Source: an uncultured Gammaproteobacteria bacterium
GTDB taxonomy: Bacteria; Patescibacteriota; Microgenomatia; Levybacterales; GWA1-39-11
Direction: 5' to 3'
DNA length: 64,000 bases
NCBI GenBank assembly: GCA_964472415.1
Contig: CAYYLC010000002.1
Location: 32,470 to 96,469 of the forward strand
Shown here: positions 1-64,000 of the stretch, piece after piece
Position numbering within the stretch: position 1 is the first letter of the stretch
How the letters are laid out: every line of letters begins with the position of its first letter
Translations under genes and position numbers: made by a program
Notes under the pieces: model-generated
Seen by the model: only the letters and a program-made list of their open reading frames with translations
Told to the model about the DNA's origin: nothing
Database searches by the model: none

Positions 1-360
1 ATCATCCCATTTACCACGGTACCTAATCTTTTCCGATATTCAGTGATTATTGCATCTTTTTCTCGCTCTCGGATATTTTGCAGGAGAACTTGTTTTGCAG
101 TCTGAGTCGCGATTCTTCCAAATCCAGGCGGTGTAATATCTTTCCCGTCTTTTACAATTTTTGTCTCGCCCGTATTCTCATTTAATGAAACGCTAACCCC
201 TTCAAGCTCCTCTTCATTCTCATCTGATATGTGGTCTTTTTTGTATGCAGCAAGAATTGCAGATTTAATGCTCTCCATAATAGTCTCTGCGGATACTCCT
301 CGCTCAGATGCAATTTGATTTAATGCGAGTGCAAACTCGCTTCGTTGTATTACAGCCATA
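1..360 (-). CDS. nusA: Transcription termination/antitermination factor NusA, N-terminal part (gene continues beyond window start)
   Basis: Reverse-strand translation from ATG at 358-360 gives MAVIQRSEFALALNQIASERGVSAETIMESIKSAILAAYKK...RIATQTAKQVLLQNIREREKDAIITEY, which aligns with the E. coli NusA N-terminal domain ([20 protein letters not shown]). Not in the ORF track because it is partial. Confidence 0.8.
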
Positions 361-544
361 TGTTTATAAAAAAAGGTGGGCAAATTATGTCCCACCAGTC
401 ACTTTTTTTCTTTTGGTACGTTCTCAATTGCCTGAAATCGTACTCATATTTTACTAAAATTAGGCTATCAAGTCAAGAATGCTGATCTTCTAGTTATTAA
501 AAACTTTGCATTATTGCGTTATAAAAGTAACTATTTTGTATCAC

Positions 545-575
545 TTGACAAGAGTATTCACTTATAGAATATAAT
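545..575 (+). promoter_or_regulatory. Putative sigma70-like promoter (TTGACA ... TATAAT) upstream of the 729 CDS
   Basis: TTGACA at about 545-550 and TATAAT at about 570-575 with a slightly long spacer. An AAAGGAGGTG Shine-Dalgarno sits 8 nt before the ATG at 729. Confidence 0.3.
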
Positions 576-728
576 AGCGTAATCTCTCGTTGTTATCTTC
601 TTGCCTAGTTTGTATTATTGTAGCCTGCCTATGAATACATTACGCAATATATCTATATAAACAGTCTCTGGGCTGTTTTTTTTGTGGCATGATTTTATAG
701 GAAGGATACGAAAGGAGGTGAAAATTAC

Positions 729-1334
729 ATGAATATAAAGCAAAAAGTTACGAGTGCAGTAATTCTCGGAAGCTTTGCACTTACTGTATTTGCACCAGTA
801 GGGGCATTTGCTGCACAAAGTAACGGAACTATAAAAAACAATGGACCATTCTCTTGGAATTCGATTTTCTCTGTAACCAAGAAGAAAACAAGCGTTTCTC
901 AGAACAACACTACAAAAGCAACCACGAACACCACTATTATCTCAAATACTGGCAAAAATAAGTCCGGGTTCAATGTGGGATGGGGAGGAAATAATACAAT
1001 TACCTCTGGAGATTCTACAACGAATGTTGGTGTTGTCGTGGTCGGAGGATCAAACGCTACAATTGACGAATGCGATTGCGAAGAAAGCTCATCGACAAGC
1101 ACCATTTCAAATAATGGCCCGCTGAGCAAAAATACAATAGTATCAGTCAATAAAAGTAAAAAGTCTGTTTCTCAAAACAACACTACTATTTCAAATACAA
1201 ATACAACAGTTGTTTCAAATACCGGTAAAAACTCAACTGGATTTAATGGAGGGAATTCTTCTTCTATCACAAGCGGGAATTCTGATACATCAGTATTTGT
1301 ACTCGTTGGAGGTTCAGCAAATATTAATAACTAA
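729..1334 (+). CDS. Secreted Asn/Thr-rich repeat protein (signal peptide; two ~75-aa internal repeats); paralog of the three downstream minus-strand repeat proteins
   Basis: N-terminal signal peptide (VILGSFALTVFAPVGAFAAQS) and strong SD (AAAGGAGGTG). Internal duplication: NNGPFSWNSIFSVTKKKTSVSQNNTT...TSGDSTTNVGVVVVGGSNATI versus NNGPLSKNTIVSVNKSKKSVSQNNTT...TSGNSDTSVFVLVGGSANIN. The CDC motif lies between the repeats. Confidence 0.75.
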   Translation: MNIKQKVTSAVILGSFALTVFAPVGAFAAQSNGTIKNNGPFSWNSIFSVTKKKTSVSQNNTTKATTNTTIISNTGKNKSGFNVGWGGNNTITSGDSTTNVGVVVVGGSNATIDECDCEESSSTSTISNNGPLSKNTIVSVNKSKKSVSQNNTTISNTNTTVVSNTGKNSTGFNGGNSSSITSGNSDTSVFVLVGGSANINN

Positions 1335-1358
1335 TTAAGGCCGCTTTTTTAGTTTTTC

Positions 1359-1398
1359 AAACCCTTTCTTAAGTACACAGGAAGGGTTTGTTTTTTTA
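1359..1398 (+). terminator. Rho-independent terminator after the 729-1334 gene
   Basis: Hairpin aaacccttt...aagggttt followed by a T-run (tgttttttt). It lies between the convergent 729 gene and the sortase gene. Confidence 0.5.
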
Positions 1399-1953
1399 AA
1401 TTGGTTTCGCAAATACCAATAGTCGTCTCAACGCAGTCCCCACTGGTGCACACGTTTGTAAAATTAAAATATCTCCCTGCGGTTCTGTAAGATATTGCAC
1501 CTGATCCGGCCATACTTCTTTCTTATCATACACCTTATATTCATACTCACTCCCATCATTTCGGATAATGATTTTTTCACCTATTTTGACCTCACCAAGT
1601 CGGAAGAATGCCGTATTGTACCGGGTTATCCGCCACGGCACGTCTGAGCTATGTGCAAACAAATACACTGTACCACTCTCTCCTGGCAATGAAGAATTTT
1701 TTGCATGTGCGACTCCTTCCTTCAATTTTTCTCTATACTCATCTTGATTAAATGGGTCTACGTCTTTAATAACTTTTGAAAATACTCCGAGAGAGGGGAT
1801 TTCTACAGAAAACTCGACTGCATTTTTTTCTTGTTGAGAATATACGGGAGGAAAAAAGAATTCTTTTGCGAGCGGATAATAAATAAAAACTAATCCTAAA
1901 AAAGAAAACGCCATTAAGGCGTTTCCGATATTCTTCTTGAGCCTGGTATTCAT
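1396..1953 (-). CDS. Sortase-family transpeptidase (small, N-terminal membrane anchor)
   Basis: N-terminal TM (ALMAFSFLGLVFIYYPL). Catalytic His in YLFAHSS, TLxTC-type motif ILILQTCAP with catalytic Cys, and a downstream Arg (ALRRLL). It is the last gene of a minus-strand operon of LPXTG/repeat proteins. Confidence 0.75.
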   Translation of the reverse strand: MNTRLKKNIGNALMAFSFLGLVFIYYPLAKEFFFPPVYSQQEKNAVEFSVEIPSLGVFSKVIKDVDPFNQDEYREKLKEGVAHAKNSSLPGESGTVYLFAHSSDVPWRITRYNTAFFRLGEVKIGEKIIIRNDGSEYEYKVYDKKEVWPDQVQYLTEPQGDILILQTCAPVGTALRRLLVFAKPI

Positions 1954-1983
1954 AAGTATTGTATCTTACCGTACGAGGCTACT

Positions 1984-3108
1984 CTAGGCAAGCGCTGGTG
2001 GCGCATTTCCCGAATGAAAACGCAGATACAGACCAAGCATGAAAAGCATTAAAAACATAATGGTAAAAAGATATGTCAACGGGAGCCCACCAGTCACTGG
2101 GAGCACTGCACCATTTGCAGGGCCCTGATCACCATTACCTCCACCGCCATGGCCACCATTCCCAGACTGAACTGTAGATTTTGGTGTATCAGTTGGCTTT
2201 TCAGGCGCTTCTGGTTCTTCTGGAGTCTCAGGTGTTTTTGGCTCACAACTTACACACGTTGTTATTGCGGTACTGCTGTTGATATTTTCATTTTTAACCG
2301 TAATATCACTCTCTATATCTCCTGTTACAATTGCAACATCTCCCAGATTTCCCTGTGCTTTATTTCCGCCAGTATTGAGCTTATGCTTTATATTATTGGT
2401 GATGTTTGCGAGATTTACGACATTGGTAATTGTAGTGTTTTTTTCGTTTACCGTAACGATGTTTACAGAATTGCTTCCGTTTCCAGATATAACTACTGAA
2501 GATGTGTGGGTGCCTGTCTGAGATAGAGCAAAGCTATTATTAATATTTTTGTTCACCACATCAGTAGTTGCGATAATATTTCCAGTTTTTATCCAAACAT
2601 CACCGCTATTGTAATGTGCGTTGTTGTTACCTGTATTCGAATCTGTCTTTACATTATTTGTAATATTTGCAGTATTATTCTGACTAGTAGTTGAGCTTGA
2701 ATTATTTGAAGAATTTACGACATTATGAGAATGAGAACTATTTCCAGAGACTACTATATTTGCCCCTCCATTACAGCAACTGTTGTTATTTGCCACATTT
2801 GAATTAATATTTGTGTTCGTTACCGTTGTATCAGTAGAAACATTTCCCGTTTCTATATTTACTTCACCACCATTGCTATCAGCGCTGTTATTGCCTGTAT
2901 TCGAATCTGACTCTACATTATTTGTAATATTTGATTCATTATTCTGAGATATAACACTTTTGTTCTCAATCTTTATATTCGTTTCATTATTAGAAGAAGA
3001 TCCATTTCCTTCAACTACAATATTAATTTGCTCAGCCATAACCTGCAAGCTAAGCACTTGGTGAATAATGGGCAGGCAGATAAGTAATAATGCTGCCTTT
3101 TTTATCAT
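1984..3108 (-). CDS. LPXTG-anchored Asn/Thr/Ser-rich repeat surface protein (sortase substrate)
   Basis: Start chosen at MIKKAALLLICLPIIHQVLSLQVMA (signal peptide); its ATG overlaps the TGA stop of the upstream gene (ATGA). The C-terminus is a canonical cell-wall sorting signal: a Pro/Glu/Lys/Thr linker (PKTPETPEEPEAPEKPTDTPK), then LPVTG, then a hydrophobic stretch (LPLTYLFTIMFLMLFMLGLYL), then RFHSG. The body carries tandem ~48-aa repeats (QNNTANITNNVKTDSNTGNNNAHYNSGDV.I.TG) and a CC motif. Confidence 0.8.
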   Translation of the reverse strand: MIKKAALLLICLPIIHQVLSLQVMAEQINIVVEGNGSSSNNETNIKIENKSVISQNNESNITNNVESDSNTGNNSADSNGGEVNIETGNVSTDTTVTNTNINSNVANNNSCCNGGANIVVSGNSSHSHNVVNSSNNSSSTTSQNNTANITNNVKTDSNTGNNNAHYNSGDVWIKTGNIIATTDVVNKNINNSFALSQTGTHTSSVVISGNGSNSVNIVTVNEKNTTITNVVNLANITNNIKHKLNTGGNKAQGNLGDVAIVTGDIESDITVKNENINSSTAITTCVSCEPKTPETPEEPEAPEKPTDTPKSTVQSGNGGHGGGGNGDQGPANGAVLPVTGGLPLTYLFTIMFLMLFMLGLYLRFHSGNAPPALA

Positions 3109-5411
3109 AAGAATAGATTTACTCCTCGCAGAGCAAGTGATTTCATTGGTACAAATATCTTTTTCAAAAAAATGAGTACTCCAAGTACTGGCAATGCGAG
3201 AATTAACCATGCAAGATTGATAGTAATCGATTCATCAGCTACTGTCGCAGAATCGTCTTGCCCAACAATTGATGCAACAGTAGCCTCTGACAAATCTTTT
3301 CCAGAGGTTTTTTCACCCCGGACTGTACCTGCGACAATCTTTTGTTCGTTTTCATCATCAATTCCTGCAACATACGTAACATTTTCATTGCCACTATTTT
3401 CTACAACTACCTCAGTTTTTGAAGATTTTGCGTTAGAAGATACATTTTGAGTAGTATTCTGTTCATTATTAAATTTCTCACTATTTCCACCAATATTTTG
3501 TGCGGTATTTTCCTTTTTATGCCCTGGAGTCACAAAATCTCCTATCCAGCTTCCGAACACATTCACGACAGTAACAAGCATCCTTCCCCCACCACTCACA
3601 TTGTTATTTACAAAGTTCACGATATTCGCAACAATCTGAGCGTCCCCTGTCTGGATATTTGAATCTCCGTCAGTATTATAGTTTGCATCATTTTCACCAG
3701 TATTTGCACTTAGGTTTATATTATTCTCAATGTTTGCAGTGTTAGTTTGACTTGTTGTGTTTGTATTGGTGTTATCTATATCACTATTATTGTAAGATCC
3801 TACACCATTCTCATTGTTCTTTGCAGTAACGCTCCCTGTTGTAGGGTCAACATAAAACTCTGTCCCAGCGGAACCTGCCATATTCGATCCATTCTCTGCT
3901 CCAAATAACTTTCCTACCCAATTCCCAGCTTCATTAACAATTACGAGCCACCAGTCCCCGCCATTGATATTTGAATTTGCGATATTTAAAACATTTGCGT
4001 CAATCGATGCGTCCCCTGTCGTAACATTTGAAACTCCGCCAGTATTATAATTTGTACTATTACCTCCCGTTACCGCATCAAAAACAAGGTTATTATTAAT
4101 AGTTGCATCATTGTATTGGAATGTTTCATCAGTATTTATGTTAGTTACTTCCGAATTGTTGTAAGAACCTGCGCCGTTATTGGTATTTGCCGCACTGTTT
4201 TGTGCATAACATGACCCTCCGCAGATTGATTGCATCATTTCCTCAGTAAGAATTATGTCTCCCACGAGGTCTCCGAATATATTTACCACTCCATAGATGA
4301 TGTCTCCAGCCAGATTATTGTTTGCAAACGTCATAACATTTGCGGAAACATTTGCGTCACCTGTGATAATTGTAGAATCTCCCCCTGTATTGAAATTCGC
4401 TGAGTTATTACCTGAGTTTGCAGAAAGATTTAAATTATTCCCGACATATGCGTCGTTATTTTGATTCGTCTTATTTGTGTTCGTGTTATCTACATCACTA
4501 TTATTATAAGATCCAGCACCATTATTGGTATTCTGCGCGACAGCTTCTTCCGGCATGCATCCTTGGATACAATTTGCCCCAAAGTCTAGAATTATGTCAC
4601 CAGTATGGTCATCGAGAATATTAAATTCAGCAATTGCTACCCCGTCTACGTTCGTATTTACAGATGTTACAACAGTTCCCGTTACATTCGCATCTCCTGT
4701 GGTGATCGTAGAATCTCCTACATTGTAAGATGCAGAATTATCTCCTGTTACGGATGATTGCTCTATGTTGTTTCCTACATTCGCACTATTATTTTGAGTC
4801 GTATTATTCGAATTATTAGTCGTTGCTGATCCGTTATTTGAAGAATGAGCGCCATTTCCGCTATTTACTACTCCAGCACTGCCATTCTGAGAGCCATTAT
4901 TTGTAGCAGTATTCATATTTCCACTTGTAATAACATTTGAAGCATTATGTGCGTCATCGGTTTCTACTGTAGTGCTTCCTACATTTCTATTTGCATTCGT
5001 TCCAGTATTGCCATTTGGAGTTTGTACGCTATTTGAGTTATTAGTATTTCCTGGATTGGAGTTATAATTTGGCTTTGGTTTCCAAGCATTCTCTGAAGGC
5101 TTCTTTGGTACCTCAGGTGCTTTTGGCATATCTGGGCTCTTTGGAGCATCCGGAGTCTTAGGTCCTTCTGGTGTTTTTGGAGCATCCGGAGTCTTAGGTC
5201 CCTCTGGTGCCTTCGAGGATTCTGGACCTTTAGGGCTCTTCGGTGACTCAGGTGCTTTTGGTTCTTCAGGGGTCTTTGGCTCCTCAATTGTAGCTTCTGT
5301 GGTTGTTTCCGCAACTATGTCTTCCGCGATTACGACTGATGGTGCGACTGCACGCCCAAGGAGCACGAGGATCAGTGCTATTGTTAGTATCTTTTGTGTT
5401 ATTGTTTTCAT
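3105..5411 (-). CDS. Large secreted Asn/Thr/Gly-rich repeat surface protein with a PE/PK proline-rich linker and a C-terminal hydrophobic anchor
   Basis: Signal peptide MKTITQKILTIALILVLLGRAVAPSVVIA. It carries PEEPKAPESPKSPKGPE...PKTPDAPK repeats. Three ~110-aa repeats contain the shared core (A.YNTGGDS.I.TGDA.V.ANV). CxxxC motifs (CIQGCMPEE, CGGSCYAQN) lie between repeats. The C-terminal TM segment LAWLILALPVLGVLIFL is followed by KK, but there is no canonical LPxTG. Confidence 0.7.
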   Translation of the reverse strand: MKTITQKILTIALILVLLGRAVAPSVVIAEDIVAETTTEATIEEPKTPEEPKAPESPKSPKGPESSKAPEGPKTPDAPKTPEGPKTPDAPKSPDMPKAPEVPKKPSENAWKPKPNYNSNPGNTNNSNSVQTPNGNTGTNANRNVGSTTVETDDAHNASNVITSGNMNTATNNGSQNGSAGVVNSGNGAHSSNNGSATTNNSNNTTQNNSANVGNNIEQSSVTGDNSASYNVGDSTITTGDANVTGTVVTSVNTNVDGVAIAEFNILDDHTGDIILDFGANCIQGCMPEEAVAQNTNNGAGSYNNSDVDNTNTNKTNQNNDAYVGNNLNLSANSGNNSANFNTGGDSTIITGDANVSANVMTFANNNLAGDIIYGVVNIFGDLVGDIILTEEMMQSICGGSCYAQNSAANTNNGAGSYNNSEVTNINTDETFQYNDATINNNLVFDAVTGGNSTNYNTGGVSNVTTGDASIDANVLNIANSNINGGDWWLVIVNEAGNWVGKLFGAENGSNMAGSAGTEFYVDPTTGSVTAKNNENGVGSYNNSDIDNTNTNTTSQTNTANIENNINLSANTGENDANYNTDGDSNIQTGDAQIVANIVNFVNNNVSGGGRMLVTVVNVFGSWIGDFVTPGHKKENTAQNIGGNSEKFNNEQNTTQNVSSNAKSSKTEVVVENSGNENVTYVAGIDDENEQKIVAGTVRGEKTSGKDLSEATVASIVGQDDSATVADESITINLAWLILALPVLGVLIFLKKIFVPMKSLALRGVNLFL

Positions 5412-5507
5412 TTTTTTAGTTTTATTTTTTAATCTATTTTTAATTTTTGTTTTGGGTTTTGTAGAGGTGCTGCCGAAGTGCTAGCAACCACCTCTACTCC
5501 CGCCCAA

Positions 5508-6788
5508 TTAGTTGGACATTCCAAATGTTGCGAAAAATGCTGCCCAGCTGAATGAGAATTCAAGGTTTGGCATTTCTGGCATATCAAAAGAAAAGTCTCC
5601 TAAGATGTTTTCGTTTCCACTGTTTGAAACAGTCGTATCAGAAACAACGTTTCCGGTAGTAATGCTTGGATCAGAATATTCTCCCTCTCCAACATTGTAA
5701 CCAGCTTCGTTATTTCCAGCGTCTGCATCAGCTTCTACGTTGTTGGTCAAATTAGCAGTGTTTCCCTGTCCAACAGTTTGTGTGTTGTCAAGAGTTAAGC
5801 CGATGTAATTTTCGTCTTTATCCCACCAATTTTTCCACCATTTGTGATCTTTGTCACCTGCATTAGCTCCGTTTCCGGAAATTTCAGCAGTGACATCGTA
5901 TTCACATCCGCAATCAACATCTGCTGCATTGAAGTTAACAGCATTGTCAACTCCAACAGTTACTGTTGAATCACCACCCATACCAGCATTGATGTAAACA
6001 TCACCGCCAGTGTTGTAGTTTGCTTTATTGTCACCAGTCTCAGCATCTGCACCTACATTATTAGTAATGTTTGCTGCATTATTCTGAGAAAGTCTTGTGT
6101 CGTTTGTAAGCGCAGCTGCGATTTCATTATCAGATCCTGATCCGTTTCCGATAATCACAAAGCTTGCTGATGGTGTAGGGGTTGCGCTGTTTCCGCTTCC
6201 AATTCGAGCAATATTAGTGTTTGCTTGAGTAGTTACGTCAACATTTGCGAATGCTTTACCAGTATTTATATGAACTTCGCCGCCGGTGTTTTCACCTGCT
6301 TTGTTGTTCCCAGTCTGAGCATCAACTCCTACATTATTTGTTACATTAGCAGTATTTTTCTGATTAACAGTAGTTTTGTTCTCATTTACGAGTCCAACTT
6401 TGTTGTCAGAATCTGAACCGTTCTTTTTAACGGTAACGTCAGCGCCTCCTGCTGCACAACAATCAACCTCAGCAATATTCTTATTGAGGTCGTTTGAAAC
6501 ATTAGCAGTTACATCTGCTTTACCGGTATTAACGTAAACGTCTCCACCAGTATTGTAGTTAGCTTTATTGTCGCCTGTATCTGCTTTTGTTGTTACGTTG
6601 TTGGTGACATTTGCTGTGTTATTCTGGTTAACGGTAGTTTTATTGTTAGATTCAACAATTACTTTATTATCAGATCCTGATCCGTTTCCAGAGATTTCTA
6701 TAGTACCTGCGAGTGCTGGAGTAGCAACATTAAGAAGCATAGCTCCTGCTGCGAGTACTGAAAAGGTTTGTTTTGTAAAATTTGTCAT
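5508..6788 (-). CDS. Secreted Asn/Thr-rich repeat surface protein (four copies of the ~48-aa module)
   Basis: Start chosen at MTNFTKQTFSVLAAGAMLLNVATPALA (signal peptide), preceded by AAGGAGGTG 9 nt upstream; the track ORF extends to 6860. Repeats follow QNNTANVTNNV...TGDNKANYNTGGDVYVNTG. Interspersed motifs: VDCCAAGG and VDCGCEYD. Confidence 0.75.
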   Translation of the reverse strand: MTNFTKQTFSVLAAGAMLLNVATPALAGTIEISGNGSGSDNKVIVESNNKTTVNQNNTANVTNNVTTKADTGDNKANYNTGGDVYVNTGKADVTANVSNDLNKNIAEVDCCAAGGADVTVKKNGSDSDNKVGLVNENKTTVNQKNTANVTNNVGVDAQTGNNKAGENTGGEVHINTGKAFANVDVTTQANTNIARIGSGNSATPTPSASFVIIGNGSGSDNEIAAALTNDTRLSQNNAANITNNVGADAETGDNKANYNTGGDVYINAGMGGDSTVTVGVDNAVNFNAADVDCGCEYDVTAEISGNGANAGDKDHKWWKNWWDKDENYIGLTLDNTQTVGQGNTANLTNNVEADADAGNNEAGYNVGEGEYSDPSITTGNVVSDTTVSNSGNENILGDFSFDMPEMPNLEFSFSWAAFFATFGMSN

Positions 6789-6879
6789 TATTTGTTTCAC
6801 CTCCTTCTCATAATGATTGTTCGATTTCTCGAACGCACTTCGTAAACTTGCTCCGCACATTTCGCCTTCGGTAGCCCCT

Positions 6880-6937
6880 TAAAAACGAAAAACGGAGACT
6901 TCCGCACACAAGAAATATTGTGTGTAGAAGCCTCCGT
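6880..6937 (-). terminator. Long imperfect hairpin plus U-tract; probable terminator of the 6992-7222 gene
   Basis: acggagacttccgcacacaagaaatattgtgtgtagaagcctccgt (about 6892-6937) forms a stem of about 20 bp with G-U pairs. On the minus strand it is followed by TTTTCGTTTTT. Confidence 0.45.
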
Positions 6938-6991
6938 TTGCGGTCAGCTTTCGTTACTAGATACTACTTATACCCTATGAGCCATGTGGTG

Positions 6992-7222
6992 TCAAGAGTG
7001 TAAGTTTATCCGAATTTTTCCACTTGTCCGAATACCTTTTTCATAAGAAGAATTTTTTGGAGAATGGTCTTCATCGCCAATTCCAACGCTAGTTTTTTTT
7101 ATATTTCTGACGGTAATTTGAGTGACGGTGTTATCCTGAACAAAGATCTCAACACTGCCATATCGCACGCTCTTTAAGGCATTTTTTATTTCTGAAAGTA
7201 AATCGACCTTTAAGTTACTCAT
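6992..7222 (-). CDS. Small YezD/DUF2292-like protein
   Basis: LLSEIKNALKSVRYGSVEIFVQDNTVTQITVRNIKK fits the YGSV...QDG.V.QI pattern of the YezD family; this is a match from memory. Confidence 0.4.
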   Translation of the reverse strand: MSNLKVDLLSEIKNALKSVRYGSVEIFVQDNTVTQITVRNIKKTSVGIGDEDHSPKNSSYEKGIRTSGKIRINLHS

Positions 7223-7245
7223 AAAATGATAAACGAATCTTGAAT

Positions 7246-8067
7246 TTAATTAAAATTAATTTCTATCGTTTTCTTTTCCCCGCTAATCTCTCCAACTTGG
7301 AGAACGATAGGGGACTTCGTGTCTGATTCATTGATCGCAAGACCGAGTCTCGTATATTTAGTAGAAATCGCCTGCACTTCAACTGGATCGTTGTGAATAT
7401 CTGGCGCAAGCTTTTCATCTATATTTCCATTCACTACAATTCGGATATAATCTCGAGTATTGAGCTGAATTGCCTGATCAAGGTTATTCACAATCTTAAG
7501 ATTTAAAATAAGAAATATTCGTCCTTCAATAGAAGTTGCTCGCTTTCCTTGCACAATAATCTGCTTTCTCAGCTCTGCATTCTCTATAGTGTAATCAAAT
7601 GAACCCACCTCTTCCCCTGCTTCATCTGTCAAAGGGAAATTTGATGTGTCGTCCAGCTTTTCTACTGCAATTGCGTCAGGAAGTGCTGCACCGACTTCTG
7701 TTGTGTTATTAACAGCAGATGTAGAGTTCATGCTTCTCACTAAGCTCATTGCCCCAAGGATAAAAATTACAACTACTAAGACTGGAAGTGCCAGCTTTAT
7801 AAAAAACTTTTTATTAAATTTTGGGAATTTAAAATTTTTAAAAGGGTTTTTCAGAGATCCTAGTTTATTTTTTACCTGAATATTTTCTCGGATTGTACGA
7901 TTATAAAAATTTACTGAAGAAAAAAGTACTACTTGTTTAATTTTCTCAATTCCCAATAAGGGATTCGGGATGTTGATAGAAATTGTTGAATTATCCTTAT
8001 CCATATTTTTTGCTATAAAAAAAGCCCCTTTGCTGGGGCAGTTCAGTTCGAGGATAGTATCAAACAA
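7246..8067 (-). CDS. Membrane-anchored hypothetical protein with a DUF4352-like C-terminal beta domain
   Basis: Single TM (FIKLALPVLVVVIFILGAMSL). The C-terminal region resembles the DUF4352 fold; this is weak similarity judged by eye. Confidence 0.3.
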   Translation of the reverse strand: MFDTILELNCPSKGAFFIAKNMDKDNSTISINIPNPLLGIEKIKQVVLFSSVNFYNRTIRENIQVKNKLGSLKNPFKNFKFPKFNKKFFIKLALPVLVVVIFILGAMSLVRSMNSTSAVNNTTEVGAALPDAIAVEKLDDTSNFPLTDEAGEEVGSFDYTIENAELRKQIIVQGKRATSIEGRIFLILNLKIVNNLDQAIQLNTRDYIRIVVNGNIDEKLAPDIHNDPVEVQAISTKYTRLGLAINESDTKSPIVLQVGEISGEKKTIEINFN

Positions 8068-8086
8068 TACTCAACGAGTCAATATG

Positions 8087-8629
8087 TTATAGTATTTTCA
8101 CTGTCATTTTTGTGAAATTATCAGAATCTGAACGTGATACTTCCACTTCTACAGTCATCTCTCCGTTACTGGCAGCAACCTTATTCAGAATGGCTCCATT
8201 TGTATTTGTCGTAACAACACTCGTCGTATTCATGTCATGCCCACTGACCTTCTCTTTATACCAGTCGGTAATCTGAGAAGGAGTATCCACAGACTGCGCC
8301 ACTATGACTCCATTGCTTTGTGAAAGGACCGTGCTCCCAGGATACATAAATACACTTTCGTGACTACTGGTATCTCTCGGAGTTATAGGATTTACCGTAG
8401 GAGATTTTAGAACACCTTTCTTTTCTTGAATTAGTTCTTCTTCTCTTTTTTTAATATCATCTTCTCTTAATACCTCTCTATTGTTATTTTTAATATTTTT
8501 TTGTTCTGATTCTATTTCTTGATTACCATCAGTAATATATACGAATATATTACCCACTAAAAGCACTGCTAGTACGCCTCCTAAAAAGATAATCAACTTA
8601 TTTTTTTGCAAGATATCAGAAAAATTCAT
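8087..8629 (-). CDS. Membrane-anchored hypothetical protein
   Basis: N-terminal TM (LIIFLGGVLAVLLVGNIFVYI), a charged coiled region and a Ser/Thr-rich C-terminus. No recognisable domain. Confidence 0.4.
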   Translation of the reverse strand: MNFSDILQKNKLIIFLGGVLAVLLVGNIFVYITDGNQEIESEQKNIKNNNREVLREDDIKKREEELIQEKKGVLKSPTVNPITPRDTSSHESVFMYPGSTVLSQSNGVIVAQSVDTPSQITDWYKEKVSGHDMNTTSVVTTNTNGAILNKVAASNGEMTVEVEVSRSDSDNFTKMTVKIL

Positions 8630-8701
8630 GTAGTCTGCTCATTATAATCTACCCGTCAAATTTGTTTTGAAAAATCACCTCATCAATGATACTATGGGGA
8701 A

Positions 8702-9946
8702 ATGAAATTCTTCAAAAAAATCCCTGCTATCCCACGAAAATTATTTACGTGGTTTAGAAAGCTTTCTTGGAAAAAAAAGCTCCTCGTTAGCATCGTTCTT
8801 ATCATCTTATTCTTTGTTATTATGGGGCAAATTGCAGCGCTTACTGCACCTCCCAAATATACTCTCGCAAAGGCTGAACGACATGACATTACAGAAACTG
8901 TCACTGAGACAGGAAATATCTCCACCAATGGAAACACGCAAATATTTTCTCCAACAAATGGGGTAGTAACTGAAATATATGTCTCGAATGGCACAAGAGT
9001 TACAAAAGGACAAAACCTATTAACCATCCAAAGCACTGCAACTCAGCAAGAACAACAGGCAGCTTATGCAAATTATCTTTCTGCGGTAGCCTCTCTCAAT
9101 GCAGCACAAGCAAACTTAAATGTATTGAGAGCTGATATGTATACGAACTGGGAACAATTCAGAAATCTCGCAACAAATGACACGTATGAAGATGGGAACA
9201 ATAATCCCGACGAACAAAATAGGGCTGCTGCAGAATTTCAGATTTCTCAAGATATGTGGCTTGCCGCAGAAAAGAAATTTAAAGATCAACAAACTGTTGT
9301 TGGGCAGGCAAGTGCACAAGTCAGTTCGAATTGGCTCTTATATCAAGCAACACAAAATGCAATAGTTCAAGCAACCAGAAATGGAGTGATTACAAATCTT
9401 ATGGTTCAATCTGGTGCAACGGTACAGGCACCTACCGCTATGGGAACAACGCAGCCCATTCTTAATATTACAAATCTCACAACTACTGAAGTAATCATTG
9501 CGCTGAGTGAAAGTGATATCGTAAAAATTAAAGAAGGGCAAGAGGTGACAATCGATGTTAATGCAGTAAACGATAAAACATACCAAGGAGTTGTTAATCG
9601 CATGGATACCGTCGGAACAAACAATCAGGGAGTAATCCGTTACAATGCATACATCGAAATTTCAGATCCTGATGAAAGCCTGCGCCCTGGCATGACTACT
9701 GATGCAGAAATCATCACAAATAAAATTAGCAATGTTTTATCCGTCCCGAACGCTGCAATAAAACCATATCAGGGAGGGCGCGCTGTACGAATCGTTAATC
9801 CAGAAAAAGAAGAAATAAAATACATTCCGGTAAAAATCGGAGTGCGTGGGAAAGATAGAACACAGATCTTGCATGGCATAGAAGAAGGACAAGAAGTAGT
9901 AACAGCGCTATCAAATGAACAAATTAGCCGCCCGGGACTATTCTAA
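8702..9946 (+). CDS. HlyD/MacA-family periplasmic adaptor (membrane fusion protein)
   Basis: N-terminal TM, then a coiled-coil-rich region with Ala/Gln heptads (QQEQQAAYANYLSAVASLNAAQANLNVL), then a beta-barrel C-terminus. It lies immediately upstream of ABC ATPase and FtsX permease genes. Confidence 0.7.
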   Translation: MKFFKKIPAIPRKLFTWFRKLSWKKKLLVSIVLIILFFVIMGQIAALTAPPKYTLAKAERHDITETVTETGNISTNGNTQIFSPTNGVVTEIYVSNGTRVTKGQNLLTIQSTATQQEQQAAYANYLSAVASLNAAQANLNVLRADMYTNWEQFRNLATNDTYEDGNNNPDEQNRAAAEFQISQDMWLAAEKKFKDQQTVVGQASAQVSSNWLLYQATQNAIVQATRNGVITNLMVQSGATVQAPTAMGTTQPILNITNLTTTEVIIALSESDIVKIKEGQEVTIDVNAVNDKTYQGVVNRMDTVGTNNQGVIRYNAYIEISDPDESLRPGMTTDAEIITNKISNVLSVPNAAIKPYQGGRAVRIVNPEKEEIKYIPVKIGVRGKDRTQILHGIEEGQEVVTALSNEQISRPGLF

Positions 9947-9957
9947 TTTCTGATGCA

Positions 9958-10653
9958 ATGCCAAACAAAACTCCACTTATCCAGCTAAAAAGTGTTACAA
10001 AACGCTACCCTTTGGGGGATAATGAATATTACCAAGCACTGAATGGAGTAAGCCTTGAAATCAATGAAGGAGAATTTGTTGCAATTATGGGGCCATCGGG
10101 AAGTGGAAAATCTACCACTATGCATATTATTGGAGCGCTTGATACTCCAACAACTGGAAAATATCTCTTAAAAGGGAAGGATATTAGCGCATACACTGAA
10201 GACCAGCTTGCAGACATTAGGAATAAAGAAATTGGATTTGTATTTCAATCATTTAATCTCCTCCCAAGAACTACCGTGCTTAAGAATGTAGAACGCCCTA
10301 TGCTATACGGAAAAATAGATCTCCAAGAACGAACCAAACGCGCAATGGATGCGCTCACGCTTGTAGGGATACCTGATAAAGCACAAAATTTATCAAACCA
10401 TATTTCGGGAGGACAAATTCAACGTGTTGCAATTGCCCGTGCCCTTGTCATGAATCCTGCAATCCTCCTTGCTGACGAACCAACTGGAAATCTGGACACA
10501 AAAACTTCTCATGAAATCATGAAGTTTATTAAAAATCTCCATGAAAAAGGGCACACAATTGTCCTCATCACGCACGAAGACGACATCGCACAATATGCAA
10601 AGCGTATTATTAGACTCGTTGATGGAAAAGTCATATCTGATAAAAAACAATAA
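9958..10653 (+). CDS. ABC transporter ATP-binding protein (MacB/LolD/FtsE-like)
   Basis: Walker A GPSGSGKST, ABC signature LSGGQIQRVAIARAL, Walker B ILLADEPTGNLD. Confidence 0.85.
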   Translation: MPNKTPLIQLKSVTKRYPLGDNEYYQALNGVSLEINEGEFVAIMGPSGSGKSTTMHIIGALDTPTTGKYLLKGKDISAYTEDQLADIRNKEIGFVFQSFNLLPRTTVLKNVERPMLYGKIDLQERTKRAMDALTLVGIPDKAQNLSNHISGGQIQRVAIARALVMNPAILLADEPTGNLDTKTSHEIMKFIKNLHEKGHTIVLITHEDDIAQYAKRIIRLVDGKVISDKKQ

Positions 10654-10658
10654 AAACT

Positions 10659-11864
10659 ATGGAATACAAAGAGATAATTCAGTCCGCAATCCAAGCATTA
10701 AAAAGCAACCTTCTCAGAACGTCGCTCACAATGCTTGGGATTATTATCGGAATTACGTCTGTAATTCTTATCTATTCAATTGGACAAGGGGCCGTTGCAT
10801 TTGTCACAAATGAATTGTCATCATTTGGAACTGATTATTTCCAAATCACACCAGGATCTGACTCCTTCAGTTCACTTGTAGGCACGAATACACTCACTAT
10901 GGAAGATGTAGAAGTCCTCCAAAATGATGCTTCTCTAACAAATATAAATAAAGTTGCTCCTATTGCTGTCACTTCTCAAATCGTAGTAGGGAATGATGAA
11001 GAAGATCTATTGACTATTATGGGTATTACTCCAGAAGCAGGAGAAATTTTACGTCCAGAAATCCTCTATGGAGAATTTCTCACAGAAGATGCGGAATCAG
11101 AGCGGGTAGCAGTTATCGGATCTGAGGTGGCTGAGACATTTTTTGGAGAAGATACTGATCCCACTGGCGAAACGCTTCGAATTAAAGATTCTACATTTCG
11201 TGTTATCGGAGTTGATCATTCTACGAATGCACTTGCAGGAAGTGTGTTAAATAATAGCATCTATATTCCTATAACTATTGTCTTTAATGAGTTAACGGGA
11301 GAAGATACTATCCAGGAAATAGATGTCAGCGTGCATGACACAAACCAGATCAATCAAACAATCGCAGATGTAGAATCTCTGCTCCGTGAGCAACATGGAC
11401 TCGATGAAGGCGATGAAAGCGATTTTCGGATAGCAAGCGCGCAAGATATTCTTACAACAGTCGAAACAATAACCGGACTCTTAACGGCAATGATTGCGGG
11501 AATTTCAGGAATCTCACTCATTGTAGGAGGAGTTGGAGTTATGAATATTATGCTCGTATCTGTTACTGAACGGACTCGAGAAATAGGGCTCTTGAAAGCA
11601 ATAGGTGCAAAAGAAAAGGATATCCTAACACAGTTTTTAATTGAATCTGTTGTAATGAGTGTAATCGGAGGACTTATCGGGATTACTCTCGGCATATCTG
11701 GTGCATTTATTATTTCACTGTTTGCAAATATTCCATTCGTCATAAGCCCTGTTGCAATCCTAATCGCAGTTGGCGTATCAACACTTGTGGGAATTGTGTT
11801 TGGGATATATCCTGCCAAACGTGCTGCAAAACTTTCACCAATTGATGCGCTCCGATATGAATAA
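10659..11864 (+). CDS. ABC transporter permease, FtsX/MacB family
   Basis: N-terminal TM, a large extracytoplasmic domain and a C-terminal FtsX 4-TM module ([26 protein letters not shown]...[18 protein letters not shown]). It follows the ATPase. Confidence 0.8.
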   Translation: MEYKEIIQSAIQALKSNLLRTSLTMLGIIIGITSVILIYSIGQGAVAFVTNELSSFGTDYFQITPGSDSFSSLVGTNTLTMEDVEVLQNDASLTNINKVAPIAVTSQIVVGNDEEDLLTIMGITPEAGEILRPEILYGEFLTEDAESERVAVIGSEVAETFFGEDTDPTGETLRIKDSTFRVIGVDHSTNALAGSVLNNSIYIPITIVFNELTGEDTIQEIDVSVHDTNQINQTIADVESLLREQHGLDEGDESDFRIASAQDILTTVETITGLLTAMIAGISGISLIVGGVGVMNIMLVSVTERTREIGLLKAIGAKEKDILTQFLIESVVMSVIGGLIGITLGISGAFIISLFANIPFVISPVAILIAVGVSTLVGIVFGIYPAKRAAKLSPIDALRYE

Positions 11865-12660
11865 TTTGCATAGACAATTTCAGGGAAAAATCTTGAATTT
11901 TTACAGCAACAATAAACGCAATTTCTCCTGGCGTGAAACAACTGATCCTTATAAAATCCTTGTCTCAGAGATTATGCTCCAACAAACCCAAACGCAGCGT
12001 GTGATTACAAAATACGAAGAATTTTTGAAAACATTTCCTACTCTTGAAACACTTGCACAGTCTTCTACCCAAATACTCCTGACAGCATGGCAGGGATTGG
12101 GCTACAATCGCCGTGCATTATATCTAAAAAAAATAGCAGAAATTGTTATGCATGAATACAATGGCATACTTCCTAAATCTTCTAACGAACTCCTTAAGCT
12201 TCCTGGTATTGGGAAAAATACTGCAGGATCAATTATGGCATTCGCCTATAATGCACCTTCAGTCTTTATTGAGACAAATATACGTCGCGTTTTTATCCAC
12301 GAGTTTTTTTATGATAAAACTGACATTCATGATACAGAGATATTAACGCTTATCAAGCAAACGCTCCCAAGAGAAAATATTCGTGAATGGTATTACGCGC
12401 TGATGGATTATGGTGCATATATTGCAAAACAGGTTCCTAATCCAAATAGAAAAAGTAGACACTACACAAAGCAGTCTAAATTTGAAGGATCTCTCAGGCA
12501 AATTCGTGGGAAAATCTTGAAAATTCTCATTGAAAAACCACAAAAAACGGTGCATCTTTTCCATCTTCTTAATAGTCCACATACTGAAAATGCAGTAAAA
12601 CAACTTCTCAGTGAGGGATTTATCGAGGAAGAAAATGGCTATCTTTCAATCCCGTATTGA
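11857..12660 (+). CDS. HhH-GPD superfamily DNA glycosylase (MutY/Nth-like, no Fe-S cysteine cluster)
   Basis: DPYKILVSEIMLQQTQ (MutY/EndoIII N-terminal motif) and the helix-hairpin-helix LPGIGKNTAGSIMAFAY. There are no C-terminal Cys-x6-Cys-x2-Cys-x5-Cys residues. Start chosen at MNNLHRQ (ATG 11857, overlapping the ftsX stop by 8 nt); the track ORF starts at 11770 inside ftsX. Confidence 0.65.
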   Translation: MNNLHRQFQGKILNFYSNNKRNFSWRETTDPYKILVSEIMLQQTQTQRVITKYEEFLKTFPTLETLAQSSTQILLTAWQGLGYNRRALYLKKIAEIVMHEYNGILPKSSNELLKLPGIGKNTAGSIMAFAYNAPSVFIETNIRRVFIHEFFYDKTDIHDTEILTLIKQTLPRENIREWYYALMDYGAYIAKQVPNPNRKSRHYTKQSKFEGSLRQIRGKILKILIEKPQKTVHLFHLLNSPHTENAVKQLLSEGFIEEENGYLSIPY

Positions 12661-12765
12661 CAAGAAAATTATAGTCTCCTACACTAAGCCAAGAATGAAA
12701 TCTCACGCATATCTCAATATAATCTTGCCGCCAATCGAATTCTTCATATTTCAATCGCAATAATT

Positions 12766-13330
12766 ATTCTGATAATTTATTGCGCTCTGGATTATAAAAT
12801 CCTTTAATATTGCGTATCCCATTAACATTACTACCCGTCAAGCCTCAGGAGAGCTTGCAGTTGTCGGTGAAGGAATAGTAAACGTAATCCCCGATACTGC
12901 AAATGTGACACTTGGGATAATCGTTAACAATACTCAAACTGTTCAAGAAGCACAGTCTCAGATCAATACTGTCAACAATGCGATTATTTCTGCCATGGAA
13001 AAGCTTGGAATCCAAAAAGAGGATATTTCTACCTCAAATTATTCAATAAGTCCAAACTACAACTATGAAATAGGCGCAAAGGAAAAGGATATATTAACGC
13101 AATTTTTGGTCGAATCCGTTGTCATGAGTCTTATAGGGGGACTTATAGGGATCGCGCTAGGGATATCTGGAGCTTTTCTGATTTCCCTTGTTGCAAATAT
13201 CCCCTTTGTCGTAAGTATCCCCGCAATTATAATTGCTGTGGGGTATCAACTCTTGTCGGAATTGTGTTTGGGACATATCCTGCAAGGCGTGCAGCAAAAC
13301 TATCTCCTATCGATGCTTTGAGGTATGAAT
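12766..13330 (+). pseudogene. Decayed duplicate: SIMPL-gene 5' fragment fused to ftsX 3' fragment (frameshifted)
   Basis: 12766-13075 translates to [95 protein letters not shown], homologous to residues about 30-125 of the 13374 SIMPL protein. 13076-13330 is about 78% identical at the nucleotide level to the last 255 nt of ftsX ([27 protein letters not shown]...), with a 1-nt frameshift near the end. Confidence 0.8.
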
Positions 13331-13373
13331 AATTCTTATTGACAAAGGATTTACTAAAATCTAAACTTTAATT

Positions 13374-14147
13374 GTGAAACTCCAAAGAAATATTGCCGAT
13401 CTTGTCGCAAGCAGAAATTTTCTCTTCACTATCGTTTTACTTGCACTTATTGTATTTACTCTTTGGGTAATAAATGCTCTAGGAATTTCGTATCCTATAG
13501 ACGTTACCACCAAACAAGCCTCCGGAGAACTTGCTGTAATCGGAGAAGGGAAAGTGGATGTTGTCCCTGATACGGCACAAGTAAATGTCGGAATTATCGT
13601 AAGCAACGCAACCACTGTCGAAACAGCACAAAACCAGATCAACCAAACCAATAACTCGATTGTCGCCGCCATGGAAGCCTTAGGGATTTCTGACGAAGAC
13701 GTATCTACATCAAATTACTCGATAAATTCTGACTATAATTATGAATCAGGAACTAACGAAATCACCGGATACAGCGGCAATGCAAGTCTTTCCATAAAAG
13801 TAAGAAATCTTGATATCCTTCCCCAACTCATAGAGCAGTCGACGGCAAATGGTGCAAATCAGATACTAGGAACAAGCTTTGTTATAGATAAGCCCGAAGA
13901 TTACCGCGAGCAAGCTCGAAATGCGGCTATAGAAAATGCACAACAGCAAGCAAAAGAACTTGCAGATAGACTTGGAATAAAACTCGGAAAAGTTACAAAT
14001 ATCGTTGAATCCAGCGGAAATGACTATCCAATGCCGATGTATGACAGAGCCCTCTCAGTAGAGGCCATGGGCGGGGGAAGTGCCAACCTCCAGCCCGGAA
14101 GTCAAACAATCACCTCGACAGTTACTTTATATTTCGATAAAAGGTAA
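13374..14147 (+). CDS. SIMPL-domain (DUF541) protein
   Basis: GTG start. N-terminal TM, then VDVVPDTAQVNVGIIV...NYSI..DYNYE...YSGN, typical of the SIMPL/26-kDa periplasmic immunogenic protein family. Confidence 0.6.
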   Translation: MKLQRNIADLVASRNFLFTIVLLALIVFTLWVINALGISYPIDVTTKQASGELAVIGEGKVDVVPDTAQVNVGIIVSNATTVETAQNQINQTNNSIVAAMEALGISDEDVSTSNYSINSDYNYESGTNEITGYSGNASLSIKVRNLDILPQLIEQSTANGANQILGTSFVIDKPEDYREQARNAAIENAQQQAKELADRLGIKLGKVTNIVESSGNDYPMPMYDRALSVEAMGGGSANLQPGSQTITSTVTLYFDKR

Positions 14148-14180
14148 CTAAATCAAAGCTCTTCTGGTAAAATACTCTCC

Positions 14181-15317
14181 ATGATAGATTTCAAGATCGA
14201 ATTTAAGTCAAAAAAGTCCAACGCGCGTATAGGTGTTCTCAAGACTCCTCATGGAGAATTCGAGACACCTAGCTTTACTGGTGTCGCGACCCAAGCAGTA
14301 GTTAAAACATTAACGTCCGATGAAGTTGAGAAGACAAACACGAATATTCTCATCTCCAACACCTTTCACCTCCATATCAAGCCAGGTGAAAAAATCCTAG
14401 ACAAAGCCGGTGGAATTCATAAATTTATGAACTGGAATCGTCCTCTCATGACAGACTCTGGTGGATTCCAAGTCTTTTCTCTCGGGTTTGGGATTGATCA
14501 TGGCGTAGGGAAAATCCTGAAGGAAAAGTCAGACCTGTCCATTAAGGAAGGTCAACAACCGCAAAACATAAAGATAACAGATAACGGAGTATTTTTCCGC
14601 AGCCCAGTTGACGGCAAGAAATTATTTATTGGACCTAAAGAGTCTATAAAAATTCAAGAAAAAATTGGCGCGGATATAATATTTGCATTTGATGAATGCA
14701 CAAGTCCAGTTGCCAACTACGAGTACACAAAAAAGTCCCTAATTAAAACCCACAAGTGGGCCAAAATTTGCCTCGATGTAAAGACGTCTGATCAAGCACT
14801 TTATGGAATAGTACAAGGTGGAAAATTTGAAGACCTTCGATCCGAAAGCGCTAAATTTATAGGCGCACTCCCTTTCGATGGTTTTGGTATTGGAGGAGAG
14901 TTTGGAGATGATAAGAAAACCATGCAGAAAATGCTCCGTCTTACAAATTCCTTTCTCCCTGAAAAAAAACCACGTCACCTTCTCGGAATCGGGCATCCAA
15001 GTGATTTTTTACCCATTATGTCAGAAGGTATCGAAACTTTTGACTGTATTACTCCTACGCACTATGCCCGACATGGAGTCGCATTTACTCCACATGGAAG
15101 ACTCACTATGAAAAAACAGTCCTTTCTTTCTGAAAATAAACCCCTTGACCCCACATGCGAATGTGTTGCTTGCGAGAAATACTCACGAGCGTATATCTGT
15201 CATTTATTAAGGAGTCACGAGATTACCGGATTAAAGCTCTTAACAATCCACAATCTTACATACTTCAACAAGCTTATCAATAATTTGAGGGAAGAAATTA
15301 AAAATGGAACAATTTAA
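14181..15317 (+). CDS. tgt: Queuine tRNA-ribosyltransferase
   Basis: LKTPHGEFETPSFTGVATQAVVK, MTDSGGFQVFSL, and the zinc site CECVACEKYSRAYICHL. Confidence 0.85.
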   Translation: MIDFKIEFKSKKSNARIGVLKTPHGEFETPSFTGVATQAVVKTLTSDEVEKTNTNILISNTFHLHIKPGEKILDKAGGIHKFMNWNRPLMTDSGGFQVFSLGFGIDHGVGKILKEKSDLSIKEGQQPQNIKITDNGVFFRSPVDGKKLFIGPKESIKIQEKIGADIIFAFDECTSPVANYEYTKKSLIKTHKWAKICLDVKTSDQALYGIVQGGKFEDLRSESAKFIGALPFDGFGIGGEFGDDKKTMQKMLRLTNSFLPEKKPRHLLGIGHPSDFLPIMSEGIETFDCITPTHYARHGVAFTPHGRLTMKKQSFLSENKPLDPTCECVACEKYSRAYICHLLRSHEITGLKLLTIHNLTYFNKLINNLREEIKNGTI

Positions 15318-15319
15318 GC

Positions 15320-16015
15320 TTGACATCAACCTCAGATACTGATTACTATAGAATAATGAGTGTAAATACCCAAAACGTTGTTGGTGTGTTTTTGTTTTTA
15401 TTTATTGCAGCATCCCTCATTGCTATACAAATTCAAGCACAAGAGGTTACAAATAATCCATCAGAAATTGCACCACTGCAAATAGCACAGCAAAACCCTA
15501 CCACTATCAATACTTCACAACAACAATTTCTCAACCAATTAAACCAGATCGAAAACATAGCTAAGCGAAATACTGTAGAACAAATCTATACTGATCTTCA
15601 TGCCATAAATGAAGATAAGACTACTCATTGGATAAATACTCTTGACACCCTAACCAATATTCTTACCCGTGTCCAAACAAAAATAGATACTCTTGCAACA
15701 GAAGAAGTTGACACCTCGACAATTCTCCAACTTATCACTACTGCAGAGTCTGATATCGCTTCGGCAACTCTTTCTATTGGTGAGCAAGCATTAAACACCT
15801 ATACGATCAGGCTTGATAATGAACAAGCATTAAAACAGTCTGCTCAGCTTACCGTTACTCAGGCGAAATCTGATCTAGAAGCTACACTCCAAACAGTCCT
15901 TACAGCCCGAGACTCTACTCGAGAAGCCGCACGAGAACTTGGAATGCTTACGACGGGAGAGAATACGCCTTCTGAAAATACACTACCAGAACAAATTATA
16001 AATCCTGTACAATAA
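15320..16015 (+). CDS. Secreted or membrane-anchored hypothetical coiled-coil protein
   Basis: Hydrophobic N-terminus (VVGVFLFLFIAASLIAIQIQAQ), Gln/Thr-rich. The start is uncertain; MSVNTQ at about 15356 is possible. Confidence 0.4.
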   Translation: MTSTSDTDYYRIMSVNTQNVVGVFLFLFIAASLIAIQIQAQEVTNNPSEIAPLQIAQQNPTTINTSQQQFLNQLNQIENIAKRNTVEQIYTDLHAINEDKTTHWINTLDTLTNILTRVQTKIDTLATEEVDTSTILQLITTAESDIASATLSIGEQALNTYTIRLDNEQALKQSAQLTVTQAKSDLEATLQTVLTARDSTREAARELGMLTTGENTPSENTLPEQIINPVQ

Positions 16016-16019
16016 TCTT

Positions 16020-16520
16020 ATGGACCCAAATAGACCCAATAATTCACAACCTAACAATCCTGGAAATGGAAATCCGCAGTCAGTAAATCATGATTCAGCA
16101 ACACAAAACCCTCCAGCTTCTCAAACTCCCCCAATACCGCCAGGGCAAACGCCTCCAACACACCCTTCAGAGCCACCTCCGCCTCATACGCCGGTATCAG
16201 AGGCAAGTCCTGCAAACCCTATTCCGAATCCTCCCCTACAACCATCTTCTAGCGGAAATCGCGGTGGGGTACTCATTGTAGGAGGAGTACTTTTTGTATT
16301 TATAGCAATAGTCGTAGCGCTCTACTTTCTTATTATTCAGCAATCTGCAACTCCTGAGTCACAAGTAGTACCTCAGGTACCAATCCCTACCTACTCTCCA
16401 ACACCGGAGGCTACCTCAAGCGCCCTCACTGAGGAAGAGCAGGAAGTACTCGATCTCCCTATAGAGGAAAATATAGAAAACGATTTTATAGAACTAGAGC
16501 AAGCCATAAATCAACTGTAA
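16020..16520 (+). CDS. Proline-rich membrane protein (hypothetical)
   Basis: Pro/Asn-rich N-terminus, a central TM (VLIVGGVLFVFIAIVVALYFLII) and an acidic C-terminus. Confidence 0.4.
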   Translation: MDPNRPNNSQPNNPGNGNPQSVNHDSATQNPPASQTPPIPPGQTPPTHPSEPPPPHTPVSEASPANPIPNPPLQPSSSGNRGGVLIVGGVLFVFIAIVVALYFLIIQQSATPESQVVPQVPIPTYSPTPEATSSALTEEEQEVLDLPIEENIENDFIELEQAINQL

Positions 16521-16526
16521 AATCCA

Positions 16527-16859
16527 CTAGCTAAAATTCTCCAAGGAGCTTCCAACCACAGAAACGATAATACTAAATAAGAGTGCCCACCAAAATCCAT
16601 CGACAACAAATCCTGGAATAAATAGCTCTACAAGAAGTACTAATAACGCATTAATCACCAACAAGAATAATCCGAACGTTAGAATAGTTATCGGTAATGT
16701 AAGGATGAGAAGAATGGGCTTAATAAATGCATTTACAATTCCTAATACAATTGCGACAACGAGTGCTACAAAAAATGAGTCTATACTTACACCAGGCAAA
16801 ATCCACGCTGCAAGAAGTACTGCTACTACTTGAATAAAAATCCTTACAAAAAGATTCAT
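16527..16859 (-). CDS. DUF360/YvlD-like small membrane protein (putative holin superfamily IV)
   Basis: Three to four TM segments with a WILPG.S motif and FIKPILLILTLPITILTFGLFLLVINALL, typical of DUF360. Confidence 0.5.
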   Translation of the reverse strand: MNLFVRIFIQVVAVLLAAWILPGVSIDSFFVALVVAIVLGIVNAFIKPILLILTLPITILTFGLFLLVINALLVLLVELFIPGFVVDGFWWALLFSIIVSVVGSSLENFS

Positions 16860-16901
16860 AGAATCAGAATACCAAAGAATAAATTCATTCTCAACTTATC
16901 A

Positions 16902-17960
16902 CTAAAATGTTCGCTTCGTATTATAATCTAGAAGTGTTTTATACACATCTTTATATTCAGGCGAAATTTCTAATTGCCCAATAATACCTTGCGACTCATT
17001 ATAAAGGTTTTCTATGAGAGACTGTATTTCTGATCTTACCCCTAATTCTTCTGTCATCTCCCGAATCCTTAGAACATCTTGGTTCTTCAAGGAAGGATTT
17101 CCAAATATCTCTTCGAGGTATTTTCTTTCTTCTGGTGACGCTTTTTTTATAAGAAGACTTCGCATGAAAGTTTTTTTATTCTCTCGGATATCAGATCCTA
17201 TCGGTTTTCCTATCTTGCTCTCACTTCCAAATATCCCGATGTCATCATCTATAAGCTGAAAAATAAGCCCTATTTTTTCTCCCAATTTTTCCATCATCTG
17301 TATTTGGCTATCAGGCATCTCCGCTGCAATCGCACCAAGACAGAGAGGTAATGTAAAAGAATATCTCGCACTTTTATCAATATACATCCTCTGAATTTCT
17401 GCTCCATCAAATTCTTTCGAGAGAGCACCGTATTGAAAATCCAGCAACTGTCCAATTCCAACAATTCTCAATTCTCTCGTGTAAAACTGTAATAACTTCT
17501 GCAAATTTTTTTGGTCCGCATATGCGGCTAGCTCCTCCGCTATAAAAAGCGCTATATCTCCTACTACAATTCCCATAGAAATTCCGAAATGATCTGCATT
17601 TTGTATTTTTAAATTCCTTGCTTGATCTTTATACTTTGCAAATACTGTTTTCTCGCCACGGCGGAGTGTGTCATTATCCATAATATCATCATGGATGAGA
17701 AGCGCTGAGTGCATCAGCTCAAGAGAGGCAGCAATATTTAATAATTCTTTACTTGTCTCTTTTTTATAACTATTTACAGAAAGCAAAAAAAGAGATCCCC
17801 GAAGCAATTTGCCTTTTGTAGAAAAACTTCGAAGCGTTTCAAAAACATCAACTTCGGAATGCATCCGTTCGTCAAATTCTGTTTGTTTTTCTGAAAGAAC
17901 TTCCTGTATCCTTTCAGAAATTATCGTACGATAATATGCAAATAATTGTTTAAAATCCAT
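16902..17960 (-). CDS. Polyprenyl diphosphate synthase (trans-isoprenyl diphosphate synthase family)
   Basis: First DDxxD motif LIHDDIMDND and second motif FQLIDDDIGIF. Confidence 0.8.
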   Translation of the reverse strand: MDFKQLFAYYRTIISERIQEVLSEKQTEFDERMHSEVDVFETLRSFSTKGKLLRGSLFLLSVNSYKKETSKELLNIAASLELMHSALLIHDDIMDNDTLRRGEKTVFAKYKDQARNLKIQNADHFGISMGIVVGDIALFIAEELAAYADQKNLQKLLQFYTRELRIVGIGQLLDFQYGALSKEFDGAEIQRMYIDKSARYSFTLPLCLGAIAAEMPDSQIQMMEKLGEKIGLIFQLIDDDIGIFGSESKIGKPIGSDIRENKKTFMRSLLIKKASPEERKYLEEIFGNPSLKNQDVLRIREMTEELGVRSEIQSLIENLYNESQGIIGQLEISPEYKDVYKTLLDYNTKRTF

Positions 17961-17981
17961 GTAAAATCTTATTTTGCACTA

Positions 17982-18977
17982 TTATACCGTATTGATAGGG
18001 TTCCCCGTGAAGAAAGACGCTATATTGTCATGTGTTGTCTCAAGTATTTTTATAAGCGCCTCATAACTATTAAACGCATTATGTGGGGTTATCAGAACAC
18101 GCGGATGAGTACAGAGCATATGACCCTCTAGAACTGACTGCAATTTCTCTTTATCAAAGTTATGCGACAATAATTGCTTTTCTTCGTGCAAGACCGGCTC
18201 CTCTTCCAAAACATCGAGGCCAGCAGCGTATACTTTCCCTGAATCCAATGCCTCGAGAAGCGCTCCGCTATGAATAAGTCCGCCACGTGCAGTATTGATA
18301 ATAACACAATTATTTTTCATTTGAGAAAACTTTTCTTGAGAAAGAAAATGGTGTGTTTCTTTCGTATAAGGAATATGCAGAGAAACGACATCAGAATTTC
18401 CTAGAAGTACTGATAAATCGACATGACGGAACCCTAACCTTCTCTCTAGAGTCAGATCAGGATGCCGCGCATACGCAAGTACATTCATCCCAAACCCATT
18501 TGCAATTTCTATGACATGCTTCCCGATGGTCCCAATCCCAATCACACCTAATGTCTTTCCCCTTAATTCAAATCCAGTTAATCCTTCTGGGCTAAAATGA
18601 TTCTTCCGTGTTCGCTCAAATGACTCCTCAAGACGACGAGAAATCGCAAGCAGAAGTGCAAATGCATGCTCTGCTACTACGGTCTCTGCATACACTGGAA
18701 CATTTGAAACTATAATTCCACGCTCGCTTGCAGCCTTGATATCAATATGATCAAACCCTGTAGACATCGTAGTGATAAATTTTAAATTTGGGAGGGACTG
18801 TATCATCTCACGAGTTACCCGTGAGTATACAAATACTACGAGAACCTCAGTATTTTGAACTTCCGAGATAAGATCTGTAGATAATTCTTCATCAAAACAT
18901 GTCACACTATGTCCTTTAAATACATTCTGGAAATACTCTTGTTCTTGCTTGTCTGCTTCAAAAATAGTAATTTGCAT
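17982..18977 (-). CDS. D-isomer-specific 2-hydroxyacid dehydrogenase (LdhA/PGDH family)
   Basis: NAD-binding GKTLGVIGIGTIGKHV and catalytic region ...INTARGGLI...GLDVLEEEP... Confidence 0.75.
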   Translation of the reverse strand: MQITIFEADKQEQEYFQNVFKGHSVTCFDEELSTDLISEVQNTEVLVVFVYSRVTREMIQSLPNLKFITTMSTGFDHIDIKAASERGIIVSNVPVYAETVVAEHAFALLLAISRRLEESFERTRKNHFSPEGLTGFELRGKTLGVIGIGTIGKHVIEIANGFGMNVLAYARHPDLTLERRLGFRHVDLSVLLGNSDVVSLHIPYTKETHHFLSQEKFSQMKNNCVIINTARGGLIHSGALLEALDSGKVYAAGLDVLEEEPVLHEEKQLLSHNFDKEKLQSVLEGHMLCTHPRVLITPHNAFNSYEALIKILETTHDNIASFFTGNPINTV

Positions 18978-21413
18978 CTATTTTTCTAATATATAATTAT
19001 TATCATGATCAAGTGTCACAAAGATCTTTTCTCCCTTTCTAATTGTCTCTTCTAGAATCCCTCGGGAAATAAGATTCTCGATATGCTCCTCTATGTATCT
19101 TCTCACATTTCGGGCACCAAAGTCAGCATCAAATGCCTCACGAGAAATTTTAGCTATTGAACTTTCTGAAAAACTGATATCAATACTTTGTTGTAATAAT
19201 TTTTCTTTGAGATCCATAAGCATTAGGTCTGCAATTTTTATTACATGCTCTTTTGCCAAGGGATGAAACACAACAACATCGCTAAATCTATTGATGAGCT
19301 CTGGCCGGAATATTTCCTTTGTAAGGACGAACTCTATTAACTCTGTTTTTATATTCTCTTCTCCTGTTGCAATCTTCTGACGGATAAACTCACTTCCGGC
19401 ATTTGATGTTGCGATAATTATCGCATTAGAAAAAGAAACCTTTTTCCCTTTATTATTTGTCACAAATCCTTCATCAAGAATTTGTAGGAATACATCTAAA
19501 AGTCGCGTATTCGCTTTCTCAAATTCGTCAAGGAGCACCACTGAGAATGGATTTTTTACAATCTTATCTATTAAACTTTCTGAAAAACTCTGCTCTCCAG
19601 GCATTTCTCCCAATAGTTTTTTCATCGATTCCTCCGTCTGATATTCTGACATGTCAACTCGAATCATTTTCTTTTCATCGCCAAAATATTCCTTTGAGAG
19701 GAGTTTTGCCATCGTCGTCTTCCCCACACCACTGGGTCCTAAAAATAAAAATGACGCGATTGGTCCTTGGCTTTTTTTTAATCCGCTCCTTAATCGCCTT
19801 ACTGCATTCGATACTGCTGAAACTGCTTCATTTTGACCCACTAGTCGCTTATGAAGCGTGTCTTCTAGATTGAGTAATTTCTTCTTCTCCTCAACAGTAG
19901 GCGCAGACAAATTTACGCCAGTCTTCTCCACTATAAGCTCTTGCACGTCCGCTGCAGTAATTGTATTTCTTCCTGCATGAAATACTCGGACTATTGTGTC
20001 TTCCAGAAGTCGTATTGCAGAACCAGGAAGCAACAGATTTGACGAATATAAATTTGCAGAATTGATAATTTCCCGAACTGCTCCATACGTCACAATTACA
20101 TTCGAGCTTTTTTCCCTAATCTCAATATCATGAATTGCCATAAATAATGTAGTTTTTTCGTCTGGCTCATCAAGCGAGATCGCGTGAAAATGAATCTGAA
20201 CTGAAGATTTTGGTGCAATAAAATCTTTATATGCTTGTGGTGTCGTCGTTCCGATAATCTGCACACGGCTACTTTCTAAATATGGCTCAAGTGCCCCTGA
20301 AATATCAAAATTAAATCCACCCCCACCAAAAATATTCTCTATGCTCTCCAAAAATACAATAACATTTCCCGCATGAGAAACTTCAGTAAAAATATTATTC
20401 AATCTCCTCTCTATCTCTCCCCTATCCTTTGCACCGGAAATCAACCTATCAATAAACAAAAAATATATCCTTTTTCTCTTGAGATTTTTCGTGATCTCTC
20501 CTTTATGCGCATCATACGCAACGTCCATCACTAACGTCGTCTTCCCAACGCCCGGATTCCCAATCAAAAGAACATTACTTGAAGATCCTCGCGAAAGGCT
20601 TTCTATCATTTGCCGATATTCTTTTTCTCTCCCCACTGCTTTTGGTTCATATCCAAGGCGTATTACTTCACTCGTAAAATCAGATGTATATTTTTTTGTA
20701 GCAGGAGTCCAACCATGTATCAATTGGTCGAAAATACCACTTCCATTAAAAGTACCCTGCAACACTTCCGTCGGGTCTTCAATACGAAATCTTTTCCTCA
20801 CCCAAAACAAAATAACCAACATATCTTGAGCCATTAACCCCTCTTGTTCTAAGATTTTTACACTTGGCTCTTGAAGTAAAATATAAGCAACTAATACATC
20901 TACTGCATGGATATATTTTCCTTGAATCATCTGCACCAATTCCCCAGCCTTTTTTAAAAGTTCATCTTTGGAAAGATTTATATCGACAAGCTGAAGTGAA
21001 GAATTTATTTTTTGAATAGCAAATCTTCCTTCTTTTGTACGGGCAATCTGTACAACAAGCTCATGGCTTGTCTGTGGTGACAGCATGTCTGCTCGAACAT
21101 TAAACAACGTAGCTTCATAGAGATTTTCAGCATTAGTTACTGTCCTTGCCGGATTTAGGGTACGGAGTTTTTTAATAAATAATTCTTGGAGGATTAACAC
21201 AAAAAGGAACGGTGAGAGAATCAAGAGTATCCGAACATTATCAAAAAAAAGTATCCCAATTACAAAAACCAGCATGAATAATACTCCTCGCACAAACAAT
21301 GCTTCTTTTGTATTCAAAATTTTATAGAGTTTAAAATGATTAGAGCCCAACATAGAAAAGATATAATAATAACCCTGGAAGTATAAAAAAGAGTGCAATG
21401 ATAAAAAGTTCAA
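18978..21413 (-). CDS. ClpA/ClpC-like double-AAA+ ATPase with N-terminal transmembrane segments; no M-domain; no obvious ClpP-docking tripeptide
   Basis: Two Walker A motifs (LIGNPGVGKTT and LFLGPSGVGKTT) and a Clp_N-like region. Hydrophobic segments lie at the N-terminus (VLFMLVFVIGILFF, LLILSPFLFVLIL). A short linker separates AAA1 from AAA2. No [IVL]GF loop seen between ATSNAGS and FRPELINRF. Confidence 0.7.
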   Translation of the reverse strand: MNFLSLHSFLYFQGYYYIFSMLGSNHFKLYKILNTKEALFVRGVLFMLVFVIGILFFDNVRILLILSPFLFVLILQELFIKKLRTLNPARTVTNAENLYEATLFNVRADMLSPQTSHELVVQIARTKEGRFAIQKINSSLQLVDINLSKDELLKKAGELVQMIQGKYIHAVDVLVAYILLQEPSVKILEQEGLMAQDMLVILFWVRKRFRIEDPTEVLQGTFNGSGIFDQLIHGWTPATKKYTSDFTSEVIRLGYEPKAVGREKEYRQMIESLSRGSSSNVLLIGNPGVGKTTLVMDVAYDAHKGEITKNLKRKRIYFLFIDRLISGAKDRGEIERRLNNIFTEVSHAGNVIVFLESIENIFGGGGFNFDISGALEPYLESSRVQIIGTTTPQAYKDFIAPKSSVQIHFHAISLDEPDEKTTLFMAIHDIEIREKSSNVIVTYGAVREIINSANLYSSNLLLPGSAIRLLEDTIVRVFHAGRNTITAADVQELIVEKTGVNLSAPTVEEKKKLLNLEDTLHKRLVGQNEAVSAVSNAVRRLRSGLKKSQGPIASFLFLGPSGVGKTTMAKLLSKEYFGDEKKMIRVDMSEYQTEESMKKLLGEMPGEQSFSESLIDKIVKNPFSVVLLDEFEKANTRLLDVFLQILDEGFVTNNKGKKVSFSNAIIIATSNAGSEFIRQKIATGEENIKTELIEFVLTKEIFRPELINRFSDVVVFHPLAKEHVIKIADLMLMDLKEKLLQQSIDISFSESSIAKISREAFDADFGARNVRRYIEEHIENLISRGILEETIRKGEKIFVTLDHDNNYILEK

Positions 21414-21675
21414 TTATGATAAGGATAAGGAAAAAAAATCCAACCAAACTCAAAAGGAAAGTCTTAATGAAAATCCCAAATACGATAGAAAATAATACTA
21501 ATCCTTTCCGATACTCATTCTTCAAAGGTTTAAAGAATGTTTGCAAAAGAAGACCTACGGAAAATAATTTTGCAAGATATGAGTTAAGTTTTACGAAAAA
21601 ATCTATTACCCCAAACCCTACATCATGATACCAAAAAACAAGAAGATCCAATGGATACATGAGGGCAGTTTTCAT
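21340..21675 (-). CDS. Small polytopic membrane protein ORF overlapping the start of the Clp-like gene (separate gene or frameshifted N-terminus)
   Basis: 111 aa, very hydrophobic (FFLILIIIELFIIALFFILPGLLLYLF). It overlaps the downstream Clp ORF by 74 nt in a different frame. Confidence 0.25.
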   Translation of the reverse strand: MKTALMYPLDLLVFWYHDVGFGVIDFFVKLNSYLAKLFSVGLLLQTFFKPLKNEYRKGLVLFSIVFGIFIKTFLLSLVGFFFLILIIIELFIIALFFILPGLLLYLFYVGL

Positions 21676-21724
21676 CCTACTATCAGTTTAGAGGGTGTAC
21701 GAATTCAAATCAAGCGAACATATA

Positions 21725-22591
21725 CTAAAACCATCCTTTTTTCGAACTCTCTTTCTCAAACTCCTCAATAAGTTTTTTCTGCTTCGAATTCAGCTTTTTA
21801 GGGATTTGAATTTTTATTTGCACAAAATGACTCCCCTTTTGACTACTATTAATCCGCTTTATCCCCTTATCCTTTATGCGAATAAGTGCACCCGGCTGAG
21901 TTCCCTGAGGAATCTTCAGTTTAATCGTTCCATCAAGTGCTCGAATTTCAGTAATTCCACCAAGTAAAGCGAGTGTAAAAGAAATCTCTTCTTCAGAAAA
22001 AATATCAGATCCCCGTCGTTCAAAAAAATCATGGGGTGCAACATCAATCACCACATCAAACTCCTCAAATCGAATCCGTTGCCCACTACTGATTCCAGCA
22101 GGGATTTTTATACTCCGCTCTTTCCCTTCAACTGCCACCTTCTTTGTTACCCCTTTTACCGCCTCCATAAATTCAATCCTGAGTGAATACACCGGCTTTC
22201 TCTGCCCAAAAGGACTTCCACCACCAAAGAATTGCTCAAAAATATCAAATGGATCATTAAACCCAAAATCTTGATTATTTGCATTCTGTCCAGATGAGTA
22301 ATAATACCGGAATGGTCCTCCTCCGCCACCGCCAAATGGCCCTCCCCCATACGACCCACCAGCATCACCTCTTGGCCCTTCACTTGATCCATACTGATCA
22401 TAATTTTGCCGCTTTTGAGGATTTGAAAGCACTTCATATGCCTCATTGATTTCCTTAAATTTTCCTTCCGCATCCTTTGATTTGTTCTTATCCGGATGAT
22501 ATTCTACAGCTAGCTTTCTATATGCTTTTTTCAATTCATCAGCAGTAGCATTTTTTGATACTCCTAAAACTTGATAATAATCTTTCGCCAT
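21725..22591 (-). CDS. DnaJ-family co-chaperone lacking the zinc-finger domain (type II / CbpA-like)
   Basis: J-domain [33 protein letters not shown], a G/F-rich region, then C-terminal beta domains with no CxxCxGxG repeats. Confidence 0.8.
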
Positions 22592-22629
22592 AATGGATAT
22601 TTTAGCATTCGAGATGCTCTATTGCTAGT

Positions 22630-24459
22630 TTACTGACTCGTACAGATTAGAGGGCATAACTGTATACTACCTTCACCTTGATTACACGATGGATCAAAAT
22701 CACACCGATAATATTTTATGGGCGTAGGAGTAGCAGTAGGCTTTTTTGCCGCTTCTGTAGGAGGCTGTATAGGATCATTAGTCGGTAATGGCCCAGAAGT
22801 AGGCTGGATTACTACCGTAACAGTAGGCTGTGCGATATCTCTCGTAACCCGAATGGGAACCTGAATAGAGGGGCTATTCTGATCAAGAATAAGGTCTTCT
22901 GTACTTATCCCTTGGTAGCCTATGCGAAATGTCCCCGGAAAAAGGCTATCGAAAATAAAGGTTCCATCAGTAAGCGTCGCAGTCGTATCAGAATATGCTC
23001 CTGAAAGCTCAACTATCTGATTCTCCATAGGTGAATCTCCAGCATCAAAGGAGCCACTATTATTAGTATCTTCATATATAATACCTTGAATATAATATTG
23101 CGCAACACCAGGGGTCAGTGTTACTTGAGGGTCAGGGGTCAATGTAGGTATTGTAATACTCCCACTCCGTCCACAATTTGCTATCGCATTTGCGATATTC
23201 AGGCGTGGACCAATAGAAGACGATGAGGAAGTGCCATCCGCATTACTCACTAAGCAACTTTCCACTTCAGCTGATGTAAGTCCTGAATTCACAGAGAGCA
23301 AGAGTGCTGCAGCACCTGCTACATGAGGCGCTGCCATTGACGTTCCTTGCATCACTTTATAACTAGCACCAGGAATAGTAGATAATATATTTACACCAGG
23401 AGCCGAAATATCAACAGTATCTCCATAATTACTAAATGATGCTTTTCCATCATTTTGTGTCGACGCACCTACCGAAATTACTCCTTGGCATGAAGCGGGA
23501 GTAAACCCTACTGCATCCGTATTACTATTCCCTGCTGCGACAACTACAACGACCCCTTTAGAAATGCCTTCATTAATTGCATTTTGATACGACGACTGCG
23601 GAGCGCACGACCCTCCTCCACCAAGACTCATATTAATCACTCTCGCTCCATTAGTTATTGCATATTCTATCCCTGAAACAATACTCTGAGTAGTACCCCC
23701 GCATCGACCGTATGCTGGACCCATGGTCTTTACGGGCATAATACGAACATCCCAATTCACGCCCACAACCCCCACATCATTATCACCCACTGCACCAACT
23801 GTTCCTGCGACATGGGTTCCGTGACCACATTCATCAGATGGATCGGAGTCATTGGAATAAAAATCGTATCCTGAAGTCAACCTACCAGATAAGTCTGGAT
23901 GCGAGAGATCAATTCCACTATCAATCACCGCGACAGTGATCGCACTCGATCCGATCGTAGTATCCCATGCGACCGGCGCTTGTATTTTTTCTAGTCCCCA
24001 CAAACTAGAATACTGAGGATCATTTGGAATACGAAATGGTTCCATAATAAAGTTCGGTTCAGAAGCAAGTATTTCATTAATATGAGAAAGCTCTTCTTGA
24101 AGCACTCCAATATCTTTTCCTTCTTCAAGCTTCAATAAATAATACCTACTCAATAATCCCTCCATGGATTCATACGCCTTCTCCTGACTCTCTACTCCGA
24201 ACGCTTTCAGCCTTATCTCTAGATCTTGTCTCTGAGAATCACTTAACTCATGAGGCGCTTTATCTTCTCTATAGTTAACAAGTAATTCATAAGGAACATA
24301 TGGCGCTACCGGAGGAATCGCAACATACGGATCACGACTCAAAAAGTATCCTACTACAAAGCTTCCTATCCCCAAAAAAAGAACTCCGGAAAGAGCGACT
24401 ACTAGTTTCTTATTCTTGAAATATTTAGAACGTTTCAAATTGCGTATTTGGCTCGGCAT
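22630..24459 (-). CDS. Subtilisin-like serine protease (S8) with N-terminal TM, I9-like propeptide, CarboxypepD_reg-like domain and Cys-rich C-terminal tail
   Basis: Catalytic Asp (VAVIDSGID), His (HGTHVAGT) and Ser (GTSMAAPHVAGAAALL). The C-terminus reads YYRCDFDPSCNQGEGSIQLCPLICTSQ. Confidence 0.85.
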   Translation of the reverse strand: MPSQIRNLKRSKYFKNKKLVVALSGVLFLGIGSFVVGYFLSRDPYVAIPPVAPYVPYELLVNYREDKAPHELSDSQRQDLEIRLKAFGVESQEKAYESMEGLLSRYYLLKLEEGKDIGVLQEELSHINEILASEPNFIMEPFRIPNDPQYSSLWGLEKIQAPVAWDTTIGSSAITVAVIDSGIDLSHPDLSGRLTSGYDFYSNDSDPSDECGHGTHVAGTVGAVGDNDVGVVGVNWDVRIMPVKTMGPAYGRCGGTTQSIVSGIEYAITNGARVINMSLGGGGSCAPQSSYQNAINEGISKGVVVVVAAGNSNTDAVGFTPASCQGVISVGASTQNDGKASFSNYGDTVDISAPGVNILSTIPGASYKVMQGTSMAAPHVAGAAALLLSVNSGLTSAEVESCLVSNADGTSSSSSIGPRLNIANAIANCGRSGSITIPTLTPDPQVTLTPGVAQYYIQGIIYEDTNNSGSFDAGDSPMENQIVELSGAYSDTTATLTDGTFIFDSLFPGTFRIGYQGISTEDLILDQNSPSIQVPIRVTRDIAQPTVTVVIQPTSGPLPTNDPIQPPTEAAKKPTATPTPIKYYRCDFDPSCNQGEGSIQLCPLICTSQ

Positions 24460-24874
24460 TTACTACTTCTGGCAACAGATAGATTTGCTGTGCTACTTCT
24501 TCTATATTAGTACCTTGCTGAAACTTTAACAAGTAATATCTGCTCAAAGCTCCTTCTTCTGCTTCATACGCCCTCTCTTGAGAAATAACCCCAAAGCTCT
24601 CAAAGAGACTCAAAATCTCTTGCTGCCGTTCCGGCACTAAATTATCAAACTCCTGACCCTCAGAATATTGAATAATAAGCTCCTCTTCTACACGGGGTGC
24701 ATCAGGAAATGTAGGAAGCGGTGCTTTTTGCGTCGGCGTAGGAATCAATAGGACATGATCTTCAGACTCTTCCACGCTACTCGCCAGAAAAAATAACACC
24801 ACTGGGATTAATACTGCAACACCGAGAAGGATGACTACTATTTTTCTATTTTTTACAGAAAGTTTTTGTATCAT
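24425..24874 (-). CDS. Membrane-anchored stand-alone subtilisin-propeptide (inhibitor I9)-like protein, paralogous to the N-terminus of the downstream S8 protease
   Basis: TM (IVVILLGVAVLIPVVLFFLA), then ELIIQYSEGQEFDNLVPERQQEILSLFESFGVISQERAYEAEEGALSRYYLLKF... This aligns with the S8 gene segment ELLVNYREDKAPHELSDSQRQDLEIRLKAFGVESQEKAYESMEGLLSRYYLLKL. It overlaps the S8 gene by 35 nt. Confidence 0.6.
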   Translation of the reverse strand: MIQKLSVKNRKIVVILLGVAVLIPVVLFFLASSVEESEDHVLLIPTPTQKAPLPTFPDAPRVEEELIIQYSEGQEFDNLVPERQQEILSLFESFGVISQERAYEAEEGALSRYYLLKFQQGTNIEEVAQQIYLLPEVVNAEPNTQFETF

Positions 24875-27855
24875 TGTGTTGTTTGAGAATCTCCATTTAC
24901 TGCCATAGTTAATGCCTCACCAGTCGCAGGGTCAACAGGAGGAGGGGCTGGAGTTGGATCTTGAGTAATTGGTGCTGCCGGATCAACAATTATTCCACTA
25001 TTTTGCGGAGGTAGCGGTTGACCAGGAGGATACATTCCTTGATTCATTTGAGGATTTCCACCCTGCTGAAGATTGTATACCCCATTTTGCGGCACTACCT
25101 GCCCTCCCTGTTGCACACCATCTTGCCTAAGAGACGGATCCAATTGCGTAGGGTTTTGTTGGGCAGTTGGATTATTAGGGTCTACTGGAATTGTACCTTG
25201 TTGAGGAGGAGCTCCCATCTCCTGCTGCTGATTCTGTGAATTCAATGATTTTTTAAAAGTAAATTGTTTCGTTTGCTCATCATAATCTACGATAATTATA
25301 TCTCCTTGAACAAATTTCTTCCCAATAATATCCATGCTTATCGGGTTTTCTATAACTGACTGGATGAGTCGCCTCAACGGACGGGCACCATACACAGGAT
25401 CAAATCCATCCTTTGCTAAAATCTCAACTGCTTTCTCCGTTATCTCGAGCCCGAATCCTTGCTCTTTCAAAAGTTTCTGCGTATTCTTAATCCCCAACTT
25501 CGAGATCGCATTCATATATTTTTGAGTCAATGGTTTAAAAATGGCAACACCATCAAACCTATTTATAAGTTCTGGTCTAAAGAATTTGATAAGCTCATCC
25601 ATAAGATTCTTGGAGAGCTCCTGGAATACTTTCTCATCAATTTTCTCCTCATCTGTCATTCCTGCTTCCACACTTGAGCTCGGTGGCTGTTCATTTTGAG
25701 AATTTTGATTTTCAGCACTAGGCACAGCTTGAGCCTGTTCAGCACTTACCTCTGCCCCTTTTTCCTTATTATCTGCTACAGAAAGCTCCTTTACTTCTTT
25801 TTGTGTAATTAATGTTTCTTGAATCAATCTGCTCCCAATGTTTGATGTTGCAATAACAATCGTGTTTTTAAATGAAATCGTATTTCCTTTATTATCAGTT
25901 AGCCTTCCATCCTCAAGGAGCTGAAGAAGGATATTAAATACATCCGGGTGTGCTTTCTCTACCTCATCAAGCAACACTATAGAATATGGCTTATGCCTGA
26001 CCGCCTCAGTTAACTGTCCGCCCTCTTCATACCCTACATATCCAGGAGGTGCACCAATGAGCTTTGCAACCTCATGTTTTTCCATATATTCAGACATATC
26101 GAGCCTGACCATCGCATCATCTCTTCCAAATAAAATTTCTGCGAGTGTTTTTGCAAGCTCTGTTTTTCCGACTCCTGTAGGACCCAAAAACATAAATGAT
26201 GCTATTGGCCTATTTGCCGAAGCGAGACCAATCCTCCCACGACGCACTGCTTCTGAGACTGCCTTTACTGCCTCTTCTTGATCAATTAGCCTTTGATGAA
26301 TCAAATCCTCAAGCTGCAAAAGCTTTTTACTTTCATCCTCAGTAAGTTTTGTAACAGGAATTCCTGTCCATGCACTTACAACCTTTTCTATATCAGCCCT
26401 AACAACTTGTGTATCTTTTCGCTTCCCCTCAGCAGCCATAAGCTTTACCTCCGCTGCTGCCTCATCTATTAAATCAATTGATTTATCAGGAAGGTGCCGC
26501 TCACCGATATATTTTTTCGAGAGTTTTACTGAATATTCTATTGCCTCAGGAGTGATAGTTACATTATGAAACTTTTCATATTTTACCTGTAAAACCTTCA
26601 TCATTTCTATTGCCGTCTCGACGCTTGGCTCTTCTACAATTATCGCCTGGAAACGTCTCTGAAATGCCTTGTCTTTTTCAAAGAACTTTCTATATTCTGC
26701 AGTAGTCGTAGTCCCAATAATCTGCAATTGCCCTCGTGCAAGATATGGCTTAATGATGTTTGATGCATCCATCGCACCATCTGTTGAACCAGCGCCAATA
26801 AGCGTATGAATCTCGTCAATAAATAATAGATATTTCCCTTCAGAAAGCATCACTTCTTTAATGACATTCTTCAATCGCTCTTCAAATTCTCCCCTATGCG
26901 AAGCCCCAGCAATAAGAGAAGTTAAATCAAGTTGAATTATTTTCTTATCTTGAAGTTCTTTTGGGAGTTTTTTCTGGACCATTAACTGTGCAAGTGCTTC
27001 AACAATTGCTGTTTTTCCAACTCCTGCCTCCCCAATTAAAATTGGATTATTTTTACTCCGCCTGAGCAATATATGCACAGTGCGCTCTATTTCTTTTTCA
27101 CGGCCGACAACTGGATCAAGCTTTCCGTTTTGCGCCTCAAGCGTTAAATCGATTCCGAACTCCTCAATAACACTTTTTTTACCGGTCTTGAACTTTGTAT
27201 CTTTTTGGATTGCCTCCTCAAAAGCCTTTTTTTCTATTCCTTTCGCCGAAAGAAGTTGTGCAGCTGACTCAGAAGAAAACAGCGCAAGCAATAAATCTTC
27301 TGGTGAAACAAAGCTTGTTCCTCGTTTCTGAGAATTCTGATACGCTTCATCAAAGATCCTCTGTGTTGCTTCTGATAAAATTGGAGGAGTTGTTGCAGTT
27401 CCCGTTTGCTGATGTGTTTCAATTTCCTGTGCGAGCAGCGCCACATCTACTTGATGCTTCTGGAGAATTTTATATATCTCTCGATCATGCGTTAACGCAA
27501 GAAGAAGCATATCAGGCTCAATTGTAGGATGCTGAAAACGTCTGGCGTCATTCTGAGCCTGCTGAAGAATTTGATTGGATCTAGAATCCAAATGGGAAAG
27601 AGCATTAACGTTTTGTCGTTTTGACGGATCCATAGTTGTTCCCGCAATACCTTGATTTGGGGCCATTCCATTTTGCATTTGAACTTGAGGGGGATATCCT
27701 TGCAAAGGCATCTGTGGTGCTCCCTGAACCATCTGATTTTGCTGAGGATCACCTTGCCCTACTACTTGATTATTTGGCGCAAATAGACCCTGCGGGTTCT
27801 GTGGTGCAGGCTTCGCCTCATCAAATTGTTTTTTCTTAAATAAGTCTCCAAACAT
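24871..27855 (-). CDS. ClpA/ClpC-like double-AAA+ ATPase with Gln/Asn/Pro-rich low-complexity N- and C-terminal extensions
   Basis: Clp_N domain, then AAA1 Walker A IGEAGVGKTA and AAA2 Walker A FLGPTGVGKTE, with no M-domain. The first ~75 aa (PQNPQGLFAPNNQVVGQGDPQQNQMVQGAPQMPLQGYPPQVQMQNG) and the last ~120 aa are Q/N/P-rich. Confidence 0.8.
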   Translation of the reverse strand: MFGDLFKKKQFDEAKPAPQNPQGLFAPNNQVVGQGDPQQNQMVQGAPQMPLQGYPPQVQMQNGMAPNQGIAGTTMDPSKRQNVNALSHLDSRSNQILQQAQNDARRFQHPTIEPDMLLLALTHDREIYKILQKHQVDVALLAQEIETHQQTGTATTPPILSEATQRIFDEAYQNSQKRGTSFVSPEDLLLALFSSESAAQLLSAKGIEKKAFEEAIQKDTKFKTGKKSVIEEFGIDLTLEAQNGKLDPVVGREKEIERTVHILLRRSKNNPILIGEAGVGKTAIVEALAQLMVQKKLPKELQDKKIIQLDLTSLIAGASHRGEFEERLKNVIKEVMLSEGKYLLFIDEIHTLIGAGSTDGAMDASNIIKPYLARGQLQIIGTTTTAEYRKFFEKDKAFQRRFQAIIVEEPSVETAIEMMKVLQVKYEKFHNVTITPEAIEYSVKLSKKYIGERHLPDKSIDLIDEAAAEVKLMAAEGKRKDTQVVRADIEKVVSAWTGIPVTKLTEDESKKLLQLEDLIHQRLIDQEEAVKAVSEAVRRGRIGLASANRPIASFMFLGPTGVGKTELAKTLAEILFGRDDAMVRLDMSEYMEKHEVAKLIGAPPGYVGYEEGGQLTEAVRHKPYSIVLLDEVEKAHPDVFNILLQLLEDGRLTDNKGNTISFKNTIVIATSNIGSRLIQETLITQKEVKELSVADNKEKGAEVSAEQAQAVPSAENQNSQNEQPPSSSVEAGMTDEEKIDEKVFQELSKNLMDELIKFFRPELINRFDGVAIFKPLTQKYMNAISKLGIKNTQKLLKEQGFGLEITEKAVEILAKDGFDPVYGARPLRRLIQSVIENPISMDIIGKKFVQGDIIIVDYDEQTKQFTFKKSLNSQNQQQEMGAPPQQGTIPVDPNNPTAQQNPTQLDPSLRQDGVQQGGQVVPQNGVYNLQQGGNPQMNQGMYPPGQPLPPQNSGIIVDPAAPITQDPTPAPPPVDPATGEALTMAVNGDSQTTQ

Positions 27856-27904
27856 ATTTCTATTATAGACAAATTACAAACTATTGACCAAATTATAAGT
27901 CCCT

Positions 27905-30292
27905 TTATGCATCTTGCTCTCCTGAATTATTATCTTTATTTTGCTCAATTGGCAATTCTCGTCGCATAACCATCTCAGCAGAAGCTGATTCTTGCCGTGG
28001 CTTATTTTTAAGAAGCATATCATCTTCCTCACGCTTTTGGGTTAATGCTTCTAGCACCTCACGACCAGCAGCTTGCTTTGCCTTGAGATATGCAATAACC
28101 TCTGCTTTTGAAAATCCTCCAATTAACAAGAATGGCAACACATCCGAAACTGTTTCCATGCCTTTTTGTATTTGTGTTTGATCTGGAGAGCTTAAGAGAT
28201 TTATTGCTTCTTCTATCTTTTGACCATCCTGAGTAACCCACTCTTCCTTTGAAAGCCTCTTTCCATCAAGCGGTGCTGGTGGTTCCATATTGGCGTAATT
28301 TTCCTTCCATATATTCTTTACTTCTTCATACTCATCCAAGCTTACTTGTTGAACACGATTGACTACCGGCAGTGATGCTTGTGCAATAGCACTTACCCCT
28401 TCTTGCGGAAGTACTTTTTCTGCAAGCTGGCTTCCTTTCTCTTTTTCTGCAAATAATTTCTCCTTTACTTTATCGAGAAGTGATTGTCGCTCTTCCTCAT
28501 TAATTGTCTCACTTGCAACCTTATTACTCATGTCCAAAACATAGGTTGCGAGCGGATTCCCTTGACTCTGCGCAGAGAGTAACTCTTCACGAATAGATTG
28601 TGCCTTTTGTCGCTCTTGGGGAGAAAGTGCTCTTGTAGGAGACGCGATATGCTGAAGCGTAAGATTCAAACGATTCTTTACCATCTCGCCTGCCATTCGT
28701 CCTCGCATACCAACTTGTGATCCAAGACGTGACGCACTCAAAATAGAAGATGCAAGAGGGTCTCCCTTCTGCTGCATTTGAACCAATTTTTCTTTAATAG
28801 TTGTAAACTTCTCACGTTCAATAACAGGAGCTGTCGCAGGAGATGAGATTTGACTCAGCTTATTTGTTACCTCAGTGCGCTGCTGCTGAATAGTCTGATT
28901 TTTTGTCAATGAGGCTGATTCCATACGCGCAATATCACGCATTTTTGGAATTGAGAGATTTGCAAGTCGCATTACCTCTGTCGTTTCATTTGTAACTGCA
29001 GAAGTCCTTTGTTGAGAAGATACCCCTTTATTTACATCAGCACTCGTTATTTTCTTAACAGGTATCTGCATTTGCCGCTTATTTGAAAATGGCAAACTCA
29101 TAGCACGCCCAGCTCCTGCCGGACTAATTGGCGGTGGGGGAGGAGGAGATCCAGGAGGAGATCCAGCAGGTTGATTGATAAATGGAATGTTTGTCCTTGC
29201 TATTCGCCGATACAACGCAGTCTCGGTAAATGATGCATTATTTATGTAATCCAAAAATATCTGCAACAACAGCCAGGGAAGGAGGATCACTACCCAGAGC
29301 ATTAAGAGCGCTACGACATACTGTGCAAATGTGTCACTCAAATTTACAGAATTTGTAATTCCGATTCGCTGCGCTGGACCTCCAAGTAAAATACTAATTG
29401 CTGTCGGATATACTACCTGACCTTGTTCTACTCCAGAAAAATCAAATCCTAATGGAATTCTATCTCGCCACATTCCAACTAAACCATGGAGGAAAATCGC
29501 AAAAAGAGGAGCGTATAAAAGCCATCGGAAAAATTCTCCCACCCATACTTTGGCAGTATTTCTCAGTGGAGAAAAAAAGATTAAAAGCGGAAAAACAGGC
29601 GAGATGATAAGAAAAAACCATAATATAATTTTCCTGATTAGGAGAATACCTGACATCACATAATATGTCACCGCAGTAATCCGAACAAGTAAAAGCGAAA
29701 TATAGGCAGACTCATCATATTGGATACCTGCCTTTCGATAACCCATAAATTGATAATCAAATCCTATATAGAGAAGGTCTGTTGGATCAATCAATCGTTC
29801 ATTCTGAGACTCTGGATCTGTCGTTGCAAGAAAGAAACCTTGAATAACATCAAAAAACTGATAAAGAAATCTCACAATCGCAAAGGACAAAACAATAAAA
29901 AGGAGAATTATGATGAATCGAGGAATAAACCGCACAATGGTAAGATTCTGCCCTCTTGTAATAATCATAATAAACGCAGCAACAAGAATAAAAAGTACGA
30001 TTAACGCAAGAACTATTCGAAGAATCTCGCTCCAAAATACTGCTAGAGGATTCGTTGCAGCATCTTCTCCAAGATCAATCCACTCATAATTCTGCAATGT
30101 CCATTCTAAAAACGCATTTGCACGAGCTGCCGTTTTCCCAATAAACGTTACCTCTTGATCTTCTCTCCAATCGGCTAACACATCGGGCACAGGGGTAGTG
30201 CCCACAACTTGTGCTGAAGCAGTGCCGGGAAAGGAAAAGACACCTGATAAAAATAGGACTGTGGTAAACAATATGGGCAGTAATCGTTTCAT
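27905..30292 (-). CDS. Large polytopic membrane protein, VirB6/TrbL-like (putative type IV secretion-like channel component) with a long coiled C-terminal cytoplasmic domain
   Basis: Signal peptide, about 6-7 TM helices over residues 90-350, a poly-Pro linker (SPPGSPPPPPPISPAG), then a ~400-aa Gln/Glu/Lys-rich domain. It lies immediately downstream of a VirB2-like pilin gene. The family assignment is by architecture. Confidence 0.35.
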   Translation of the reverse strand: MKRLLPILFTTVLFLSGVFSFPGTASAQVVGTTPVPDVLADWREDQEVTFIGKTAARANAFLEWTLQNYEWIDLGEDAATNPLAVFWSEILRIVLALIVLFILVAAFIMIITRGQNLTIVRFIPRFIIILLFIVLSFAIVRFLYQFFDVIQGFFLATTDPESQNERLIDPTDLLYIGFDYQFMGYRKAGIQYDESAYISLLLVRITAVTYYVMSGILLIRKIILWFFLIISPVFPLLIFFSPLRNTAKVWVGEFFRWLLYAPLFAIFLHGLVGMWRDRIPLGFDFSGVEQGQVVYPTAISILLGGPAQRIGITNSVNLSDTFAQYVVALLMLWVVILLPWLLLQIFLDYINNASFTETALYRRIARTNIPFINQPAGSPPGSPPPPPPISPAGAGRAMSLPFSNKRQMQIPVKKITSADVNKGVSSQQRTSAVTNETTEVMRLANLSIPKMRDIARMESASLTKNQTIQQQRTEVTNKLSQISSPATAPVIEREKFTTIKEKLVQMQQKGDPLASSILSASRLGSQVGMRGRMAGEMVKNRLNLTLQHIASPTRALSPQERQKAQSIREELLSAQSQGNPLATYVLDMSNKVASETINEEERQSLLDKVKEKLFAEKEKGSQLAEKVLPQEGVSAIAQASLPVVNRVQQVSLDEYEEVKNIWKENYANMEPPAPLDGKRLSKEEWVTQDGQKIEEAINLLSSPDQTQIQKGMETVSDVLPFLLIGGFSKAEVIAYLKAKQAAGREVLEALTQKREEDDMLLKNKPRQESASAEMVMRRELPIEQNKDNNSGEQDA

Positions 30293-30295
30293 AGC

Positions 30296-30592
30296 TTAGC
30301 TGAATCCGGGAATTTGTAAAATATCTCCACTAATAATTTGCATAAACACAAACCCGAAAACAGCAAGCAAGACGCCAATAATAGAATACGTTATGTATGA
30401 TTTTCCTATTTGAAGCTTACTTGGATCGCCCTGAGAAGTCATAATATAATACCCACCCACAATAATAAAAATAAGCGCAACCATTCCAATAAACCCAAGC
30501 CCTATTCCATAAAATTTCTCAACAAATCCGACAGGGTCATTCGGGATACACCCAAAATCTGTCATTATTTCACTAGGAGCACACACAGCCAT
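30296..30592 (-). CDS. VirB2/TrbC-like T4SS-type pilin (two-TM hairpin)
   Basis: Two conserved N-terminal Cys (C4, C15), TM1 FYGIGLGFIGMVALIFIIVGGYYIM, the loop motif TSQGDPSKLQIGKSYI, and TM2 YSIIGVLLAVFGFVFMQII. Confidence 0.4.
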   Translation of the reverse strand: MAVCAPSEIMTDFGCIPNDPVGFVEKFYGIGLGFIGMVALIFIIVGGYYIMTSQGDPSKLQIGKSYITYSIIGVLLAVFGFVFMQIISGDILQIPGFS

Positions 30593-30645
30593 AGTATCAT
30601 CGTATCATGCAGAAGAACGCAAGACAAGAATTGGAGAAGAGGAAA

Positions 30646-32553
30646 TTAGTTTTTTACGTCAGGCTCGTCTACGACTTCACCTTCCATAGATTCTTTTGTA
30701 TCTTTTTCAGGAGCTTCTTTCGTATCATCTGAAGAAGTCTTATCTGAAGAATCTGTTTGCTCAGCTTGAGAATACATTTTTTCACCAATCTTTGAGAGTG
30801 CCTCAGAAAGTTCCTTTGTTTTGCTTTCTATCTCATCCCTACTTTCTCCTTCAAGCGTCTTTCTCAAATCAGAGATAAGAGTCTCAAGGCCTTTCTTATC
30901 ATCTTCATTCATATCTTTCATATCATTGATTGTCTTCTCAGTAGTAATAATAAGCGCCTCTGCACTATTTTTTGCATCAATAATCTCTTTTTTCTTTTTA
31001 TCTTCTTCAGCATACATCTCCGCTTCTTTTGTCATTTTTTGTATTTCTTCATCAGAAAGACCGGTAGATCCAGTAATCGTAATGCTTTGCTCTTTTCCAG
31101 TTGCTTTGTCTTTTGCAGTAACAGACAACATTCCTGAAGCATCAATATCAAATGTCACTTCAACCTGAGGCACGCCTCGTGGTGCTGGTGGAATTCCATC
31201 AAGAATAAAACGTCCAAGCGACTTATTATCAGCGGCCATTGGGCGCTCTCCTTGAAGAATATGAATCTCTACTTGAGTTTGATTATCAGCTGCGGTTGAA
31301 AATATTTGTGATTTCTTCGTAGGAATTGTCGCATTTTTCTCAATTAATGGCGTTGCGACTCCGCCCAGCGTTTCAATAGAAAGTGTTAATGGTGTGACAT
31401 CAAGAAGTAGAACATCTTTCACATCTCCCCCTAAAACTCCAGCCTGTACTGCAGCACCAACTGCTACAACCTCATCAGGGTTTACAGACTTATTTGGCTC
31501 CTTCCCAAAAAACTTTGTTACTTCTTCCACAATCTTTGGCATTCGCGTCATTCCTCCCACCAGGATAACTTCATCAATTTTCCCTGATTCTACTTTTGCA
31601 TCTTTGAGCGCCTTTTTTACCGGATCAAAAGTTCTCGTAATCAAATCTGAAACAAGAGATTCCAGCTTTGAGCGAGAGAGCTTTGTCGTGAGATGAAGTG
31701 GGCCACTATCAGACATGGTGATAAATGGCTGATTGATCTCTACCTCCTTTGAAGAAGAGAGTTCTATTTTCGCTTTCTCAGCCGCCTCTTTCAGACGCTG
31801 CAAAGCCTGCTTATCCGCTCGCAAATCCACACTGTGTTCTTTCTTAAATTCATCTGCGAGATAGTCGATCAACGCTTGATCGAAATCATCTCCTCCAAGG
31901 TGCGTGTCTCCATTTGTGGCCTTTACTTCGTATACACCCTCACCAAGTTCCAGAATAGAAATATCAAACGTTCCACCACCCAAATCATATACTGCAATTG
32001 TGTGTGCATGCTTTTTATCCATTCCATAAGAAAGTGCAGCTGCAGTCGGCTCGTTTACAATTCTGAGCACTTCAAGCCCAGCAATTTCACCTGCTTGTTT
32101 CGTCGCCTGACGCTGAGCATCATCAAAATATGCAGGGACAGTAATTACTGCTTGCGTTACTTTATCACCAAGATAATCTTCTGCATCCTTTTTGAGTTTT
32201 TGGAGAACCTTCGCTGAAATTTCCTGTGGAGTATATGTCTTTCCGTCTACTTCAACTGCCACCATCCCATTTTTTCCTTCGACGATCTTATACGGAAGGA
32301 ATTTTATAGCCTCCTGTACCTCTTTATCCTTGAAGCGTCTTCCCATAAGCCTCTTTACAGAGTAAATAATTTTTTCCGGTTTTAGAACCATCTGACGCTT
32401 CGCAACTTCTCCTACCACTCCTTCAACAGGATCAACTACTGACGGGGTCGTGTTTTTACCTTCCGAATTAAAAATTACCTTCGGACTTCCACCCTCCATG
32501 ACAGCCATGCAAGAATTCGTTGTACCTAAATCTATTCCTATTATTTTTCCCAT
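30646..32553 (-). CDS. dnaK: Molecular chaperone DnaK (Hsp70)
   Basis: [26 protein letters not shown], and a full Hsp70 architecture with an acidic C-terminus. Start chosen at MGKIIG by homology; the track ORF extends to 32607. Confidence 0.95.
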
Positions 32554-32628
32554 AATTACATTTATTGTTTTATTTTTATCAAATATTTCGCTTATATCAA
32601 GTATCAATTCCTTAATACTTTATATAAA

Positions 32629-33093
32629 TTAAATATTCTCTTCGCCACCCCCTACTCTTACCTGTGCGGGCCGAATTACTTTATCAAATAGCATAAACCC
32701 TGGCATCAATTCTGCAACTACAATATCTTTTTTTCCCTCTACCACATCAACGCACTCCATTTGATTCGGATCAAACTCCCTCCCCAATACTTCGATTCTT
32801 ACAACTCCTACCTCCTGCAGACTCTCCGTCAACTTCTTAATAGTTAGCTTAATTCCTTCATCTTCAATATATCTTTCTGCTAAGTATAAATTATCGAAAG
32901 CCGGCAAAAGCCTTTTTAAGAGCTCTTCGTTTGCATATCTGATAGAACCTGCTCGCTCCTCAAGGACGCGTCTTTCAAGATTCTGATAATCAGCAAGTGC
33001 CCTCTTCAAGTTCTCTTCAAGATTTGCTATTTGATTTTCAAAGTCCTTTACATCAGTCTTTTTCTTATTACCTGTTTTCTTCTCCTCTTTCAT
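32629..33093 (-). CDS. grpE: Nucleotide exchange factor GrpE
   Basis: Coiled N-terminus, then KRLLPAFDNL...VGVVRIEVLGREFDPNQMECV, typical of GrpE. It sits between hrcA and dnaK. Confidence 0.85.
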   Translation of the reverse strand: MKEEKKTGNKKKTDVKDFENQIANLEENLKRALADYQNLERRVLEERAGSIRYANEELLKRLLPAFDNLYLAERYIEDEGIKLTIKKLTESLQEVGVVRIEVLGREFDPNQMECVDVVEGKKDIVVAELMPGFMLFDKVIRPAQVRVGGGEENI

Positions 33094-33107
33094 AGTATGT
33101 TTTCATT

Positions 33108-33830
33108 TTACCAATCTGCAACCTCATCTACCAGTGACCCATAGTATCGAACAACTGGCAAGATGTATTCGTATCGCATCCGGAACGGTCCGATAACACC
33201 AATCGTTCCTGTATAACTTCGCCTTGTATTAAATTTTGCAAAAACAAAACTATACGGTCTCAAAACTTCTTGCTCAAACTCGTCTCCCAAAATTACCGTA
33301 CATTTCTCAGTAATCCTTCCATAAATTGCATCAAAATACTCTTCATTATCTAAAATTGCTAATAAGTTCTTCATGACATCAATGTCATAAAATTCTGGCA
33401 TTGAGAGAATGTTTGAATATCCTGCAAAAAATAAATCGCCTACGCTCGTACTCGCAACAGCAAGTGACTTTGTCTTCTCTGCCAATTTCTTTGTTGCTGC
33501 ACGTAAAAACTGTGCTTCTTTTGAACGCAAGTCCCAAATATTTTCTTTTGCCTCAACCTCTTCTGCAACAGAAAGCTCTTTTTCTTTCATAAGCTCGTTG
33601 ATGTAGAGCTTTATTGCTCTTGAAGTTGGAACATTTCCTGATGAGGAATGGGCTTTTGCAAGATATCCTTTTTTTACCATGCTTGCCGTTTCATTCCTAA
33701 TCGTAGCTGGACTTACTCCCAAGTCATATTTTTTCTCAAGAGTCTCAGACCCAACTGGACTTGCTGTATCTGTATATTCTTTGACAATGTGCTTCAAGAT
33801 CTCGATTTGTCGCTGCGTTAAATCGTACAT
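33108..33830 (-). CDS. hrcA: Heat-inducible transcription repressor HrcA
   Basis: MYDLTQRQIEILKHIVKEYTDTASPVGSETLEKKY (winged-helix N-terminus). Start chosen at MYDL so that the CIRCE operator lies upstream; the track ORF starts at 33908. Confidence 0.8.
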   Translation of the reverse strand: MYDLTQRQIEILKHIVKEYTDTASPVGSETLEKKYDLGVSPATIRNETASMVKKGYLAKAHSSSGNVPTSRAIKLYINELMKEKELSVAEEVEAKENIWDLRSKEAQFLRAATKKLAEKTKSLAVASTSVGDLFFAGYSNILSMPEFYDIDVMKNLLAILDNEEYFDAIYGRITEKCTVILGDEFEQEVLRPYSFVFAKFNTRRSYTGTIGVIGPFRMRYEYILPVVRYYGSLVDEVADW

Positions 33831-33853
33831 ACCTGCTAAACGTTTATTGAGTA

Positions 33854-33880
33854 TTAGCACTAATATAGCATGACTGCTAA
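33854..33880. promoter_or_regulatory. CIRCE operator (HrcA binding site) upstream of hrcA-grpE-dnaK
   Basis: TTAGCACTA-ATATAGCAT-GACTGCTAA versus consensus TTAGCACTC-N9-GAGTGCTAA, one mismatch per half-site. Confidence 0.8.
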
Positions 33881-33912
33881 GTCTTGTCAAGAGCCTCCAT
33901 GATGTCAAATCA

Positions 33913-34269
33913 TTGTTTTTTTGCTACGCTATATCTATGCATCAAAGAAAATCGTTTATCCCCGCATTATTATCTTCATTTATTTTATTTCTCTGCCTTG
34001 TCCTGTTTATCATTTTTATATCTCCAAACAAACAAACGTTCTTTTCACTTCCAATCTCGCCATTTATCTTTTTTTTTCTTTTAGTTTTTATATCAACAGC
34101 CCTTCTCGGAAGCTTTATTTTTGCTAATTATATTCGAGGAATCTTTCTGGGAAGCTACATATTCACTATACTCTTATTGCGGTTTTTCGGATTCACCAAT
34201 ATATTGTATCCAATCCTCCTCGTGTTTCTCATAATTCTCATCGATCAATTTATATCACAGCGTGCTTGA
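33913..34269 (+). CDS. Small hydrophobic membrane protein ORF (hypothetical)
   Basis: 118 aa with 3-4 predicted TM segments and no recognisable motif. It may be spurious, as it lies in the hrcA/metG intergenic region. Confidence 0.25.
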   Translation: MFFCYAISMHQRKSFIPALLSSFILFLCLVLFIIFISPNKQTFFSLPISPFIFFFLLVFISTALLGSFIFANYIRGIFLGSYIFTILLLRFFGFTNILYPILLVFLIILIDQFISQRA

Positions 34270-34305
34270 GTTAGAAATTGTCAGCTGATACAATTCCCCT
34301 ACATT

Positions 34306-35715
34306 ATGAAGTTTTATATAACAACGGCAATTCCGTATGTAAATGCCAAGCCACACGTCGGTCATGCGCTAGAATTTGTGCAAGCAGATGTTATCGCCCG
34401 ATACCATAGACTCTTAGGTGATGATACAACACTTCTTTCCGGTGGAGATGAGAATGCACTCAAAAATGTCCAGGCAGCAGAACATGCGAATGAAAGCGTA
34501 AAAGCATTCGTAGACAAAAACAGTAAACTATTTGAAAATCTTGCAAAAAATCTCAATGTCCAATTCGATGTATTTCAGAAAGGAAGCGCTCCCTCGCACC
34601 ACAAATCCTCTCAAGAATTCTGGAATCGATGCCTTGAGAATAACGATATCTACAAAAAAACATACACTGGGTTGTACTGTGTCGGATGTGAGGCATTCTA
34701 TGAAAAAAATGAGTTAAATGAAAATGGGGAATGCTTCGAACATCCCGGAAAAAAACTAGAAGAGGTGAGCGAAGAAAACTATTTTTTTAAATTATCTAAC
34801 TATGAAAGAAAACTTATTGAAATTATCGAATCAGGAGAAATCCAAATTATCCCAAACTCGAGAAAAAATGAAGTATTATCATTTCTTAAACAAGGCCTCC
34901 AGGATATCAGCATTAGCAGGAGCAATGAGCGTGCAAAAAACTGGGGAGTACCTGTCCCAAACGATGACTCACAACGAATGTATGTATGGTTTGACGCATT
35001 AAATATTTATAGAAGTGGAGTAGAGGATAGGAGTATTTGGCCAGCAGATGTACATGTAATTGGAAAAGGGATTTTAAGATTTCATGCTATATATTGGCCA
35101 GCATTTTTACTCTCTGCAAAACTCGAGTTACCAAAGACATTATTTGTCCATGGATATTTCACCGTAAATGGGCAAAAAATGTCTAAAACGCTCGGGAATG
35201 TTATTGATCCATTGGAGCTTATTAAAACCTACGGCGTAGATGCACTCCGTTATTATCTCCTCAGCCAGATCCCTTCTACTGAGGATGGTGACTTTTCTGA
35301 AGAAAAACTTAAAACTGTATATAATGCTGATCTTGCAAATGGCCTGGGAAATTTATGTGCACGCATTGCAAAACTATGCGAAACAGCATCTACTTCCCTA
35401 TCTTATGAACAGAAAACTTCCCACAGGCAGGACCTCGAATATAATATAGCACTAGAGAGCTTTGAATTCTCGAAAGCACTTACCAGAGTGAATTCTTACA
35501 TTAAACAGCTTGATGTTGCCATAAATCAGGATGAACCATGGAAAATTACCAATACCGATAAACTGACTCGACGCCTTACCTATTACGTCCTCGAGGTCAT
35601 ACAGATAGCCAAGCTTCTCAGGCCCTTTCTTCCAGAAACATCTGAAAAAATTCTCACTCATTTTACAAAAGAAAAAATCGTTGCAATCGAACCGTTATTT
35701 CCCCGAATTAAATAA
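34306..35715 (+). CDS. metG: Methionyl-tRNA synthetase (short form, no C-terminal tRNA-binding extension)
   Basis: HVGHALEF (HIGH) and KMSKTLGNVIDP (KMSKS). 469 aa. Confidence 0.85.
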   Translation: MKFYITTAIPYVNAKPHVGHALEFVQADVIARYHRLLGDDTTLLSGGDENALKNVQAAEHANESVKAFVDKNSKLFENLAKNLNVQFDVFQKGSAPSHHKSSQEFWNRCLENNDIYKKTYTGLYCVGCEAFYEKNELNENGECFEHPGKKLEEVSEENYFFKLSNYERKLIEIIESGEIQIIPNSRKNEVLSFLKQGLQDISISRSNERAKNWGVPVPNDDSQRMYVWFDALNIYRSGVEDRSIWPADVHVIGKGILRFHAIYWPAFLLSAKLELPKTLFVHGYFTVNGQKMSKTLGNVIDPLELIKTYGVDALRYYLLSQIPSTEDGDFSEEKLKTVYNADLANGLGNLCARIAKLCETASTSLSYEQKTSHRQDLEYNIALESFEFSKALTRVNSYIKQLDVAINQDEPWKITNTDKLTRRLTYYVLEVIQIAKLLRPFLPETSEKILTHFTKEKIVAIEPLFPRIK

Positions 35716-35746
35716 AAAGCCCCCGATACTTCGAGGGCTTTTTTTC
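35714..35746. terminator. Bidirectional rho-independent terminator between metG and hsp20
   Basis: aaaaagcccc-gatacttc-gagggcttttttt: a GC stem flanked by an A-run and a T-run between convergent genes. Confidence 0.6.
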
Positions 35747-35759
35747 AGAAAAGGACGTG

Positions 35760-36194
35760 CTATTTTGTAGCCTTTACCTTTTTCGAAACTTTAATTTTTT
35801 TCGGTTCCTGTTTTTGAACCTTTTTAAAGGTGAGCTTCAAAATGCCATCCTCAAGCTCTGCCTTTGGCTCCTCATCTCGAACAATTCCCTCCGGAACTCG
35901 GAAAGAATAACTAAATGACGTTGCCATAGATGACATAAAATAGCGCCTCTTATCCTTCTCCTCCTGCCTATCTTCAGCGCTTCCAGTTACCCGGACTACC
36001 CCATCCTCAAACGTTATATCTATTCTATCTTCAAGGAGTCCAGGGACTGCTGCTTCTGCAACTACCGTGTCCGCAGTTTCATAAATATTTAAACCTTGGC
36101 CCATCAAGCGAGAGACACCGGGGATTGTAGGGAGATCCCAATCATCTTCAAAAAATCGTTCAATATTCCAAGGATTCCATCGTATGATTGCCAT
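35760..36194 (-). CDS. Hsp20/alpha-crystallin family small heat-shock protein
   Basis: Alpha-crystallin domain (...DGVVRVTGSAE...ILKLTFKK). Start chosen at MAIIRW, preceded by GGAGGTG. Confidence 0.85.
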   Translation of the reverse strand: MAIIRWNPWNIERFFEDDWDLPTIPGVSRLMGQGLNIYETADTVVAEAAVPGLLEDRIDITFEDGVVRVTGSAEDRQEEKDKRRYFMSSMATSFSYSFRVPEGIVRDEEPKAELEDGILKLTFKKVQKQEPKKIKVSKKVKATK

Positions 36195-36288
36195 ATTTTT
36201 CACCTCCTTCCGTTTGTATGTACATTAGCAATGTATCATAATAACTGCTAATTTGTCAACACTTTTATCGTCTGATATCATTATCTTC

Positions 36289-37179
36289 ATGAGAAGAAAG
36301 TTATTGTTTTTACTTGCCGTAATTTTAATTTGCGCTGGTCTATTCCTCTTTGTAAAAATTATTGATTCATTCAAAACTCCTGGAAAAGGAGCGCTTCAAA
36401 TAAAGACAAATATTGCAGGCACTGTATTCCTTAATGGCACGGAAATTGGCACAGCACCTCTTTGTAAATGCAACGAAAGCGATACTATCCCCGCTGGCAT
36501 ATACGACCTACGAATTGAACCTGAAGATAAAACTCTTTCTGCATTTAGCACAAAAATCTCTATTAATGGCGGAGTACTTACTGCAGTAGAACGGACATTC
36601 CTTCCTGGTGCATTCGCAAGCGCATCCATCCTCACTTTGGAAAAAATCAACTCAGAAAATCCAGAGCTTGTTATCACTTCTCTCCCTGATAATGCAATTA
36701 TTACTATCGATAGTGTTTCTCGAGGCGCAACACCCTATAAGGCAACGGACCTCTCAGAATCCGAACATGAGTTAAAAATTAATAAAGAAGGATTCCAAGA
36801 AAAAACAATACAAATTAAGATGATAAAAAATCACAGACTCATAATAGAAGCGTACCTTGGCACCCAAGGAGCTAATGAAAAATTAGAACAAATATCAAAT
36901 CAAGAAGCCACTAGCTCTGCAAGACTCAACGAAGAAAAAGACGACGAAGAAGAACCTACAGAGGACGAAGCAGCAAAAATTCAAATCACTACTATTCTTA
37001 CAACTCCAAACGGATTCCTACGAGTAAGAAGTGGTCCAGGAACGAGCTTTTCCGAAGTAACACGAGTAGATACTGGGGACGAATTTGAATTTATTTCAGA
37101 AAGAAATGCTTGGTATCAAATAAGAATAGATGAAAATACAACAGGCTGGATAAGTAGCCAATTTGCAGAAATTAATTAA
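36289..37179 (+). CDS. Membrane-anchored PEGA-domain protein with C-terminal bacterial SH3 (SH3b) domain
   Basis: TM (LLFLLAVILICAGLFLFV), two PEGA-like beta domains (...GTVFLNGTEIGTAPL...; ...AIITIDSVSRGATPYKATDL...), an acidic linker and an SH3b-like GFLRVRSGPGTSFSEVTRVDTGDEFEFISERNAWYQIRI. Confidence 0.55.
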   Translation: MRRKLLFLLAVILICAGLFLFVKIIDSFKTPGKGALQIKTNIAGTVFLNGTEIGTAPLCKCNESDTIPAGIYDLRIEPEDKTLSAFSTKISINGGVLTAVERTFLPGAFASASILTLEKINSENPELVITSLPDNAIITIDSVSRGATPYKATDLSESEHELKINKEGFQEKTIQIKMIKNHRLIIEAYLGTQGANEKLEQISNQEATSSARLNEEKDDEEEPTEDEAAKIQITTILTTPNGFLRVRSGPGTSFSEVTRVDTGDEFEFISERNAWYQIRIDENTTGWISSQFAEIN

Positions 37180-38129
37180 CCTCCCAGGACATAAATTATA
37201 AATATTACTAACAGTGCCCATGAAATAACTGCCCCCAACAAAGATTTATCCGAAAGAAGCACTCTGTCAGGACTCTCTCCTTCTTTCTTTTCATAAATAT
37301 CTTGAAGATACCGCATAATTCCGTAAATAACCGGAATTATTGTTATCATAAGCCATTTTCGTTTTAATAATTCAAATGGTAAAAATTCTGGCAGTAATAC
37401 ATCGATTTGAATTTCTAAACCTGATGGATTTGCAAGGAAGGTAAACATTGCATAAAACACAAACGTCGAAGTAGCAAAGATTGCTGAAAATGAGCCCAAA
37501 AGCGGTTCTGAATAATGAGATAGGCTCTTGCGAATCTCGTCTACTCGAATATTTTTCGCTCCTTGAAGAAGTGTTAACTCAGACCTCCGCTTCCCTGTTG
37601 CAAGGAAAAGTGATAGTGAGATTGTAGTTAGAAGAAGCCACACAGAAATGTGGAAATTTGAAATTGATGCACCGGCAAGAATTCTTAAGATGTATCCGGA
37701 TGCAATAAATAAAATATCAAATATTGCAATCGACTTAAAAATCAATGAATACAAGAGTTGCAAGAGAAGATACAACAACGCTAACACAAAAAACACAAAC
37801 CCGAGGGAGAAGGAAATAAATAGAGCGGTACTGAGTGTTATCGCAAGAATAATAATCGCTTCAAAAACAGAGACTTTTTTGCTCGCAATAGGGCGATTTT
37901 TTTTAAATGGATGAAGCCTATCTTTATGTACATCGAGTAAATCGTTCACAATGTATGTAGATGAGGAGAGTAAGCAAAATGCGATAAATGCAGTAATTAC
38001 CTGCCAAAAAGATGTCGAATCAAACAGCTGACCAGAAAATGTAATTGCTGCAAAAAGCGCAAGATTCTTTATCCACTGACGCGGTCTCAACAATTTAAAA
38101 ACTGCATACAAATGACTATTCATATTCAT
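37176..38129 (-). CDS. UbiA-family prenyl-phosphate phosphoribosyl/pentosyl transferase, similar to decaprenyl-phosphate phosphoribosyltransferase (DPPR synthase, Rv3806c-like)
   Basis: RPRQWIKN, YIVNDLLDVHKDRLHPFKKNRPIASKKVS and GKRRSEL match the DPPR-synthase signature as recalled from Rv3806c (RPRQWVKN, NDVRDVEADRQHPTKRFRPIAAG, GKRYAEL). About 8 TM helices. Confidence 0.6.
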   Translation of the reverse strand: MNMNSHLYAVFKLLRPRQWIKNLALFAAITFSGQLFDSTSFWQVITAFIAFCLLSSSTYIVNDLLDVHKDRLHPFKKNRPIASKKVSVFEAIIILAITLSTALFISFSLGFVFFVLALLYLLLQLLYSLIFKSIAIFDILFIASGYILRILAGASISNFHISVWLLLTTISLSLFLATGKRRSELTLLQGAKNIRVDEIRKSLSHYSEPLLGSFSAIFATSTFVFYAMFTFLANPSGLEIQIDVLLPEFLPFELLKRKWLMITIIPVIYGIMRYLQDIYEKKEGESPDRVLLSDKSLLGAVISWALLVIFIIYVLGG

Positions 38130-39177
38130 TTTCCTCTTTTGTTATAAACCTCAACATGAAAAAAAGACCACTAAATAAAACGATTAAAAGAATTATAGCA
38201 AATACCTTTCCGCGACTTGATGCACTCAACGCTATGAGTCCCAATACTAAGGACATAAGCCAATAAAATGCTGCAATACTCCGATGCCCCATCCCATATT
38301 CCAAGAGCATATGATGAAGATGCCCTCTATCATGCCAGAATGGAGAACGCTTAGAAAGAATTCTTCGTACTATTGTAAACAAAGCATCAATCGTAGGAAT
38401 TCCCATAACAAGCACTGCTGTCGCAAGTTTTACCCCCGAAGTTATTGATAATACTCCAAGCAAAAAACCTAGTATCGTAGCGCTGTACCCGGGAAAAATT
38501 TTTGCAGGATAAAAATTAAATACTAAAAATCCCAACGCTGCTCCCGCTACAATAAATGAAAATTGGGCGATTTCCATGTTAATAGATTCGATTGGAAAAA
38601 ATCGCAATGACGCTATTCCGATAATGACCGCAGAAATAGCTGCAATCCCCGGCATTTGCCCATCCACTCCCTTACTCCAATTCAACATATTCATCACCCA
38701 AACTATCCATAAAATCGCTAAAATAGATCCTACATGAATAGTAACAGTTCCCAAAGAAAACAGATACATCGTATCAAAATGCAAAATCCCGCCAAACGGA
38801 TTTGTGATAAACGGGATTGAAACACCGGAAAATACAACCAAGGACGCGCAGATAATATTAATAAAAAATCTCAGATACGGAGACGAATCATACTTATCAT
38901 CAAGAAGCCCTGTAATAACAGTTATAAATGAAGCACCGAGAATCGCAAGCGTAAGAGAATTTATCGGAATAAAAACAAAAACGGCAAGAGCAACTGCAAG
39001 AAATATCGGCAGTCCTCCAGCTCGAGGAATTGGTTTTTTATGCAGGATCGCAGGATGTTTATGCCTTTTTGGATCATCGATAAAATCAAATTTTTTTGCA
39101 AAATGGATTGTCGGAGGAACTAACATTATCGTTACCAAGAATGCAACAATGAGCGGTAATAATAATGTAAAATCCAT
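38116..39177 (-). CDS. Polyprenyl-phosphate N-acetylhexosamine-1-phosphate transferase (GT4 family, WecA/MraY-like)
   Basis: MNMLNWSKGVDGQ motif, 10-11 TM helices. It overlaps the UbiA-like gene by 14 nt. Confidence 0.7.
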   Translation of the reverse strand: MDFTLLLPLIVAFLVTIMLVPPTIHFAKKFDFIDDPKRHKHPAILHKKPIPRAGGLPIFLAVALAVFVFIPINSLTLAILGASFITVITGLLDDKYDSSPYLRFFINIICASLVVFSGVSIPFITNPFGGILHFDTMYLFSLGTVTIHVGSILAILWIVWVMNMLNWSKGVDGQMPGIAAISAVIIGIASLRFFPIESINMEIAQFSFIVAGAALGFLVFNFYPAKIFPGYSATILGFLLGVLSITSGVKLATAVLVMGIPTIDALFTIVRRILSKRSPFWHDRGHLHHMLLEYGMGHRSIAAFYWLMSLVLGLIALSASSRGKVFAIILLIVLFSGLFFMLRFITKEENEYE

Positions 39178-39543
39178 CTAATAAATTAAAAATAAAATTT
39201 GTAAATATGCGAATGTCCCCAGTAAGCAAAACAGGAAAGAATTAAATGAAATTATACGAGCGAGAAGGGTAAATTTTTTATAGATTGTTATTACTAATAC
39301 CATATTTATCAGAACAACTGCGAGTACAAAAATCGGGAGTATTATAACCATTTGACCAGAATACAGCCTCATCATTCCCCATGGCATACTGTTAAATAAC
39401 GGGACTAATGGAGGAAGATGTGGGTAAGAAAATACAACCAAACTACTTACTGCAAGTAAAAAAACTGCCGTAAGAGTTGATGAGTAACGTAAAAATTTAT
39501 CCTTATACAGTATGTTAATTTTGCCTTTCATAAATACTTGCAT
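39178..39543 (-). CDS. Small membrane protein (hypothetical)
   Basis: 121 aa with 3-4 TM helices, lying between the GT-C gene and the WecA-like gene. Confidence 0.35.
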   Translation of the reverse strand: MQVFMKGKINILYKDKFLRYSSTLTAVFLLAVSSLVVFSYPHLPPLVPLFNSMPWGMMRLYSGQMVIILPIFVLAVVLINMVLVITIYKKFTLLARIISFNSFLFCLLGTFAYLQILFLIY

Positions 39544-40996
39544 CCGAAATCCTATACTTCAAAGAATAGGACGGAATAATCATATTAAGCTCTTTTGAAT
39601 CCTTAGTTTTTATAATATATCGTGGGTTTTGCTCTAGAACTTTTTCCCTCATAGTATCTATAGCATTATTATAATAGGTTATATGATATGCAACAATATA
39701 CTTCCCTGGAGGGAGAGTTTCAGAGAGCGCATAAATCTGCGCACTATCTGTCCAGACAAAGACCGTTTCACCCTCTTCTTTCAATTCTCTAATAAATCGC
39801 GCAAGCTCATAATCTCGTGGGGTATTACTGTCAAAAAATGCTTGATATTTCCCAATGGGTTTATCATTTGTAATAAAGGCAAAGTAATTCCCATAATACG
39901 AAATTGTTTTTTTATAAATTCCAAAATTAAAATATAGTATCCCAAGAACTCCAAACAACACTATAATTTTCCCTATCCTATTCATGGGGGAATCGATAAT
40001 GTTTCCTATCAACAAGCAAACAGGAATTAGAGACATCAGCACATAATGAAGATAGGCTCGTTGAGAGAAAAATGTACTAAATAATCCAAATGCGAGCCAA
40101 AGAAAAATAAATAATTCTGCCTTTGTCAATTTTTTTCTCCATATATAAATTCCACAAACAACTCCGACTAATATTGCTATCTTGATAAATAAAATACCCA
40201 TAGGAAATACTAAATTATTCCCGGCACCCACATAATCAATATTTTCCGAAAAAACTCCTGACAGAAAATCAGGAAATGCATGTAAAAGGAAAAAGTAAAA
40301 GCCAAATACTCCTAACAGTGAAATAAAACCTACAAAAAACAACAGCTCTGCCTGCATTTTTTTGAAATTCAAAAACTGATGAATTTTTGCAATTTTAAAT
40401 GAAGGATTTTTAAACAAAAAGAGAAATATTATAAACGCGCTAAATTCAAATATCGCAACGATTTTTATAGCAAAAGCAAATGATAAAATTACCCCTGAAA
40501 GCACTATATATATCTCTCTCCTCTTCTCAAGATAAAAAAAGAGGAGGAGTGCAGAGACAAGAATTGGCAAATGCATAATGTTTTCTGCATTTGCAATATT
40601 CCCCTCAATAATTGGAAGACCAAAAAAGAGCGCATATACCGTTGTTGAAACAATGACACTTATTTTTTTCTGAAATATTTTTTTTCCTAAAAAATAAAAC
40701 GCGATTACACTAAGTCCTCCTAGAATAAATGAGAATAGGCGAACAAAAAATTGTTCACCATTAAAAAGAGCGTAAATATAATACAAAAGAGGAGGTTTAT
40801 TATCCCAAATATCTTGATACAAAACCCTACCATCCTGTATCGCTTTTCCAATAACTTGATAAATGCCCTCATCACCATACCAATAGGGCTCGGAAAGTGA
40901 TGGCAGGCGCAATAATCCAAAAATAAGAACACATCCTATCACAAACCACGCATCTTTGTGAGGCTTTACTTCGGCATTAAAAAATCGCTTTAGCAT
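39515..40996 (-). CDS. GT-C superfamily membrane glycosyltransferase (ArnT/PMT-like, GT39/GT83-like)
   Basis: SEPYWYGDEGIYQVIGKAIQDGRVLYQDIWDNKPPLLYY (the DE motif of ArnT/PMT enzymes), about 11 TM helices and a C-terminal soluble domain. Confidence 0.65.
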   Translation of the reverse strand: MLKRFFNAEVKPHKDAWFVIGCVLIFGLLRLPSLSEPYWYGDEGIYQVIGKAIQDGRVLYQDIWDNKPPLLYYIYALFNGEQFFVRLFSFILGGLSVIAFYFLGKKIFQKKISVIVSTTVYALFFGLPIIEGNIANAENIMHLPILVSALLLFFYLEKRREIYIVLSGVILSFAFAIKIVAIFEFSAFIIFLFLFKNPSFKIAKIHQFLNFKKMQAELLFFVGFISLLGVFGFYFFLLHAFPDFLSGVFSENIDYVGAGNNLVFPMGILFIKIAILVGVVCGIYIWRKKLTKAELFIFLWLAFGLFSTFFSQRAYLHYVLMSLIPVCLLIGNIIDSPMNRIGKIIVLFGVLGILYFNFGIYKKTISYYGNYFAFITNDKPIGKYQAFFDSNTPRDYELARFIRELKEEGETVFVWTDSAQIYALSETLPPGKYIVAYHITYYNNAIDTMREKVLEQNPRYIIKTKDSKELNMIIPSYSLKYRISDASIYERQN

Positions 40997-42495
40997 CAGA
41001 CTTTATCAGTAACCTTATACTCCATTCGCTTTCCCAAAATGAGCTGAATATGTGTAAGCAGTGCAGGAAGCGCAGAAAGGAGAAATCCCCCAATAGGCAT
41101 AAATAAAAATTCGAGAGGGAAGAGAAATTGTCGTATCCTTGACTGTTTCGCAAAGCTACTTCTTGACCGCATTGTATAGTCAACATAAATCATCCCCACT
41201 AAAGAAAACAGGCAGAGTGTGAGTATAAACCCAGAGAGTTGGGGGAGCGTATAACCCAAACTTGTCCGAGAAAACACTGGATTCAAAATTACAACTGCAT
41301 TTGCAGAGATTGTAATAATAAACCAATTTACTGGCCATAATATATGATCAATCAATACATTCAATACAAGTAGCGTCTTTCTAAAAAATGGCACTCCTTT
41401 CACCGTCAGATACCATTTCACATAAAGCGCATCGTCAGAAATCCCCCAAGACCAACGCCTCTCCTGATAAAACTTGTTCATAAGACTTTTTACGTATGAA
41501 TGTGACTCAGCTGCATCCATAGACGTTTTCAGAAAAATTGGTTCAACAACCACCCGTCCTTTTGTCCGAAAATATGCCTTGAAAAAAATTCTATAGTCCT
41601 CTGGAATCACATCTGTATCCCAATAATCTAAATCATGAAGCAGCTTAAAAGACAATGAATAGACAGAGTTTGGGATAAGGCGCACCCGCTGTACAAGAAT
41701 TGATGTCCTCCATAAGCTTCCAAAAAATGAGATGATACGAGTAAATGACGGAACTTTCCAGAAATTATTATAATTTACATTTGCTGATTGCCAGAATGTA
41801 TAATGCGGATCTTCTGACTTCAAAAATGCATGCCCAAGATAGGCATAAAACTGCCTATCAAATAATACGTCAGCGTCTACCGAAGAAACAGACATATAAT
41901 CAATATCAATTTCCCTCTTCTGAATAAGCTCCTTGTATGCATCACGCGCGGCATAAGCCTGGTTTGATGATTTTCCTTTTACTTCATGGGGCAAATCAGG
42001 ATGAAGCGTATAATAAAATCCGCCAAATACACTTTTATATTTTCTCTGAAGTTTTTTCGCTTTCTCCTCAACATTATCCTCGCGCTTCTCTAATGCAAGA
42101 TATAGAAACATTCGATCACCAGGAAATGTTTGTTTTTTAATACTTTCTAAAGTAAGAGAAATTTTTTCAATACTCTCTTTATAACTTGGGATTACGATTA
42201 GATGAGTCACCTTCTCAAAATTTGGCAGCTTTTCTGCCTCCTTAAGCCAGTCAATCTTCTCTGCTTTATGGATTTTCCGTGCGGCAATCCATGAAGTAAT
42301 CACTAAATTAACTGATTTATATAGCCAGTACACATCAAAGAAAATAATGAAATATGCAAGCCAAACTGGAAAGAAAAATGATCCCCAAAAAGGAGCTGTT
42401 ACAAAAAAGAGTGCTATGAGCGGAGGAATTATTTCCAAAAGTCGTATTGACTTATTGGGATAACGTTCGAAAAATCGTTCGAAAAAATCATGCAT
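40996..42495 (-). CDS. Processive membrane glycosyltransferase family 2 (QxxRW type, cellulose/chitin-synthase-like)
   Basis: N-terminal TM, GT2 core (LIVIPSYKES; DxD SVDAD; QERRWSWG) and C-terminal TM helices. Confidence 0.7.
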   Translation of the reverse strand: MHDFFERFFERYPNKSIRLLEIIPPLIALFFVTAPFWGSFFFPVWLAYFIIFFDVYWLYKSVNLVITSWIAARKIHKAEKIDWLKEAEKLPNFEKVTHLIVIPSYKESIEKISLTLESIKKQTFPGDRMFLYLALEKREDNVEEKAKKLQRKYKSVFGGFYYTLHPDLPHEVKGKSSNQAYAARDAYKELIQKREIDIDYMSVSSVDADVLFDRQFYAYLGHAFLKSEDPHYTFWQSANVNYNNFWKVPSFTRIISFFGSLWRTSILVQRVRLIPNSVYSLSFKLLHDLDYWDTDVIPEDYRIFFKAYFRTKGRVVVEPIFLKTSMDAAESHSYVKSLMNKFYQERRWSWGISDDALYVKWYLTVKGVPFFRKTLLVLNVLIDHILWPVNWFIITISANAVVILNPVFSRTSLGYTLPQLSGFILTLCLFSLVGMIYVDYTMRSRSSFAKQSRIRQFLFPLEFLFMPIGGFLLSALPALLTHIQLILGKRMEYKVTDKV

Positions 42496-43315
42496 GTTTA
42501 AATGAAAAAAGCTTCTTGCAATTCTCTTCTATTTGTAGGCTCAGCTTATTATAGGTAATCCCCTTTTCCTTTGCAATAAACTCTATGATCAACGGGATAC
42601 TTGCCGGTGTATTCCGTCTCCCCCGAAATGGAACCGGGGATAAAAACGGACTATCGGTTTCTGTAATAATTCGATCCACAGGAACAAAGTGTACAAGGTC
42701 AACTAGCGCCGTGTTTTCTTTTGGCGGAATACCACCATACGTAATATTTCCATCAAATCCCACATAAAATCCTGCATCTAATACTTTTTTCGTAAACTCA
42801 ATATTTCCTGAAAAACAGTGAAACATCCCTGGCGGATTTTGAAAATCTTTTTTGTAATCCAGCAAGATCCGTAGTGTATCATCCCACGCAAGGCGATTAT
42901 GAATCTGGAGTGGTAATTTCAGCTTGAGAGAAAGCTCAATTTGTTTTCGAAATGCTTCTTCCTGTAATTTTTTTTCAACAATTCCATTAGATTTGTAAGA
43001 AAAATAATCCATACCGATTTCTCCAATTCCCACCACCTTTGGATGTTTTGCAAGCTTTTCAAGCTCAGAAAGCCAATTCGTATGAAGCTCTCCTTCGAAT
43101 TCAACATCAGTCTTATCAGCATGATGCGGATGAATTCCAACGATTGCATATAGATTCTCGTACTGCTCAGAAAGCTCTACCGCACGACGAGATGAAGGTA
43201 TTGATGTTCCAGTATTAATAATTGTAGTTACGCCTGCATTAAGCGCGTCTTTTATTACCGCATCATAATCATCGTCAAATTTATGCAGGTTTAAATGGCA
43301 ATGCGCGTCAATCAT
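42488..43315 (-). CDS. tatD: TatD-family metal-dependent hydrolase/DNase
   Basis: MIDAHCHLN...AIVGIHPHHA...GEIGMDY... Confidence 0.8.
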   Translation of the reverse strand: MIDAHCHLNLHKFDDDYDAVIKDALNAGVTTIINTGTSIPSSRRAVELSEQYENLYAIVGIHPHHADKTDVEFEGELHTNWLSELEKLAKHPKVVGIGEIGMDYFSYKSNGIVEKKLQEEAFRKQIELSLKLKLPLQIHNRLAWDDTLRILLDYKKDFQNPPGMFHCFSGNIEFTKKVLDAGFYVGFDGNITYGGIPPKENTALVDLVHFVPVDRIITETDSPFLSPVPFRGRRNTPASIPLIIEFIAKEKGITYNKLSLQIEENCKKLFSFKHA

Positions 43316-43354
43316 GGTATTTATACTATATTTGTAATAAGCTTATGAGAATCG

Positions 43355-44005
43355 ATGGATTTTTTTTCACTCATTTTTGTCATAGTGCCCATTTTCATAG
43401 GCTTGACAATTATAGTAAAAATATACCAACTATCAAGCAAACGCTCTCAAACAAATATTCAGGAACATCAAGAAGATAAACAAGAATTTTATACTGACCG
43501 TCCGCGACCAGTTCGCAAACTAGAACACGAAGAAATTGAATTCCTTCAGAGACACCAAGGAAAACATATAATGCCGGAATGGATACGATATAGTCTTATT
43601 ATTGTCCTCATGATATGCTTTCTCTATCTCATCCCTGCTTCATTATTTTTTGTTCTTTTCGCTTCACAGATTTATCAAGCGTTGGGTATAGCTCCATTTT
43701 TTATACTCCCTGTCACTTTTGCTTGCTTAATATTTTTTATATACATAATTTTCTTTCGTCATGATAAATATCGATTTGATCTATATGCTCCTGTTTTTGG
43801 CACAACAGGAAAATCCAATCACTTCATTGATAAAAATAAAAAGCCATATCTCATAACCGTTCGAGAAGTTCCAATTAGCAAATATTATGAAAAAAAGCTC
43901 TTTCGCGACCTCATATCATATCCAGAGGGAACAGATATTTACGTAGAATACAGCCCCCATTCAAAAAAGGTTTGGAGTGCTAAAGTAGTAAACAGGAGAG
44001 AGTAA
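43355..44005 (+). CDS. Hypothetical membrane protein
   Basis: Three TM helices and no recognisable motif. Confidence 0.35.
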   Translation: MDFFSLIFVIVPIFIGLTIIVKIYQLSSKRSQTNIQEHQEDKQEFYTDRPRPVRKLEHEEIEFLQRHQGKHIMPEWIRYSLIIVLMICFLYLIPASLFFVLFASQIYQALGIAPFFILPVTFACLIFFIYIIFFRHDKYRFDLYAPVFGTTGKSNHFIDKNKKPYLITVREVPISKYYEKKLFRDLISYPEGTDIYVEYSPHSKKVWSAKVVNRRE

Positions 44006-44020
44006 CCAACATATGGGGAT

Positions 44021-45700
<1,680 letters not shown>

Positions 45701-45723
45701 TTAATAAATATCAAACACCACCG

Positions 45724-46035
45724 TTATTGAACGATGGCAAGTATATCTTTTTGTTCGACGATTGTCCATTCTTCGTTGCCAACCTTTATCTCATTCCCGC
45801 CCCACTTTTTATACATCACCTTATCTCCTGCTTTAACGAGCATAGAATCTTTCATGATCTTCCCTTCATTAAGCTCTCCGTCTCCCACAGCCATAACAAG
45901 CCCCGTCTGTGGTTTTTCTTTTGCAGTATCAGGAAGAATTATTCCTCCAGCAGTTTTTGCTTCTGCCTCAAGAGGTTTAATAAGTACATTTGAAAAGAGT
46001 GGTTTTATTGTTGATGTCGCACTGTTTTTTGCCAT
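45724..46035 (-). CDS. groS: Co-chaperonin GroES (Hsp10)
   Basis: IKPLEAEAKTAGGIILPDTAKEKPQTGLVMAVGDG. It lies immediately upstream of groEL. Confidence 0.9.
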   Translation of the reverse strand: MAKNSATSTIKPLFSNVLIKPLEAEAKTAGGIILPDTAKEKPQTGLVMAVGDGELNEGKIMKDSMLVKAGDKVMYKKWGGNEIKVGNEEWTIVEQKDILAIVQ

Positions 46036-46166
46036 AGTATCAATGTAAATCTATTATTGAATTCGAAAAAAGTTTACAACAGCACTGTCAGTTTGTCAAG
46101 TCTTCTGCTAAGATAATTTCATATTATTTATTGACATTGATCTTTATATTGACTACGCTGAAATAG

Positions 46167-47303
46167 ATGAAAATTCTCAAGAATAAATTTTTTATACTGG
46201 GCAATATTGCGCTCTTATTAGTCGCAATTCCACTTACACTTCTTTTTATTAGTCGCCAACAAGACTTACGCTCTTCTGCCGCTCCTACAACGCGGATCAC
46301 CTTCTCTCCACAAACAATCTCTTTCGATGACTCTCAATGTTCTGAACAAACAGTAACACTCAGACTAGACCCCGGAGAAAATATTGTTTCCACTGTCGAA
46401 CTTTTCTTAACGTATGATGCAACAAAATTTGATATCACTATCCAACCAAACGAAGATGTTTTTCCTCAAATTCTTCGTGGCCCAACAGTCTCAAATGGCC
46501 AAGCAAGCGTAGAGCTCAATATCGGATCAAGTGTCACAAAAGCTATCCAAGCTCCTGTAGATTTTGCTACTATTACCATTATTCCAGTTGCGGAAACTGG
46601 CAATACTCCCGCAAAAATTCAGATTGATAGTAGCAAAACTCGGGTATTCTCTCTCAGTGCGAATGATCAAACATCAGAAAATGTATTTTTAAGTGGAGGA
46701 CAGGTGGCAATTAGCGTTGCTGCCGCATGCCAAAACACAGTAGATACATCCCCAACTCCTTCTGCAATCGTCACCCCATCTGCTACACCTAGTGCAACAC
46801 CTCCTATTACGACACTCACACCAACCCCACCTTCACAGGTCGGCAATCAATCGCCAATCTGCACCACAATCACCGCTTCTCCTGGCACCTCAGGCATAGC
46901 ACCTTTTGTCATGACCCTTACAGCACAAGGATCAGACACTAATGGCACTATTCAAAAAGCAACCTTTAATTTTGGCGATGGAACTTCTCAAGATGTAACA
47001 GACGGAATGGGAAACACGGGAGTTACTACAGAACTCTCACACACATACCAAACACCTGGCAGCTACACTGCCTCAGTAGTATTCACCGATAACAATGGAG
47101 CAGTAAGCACATCCTGCACTCAACCTATCACTGTCACATCAAATACTCAGATAACTCCTACTACTGGCGGTGGAATTCCCGCAACTGCCACACTCACGCC
47201 AACCCCACCGATTGAAAATCCTGGCGGGGTCGGAACTACTATTGCGATAGTAGGGGGATTATTACTGGTAATAATAGGGGGGGTAGTATTGGTTGCACTC
47301 TAA
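46167..47303 (+). CDS. Surface protein with PKD-like domain, Thr/Pro linker and C-terminal PIENPG + TM tail
   Basis: N-terminal signal anchor. PKD-like FNFGDGTSQDVTDG...SHTYQTPGSYTASVVFTDNNGAVS, then TPSATPSATPP linkers. The C-terminus is TPTPPIENPGGVGTTIAIVGGLLLVIIGGVVLVAL-stop. Confidence 0.6.
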   Translation: MKILKNKFFILGNIALLLVAIPLTLLFISRQQDLRSSAAPTTRITFSPQTISFDDSQCSEQTVTLRLDPGENIVSTVELFLTYDATKFDITIQPNEDVFPQILRGPTVSNGQASVELNIGSSVTKAIQAPVDFATITIIPVAETGNTPAKIQIDSSKTRVFSLSANDQTSENVFLSGGQVAISVAAACQNTVDTSPTPSAIVTPSATPSATPPITTLTPTPPSQVGNQSPICTTITASPGTSGIAPFVMTLTAQGSDTNGTIQKATFNFGDGTSQDVTDGMGNTGVTTELSHTYQTPGSYTASVVFTDNNGAVSTSCTQPITVTSNTQITPTTGGGIPATATLTPTPPIENPGGVGTTIAIVGGLLLVIIGGVVLVAL

Positions 47304-49061
47304 TTAAATCTTTAATACAGACATAAACGCCTCCTTAGGGACATTTACGCGCCCGATACTTTTCATCTTCTTTTTTCCTTCTTTTTGTTTATCCCGTAGC
47401 TTATTCTTACGCGTTACATCTCCTCCATACAGCTTTTCAGTAACTGCCTTCATATACGCACCGATCTTTTCTGATGCAATAATCTTTCCACCGATTTGTG
47501 CACGAACCACAACTTGAAAATTATGCTTTGGAATATGCTCTGAAAGTGTTTTTACGATTTTTCTCGCAAAACTTTCAACTTGAGTCTTGTGAATAATAAA
47601 CGAAAGTTCAGGAACGATCTTATCATTTACCGAAATATCAACTCGTTCTAAATCCGAATTCCGATAGTCTAAGAAATCATAATCAAACGAGGCATACCCC
47701 GCAGAGGCTGATTTCAACTTATCATAAAAATCATAAACAATTGATGCCATGGGCATTTCAAATGTTATTTTTGCCTGATTTCCAAAGTATGCAATATCGC
47801 CTTCTTTTCCTCGCATTGAATACACGATCTCAAATATTCCGCCTAAATACTCAAGTGGTGTATATATTTCTCCTAAAATATAAGGTTCTTTGATATCATT
47901 TTTTGCAATATCAAAATCTTTCGGACTACTTATCATTTCGCCATCCACTTCATACACAATGCTCGGTGGGGCAGTAAATGCATCCACATTGTATTCTCTC
48001 TCCAATCGTTCTACAACAATCTGTGCGTGCAGCAATCCCAAAAAACCACATCGGAATCCAGAACCGAAAATAGTGGAATAGTCAGGCAAAATTTCGAGTG
48101 CCGCATCAGTAAGCTTTAGAGAGTAAAGTGCTTTCCTGAGATTCTGAAAATCAGCCGCGGTACTTGGGTAAATAGATAAAAACACAAAGGGTTTTTGCTC
48201 TTTATATCCGGGAAGCGCATTTCCTGGGTGCTTTGCGATAGTCATCGTATCTCCCACTTTTGCCTGAGTAATATCTTTTATGTTCGTAATCACATATCCT
48301 ACTTCACCATTTCTAATTTCACCTTGAGATGAATATGAGGGACTCATATAGCCTACGTCCATAACAAGTGCTTTTGATTTATCGGACAAAAACATCACCT
48401 CATCGCCTTTTTTAATTTCCCCACTTTTTACCCGTGCAAAAATTACGATCCCTCGATGCTCATCATATTTCGAATCAAAAATCAGTGCTTGCGCGCTATC
48501 AGACAAAGCATCGCTTGGTGGGGGGACTTTTTCAATAATTGCCTCTAATAAATTCTCAACACCAATTCCAGATTTTGCAGAAATTTTTAAAATTTCACTC
48601 TTTTCAAATCCAAATGATTGAACTATCTCTTGCTCTGTCTTTTCAACATCAGCACTATCCAGATCAATTTTATTGATAACCGGAATTATCGTAAGGCCCA
48701 AATCCTTTGCCACAGTAAAATGAGAAACGGTTTGTGCTTGGATACCTTTTGTGGCATCAACCACTAACACAGCGCCTTCGCAAGCATATAAAGTTCTTAC
48801 AACTTCATAAGAAAAATCGACATGTCCTGGTGTATCGATAAGATTTAGCACATAATTCTTCCCGCTTAGAGAATACTCCATATGAACCGGCGCAAGCTTG
48901 ATAGTAATCCCTCGCTCTCGTGAGATCGGATTACTATCTAAAAACTGCTCCTGCTCTAAGTCCTTACCAGAGAGTGTTCCTGTTAAAGCCATGAGCCTAT
49001 CAGCAAGTGTAGATTTCCCATGATCAACATGCGCAATAATCGCAAAATTTCGGATATTCAT
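47304..49061 (-). CDS. lepA: Elongation factor 4 (LepA)
   Basis: IRNFAIIAHVDHGKSTLADRL and the characteristic LepA C-terminal domain. Confidence 0.9.
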   Translation of the reverse strand: MNIRNFAIIAHVDHGKSTLADRLMALTGTLSGKDLEQEQFLDSNPISRERGITIKLAPVHMEYSLSGKNYVLNLIDTPGHVDFSYEVVRTLYACEGAVLVVDATKGIQAQTVSHFTVAKDLGLTIIPVINKIDLDSADVEKTEQEIVQSFGFEKSEILKISAKSGIGVENLLEAIIEKVPPPSDALSDSAQALIFDSKYDEHRGIVIFARVKSGEIKKGDEVMFLSDKSKALVMDVGYMSPSYSSQGEIRNGEVGYVITNIKDITQAKVGDTMTIAKHPGNALPGYKEQKPFVFLSIYPSTAADFQNLRKALYSLKLTDAALEILPDYSTIFGSGFRCGFLGLLHAQIVVERLEREYNVDAFTAPPSIVYEVDGEMISSPKDFDIAKNDIKEPYILGEIYTPLEYLGGIFEIVYSMRGKEGDIAYFGNQAKITFEMPMASIVYDFYDKLKSASAGYASFDYDFLDYRNSDLERVDISVNDKIVPELSFIIHKTQVESFARKIVKTLSEHIPKHNFQVVVRAQIGGKIIASEKIGAYMKAVTEKLYGGDVTRKNKLRDKQKEGKKKMKSIGRVNVPKEAFMSVLKI

Positions 49062-49090
49062 GAAGACTCATTATATCAACAAATAGAAAA

Positions 49091-50740
49091 TTATGGGTTG
49101 AGTTTTGTAGTGTCAAAAATTATCTCTTTTATTTGTTTGGATATTTTGTTGTCAAAGGTAAATCGTCTTGCTGCTGCAATAAGATAATGAAACTCTCCTA
49201 TATCCAAAAGCCATGTGAAAAAAAGATACGCTCCAAATCCTACAACTGATGCTATTCCTGTCAAGAAGAAAAGATTTATCGTTCGCGTTGTATCAAATAC
49301 AAGTTGGTCTAAAAGTTTTACTGGAATATAAAGCGCCACTCCTGTTACAAATGCTGCAATTACAATTTTTGCAGCACTCAAAAAAATAGACAACTTCGGA
49401 AGCGAAATCCTCCTATCAAGAGCAATTATCATAAATAAAAACCCGATAATATTTCCGATGGAAAACGATAGTGCGAGATAGTACACGGGAAGTTTCTGGA
49501 AAATAATAAAGTACATAGAAAATATGATATTTATCAATACCGCAATAAGCGTTATAAAAAATGGCATTTTCGTATCATGCAACGCATAGAATGCACGCGA
49601 CAAGAGAAGTGTTGCTGCTTGAACACTAATTGAAATACTCAAAAATGCAAGCGTATATCCAGTTACAAGCGTCGCTTCCCAATCAAATCGCCCAGACCCA
49701 TAAAAAAGCCGGACTAACGGAACACGAAGTACGATAAATAGCGCACTAATTGGGAGTGTAAGATACAAGATCTGATTAAAAGAATTCTTAAATACCGTCT
49801 TAAATTCTTCTAAATTTGAGGTTGATTTAGAAAGTGTAGGAAAACTTGCCTGTGCGATAGATTGCCCAAATAATAAAACAGGTGCTGCCATGAGCGTCAT
49901 GGCAAGATCAAATACAACAATACTCCTCGCGGAGATTATCGATGCAAAGAATACATTTGCAGTTATTGCGATTTGCGCAACGGCAATAGTCATTGAGCGA
50001 GGGAGCATCATGCGAAGCACTCTATCTACACCGCTATGTAAGCTTAATGTAAGCTTCGGAATGTACCCACTTGCAAGTATCAAAGGAAGCTGTGCAAGAA
50101 GAAATAGCAATGCACCCAGAACCACTCCCCATGCCGCACCATAAATTCCAAAATGTGGAACGAGAAAATACACGCCAATAATTATCCCAATGTTGTATAG
50201 CGCATTTGCGATTCCGGGAACGAGAAAAAAGTGGAATGATTGCAGCATGGCGGTAAAAACTGTACCAAATAAGAAAAAAATCTGTGATATTTGAATAATC
50301 CGCATAAGATTTGCAAGCAGTTGAATTTGGTCATCAGTAAATTCAGGCGCAATAACTCGAGCAAGCGGCTCAGCAAAGGCTATAACTATTAAAGAAATTA
50401 TGCTAAAAATAATAAGCCCCAATGTGGTAATTGCTGATGCGAAATGAAAGGCATCTTTTTTTTCCTTCTTTACTAAATTCTCAGTAAAAATAGGGATGAA
50501 TGAAGAAGAAAGCGCCCCTATAATGATAATTTGAAATAGTAAATCCGGGATCCTGAATGCCGCCAAAAAAACTCCTAAGTCACTCGTTGCACCAAAATAC
50601 GAAGCAAAAAGACGATATTTAAAAATTCCTAAAACCTGAGATAATGCGGTCGTTATGATAATTAAAAATGCTGCAGTAAAAATATTTGATTGCTTTGTAG
50701 CAACAGCAGATAATCCTCTTCGGACAAGATTTTTTACCAT
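49091..50740 (-). CDS. murJ: Lipid II flippase MurJ (MviN)
   Basis: 549 aa with 14 TM helices and a MurJ/MOP-superfamily N-terminal pattern (TALSQVLGIFKYRLFASYFGATSDLGVFLAAFRIPDLL). Confidence 0.75.
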   Translation of the reverse strand: MVKNLVRRGLSAVATKQSNIFTAAFLIIITTALSQVLGIFKYRLFASYFGATSDLGVFLAAFRIPDLLFQIIIIGALSSSFIPIFTENLVKKEKKDAFHFASAITTLGLIIFSIISLIVIAFAEPLARVIAPEFTDDQIQLLANLMRIIQISQIFFLFGTVFTAMLQSFHFFLVPGIANALYNIGIIIGVYFLVPHFGIYGAAWGVVLGALLFLLAQLPLILASGYIPKLTLSLHSGVDRVLRMMLPRSMTIAVAQIAITANVFFASIISARSIVVFDLAMTLMAAPVLLFGQSIAQASFPTLSKSTSNLEEFKTVFKNSFNQILYLTLPISALFIVLRVPLVRLFYGSGRFDWEATLVTGYTLAFLSISISVQAATLLLSRAFYALHDTKMPFFITLIAVLINIIFSMYFIIFQKLPVYYLALSFSIGNIIGFLFMIIALDRRISLPKLSIFLSAAKIVIAAFVTGVALYIPVKLLDQLVFDTTRTINLFFLTGIASVVGFGAYLFFTWLLDIGEFHYLIAAARRFTFDNKISKQIKEIIFDTTKLNP

Positions 50741-50790
50741 ATGGGTGAATTTTTATTGTGTTTTCTAGTATAGCATGGTAAAATGCGCCT

Positions 50791-51090
50791 ATGCCAGTAA
50801 CAAAACAAGCAATAAAAAAGCTTCGACAAGACAAGCGGAAAACAACGATTAATAGCAAAATAAAAGCGGCGTTTTTATCTGCAGTAAAAGGTATTAGAAA
50901 ATCAAACGGGACTACTCTCACTGACGCATATTCTAAAATAGACACAGCTGCAAAAAATGGGATTATTCATAAAAATAAGGCATCTCGCCTTAAATCTCAG
51001 CTTGCAAAAATTGCTCCTGCTCCTGCAAAATCAACGAAGAAGCCTGTAGCAAGAAAGGCTTCTCCTAAAAAAGCTCGACCTTCAAAATAA
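50791..51090 (+). CDS. rpsT: 30S ribosomal protein bS20
   Basis: MPVTKQAIKKLRQDKRKT...GIIHKNKASRLKSQLAKIA versus E. coli GLIHKNKAARHKANL. Confidence 0.8.
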   Translation: MPVTKQAIKKLRQDKRKTTINSKIKAAFLSAVKGIRKSNGTTLTDAYSKIDTAAKNGIIHKNKASRLKSQLAKIAPAPAKSTKKPVARKASPKKARPSK

Positions 51091-51149
51091 TAGCTCAACT
51101 CCGCCTCATTTCATTTTGACAAAATTCCTAAAACTCAGTAAGCTGAGAT

Positions 51150-51701
51150 GTGGAGAAAAAGAGCAAAATTTCAGTAAACTTATCCTCTAGAAAACAAATA
51201 ACGGTTGGTAATATATTCCTGAAATGGGCGTTTGAAGCTGGGCGTGCAATTGTAATCCTTATTGAGCTTATAGCACTCAGTGCACTAGGATACCGACTAC
51301 TCGTAGATGGACAAATAGTAGATTTACACGAAAAAATAGATAATGAAGCAGCCCTCGTAGGATTTCAGGCGAACGATGAAAAGGCTTTTCGCGGCATTCA
51401 CGAACGCCTTGAAAATATTAGGATTATTAATGAAGAAACAAAAGGAAAAGTACAGGTCATGGATGACATTCTTTCTGCAATAAACGTAAGCGAATTTACT
51501 GAGACCAGTCTTACCGTAAATCAAAGCTCAGTAGCACTTTCAGGAAATGCCCTCTCAGTTTTTACCGTTGAAAATTTTGTAAATAAAATTCAAGAATACC
51601 CTCAAATAAACTCTATTACGATTGACGAAATTAATACCTCCAGTAGTGGAATTAAATTTTCCTTGAGAATAGCACTGAAAGAATCACAACTTGATCTATG
51701 A
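51150..51701 (+). CDS. PilN-like type IV pilus/competence inner-membrane assembly protein
   Basis: Short cytoplasmic N-terminus, one TM (AIVILIELIALSALGY), then a C-terminus LSGNALSVFTVENFVNKIQEYPQINSITIDEINTSSSGIKFSLRIALK resembling the PilN C-terminus (LSGYA.SNERVSEFLRNL...F.LRV). Confidence 0.45.
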   Translation: MEKKSKISVNLSSRKQITVGNIFLKWAFEAGRAIVILIELIALSALGYRLLVDGQIVDLHEKIDNEAALVGFQANDEKAFRGIHERLENIRIINEETKGKVQVMDDILSAINVSEFTETSLTVNQSSVALSGNALSVFTVENFVNKIQEYPQINSITIDEINTSSSGIKFSLRIALKESQLDL

Positions 51702-52309
51702 AAGAACGACTAACACGAGAACTTAAAAGACTAAGGCATGAATTTCAAAATGCGGTAAATGCCTATGGAAAAGATAAAATTATTATATATCTGTACTTGA
51801 TCTTTAGCCTTATCGCAATAACAGTCTTTGGATTATTCGCAATTCGACCGACTTTGGCAACAATCTCAGAGCTTCATAAAGAAAAGGCAGATAGCAAAGA
51901 AACTCTTGATAAAATGACTGAAAAAAATCAAAATCTGCAGATCCTTGCAGCGCACTATCAGCAAATCCAAAGTAAACTGGAAACAGTCTATCGGGCAATT
52001 CCAACTTCACCAAAAATTCCTGAGCTTACTCGGAAAATTGAAGTACTTGCAAACCGCAATAATCTTGCTATTCAAAGTCTCAGTACTGGTGCAATAGAGC
52101 TCTATCCTGCAGTCCGCGCAAATTCGTCGTTATTTTCCTATACAGTAACTATTAATGTTTTAGGTGACGAATCTGACATTAATACATTTACTCAAGAATT
52201 TATCAGCTTTGACCGACTCATTAGTATTGACCGAATTACCTCGGGGAGTGCAGAACGTGGACTTTTTTCAGCAACCATTACTGGACGTGCATTTTTTATA
52301 AAAGAATAA
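51698..52309 (+). CDS. PilO-like type IV pilus/competence assembly protein
   Basis: TM (IIIYLYLIFSLIAITVFGLFAI), a coiled-coil (KEKADSKETLDKMTEKNQNLQILAAHYQQIQSKLE) and a C-terminal ferredoxin-like region. Overlaps the PilN-like gene by 4 nt. Confidence 0.45.
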   Translation: MKERLTRELKRLRHEFQNAVNAYGKDKIIIYLYLIFSLIAITVFGLFAIRPTLATISELHKEKADSKETLDKMTEKNQNLQILAAHYQQIQSKLETVYRAIPTSPKIPELTRKIEVLANRNNLAIQSLSTGAIELYPAVRANSSLFSYTVTINVLGDESDINTFTQEFISFDRLISIDRITSGSAERGLFSATITGRAFFIKE

Positions 52310-52621
52310 ATGAAAAACTTAATATTTTTATTTGGATTTAGCGCATTTGTAACCATGGCGTGGATTGGACTCACTGTCTACCATAATACGACAGAATCTC
52401 AAATTACTCCTGCAAATCGGATTAAAATCGAACCTATTGAACCGCAATTTGACATGGAAACGATTAACCAACTCGATTCTCGACAGGAAATACGCGCAAA
52501 CCTCAACGAACAAGCAGAAATCATTGGGGAAGATAGTGAGCTCATTAGTGCTTCAGAAAGCAGCACGATAGAACAAGAACAGATAATAGAAACAGGATCT
52601 GAATCAGCTACTTTGCAATAA
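52310..52621 (+). CDS. Small membrane-anchored acidic protein (hypothetical)
   Basis: N-terminal TM and an acidic Glu/Ser-rich C-terminus. Contiguous with the PilN/PilO-like genes. Confidence 0.35.
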   Translation: MKNLIFLFGFSAFVTMAWIGLTVYHNTTESQITPANRIKIEPIEPQFDMETINQLDSRQEIRANLNEQAEIIGEDSELISASESSTIEQEQIIETGSESATLQ

Positions 52622-52622
52622 T

Positions 52623-54032
52623 ATGGATCTACACTCATTCAAGAAAAACCTGCCCCTTCTTGTCGCAATTCTCCTCATTTTCGGGATAGCGATCACTATT
52701 GGGCTTATTCAGCAAGGAGTTTTCTTTGTAACAAAAGCTCGTCCTACTTCTGTCCCTGAAAATGTTCAGATAACGAATGTATCAGATAGCTCATTTACCG
52801 TAGTGTTCACTACTGGTCTTTCGTCTCCTGCTGCAATTCGGCTTTCAGAGGGAACAACCGGAAACACGATAATTCTTGATGATAGAGACAAATCGACTGG
52901 AACACAAAACGACTATTTTTCTCATCACATTACAATCCCAAATCTTGAACCACAAAAAACGTACGCGTTTATCATTATTTCTGATGGAAAGGAATATCGG
53001 AAAGAAGGAGAGTATCTTGTATCTACTGGATTAACTATAGAAAATCCGCCACCATCCCAAAACCCACTTTATGGAAAAGTTCTACTTCCTCATGGAGAAG
53101 GTGCCCCAGATACAATCGTTACCGCGCACACTGAAAACAGCCAAATAATCTCTTCTGTTACCAATGAAGATGGGACATATATTATTCCGACAAATTCACT
53201 CAAGCTAGAGAATTTCTCTAACTATGTATTGCTCGATCAAGATTCACCAGTATTTTTAAATTTTATACGAGAAGAACTCGAGGCAGCAATCACAACAAAT
53301 TATCAAATTGGGCAAAACCTTCCTGCAATTACACTCAATCAACAATATGCATTCTCCACTACTAATGAAGCACTCATGAGACCAAATACCTCTCCTAATG
53401 GCGATGGGCTTGGAGAATTGAATGAAATTGCAACACCATCACAAGCAGGGAGTGTAACTACTCCGCGAAACACACAGTCGTACATAGACCAACGACCAGA
53501 ATTTTCTGGTACGGGCGGTCCAGGAAGAATTGTCACTATCTCTATTCCTCAACTTAATCTCACCACTACAACTCAAATCTCAGAACAAGGACAATGGTCC
53601 TACCGTCCACAGGAAAATCTTCCCCAAGGAGACTACGCTATAAGTTTTGAAGTACCTGACGAAAATGGTATCCAGCTCCGAATTTCACGAGACATTTCTA
53701 TACTTGCATCTGGGTCACAAATCACAGAAGATGCAACCCCCTCTGCTACACCTACATTCACCCCAAGTCCAATTCTCACTCCGTCTGTTAGCATCACTCT
53801 TTCTCCTACCCAAAGCCCAACTCTCACCACGTCTCCTTCACCGACAGGAATGCTTCCCACCGCAACTCCTACTACAGCTCAAACGCTTACTCCAAACCCA
53901 ACCATATTTATCCCTACCACAACCCCCCTTCCTCCAATCGAAAAGCCCGGAACTGTTTCGCAAACCGTAATTCTTGGAATAGCTTCTATTATCTTAATTA
54001 TTGCAGGAGCAGCAATATTTTTTGCGCTATAA
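52623..54032 (+). CDS. Large surface protein with FN3-like, CarboxypepD_reg-like and Ig-like domains; Thr/Pro/Ser linker; C-terminal PIEKPG + TM tail
   Basis: Signal anchor, FN3-like region (PENVQITNVSDSSFTVVFTT) and LYGKVLLPHGEGAPDTIVTAHTENSQIISSVTNEDGTYIIP. The C-terminus is ...TPLPPIEKPGTVSQTVILGIASIILIIAGAAIFFAL-stop. Confidence 0.55.
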   Translation: MDLHSFKKNLPLLVAILLIFGIAITIGLIQQGVFFVTKARPTSVPENVQITNVSDSSFTVVFTTGLSSPAAIRLSEGTTGNTIILDDRDKSTGTQNDYFSHHITIPNLEPQKTYAFIIISDGKEYRKEGEYLVSTGLTIENPPPSQNPLYGKVLLPHGEGAPDTIVTAHTENSQIISSVTNEDGTYIIPTNSLKLENFSNYVLLDQDSPVFLNFIREELEAAITTNYQIGQNLPAITLNQQYAFSTTNEALMRPNTSPNGDGLGELNEIATPSQAGSVTTPRNTQSYIDQRPEFSGTGGPGRIVTISIPQLNLTTTTQISEQGQWSYRPQENLPQGDYAISFEVPDENGIQLRISRDISILASGSQITEDATPSATPTFTPSPILTPSVSITLSPTQSPTLTTSPSPTGMLPTATPTTAQTLTPNPTIFIPTTTPLPPIEKPGTVSQTVILGIASIILIIAGAAIFFAL

Positions 54033-54047
54033 TAAAAAGCTATTGTT

Positions 54048-55334
54048 ATGAATATTGCAATTATTGGTGCTGGATTTACCGGTCTTGCAGCAGCATATTA
54101 TTTATCAAAAAAAGGGTATAGGGTAACTATTTTTGAGAAAGACTCAAAACCTGGTGGTCTTGCAATAGGGTATCAAGAAAAGAACTGGAAATGGAGCCTA
54201 GAGGCGCACTATCACCACTGGTTTACCAACGACAAGAGTGTATTGAGTCTTGCGTCGGAAATACATCATCCCGTTATTGTAAAACGGCCTAAAACATCAT
54301 CCTATGTTGATGAAGGAATCTACCAGTTGGACTCCCCAATCTCACTTCTCAAATTCCCGAAGCTTCCTCCTGTTGATAAAATTAGAATGGGAATCTCTCT
54401 TGCATTTCTGCGCTACAATCCATGGTGGAGGCCATTAGAAAATTTTCTTGCTGTGCCATATTTAAAAAAAACCATGGGAAAAATAGGGTACCAAAAAATT
54501 TGGGAGCCACTTATGCTAAATAAGCTTGGCGAGTATGCTCATGCAGTTTCTCTTGCCTGGTTTTGGGCACGAATTTTTAAACGTACAGAATCTTTGGCAT
54601 ATCCGGAAGGAGGATTTTTACAATTTGCAAAACATTTAGAAGAAAAAATTAAAGAAAATGGAGGGAAATTTCTCTACGATACGGATGTTATAACTGTCAA
54701 TTCCAAAAAAACGCCATCAGTAACTTACAAGACACATACAGCTCGTAAAACAGAACAGTTTGATAAAATACTTGTCACACTTCCACTCGCATTATTTTCC
54801 CAAATTGCACCACAACTCCCTAAAAACTATGTATCTTCAGCAAGAAAACTTATCAACATCGGCGCAATGAATATGGTACTTAGACTCAAAAGGAGATTTT
54901 TCTCAGATACTACGTATTGGCTGAATATGTGTGATAAAAATTCCCCAATTCTTGCGCTCGTTGAACACACAAATTTTATGGATAAAAAATTCTATAATAA
55001 TGAATATCTTCTCTATATCGGAAACTACATGCAAACAACTGACCAACGCTTTGGGATGCAAAAAGAAGAACTCCTAGCACTCTACGATCCATGGCTCAAG
55101 AAAATAAACCCGAAATATAAATCGACAATAATTAACTACGAATTATTTAAGGCACCATTCGCGCAACCGATTATCACTCCCAAGTATTCAAAAAAAATTC
55201 CAGAGTTCAAAACACCATTAAAAAACATTTTTCTTGCAAATATCCAACAAGTATATCCTTGGGATAGGGGAACAAATTACGCGGTAGAACTTGGAAAAAA
55301 AGCTGCAAATAATTTAACGACATATGAAACATAG
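54048..55334 (+). CDS. FAD/NAD(P)-binding oxidoreductase (amine-oxidase/UDP-galactopyranose-mutase-like superfamily)
   Basis: MNIAIIGAGFTGLAAAYYLSKKGYRVTIFEKDSKPGGLA (Rossmann GxGxxG...E...GG). The segment EAHYHHWFTNDK resembles the UGM motif GAHIFHTNDK; this is a weak resemblance. Confidence 0.5.
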   Translation: MNIAIIGAGFTGLAAAYYLSKKGYRVTIFEKDSKPGGLAIGYQEKNWKWSLEAHYHHWFTNDKSVLSLASEIHHPVIVKRPKTSSYVDEGIYQLDSPISLLKFPKLPPVDKIRMGISLAFLRYNPWWRPLENFLAVPYLKKTMGKIGYQKIWEPLMLNKLGEYAHAVSLAWFWARIFKRTESLAYPEGGFLQFAKHLEEKIKENGGKFLYDTDVITVNSKKTPSVTYKTHTARKTEQFDKILVTLPLALFSQIAPQLPKNYVSSARKLINIGAMNMVLRLKRRFFSDTTYWLNMCDKNSPILALVEHTNFMDKKFYNNEYLLYIGNYMQTTDQRFGMQKEELLALYDPWLKKINPKYKSTIINYELFKAPFAQPIITPKYSKKIPEFKTPLKNIFLANIQQVYPWDRGTNYAVELGKKAANNLTTYET

Positions 55335-56985
55335 TAAGTATTTTAAATTCGTAAAAAAACATTATTGTGGTCTTTCGGTTTTACTATTCTCTGCACTCTT
55401 CAGCACCTGGCTCATGTTCTCCACATTCTCATATGAGAACAACATGCTTCTTATCGCATCAAAAGCATGGAGTGATTTTGGAAGTCATATCCCGCTCATC
55501 CGCTCGTTTTCCCTCGGATCAAATTTTCCACCAGAATATCCGCTCTTTCCTGGAGAAGTTATCCGATACCACTTCTTATTTTATCTTTTTGTTGGAATAT
55601 TAGAAAAAATTGGATTTCGGATTGATATTGCATTAAATGTTTTATCTACAATTGGCTTTACTGTACTCCTCGGAATGATATACCTATTTGCAAAAAAAAT
55701 ATTTAAATCAAAATCTATTGCTGCCCTTTCTCTATTATTTTTCCTATTCAACGGCTCACTAAGTTTTCTCTATTTCCTCAAAACTCACACAGATCTAATA
55801 TCTCTTCCCAAAGAAATTATTACGAATTCAACATTTCCATCATTTGGTCCTTATGATGGAAATATTATCAGCGCATTCTGGAATCTCAATATTTATACAA
55901 ATCAGCGTCACCTCGCACTCGCACTCGCACTTTCTCTTAGCGCAATCTATCTATTTATCCGTCCCATTTTTTCCAAAAAACACTCTCAACAAATACTACC
56001 CTCGATTATTCTTGGGGTACTGCTTGGACTCTCATTTTTTTTTCACCTCGCAATTCTTCTCGCCACCCTCCTTATCATCTTTCTACTTGCAATCCTTTTT
56101 GAAAAAATTCGACTAAATGGTGTTATTGCAATTATCATTGCCGGAATTATTTGCCTCCCTCAATATCTATACATGCAAACCGATGCATTGAGCGGATATG
56201 GAATTCAGATTTCCTTAGGATATCTTTCCCAAATAACAACAAGCTTTCCTCTGTTAAATTTTATTTCGTATTGGATTGCAAATTTAGGGTTTCACATAAT
56301 ACTCATCCCACTTGCTCTTTTCCTTGTTGAGAAACGGGCAAAGAAAATATTTCTCGCCTTTTTAAGTTTATTTATTCTTGCAAACACCCTACAATTTTCT
56401 CCTGAAATTGCTGCAAATCACAAATTCGTAAATTACTTTATGATCGTAGGAGTTATGTATTCTGCATTTGTAGTTATTTTTTTCTGGAAGAAAAATGTAG
56501 TTGGAAAGATACTTGCAATAATTTTAGTGTTTTTGTGCACATTTTCTGGAATCATTGACCTCTTCCCAATCATAAACGACACAAAAATCTCAATCCCAGA
56601 TCACATTGCAAATACAGACTCTCAATGGATCCTTGAAAACACGATGTCTGATTCCATAATTCTCAATACCACGTATCTCAATAATGCAGCATCTATTGCT
56701 GGACGAAAAATATTTCTTGGATGGCCTTATTTTGCATGGTCCGCAGGACATGACACTAACACTCGGCAGGAAGAAATGCAGGCTATTTTTAAGAGCAACG
56801 ATATCCATATGATCTGCAAAAAACTCGATGCAAATTCGATTGATTATGTATTTCTGGAGCAATCCTCACCAGACTTCCAGTTTGATAATAAATTCTGGAA
56901 GGAAAATTTTACCCCCGAATACCAGAATCCAATTTCAGGAAATGCAATCTATGAAACTAAGCATATATGTGCAGACCTAATCTAG
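55324..56985 (+). CDS. Polytopic membrane protein, GT-C-like (putative polyprenyl-phosphate-sugar-dependent glycosyltransferase)
   Basis: 553 aa with about 12 TM helices and no soluble domains. The N-terminal region PPEYPLFPGEVIRYHFLFY is GT-C-like. Confidence 0.3.
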   Translation: MKHSKYFKFVKKHYCGLSVLLFSALFSTWLMFSTFSYENNMLLIASKAWSDFGSHIPLIRSFSLGSNFPPEYPLFPGEVIRYHFLFYLFVGILEKIGFRIDIALNVLSTIGFTVLLGMIYLFAKKIFKSKSIAALSLLFFLFNGSLSFLYFLKTHTDLISLPKEIITNSTFPSFGPYDGNIISAFWNLNIYTNQRHLALALALSLSAIYLFIRPIFSKKHSQQILPSIILGVLLGLSFFFHLAILLATLLIIFLLAILFEKIRLNGVIAIIIAGIICLPQYLYMQTDALSGYGIQISLGYLSQITTSFPLLNFISYWIANLGFHIILIPLALFLVEKRAKKIFLAFLSLFILANTLQFSPEIAANHKFVNYFMIVGVMYSAFVVIFFWKKNVVGKILAIILVFLCTFSGIIDLFPIINDTKISIPDHIANTDSQWILENTMSDSIILNTTYLNNAASIAGRKIFLGWPYFAWSAGHDTNTRQEEMQAIFKSNDIHMICKKLDANSIDYVFLEQSSPDFQFDNKFWKENFTPEYQNPISGNAIYETKHICADLI

Positions 56986-57041
56986 ACTATAAATTACTCT
57001 CTGAAAAGATTAGAATATAGCTTGTTAAGCTCATAAAAAAT

Positions 57042-59174
57042 ATGTACTTTTTTGATTTAGGACTTGTAATAAAATTTTGGCTTGTGCTTTTTATAATTGG
57101 CATATTATTTCTCCCCATCACAACAAAAATATTTAGAGGATTTTTTGACAAAGGATATATCTTTTCAAAAATACTAGGAGTAATTATTCTGTCATATACA
57201 TTATTCCTCTTCAGCACTACATATATTCTCCCGTTTAATACACTCTCAATTTTACTAATATTTATCATCTATCTAGTAGCGCTCTTATTCTCTTATGGAT
57301 TAAAGATCCCCAAACTTCCTGAGAAAAAATTGAGGAGAATTTGGGTGTTTGAAGAATCAGTTTTTCTCGTATGTATCCTTTTTTGGTGCTACGTAAAAGG
57401 ATTCCAGCCGGATATCAATGGTCTTGAAAAATTCATGGATTTCGGATTCATAAATTCTGCTATTCGTACAGAATACTTTCCGGCAATTGATATGTGGTTT
57501 GCAAAAGAGCCAATTAACTACTACTACTTCGGGCACCTTATAACTGCATTCCTCACAAAGCTCACTGGGATTGAATCGTTTATCACCTATAATATCATGC
57601 TATCTGCTATTTTTGCCTTTTGCTTCGCCGGAAGTTTTTCGCTAGTTTTTTCTGTCGCATATGATATATTCAAAAAAATCCGCCCAAGCATTCTCGCAGG
57701 CCTCCTCTCCGCCTTTCTTGTAACATTCAGCGGAAATCTCCATACCATTTATACATTTTTTGAAGGATATCAAGGAGAAAATCCAGTTCCTTTCTGGGAA
57801 TTAAAAATGCTCCCCTTGGAAAACTATGGCACAACCTATTGGTATCCGAATGCAACTCGCTTTATCCACAACACAATCCATGAATTTCCGTCATATTCAT
57901 TTGTTGTTTCAGACCTACACGGACACGTTCTGGATATTCCTATTGTGCTTTTAACGCTCGCAGCAACATACGTCCTCGTTCGGAAAAAAGGTCTTACCAT
58001 ACTCAATGTATTTCTGTTTTCATTTTTAACAGCGATTATGTACATGACGAACGCATGGGATGGAATTTTATATTCGGGGCTCATAGGAATAATAATTATT
58101 CTGAAAAGTAGTAAACTGCCTCGCGCTGTTTCAAAAAATAATTATTCTTTTCAAAGATTTTATCCATTTTTTCAAAGTACCTTTGTAAAATTTCTCATAC
58201 TTGGGCTGGGATTTTTCCTTTTTACGCTTCCGTTCAATGTATACTTCAAACCCTTCGCATCAGGAATCGGATTTTTGTGTGCTCCAGAATCTCTACAGGG
58301 AACCTCTTTTGGACCATTTCTTTTTGAAGGAGATCACTGCCAACGATCTCCTTTTTACCAGCTCGCAATTCTTTGGGGATTTTTCTATATAACAATGCTT
58401 ACCTTTGTACTTTTTTTGGTTACGAAAGGAAAAAAGTTACTTGACACAAAGCCTGTTCTTTTTATGCTTATTTTATTCTTTTTTGCATCTCTGCTTATTC
58501 TTATCCCAGAATTTGTATATGCAAAAGATATCTACCCTGATCATTATCGCGCAAATACTATGTTTAAGCTCGGATATCAGGCATTTATCATGCTTTCATT
58601 AACAAGCGGACTCGCAATCACTATTCTTATCCGTTCATGGAAGAAAATATTTCTGATCCCGCTGTTTGTAGTTCTCATTGTGCTCGTCATGATTTATCCA
58701 TATTTTGCGATTCAATCATATTTCGGTGATATAACACCCGATCGCTATCAAGGTTTAAATGGAATTTCTTATTTAAAATTTAAATACCCAGAAGACTATG
58801 AAGCAATTATGTGGCTTCGAGAAAATGTTTCTGGTCAACCAGTAATTGCAGAAGCGCAGGGTGATTCATATACTGACTATGCACGAGTCTCTGCAAATAC
58901 TGGGCTTCCAACAATTCTCGGATGGACAGTACACGAATGGCTCTGGCGCGGAGATTATTCTATACCACAACCAAGGATTGAAGATGTCAAAACACTCTAC
59001 GAAGGAAATGTCTCTGAGGGAAGAGAGATAATTGAAAGATATCATGTATCATATATTTTTATAGGAAATCTTGAGCGAAAAAAATACCAAAATATCAATG
59101 TAGCTAAATTCAGGGAACTGGCAACGCCTGTCTTCACAAATGGCACCACTACTATCTATCAAGTAAACTTGTAG
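57042..59174 (+). CDS. DUF2298/Chlor_Arch_YYY-family polytopic membrane protein (GT-C-like) with C-terminal extracytoplasmic domain
   Basis: 710 aa, more than 12 TM helices, then a C-terminal soluble region with GISYLKFKYPEDYEAIMWLRENVSGQPVIAEAQGDSYTDYARVSANTGLPTILGWTVHEWLWRG. The family assignment is from memory. Confidence 0.4.
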   Translation: MYFFDLGLVIKFWLVLFIIGILFLPITTKIFRGFFDKGYIFSKILGVIILSYTLFLFSTTYILPFNTLSILLIFIIYLVALLFSYGLKIPKLPEKKLRRIWVFEESVFLVCILFWCYVKGFQPDINGLEKFMDFGFINSAIRTEYFPAIDMWFAKEPINYYYFGHLITAFLTKLTGIESFITYNIMLSAIFAFCFAGSFSLVFSVAYDIFKKIRPSILAGLLSAFLVTFSGNLHTIYTFFEGYQGENPVPFWELKMLPLENYGTTYWYPNATRFIHNTIHEFPSYSFVVSDLHGHVLDIPIVLLTLAATYVLVRKKGLTILNVFLFSFLTAIMYMTNAWDGILYSGLIGIIIILKSSKLPRAVSKNNYSFQRFYPFFQSTFVKFLILGLGFFLFTLPFNVYFKPFASGIGFLCAPESLQGTSFGPFLFEGDHCQRSPFYQLAILWGFFYITMLTFVLFLVTKGKKLLDTKPVLFMLILFFFASLLILIPEFVYAKDIYPDHYRANTMFKLGYQAFIMLSLTSGLAITILIRSWKKIFLIPLFVVLIVLVMIYPYFAIQSYFGDITPDRYQGLNGISYLKFKYPEDYEAIMWLRENVSGQPVIAEAQGDSYTDYARVSANTGLPTILGWTVHEWLWRGDYSIPQPRIEDVKTLYEGNVSEGREIIERYHVSYIFIGNLERKKYQNINVAKFRELATPVFTNGTTTIYQVNL

Positions 59175-60333
59175 GAGTAGGGGAGGGGGTAACTATCCCT
59201 TCTTCTGAAATCAAACAAATGTGTCCGGCTGCTATACAGTCTACATATTCATGAATCTGCGAAAACTCACTGTTACCAAGACTTGGAATAAGAACATATT
59301 GATATTTATATTCTTCAGATGAAATTGGTGCCATCACTAATCCATATTTGTCCTCCAATTCATTCCCTTCATCAATCACAAAGCTTCTAATCGTTCCGTT
59401 CTGCATTTCTTGGGCGAGCTTCACGAAATCATCAAGCTTTTCTGTATCTATGTCAGTTACAATATTGTCCTTTATGATATTAAATGCACCTACAACTTTC
59501 ACCGGGTTTAATAAAACATGTAATGACAACATCCTACTTTTAAGCGCTTCAATTACTTTTTGTTGACGTTTACTCCGTGCAAAATCACTCCCTTCGCCAT
59601 TCGTTCCATGCCGAGATCGAACATACCGCAGGGCAGTCTCTCCGTCCATTGTCTGCTCCCCTTCTGTGAAACTTAATGTTGTATATCTGCATGGAAATGA
59701 ATCATACTGTGTTGCTGTACCAGTTGCAATTTGCACTGTTAAGTTGACAATCTCCTCATCACTATATCCACAAGAGTTATTCTCTTTTCCAGAAATTGGA
59801 TATTCATAATCGTCAAATGCACGCTCGACATCTACCTCTATCCCTCCCAGATGGTCAATCAGCTTTACGAATCCCGCAAAATCGATAATCAGTACATATT
59901 GAATATCTTCTCCGACTACCTCTGAAACAGCATTCCGGATATCCTCCACTCCGGTACCATTACTTTTACCAAACGCATAAATCGCATTTATTTTTGCCTG
60001 CGCACTATCTATCCACAAATCTCGTGGGATTGATACCATGTCTACTCGTTTTTCTTCAACTGATACGTGTGAATAAATAAGAGTGTCGGTTAAATTTGGG
60101 CCATCGTGTGTCCCGCCTCCGATTCCTAGAACAAGAATACTAAAATCTTTCTTCTCAGGCGTAACTCCCAAATCAATTGCCTTATCGACTGTCACGCCAA
60201 AAAGAAATGTTCCAATTTGTCTCAGCTGATTCTGAAAAATCCCAATAAAAATCAACACTACGACACCTCCCAATAATACATATTTATACCGTTCCCAGTT
60301 AAATTTTTTCTCTAAGGGTCGTAGTTTTACCAT
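59152..60333 (-). CDS. LytR-CpsA-Psr (LCP) family phosphotransferase (cell-wall glycopolymer ligase)
   Basis: N-terminal TM, then ILVLGIGGGTHDGPNLTDTLIYSHV...VDMVSIPRDLWIDS...AKINAIYAFG (LCP core). Confidence 0.75.
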   Translation of the reverse strand: MVKLRPLEKKFNWERYKYVLLGGVVVLIFIGIFQNQLRQIGTFLFGVTVDKAIDLGVTPEKKDFSILVLGIGGGTHDGPNLTDTLIYSHVSVEEKRVDMVSIPRDLWIDSAQAKINAIYAFGKSNGTGVEDIRNAVSEVVGEDIQYVLIIDFAGFVKLIDHLGGIEVDVERAFDDYEYPISGKENNSCGYSDEEIVNLTVQIATGTATQYDSFPCRYTTLSFTEGEQTMDGETALRYVRSRHGTNGEGSDFARSKRQQKVIEALKSRMLSLHVLLNPVKVVGAFNIIKDNIVTDIDTEKLDDFVKLAQEMQNGTIRSFVIDEGNELEDKYGLVMAPISSEEYKYQYVLIPSLGNSEFSQIHEYVDCIAAGHICLISEEGIVTPSPTPTSLLDR

Positions 60334-60989
60334 TGTAAAAGCAGATCACCCAATGTATTGGCATCAAGACTCGCGCCACCTATAAGAAGTCCATTGCATG
60401 AGGCAATATGGATATAATCTCGAACGTTTTCTGGTTTCACACTCCCCCCATATAAAATTTTCCCGCTAAACTTTTTCTGAATATCCCCAAAAACAGCTTC
60501 CACATGATCCGGCTCTGCAGGAGTCCCTGAACCTATTGCAGTCGGTGGCTCATACGCCACGCATTGTACGCCTTCTGGAATAATTTGTGCTTCATTCTGA
60601 ACACAGTAAACAACCTCTAGATTGTTACTGCGCGCTTCTTGAGCTTTTTTTTGCAAAGTTTCGTTATGCTCTGAAAGCAGATCTCGCCGCTCAGAATGGC
60701 CAATTATCGTCATATCGCAAAATTCCCTCACTTGAAAAGCACTTATTTCCCCAGTAAATGGCCCGACACCAAAGGCAGAGATATTTTGCGCAGAGAGTTT
60801 AATCGGTAATGCATGAAGCTGAATAAGCTCCTTACAAAGACTCAAAAGTTGAAAAGAAGGGGCGATAACTAGCTCTTTATTCTCTAGATTAAGCTCTAAT
60901 ATCCGCTCAGAAAAGACGGTAAAAAACTCGTGAACTTCAACAGTATTTTTATTTGACTTCCAATTGGCTATAATAAGCTTCTTCTCCAT
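60327..60989 (-). CDS. tpiA: Triosephosphate isomerase (short form)
   Basis: IIANWKSN, IIGHSERR, YEPPTAIGSG and ILYGGSV. Confidence 0.85.
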   Translation of the reverse strand: MEKKLIIANWKSNKNTVEVHEFFTVFSERILELNLENKELVIAPSFQLLSLCKELIQLHALPIKLSAQNISAFGVGPFTGEISAFQVREFCDMTIIGHSERRDLLSEHNETLQKKAQEARSNNLEVVYCVQNEAQIIPEGVQCVAYEPPTAIGSGTPAEPDHVEAVFGDIQKKFSGKILYGGSVKPENVRDYIHIASCNGLLIGGASLDANTLGDLLLQW

Positions 60990-61030
60990 AAAAGGAATAA
61001 TTCTACGTTATAATAGTATAACAACTAACT

Positions 61031-62866
61031 ATGGATATTCTCAATAAACTAAATACTGAACAACAAAAAGCAGTTTCTTATAACGAAGGTCCTATGATTG
61101 TTCTCGCGGGTGCAGGAAGCGGAAAAACACGAGTACTTATCCATAAAGTACTCTATCTAATCCAAGAAAAAGGATTCGATCCAACAGAAATTCTTATGGT
61201 AACATTCTCAAATAAAGCTGCTGGTGAAATGCGCGAACGAATGGAACTTGCACTCCACACTCCATCCCTTCCGATCGTAAGCACCTTTCACTCACTATGT
61301 GCACGAATACTCAGGCGCCATGGGGTCCATATCGGCATTCCTCATAACTTTGTGATTTATGACACACAAGATCAGCTTGCAACTATAAAAGAGTGCATAA
61401 GCCTTCTGTATATCGACCCAAAACAGGCCAGGCCAAAAGCGGTCCTTGAAACAATTTCATCTGCAAAAAATCAGATGATAGATGTAAAAATGTATAGTGA
61501 ATTCGCAAAAGGGTATTTTCAAGAATTTGTTGCAAATATTTATCCTGTGTATGAGGGAATGCTTACAGAAAACAATGCACTTGATTTTGATGATTTAATT
61601 CTAAAAACTCTCAGGCTCCTCCGTGAACACGAAGAAATCCGAGACTTCTATCAAGAGTCGTTTAAATATATTCTTATTGATGAATATCAGGATACAAATG
61701 TAGCCCAATATCAACTCACAAAGCTTTTGGGTGGGAAATATAAAAACATTTGCATTGTAGGAGATTTTTCTCAAAGTATTTATAGCTTCAGAGGGGCAGA
61801 TTATAGGAATCTTGAAAAATTTAAGCGAGATTTTCCTCAATCTAAAACATTCCAACTATCGCAAAATTATCGTTCTACCCAATCAATCCTCAACGCAGCG
61901 TATTCTATTATTGCAAATAATTCTCTGCACCCGATCCTCAAACTTTGGACAGAAAACGCTGCTGGCTCAGATTTAGTTATTCATCAAGCAAATGATGGAC
62001 ATCGCGAAGCAGAGTATATTATTGAAAAAATTCATGAACTACAACGGCATAATTCCGACTTGAAACTTTCTGATGTTGCTGTTTTATACCGCATGAACGC
62101 GCAATCCCGAACCATTGAGGAGGTCTTTCTTCATCTTGGGGTTCCGTATAAACTTGTTGGTGGCGTGAGGTTCTATGATAGGCGCGAAGTAAAAGATGTA
62201 CTCTCGTATCTAAGCCTTCTTTCAAATCCAAATGATAAAATCGCAAAAAAACGGCTTGAAAAACTCGGAAAGCGACGCTTTAGCGCATTCGCAGAATACC
62301 AAAAAGAATTTACTGAGAACAATTTTATAGAAACAGAGAAAACAATTGATATCCTTGATCGTGTGCTTCAGAAAACAAAATACCTGGAAAAATATGATGA
62401 AGATGATGGTGAAGATTTGGCACGGCTCGAAAACATTAAAGAGCTCCGATCTGTTGCGATAGAATTCCCAAATCTCATTCAATTTCTTGAAAATGTTTCA
62501 CTCGTTGAAGCAGAATATCTCCCAGATCAAAAAACTTCTGATCCAAATAATGCAATAACGCTTATGACACTGCACGCTGCAAAAGGATTAGAATTTAAGG
62601 TCGTATTTTTAGTAGGAATGGAAGAGGGAATTTTTCCGCATAGTCAATCAATGTTTAGCGTTTCAGATGTAGAAGAAGAACGCCGTCTGTGCTATGTTGG
62701 AGTAACCCGCGCAAAGGAACACCTATACATGACCTATGTTCAAGAACGAACCATTTTTGGACAACGAGCAAATTCTACGCCGTCTCGTTTTATTTTTGAA
62801 CTCCCAGAAGAAGTGCGCGAAATGAATAACATTTCATTTGATGCGGGTGCCCCAGACTTCTTATGA
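61031..62866 (+). CDS. UvrD/PcrA/Rep-family ATP-dependent DNA helicase
   Basis: Walker A AGAGSGKT and helicase motifs ...FSNKAAGEMRER..., LIDEYQDTN, ...YRS... and VGVTRAKEHLYMTY. Confidence 0.85.
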   Translation: MDILNKLNTEQQKAVSYNEGPMIVLAGAGSGKTRVLIHKVLYLIQEKGFDPTEILMVTFSNKAAGEMRERMELALHTPSLPIVSTFHSLCARILRRHGVHIGIPHNFVIYDTQDQLATIKECISLLYIDPKQARPKAVLETISSAKNQMIDVKMYSEFAKGYFQEFVANIYPVYEGMLTENNALDFDDLILKTLRLLREHEEIRDFYQESFKYILIDEYQDTNVAQYQLTKLLGGKYKNICIVGDFSQSIYSFRGADYRNLEKFKRDFPQSKTFQLSQNYRSTQSILNAAYSIIANNSLHPILKLWTENAAGSDLVIHQANDGHREAEYIIEKIHELQRHNSDLKLSDVAVLYRMNAQSRTIEEVFLHLGVPYKLVGGVRFYDRREVKDVLSYLSLLSNPNDKIAKKRLEKLGKRRFSAFAEYQKEFTENNFIETEKTIDILDRVLQKTKYLEKYDEDDGEDLARLENIKELRSVAIEFPNLIQFLENVSLVEAEYLPDQKTSDPNNAITLMTLHAAKGLEFKVVFLVGMEEGIFPHSQSMFSVSDVEEERRLCYVGVTRAKEHLYMTYVQERTIFGQRANSTPSRFIFELPEEVREMNNISFDAGAPDFL

Positions 62867-63882
62867 CCTTTACAGAAATTACAGAAAAAAATAAAGTTAA
62901 CTACAACAAAGTTGTTACCCATCCGCTACAGAGTTATGAATGGGGAGAATTCCGCAAAAAAACCAATACAACAGTTATTCGTTACGGCGTTGAAAAAAAC
63001 GGAAAATTAATTGACGGATTCACATTGACGCTTCATACAATTCCAAAAACAAACTATACAATTGGATATCTCCCAAAAGGAAATAATCCTACAAGAGAAA
63101 TACTGGAAAAGCTTAGAGAAATTGGGAAAAAACACAACTGCATCTTTATTCAACTTGAACCGAATATAAAAAAGGGGAATTCAAAAATAATATCTCACAA
63201 AAATCTTGTAAAGTCACACCGTCCATTATTTACAAAGTACACATTTGAAATAGATTTAACAAAAGATGAAGAAATATTATTGAAAAAATTTAGCTCAAAA
63301 ACGCGATACAATATCAGGCTCGCTAAACGAAAGGGTGTAATAGTACATGAAGATAATTCTGAAACAGCATTTAAGAAATATCTTGAACTAACTCAAGAAA
63401 CAACAAAACGTCAAAACTTTTATGCGCACACTCCAACGTATCACAAAAAAATGTGGGAAACACTCTCACGTTCCACTCGAGCAAATACACTCTCTACACA
63501 CCTTCTCACAGCAGAATTTGAAGAGGAAATCCTTACCACTTGGATGTTATTCGTTTTTAACGATGCGCTGTATTATCCCTATGGCGCATCAACAACAAAA
63601 TACAAGAATCTCATGGCATCAAATTTGGTTATGTGGGAGGCAATTCGATTTGGAAAAAAACTTGGACTGAAAACATTTGATCTATGGGGAGCCCTCAGTC
63701 CTGATGCAGATTCTCGTGATCCATGGTTTGGATTTCATAAATTTAAACTCGGATATAACCCTGAGCATATAGAGTTTGTGGGAAGTTATAACTTAATCAT
63801 TAATCCTACAATTTACAAAATCTATAAAATTGCAGATAGATTCCGATGGATTTATCTCAAACTAAAAGCTAAATTTTCGTAA
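62863..63882 (+). CDS. FemAB-family peptidoglycan interpeptide-bridge aminoacyltransferase
   Basis: Tandem GNAT-like fold typical of FemX/MurM, including ...LFVFNDALYYPYGASTTKYKNLMASNLVMWEAIRFGKKLGLKTFDLWG. Overlaps the helicase gene by 4 nt. Confidence 0.65.
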   Translation: MTFTEITEKNKVNYNKVVTHPLQSYEWGEFRKKTNTTVIRYGVEKNGKLIDGFTLTLHTIPKTNYTIGYLPKGNNPTREILEKLREIGKKHNCIFIQLEPNIKKGNSKIISHKNLVKSHRPLFTKYTFEIDLTKDEEILLKKFSSKTRYNIRLAKRKGVIVHEDNSETAFKKYLELTQETTKRQNFYAHTPTYHKKMWETLSRSTRANTLSTHLLTAEFEEEILTTWMLFVFNDALYYPYGASTTKYKNLMASNLVMWEAIRFGKKLGLKTFDLWGALSPDADSRDPWFGFHKFKLGYNPEHIEFVGSYNLIINPTIYKIYKIADRFRWIYLKLKAKFS

Positions 63883-64000
63883 TTACTTTTCCTAAAATAT
63901 CAGATTTCCGAATACCTTCAATCGTTAAACTGTCTGTTTTATTTTCTCCTGAAACTACAAACGTATTATTTGTAATTTCCGTAATTTTTTTAATCATAAT
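63869..64000 (-). CDS. C-terminal fragment of a gene extending beyond the window end (unknown function)
   Basis: The minus-strand frame is open to the window edge (...MIKKITEITNNTFVVSGENKTDSLTIEGIRKSDILGKVITKI-stop). Too short to classify. Confidence 0.2.
   Translation of the reverse strand: MMIKKITEITNNTFVVSGENKTDSLTIEGIRKSDILGKVITKI

Follow-up and report, generated by a model that had tools for sequence, protein, structure and literature searches.

A C-terminal tail shared by unrelated surface proteins of Candidatus Levybacteria is probably a derived LPXTG-type sorting signal

Two unrelated surface proteins encoded in a Levybacteria genome (Microgenomates, CPR) end in the same short module, formed by the pentapeptide I-E-[KN]-P-G, a polar spacer and a terminal hydrophobic helix. 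We consider it probable, at roughly 60%, that the tail is an altered form of the cell-wall sorting signal of LPXTG (sortase) type, confined to one sub-clade of Candidatus Levybacteria. The orthologous sequences show it to be the positional homologue of LPxTG signals, with three oddities in the two copies of the window (the whole stretch of DNA analysed, 64 kb): Pro for the scissile Thr, an acidic residue for the Pro, and no cationic tail. The two genes and the parts of their products are as follows.

46167..47303, + strand: cohesin-like and PKD surface protein gene, 378 aa, tail-bearing (ORF; Pfam PKD_4, 1.3e-10)
46167..46283, + strand: N-terminal export signal or anchor of the PKD protein, MKILKNK, hydrophobic helix and SRQQDLRSSAAP (sequence)
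47136..47207, + strand: Thr/Pro/Gly-rich linker of the PKD protein (sequence; lowest conservation of all parts among close orthologues)
47211..47225, + strand: PKD pentapeptide IENPG, aa 349-353, LPxTG positional equivalent (orthologue series; hhalign register)
47226..47240, + strand: PKD spacer GVGTT, five polar residues between motif and helix (sequence)
47241..47300, + strand: PKD C-terminal hydrophobic helix IAIVGGLLLVIIGGVVLVAL, protein end, no basic residue (sequence)
52623..54032, + strand: FN3/Ig surface protein gene, three domains, 469 aa, tail-bearing (ORF; Pfam Big_13 and Pur_ac_phosph_N)
53703..53933, + strand: Thr/Pro-rich linker of the Ig protein, aa 361-437 (sequence; pLDDT <50)
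53937..53951, + strand: Ig pentapeptide IEKPG, aa 439-443, LPxTG positional equivalent (orthologue series)
53952..53966, + strand: Ig spacer TVSQT, five polar residues (sequence)
53967..54029, + strand: Ig C-terminal hydrophobic helix VILGIASIILIIAGAAIFFAL, protein end (sequence; AF2 helix 446-468)

The translations agree with an earlier note on this DNA, which had described both ORFs as ending in a Thr/Pro-rich linker, PIE[KN]PG and a helix with no basic tail. The PKD protein terminates in TPTPPIENPGGVGTTIAIVGGLLLVIIGGVVLVAL and the Ig protein in TPLPPIEKPGTVSQTVILGIASIILIIAGAAIFFAL, each followed by a TAA stop, and both also have an N-terminal hydrophobic helix and no K or R after the C-terminal one. 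In BLASTP between the two proteins the tail motif was the sole aligned part (E=0.006). The scan for the motif near C-termini that the note proposed was run on the window in six frames, and P-I-E-x-P-G within the last 45 residues was found in these two ORFs only. At the DNA level, a degenerate pattern for P-I-E-[KN]-P-G has exactly two matches in the 64 kb, at 47208 and 53934, and 0/100 dinucleotide shuffles of the window contained any match. The motif codons read CCA CCG ATT GAA AAT CCT GGC in one copy and CCT CCA ATC GAA AAG CCC GGA in the other; the third codon position was scored as different in 7/7 (GAA reads alike in both copies as written), and therefore the identity has been kept at the protein level and does not reflect a recent DNA copy.

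Orthologues of the PKD protein also match cohesin (PF00963), and a Q-rich 'QQ(Q)D[ILV]R..A' motif at its N-terminus recurs in other tail-bearing families. Its last 22 residues have a mean Kyte-Doolittle hydropathy of 2.66. The AF2 model of the Ig protein comprises three beta-sandwich domains (46-134, 149-243 and 277-360), a disordered region (361-445) and helices at 10-30 and 446-468, with Foldseek matches to tandem FN3 and adhesin repeats. Its terminal helix, ending ...IVAGAAIFFAL, is nearly invariant across 16 orthologues whose overall identity is only 49-57%. Three co-oriented genes lie directly upstream of the Ig gene.

51150-51701, + strand: PilN-like gene (Pfam PilN, 5.3e-05)
51698-52309, + strand: PilO gene (Pfam PilO, 2e-10)
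52310-52621, + strand: membrane protein gene, 103 aa, directly 5' of the Ig gene

The order PilN-like, PilO, small membrane protein and Ig is kept in two related loci, L005 and L006. Of the 87 sequences searched (the window and 86 loci), 85 gave PilO homologues. The PKD gene occupies a conserved slot, GroES-X-LepA, and the wider order GroES-PKD-LepA-MurJ-S20-PilN-PilO-small-Ig-...-LCP-TIM-UvrD-FemAB is shared by L005, L006 and most of 80 genome loci; on this synteny, we regard the PKD and Ig homologues across loci as true orthologues. PMT-type glycosyltransferase genes also lie nearby.

The relationship with LPxTG signals emerges from about 240 homologues, 120 of each family. At one and the same position, both families pass through a graded series, I[ED]xPG to [IL]AxPG to [IL]Ax[TS]G to LPxTG, and the motif Gly lies 25-26 residues from the C-terminus in 117/131 distinct tails without basic residues. 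Among PKD orthologues the series runs IENPG, IAPTG/IADSG, LPxTG, and among Ig orthologues I[DE]xPG, IAxPG, PAPPG/LPPTG and LPPTG with a basic tail, distant Ig orthologues carrying a full tripartite signal (e.g. LPPTGN...FLLTRGAIKL). The basic tail can also accompany IExPG, as in the Ig orthologues P0083 (APIENPGSN...SRKKLL) and P0094 (PPIEPPGNP...QNRKGFI), and a positively charged tail is absent in 114/116 PKD orthologues (no K/R in the last 12 residues) and 79/119 Ig orthologues. The protein ends in Leu in 144/185 distinct tails (113/116 for the PKD orthologues). With the TIGR01167 LPXTG_anchor model (cut-off 15.9), the IPNTG and LPVTG tails of orthologues pass at 16.0 and 16.3, their matches spanning model positions 1-29 of 34, while a near relative's tail reaches 9.2 bits and the window tails give no match at E<=10. 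When the IExPG and LPxTG tails were compared as profiles with hhalign, they aligned end to end and in register (96.4% probability, E=1.3e-9). The earlier note had set this tail apart from LPxTG, a distinction that finds no support, given the [IL]AxTG and LPxTG forms, some with a basic tail, at the same place in orthologues and the in-register profiles.

In each protein, constraint is strongest on the motif and the helix: the conservation of the majority residue is 0.89 for the motif, 0.82 for the helix, 0.69 for the ectodomain and 0.51 for the linker in the Ig family, and 0.94, 0.89, 0.77 and 0.72, respectively, in the PKD family. Moreover, positions 2 and 4 of the motif vary together. Among distinct types, T/S outnumbers P at position 4 by 39 to 8 when position 2 is Pro, and P outnumbers T/S by 19 to 5 when it is E/D (Fisher p=8e-7, with no correction for phylogeny). 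There are thus two linked motif states, Pro2 with Thr/Ser4 and Glu/Asp2 with Pro4, joined by an Ala intermediate that resembles the class E LAXTG signal. One relative (L010) combines an Ig protein ending in IEKPG with a PKD protein carrying LAPSG, and the window pairs IEKPG with IENPG; to judge from these sequences, Pro at position 4 was gained independently, at different depths, in the two families. Their helices are unlike, so tails have not been swapped between them.

A third family carries the tail as well. Among 1.84e9 proteins, 15 matched an HMM of the tail at E<=1e-3, down to E=3e-8 in an unrelated family. VWA+SdrD_B and Laminin_G_3 proteins with the ending TPTPTIE[SA]PGS...L are among them; in these, the VWA or LamG head is swapped and the tail kept. 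The tail is therefore shared by three unrelated families in these genomes, and the earlier note's proposal of a lineage-specific C-terminal module on secreted proteins is supported by its recurrence in orthologues and in this third family; the outcome that the note named as contrary, a motif confined to the two proteins and lacking in relatives, was not what we found. Generic C-terminal sorting domains occur several per genome on otherwise dissimilar proteins, with at least three near-invariant signature residues and a basic cluster at the end (10.1101/2023.06.07.544157). The shared tail shows such recurrence (two copies per 64 kb, tail-only alignment between the proteins, third family in relatives) and its I, P and G are invariant across 26 tails, while the window tails lack the terminal cluster of basic residues.

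Like LPXTG signals, the window tails stand at the very C-terminal end of multi-domain surface proteins that are exported, and they consist of a Gly-ended pentapeptide, a short hydrophilic spacer and a Gly-containing helix of 20-21 hydrophobic residues, in a genome with a sortase gene and wall-building genes of Gram-positive type (sortase, FemAB and LCP in the window). In contrast, I-E-[KN]-P-G has Glu for the P3 Pro and Pro for the P1 Thr and is none of the pentapeptides LPXTG, NPXTN, LPXTA or LAXTG; the proteins end with the helix, usually in ...AL; and transpeptidation to peptidoglycan is putative. To our knowledge, no characterised sortase cleaves after Pro, and in S. aureus protein A the cationic tail is needed for retention and anchoring. 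All sortases characterised up to the date of PMC5148588 recognise a 'PXT' core (P3 Pro, or Ala in class E; P1 Thr), and it counts against the sortase reading that neither core residue is present in the window tails, as do the missing cationic tail and the lack of any TIGR01167 score. Class E sortases, which read LAXTG in Actinobacteria (PMC5148588), offer a precedent for the loss of the P3 Pro, and the intermediates IAPTG, LAPTG and IADTG are of this type. A class E system was rejected for the window itself, where P3 is Glu and not Ala, the P1 Thr is gone, and the sortase, at 31.8 bits, stays below the NF033747 cut-off of 160.

These departures from the canonical signal would also be expected of a relic, a former sortase signal no longer cleaved in this clade, whose helix would be a permanent tether in the cytoplasmic membrane and whose motif would be kept for another role, such as a membrane-surface turn or a linker-glycosylation boundary. 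We find this unlikely, yet it is the strongest competitor, as P1 Thr, P3 Pro and the basic tail are all gone, TIGR01167 gives no score, AF2 predicts a clean terminal helix (446-468) in the Ig protein, and PMT-type genes are close by. It is also in line with the CPR proteins PamC, PamD and PamR of the Pam pilus, which are described as Sec-exported with a single plain C-terminal helix as anchor (10.64898/2026.03.03.709456). PamR is FN3-rich too, and its likeness here is weak and limited to the PKD part of the PKD protein (15.7 bits against a cut-off of 300); the passages of that source drawn on here mention neither a conserved motif ahead of the helix nor its sharing by unrelated families. However, a decaying motif should drift, whereas this one is the best-conserved part of both proteins, its positions 2 and 4 covary, the same new consensus was reached in three unrelated families at different times, and in other lineages IExPG comes together with a complete basic tail.

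A sorting system free of sortase, in which another enzyme, perhaps an intramembrane or CPBP-type protease, would read I[ED]xPG, the helix and the Leu carboxyl end after the substrates changed machinery and the motif took the place of LPxTG, seems to us quite improbable. The two motif states are discrete, the helix is strikingly conserved and mostly ends in Leu, the sole sortase found pairs with a canonical substrate, and, in keeping with a novel system, none of the Pfam and NCBIfam sorting-signal models matched either window tail, even at E<=10. Nevertheless, the series back to LPxTG is unbroken through the Ala intermediates, and tails with a perfect LPxTG likewise end in Leu and lack basic residues there, so neither feature marks a separate system. 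The polar spacer, moreover, is unlike intramembrane-processed signals, and neither the window nor its flanks nor the conserved neighbourhoods showed a candidate multi-pass protease; no exosortase-like or rhomboid gene was found among the window ORFs scanned or in the flanks. The PEP-CTERM/exosortase, PGF-CTERM/archaeosortase, GlyGly-CTERM/rhombosortase and MYXO-CTERM/myxosortase systems likewise combine a short signature motif with a C-terminal transmembrane helix, on many unrelated secreted proteins and often after Thr/Ser/Pro-rich regions. In those signals, unlike the window tails, the motif abuts the helix, an Arg cluster ends the protein and a multi-pass membrane enzyme cuts; a spacer before the helix is the layout of sortase signals and not of exosortase, archaeosortase or rhombosortase ones. 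Identity with PEP-CTERM, PGF-CTERM or GlyGly-CTERM was rejected on the five-residue spacer and the lack of an NCBIfam match.

Chance likeness of low-complexity Thr/Pro linkers before generic hydrophobic ends can be dismissed: TPTPTIEAPG does occur near the N-terminus of an unrelated metagenome lipoprotein family (L099, L106, L107 and others), so that the short motif by itself is non-diagnostic, yet the shuffles, the tail HMM matches and the constant spacing between the conserved motif and the stop codon in orthologues refute it.

A single sortase was found in the window and flanks (~73 kb of the genome), next to a canonical substrate.

1396..1953, - strand: sortase, candidate processing enzyme (Pfam Sortase, 7.8e-24)
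1984..3108, - strand: sortase-adjacent protein, 374 aa, canonical signal LPVTG, helix and RFHSGNAPPALA (sequence; gene call)

This sortase carries an ILQTC...R catalytic motif and exceeds the TIGR01076 cut-off (51.9 against 39.35), while it stays under every class cut-off (best, class C, 56.9 against 160). Its pairing with an LPVTG substrate, already pointed out in the earlier note, is confirmed by the signal of the neighbour (LPVTG and Arg), and this adjacency suggests that the LPVTG protein is its substrate and that the IExPG tails are handled by a further sortase encoded elsewhere in the genome. Sortase is near-ubiquitous in Microgenomates (PMC6744442), in favour of the sortase reading; against it, no sortase was found in the ~20-kb surroundings of 80+ Ig/PKD loci. 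As PG, TG and SG forms stand side by side in single genomes, one enzyme tolerant at P1, or two enzymes, would be needed; neither was seen in the data examined.

Together, the orthologue series, the profile match and the third family indicate a real, lineage-specific sorting-type signal derived from a sortase signal. The earlier note's candidate new sorting signal thus stands as a shared and selected module, as a descendant of LPXTG and not as a wholly new kind of tag. We infer that IExPG is still cleaved, and the cleavage site and the responsible enzyme in the same way. The N-terminal signal would export the proteins, the Thr/Pro-rich stalk would keep the beta-sandwich ectodomains off the membrane, and the C-terminal helix would keep the precursor membrane-bound. 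The pentapeptide [IL]-[ED]-x-P-G would then lie outside, some five residues from the membrane, where a membrane-anchored sortase-type transpeptidase may read it, cut off the helix and join the protein to the wall.

Two proteins of the window carry the tail, the PKD protein with the pentapeptide IENPG and the Ig protein with IEKPG. Their genes, and that of the sortase, are as follows:

46167-47303, plus strand: gene of the PKD protein, 378 amino acids, C-terminus TPTPPIENPGGVGTTIAIVGGLLLVIIGGVVLVAL
52623-54032, plus strand: gene of the Ig protein, 469 amino acids, C-terminus TPLPPIEKPGTVSQTVILGIASIILIIAGAAIFFAL
1396-1953, minus strand: sortase gene, adjoining that of a protein ending in LPVTG, a helix and RFHSGNAPPALA

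Both tail-bearing reading frames were found as described in the earlier note, with a TAA stop immediately after the hydrophobic stretch. The PKD protein contains a PKD domain (Pfam, 1.3e-10) and its orthologues match cohesin, while the Ig protein contains FN3-like and Big_13 domains (Pfam). The AlphaFold2 model of the Ig protein (mean pLDDT 78) has a helix at either end (residues 10-30 and 446-468) and three beta-sandwich domains, with the motif inside a disordered stretch (361-445); its neighbours among solved structures are tandem FN3 or adhesin repeats. BLASTP between the two proteins aligned the tail motif and nothing else. At the other end of tail-bearing proteins, a Q-rich stretch (S/T-Q/R-Q-Q-(Q)-D-[ILV]-R-x-[RS]-A-A) directly follows the N-terminal hydrophobic helix, both in the PKD protein (window 46236-46283, residues 24-39, FISRQQDLRSSAAP) and in others (P0241, P0245-P0247, P0251, P0252 and L080:2999-4882; examples YLSQQQQDVRQRAAEP). 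It seems not to be a standard AxA signal-peptidase site, and a looser version in a neighbouring tail-less secreted protein (L087:8736-9998, FLSQRQQNLTPNAATE) suggests that, in this lineage, it may serve more generally as an export or cleavage-site signature.

Chance resemblance is excluded as the source of the shared motif: in a six-frame scan of the window, P-I-E-x-P-G within the final 45 residues occurred in these two reading frames only, and a degenerate DNA pattern for the motif matched twice in the window and in 0 of 100 shuffles. The third base differs in all seven codons of the two PPIE[KN]PG copies, and the identity has therefore been kept at the protein level. The bare window tails matched none of the sorting-signal models of Pfam and NCBIfam, even at E<=10, and a two-tail profile searched against a word-indexed database of 5.8 billion proteins was uninformative (nine candidates, none at E<=10). 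A scan of metagenome DNA for TPTPTIExPG gave 24 matches, six of them true tails, with no further family among the 24. TPTPTIEAPG also occurs near an N-terminus: an unrelated family of about 245 amino acids in JGI metagenomes carries it right behind a lipoprotein-type signal, …LSCSK (loci L099, L106, L107, L109, L112, L113, L115 and L119). Therefore, the short motif alone is not diagnostic; its distance to the C-terminus is.

When the C-termini of homologues are compared (120 of the Ig family, 120 of the PKD family), both families show one graded series of pentapeptides, located at the same position.

Pentapeptides and C-terminal ends of Ig and PKD homologues, from the window outwards
Closest relatives of the window: (L/T)P(P/T)I[DE]xPG; helix end without basic residue
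Next relatives: [IL]AxPG, [IL]AxSG, [IL]AxTG; helix end without basic residue
Further relatives, named Levybacteria included: PAPPG, PAPTG, LPPTG, LPVTG, LPDTG, LPNTG; helix, mostly without basic residue
Most distant Ig orthologues: LPPTG, LPATG or xxPG[NS]; helix followed by ...TRGxxSSL

The helix and ...TRGxxSSL of the most distant Ig orthologues make a textbook tripartite sortase signal, and PIExPG occurs together with a basic tail in two lineages (proteins P0083 and P0094). Of 131 distinct tails without basic residues, 117 have the Gly 25-26 residues before the C-terminus. The IPNTG and LPVTG tails of orthologues attain the cut-off of the NCBI model LPXTG_anchor, with a match that spans model positions 1-29 of 34 and leaves out only the basic end. 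In addition, a profile of 26 I[ED]xPG tails aligned end to end with one of 18 LPxTG tails (96.4% probability, E=1.3e-9), placing IE.PG over LP.TG. The compared homologues are true orthologues, since the gene order GroES-PKD-LepA-MurJ-S20-PilN-PilO-small-Ig-amine oxidase-...-LCP-TIM-UvrD-FemAB is conserved in distant relatives. Taken together, the graded series, the model matches and the profile alignment indicate that the window motif is the positional homologue of LPxTG, contrary to the earlier note, which had suggested that the tail may be a tag of its own. By descent and layout, the tail is assigned to the LPXTG family, of whose defining features the window tails fall short in three (PXT core, basic tail and model score).

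The named homologues and the best genome loci belong to Candidatus Levybacteria or Levyibacteriota (Microgenomates, CPR), and the window encodes a Gram-positive-type envelope set with a sortase, FemAB, an LCP enzyme, MurJ and PMT-type glycosyltransferases. The Ig gene is the fourth of a unit coding for a pilN-like protein, PilO, a small membrane protein and the Ig protein. This unit (window 51150-54032, L005, L006 and most of L007-L086), preceded by rpsT and with a membrane protein of 103 amino acids, is found in Levybacteria and other Microgenomates. Textbook LPPTG and basic tails in distant Ig orthologues, together with the pilN-pilO unit, suggest that the assembly platform of the type IV pilus has a wall-anchored protein attached to it, in bacteria without secretin. 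Syntenic blocks of the Levybacteria type, with PilN-PilO-Ig among their genes, also occur in many metagenome-assembled genomes (TPA records) that bear the title 'uncultured Gammaproteobacteria bacterium' (L007, L009, L011, L013-L016 and many others), a title that appears to be a taxonomic mislabel.

Within the close clades of each family, majority-residue conservation is highest in the motif (Ig 0.89, PKD 0.94), followed by the helix (0.82, 0.89), the folded ectodomain (0.69, 0.77) and the linker (0.51, 0.72). Against 1.84 billion representative proteins, a tail HMM gave 15 matches at E<=1e-3, which outside the Ig and PKD orthologues were VWA+SdrD_B proteins, Laminin_G_3 proteins and short proteins ending in TPTPT[IM]E[SA]PGS...L. 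A count of four additional families (VWA, LamG and two short proteins) was rejected, because all have the same Cys-rich FN3-like C-terminal module and a single syntenic slot, with different heads; they are taken as one independent family, the third beside Ig and PKD. The slot, flanked by genes for GAPDH and a secreted protein of about 420 amino acids on one side and for CvpA/CAP and PBP1 on the other, holds a VWA+SdrD_B head, a Laminin_G_3 head or none depending on the genome (L087:10001-11704, L093:10001-11401, L095:4324-5733), always on the Cys-rich FN3-like module, Thr/Pro linker and tail.

I[DE]xPG is present in both proteins in the window, L007 and L008, while other single genomes pair Ig IEKPG with PKD LAPSG (L010) or Ig IAPPG with PKD IADTG (L013). 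As these paired tails show, Pro at position 4 is a later gain in the PKD protein than in the Ig protein, and the helix sequences of the two families are unlike; therefore, the consensus was reached independently, and tail swapping as its origin was rejected. Tails with Pro at position 2 have Thr/Ser at position 4 in 39 cases and Pro in 8, and those with Glu/Asp at position 2 have Thr/Ser in 5 and Pro in 19 (Fisher test on distinct types without correction for phylogeny, p=8e-7); Ala pairs with either. Conservation, the third family, independent acquisition and this covariation all point to recognition by a common trans-acting factor. PG and TG/SG forms stand side by side in several single genomes, which rules out strict genome-wide covariation between the Ig and PKD motifs and would require either one tolerant enzyme or two enzymes.

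The window tails have the layout of sortase-processed signals, namely signature, five-residue polar spacer and Gly-containing helix, plus an N-terminal export signal, in contrast to exosortase-like signals, which are cut inside the membrane and have no spacer. Given this layout and the near-ubiquity of sortase in Microgenomates (PMC6744442), sortase-type processing of the tail, with wall attachment of the PKD and Ig proteins, would be the most likely mechanism (probability of about 0.6). The nearest precedent is class E sortase, which tolerates Ala at P3 and fits the Ala intermediates of the orthologue series. Three observations count against such processing: the motif is without the PXT core, which PMC5148588 describes as shared by every sortase signal characterised so far, the cationic tail is missing, and the sole visible sortase is paired with a canonical LPVTG substrate, as the earlier note had recognised. 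This sortase is generic (TIGR01076, 51.9 bits, under every class cut-off). No sortase or other candidate enzyme was found beside the Ig and PKD tail genes at more than 80 loci (phmmer and catalytic-motif regex) or in about 9 kb of window flanks, the inventory of enzymes and tails covering about 73 kb of the source genome.

That the tail is a relic signal, now a plain membrane anchor, is rather unlikely; such anchors have been described for CPR Pam pilus proteins. Processing by a non-sortase enzyme is improbable. Layout, model scores and the absence of the enzymes led to rejection of the readings as exosortase, archaeosortase or rhombosortase signals; a search of the scanned window reading frames and of some 9 kb of additional flanking DNA gave neither an exosortase or archaeosortase nor a rhomboid gene. 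Returning to sortase-type processing, we tentatively propose a Levybacteria sortase, probably a second one encoded outside the window, with a novel specificity for [IL]-[ED]-x-P-G, in which Pro replaces the scissile Thr. Its substrates would have no cationic stop-transfer tail and would terminate in a conserved ...AL-COOH, at a constant distance of 25-26 residues from the Gly; an LAxTG-like intermediate would have led them out of the LPxTG class.

The window sortase belongs to a minus-strand cluster (729-8629) of uncharacterised secreted proteins of 201, 374, 768, 450, 273 and 180 amino acids, possibly a sortase-dependent adhesin or pilus operon. Only the 374-residue protein has LPVTG, no Pfam domain was found in any of these secreted proteins, and that of 768 residues shows a weak repeat match to a streptococcal IgA-binding protein. 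Reading frames 1984-3210 and 3105-5411 overlap by 106 nt as listed, and by 4 nt in the public gene call, which starts the downstream gene at 3108. Elsewhere on the minus strand, two ClpB-like double-AAA+ paralogues (18978-21413 and 24871-27855, the larger with a long Q/P-rich N-terminal extension) enclose DnaJ and, at 22630-24459, an S8 subtilase that is secreted and contains an SdrD_B domain. Nearly all 2-kb bins of the window have a negative GC skew, whatever the gene strand, and the cumulative value over the 64 kb is -4.1; strong strand composition disparity is reported for another Microgenomates genome (PMC7143001).

The literature searched held no description of CPR sortase signals or of window-type tails, and no curated model of Pfam or NCBIfam recognises the latter. 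The broader class, LPxTG-like without a basic tail, likewise appears undescribed; it ends in Leu in 144 of 185 distinct tails and extends across Microgenomates and to at least one Saccharimonadales-labelled protein. CPR surface proteins and pili are thought to mediate host attachment, and to our knowledge there is almost no experimental work on how the CPR envelope is built and decorated. Microgenomates have a large family of sortase-type signals, mostly missed by current models, which in a Levybacteria clade have moved to a motif without both residues considered essential for sortase recognition, and the Ig gene in the conserved pilN-pilO operon ties the signal to the type IV pilus apparatus. 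If the motif is still processed, it would represent a new sortase specificity, of interest to sortase enzymology and for protein-ligation tools, and would allow the wall-anchored surface proteins of these organisms to be listed by a simple sequence criterion; if not, it would be the record of a covalent wall anchor decaying into a membrane anchor.
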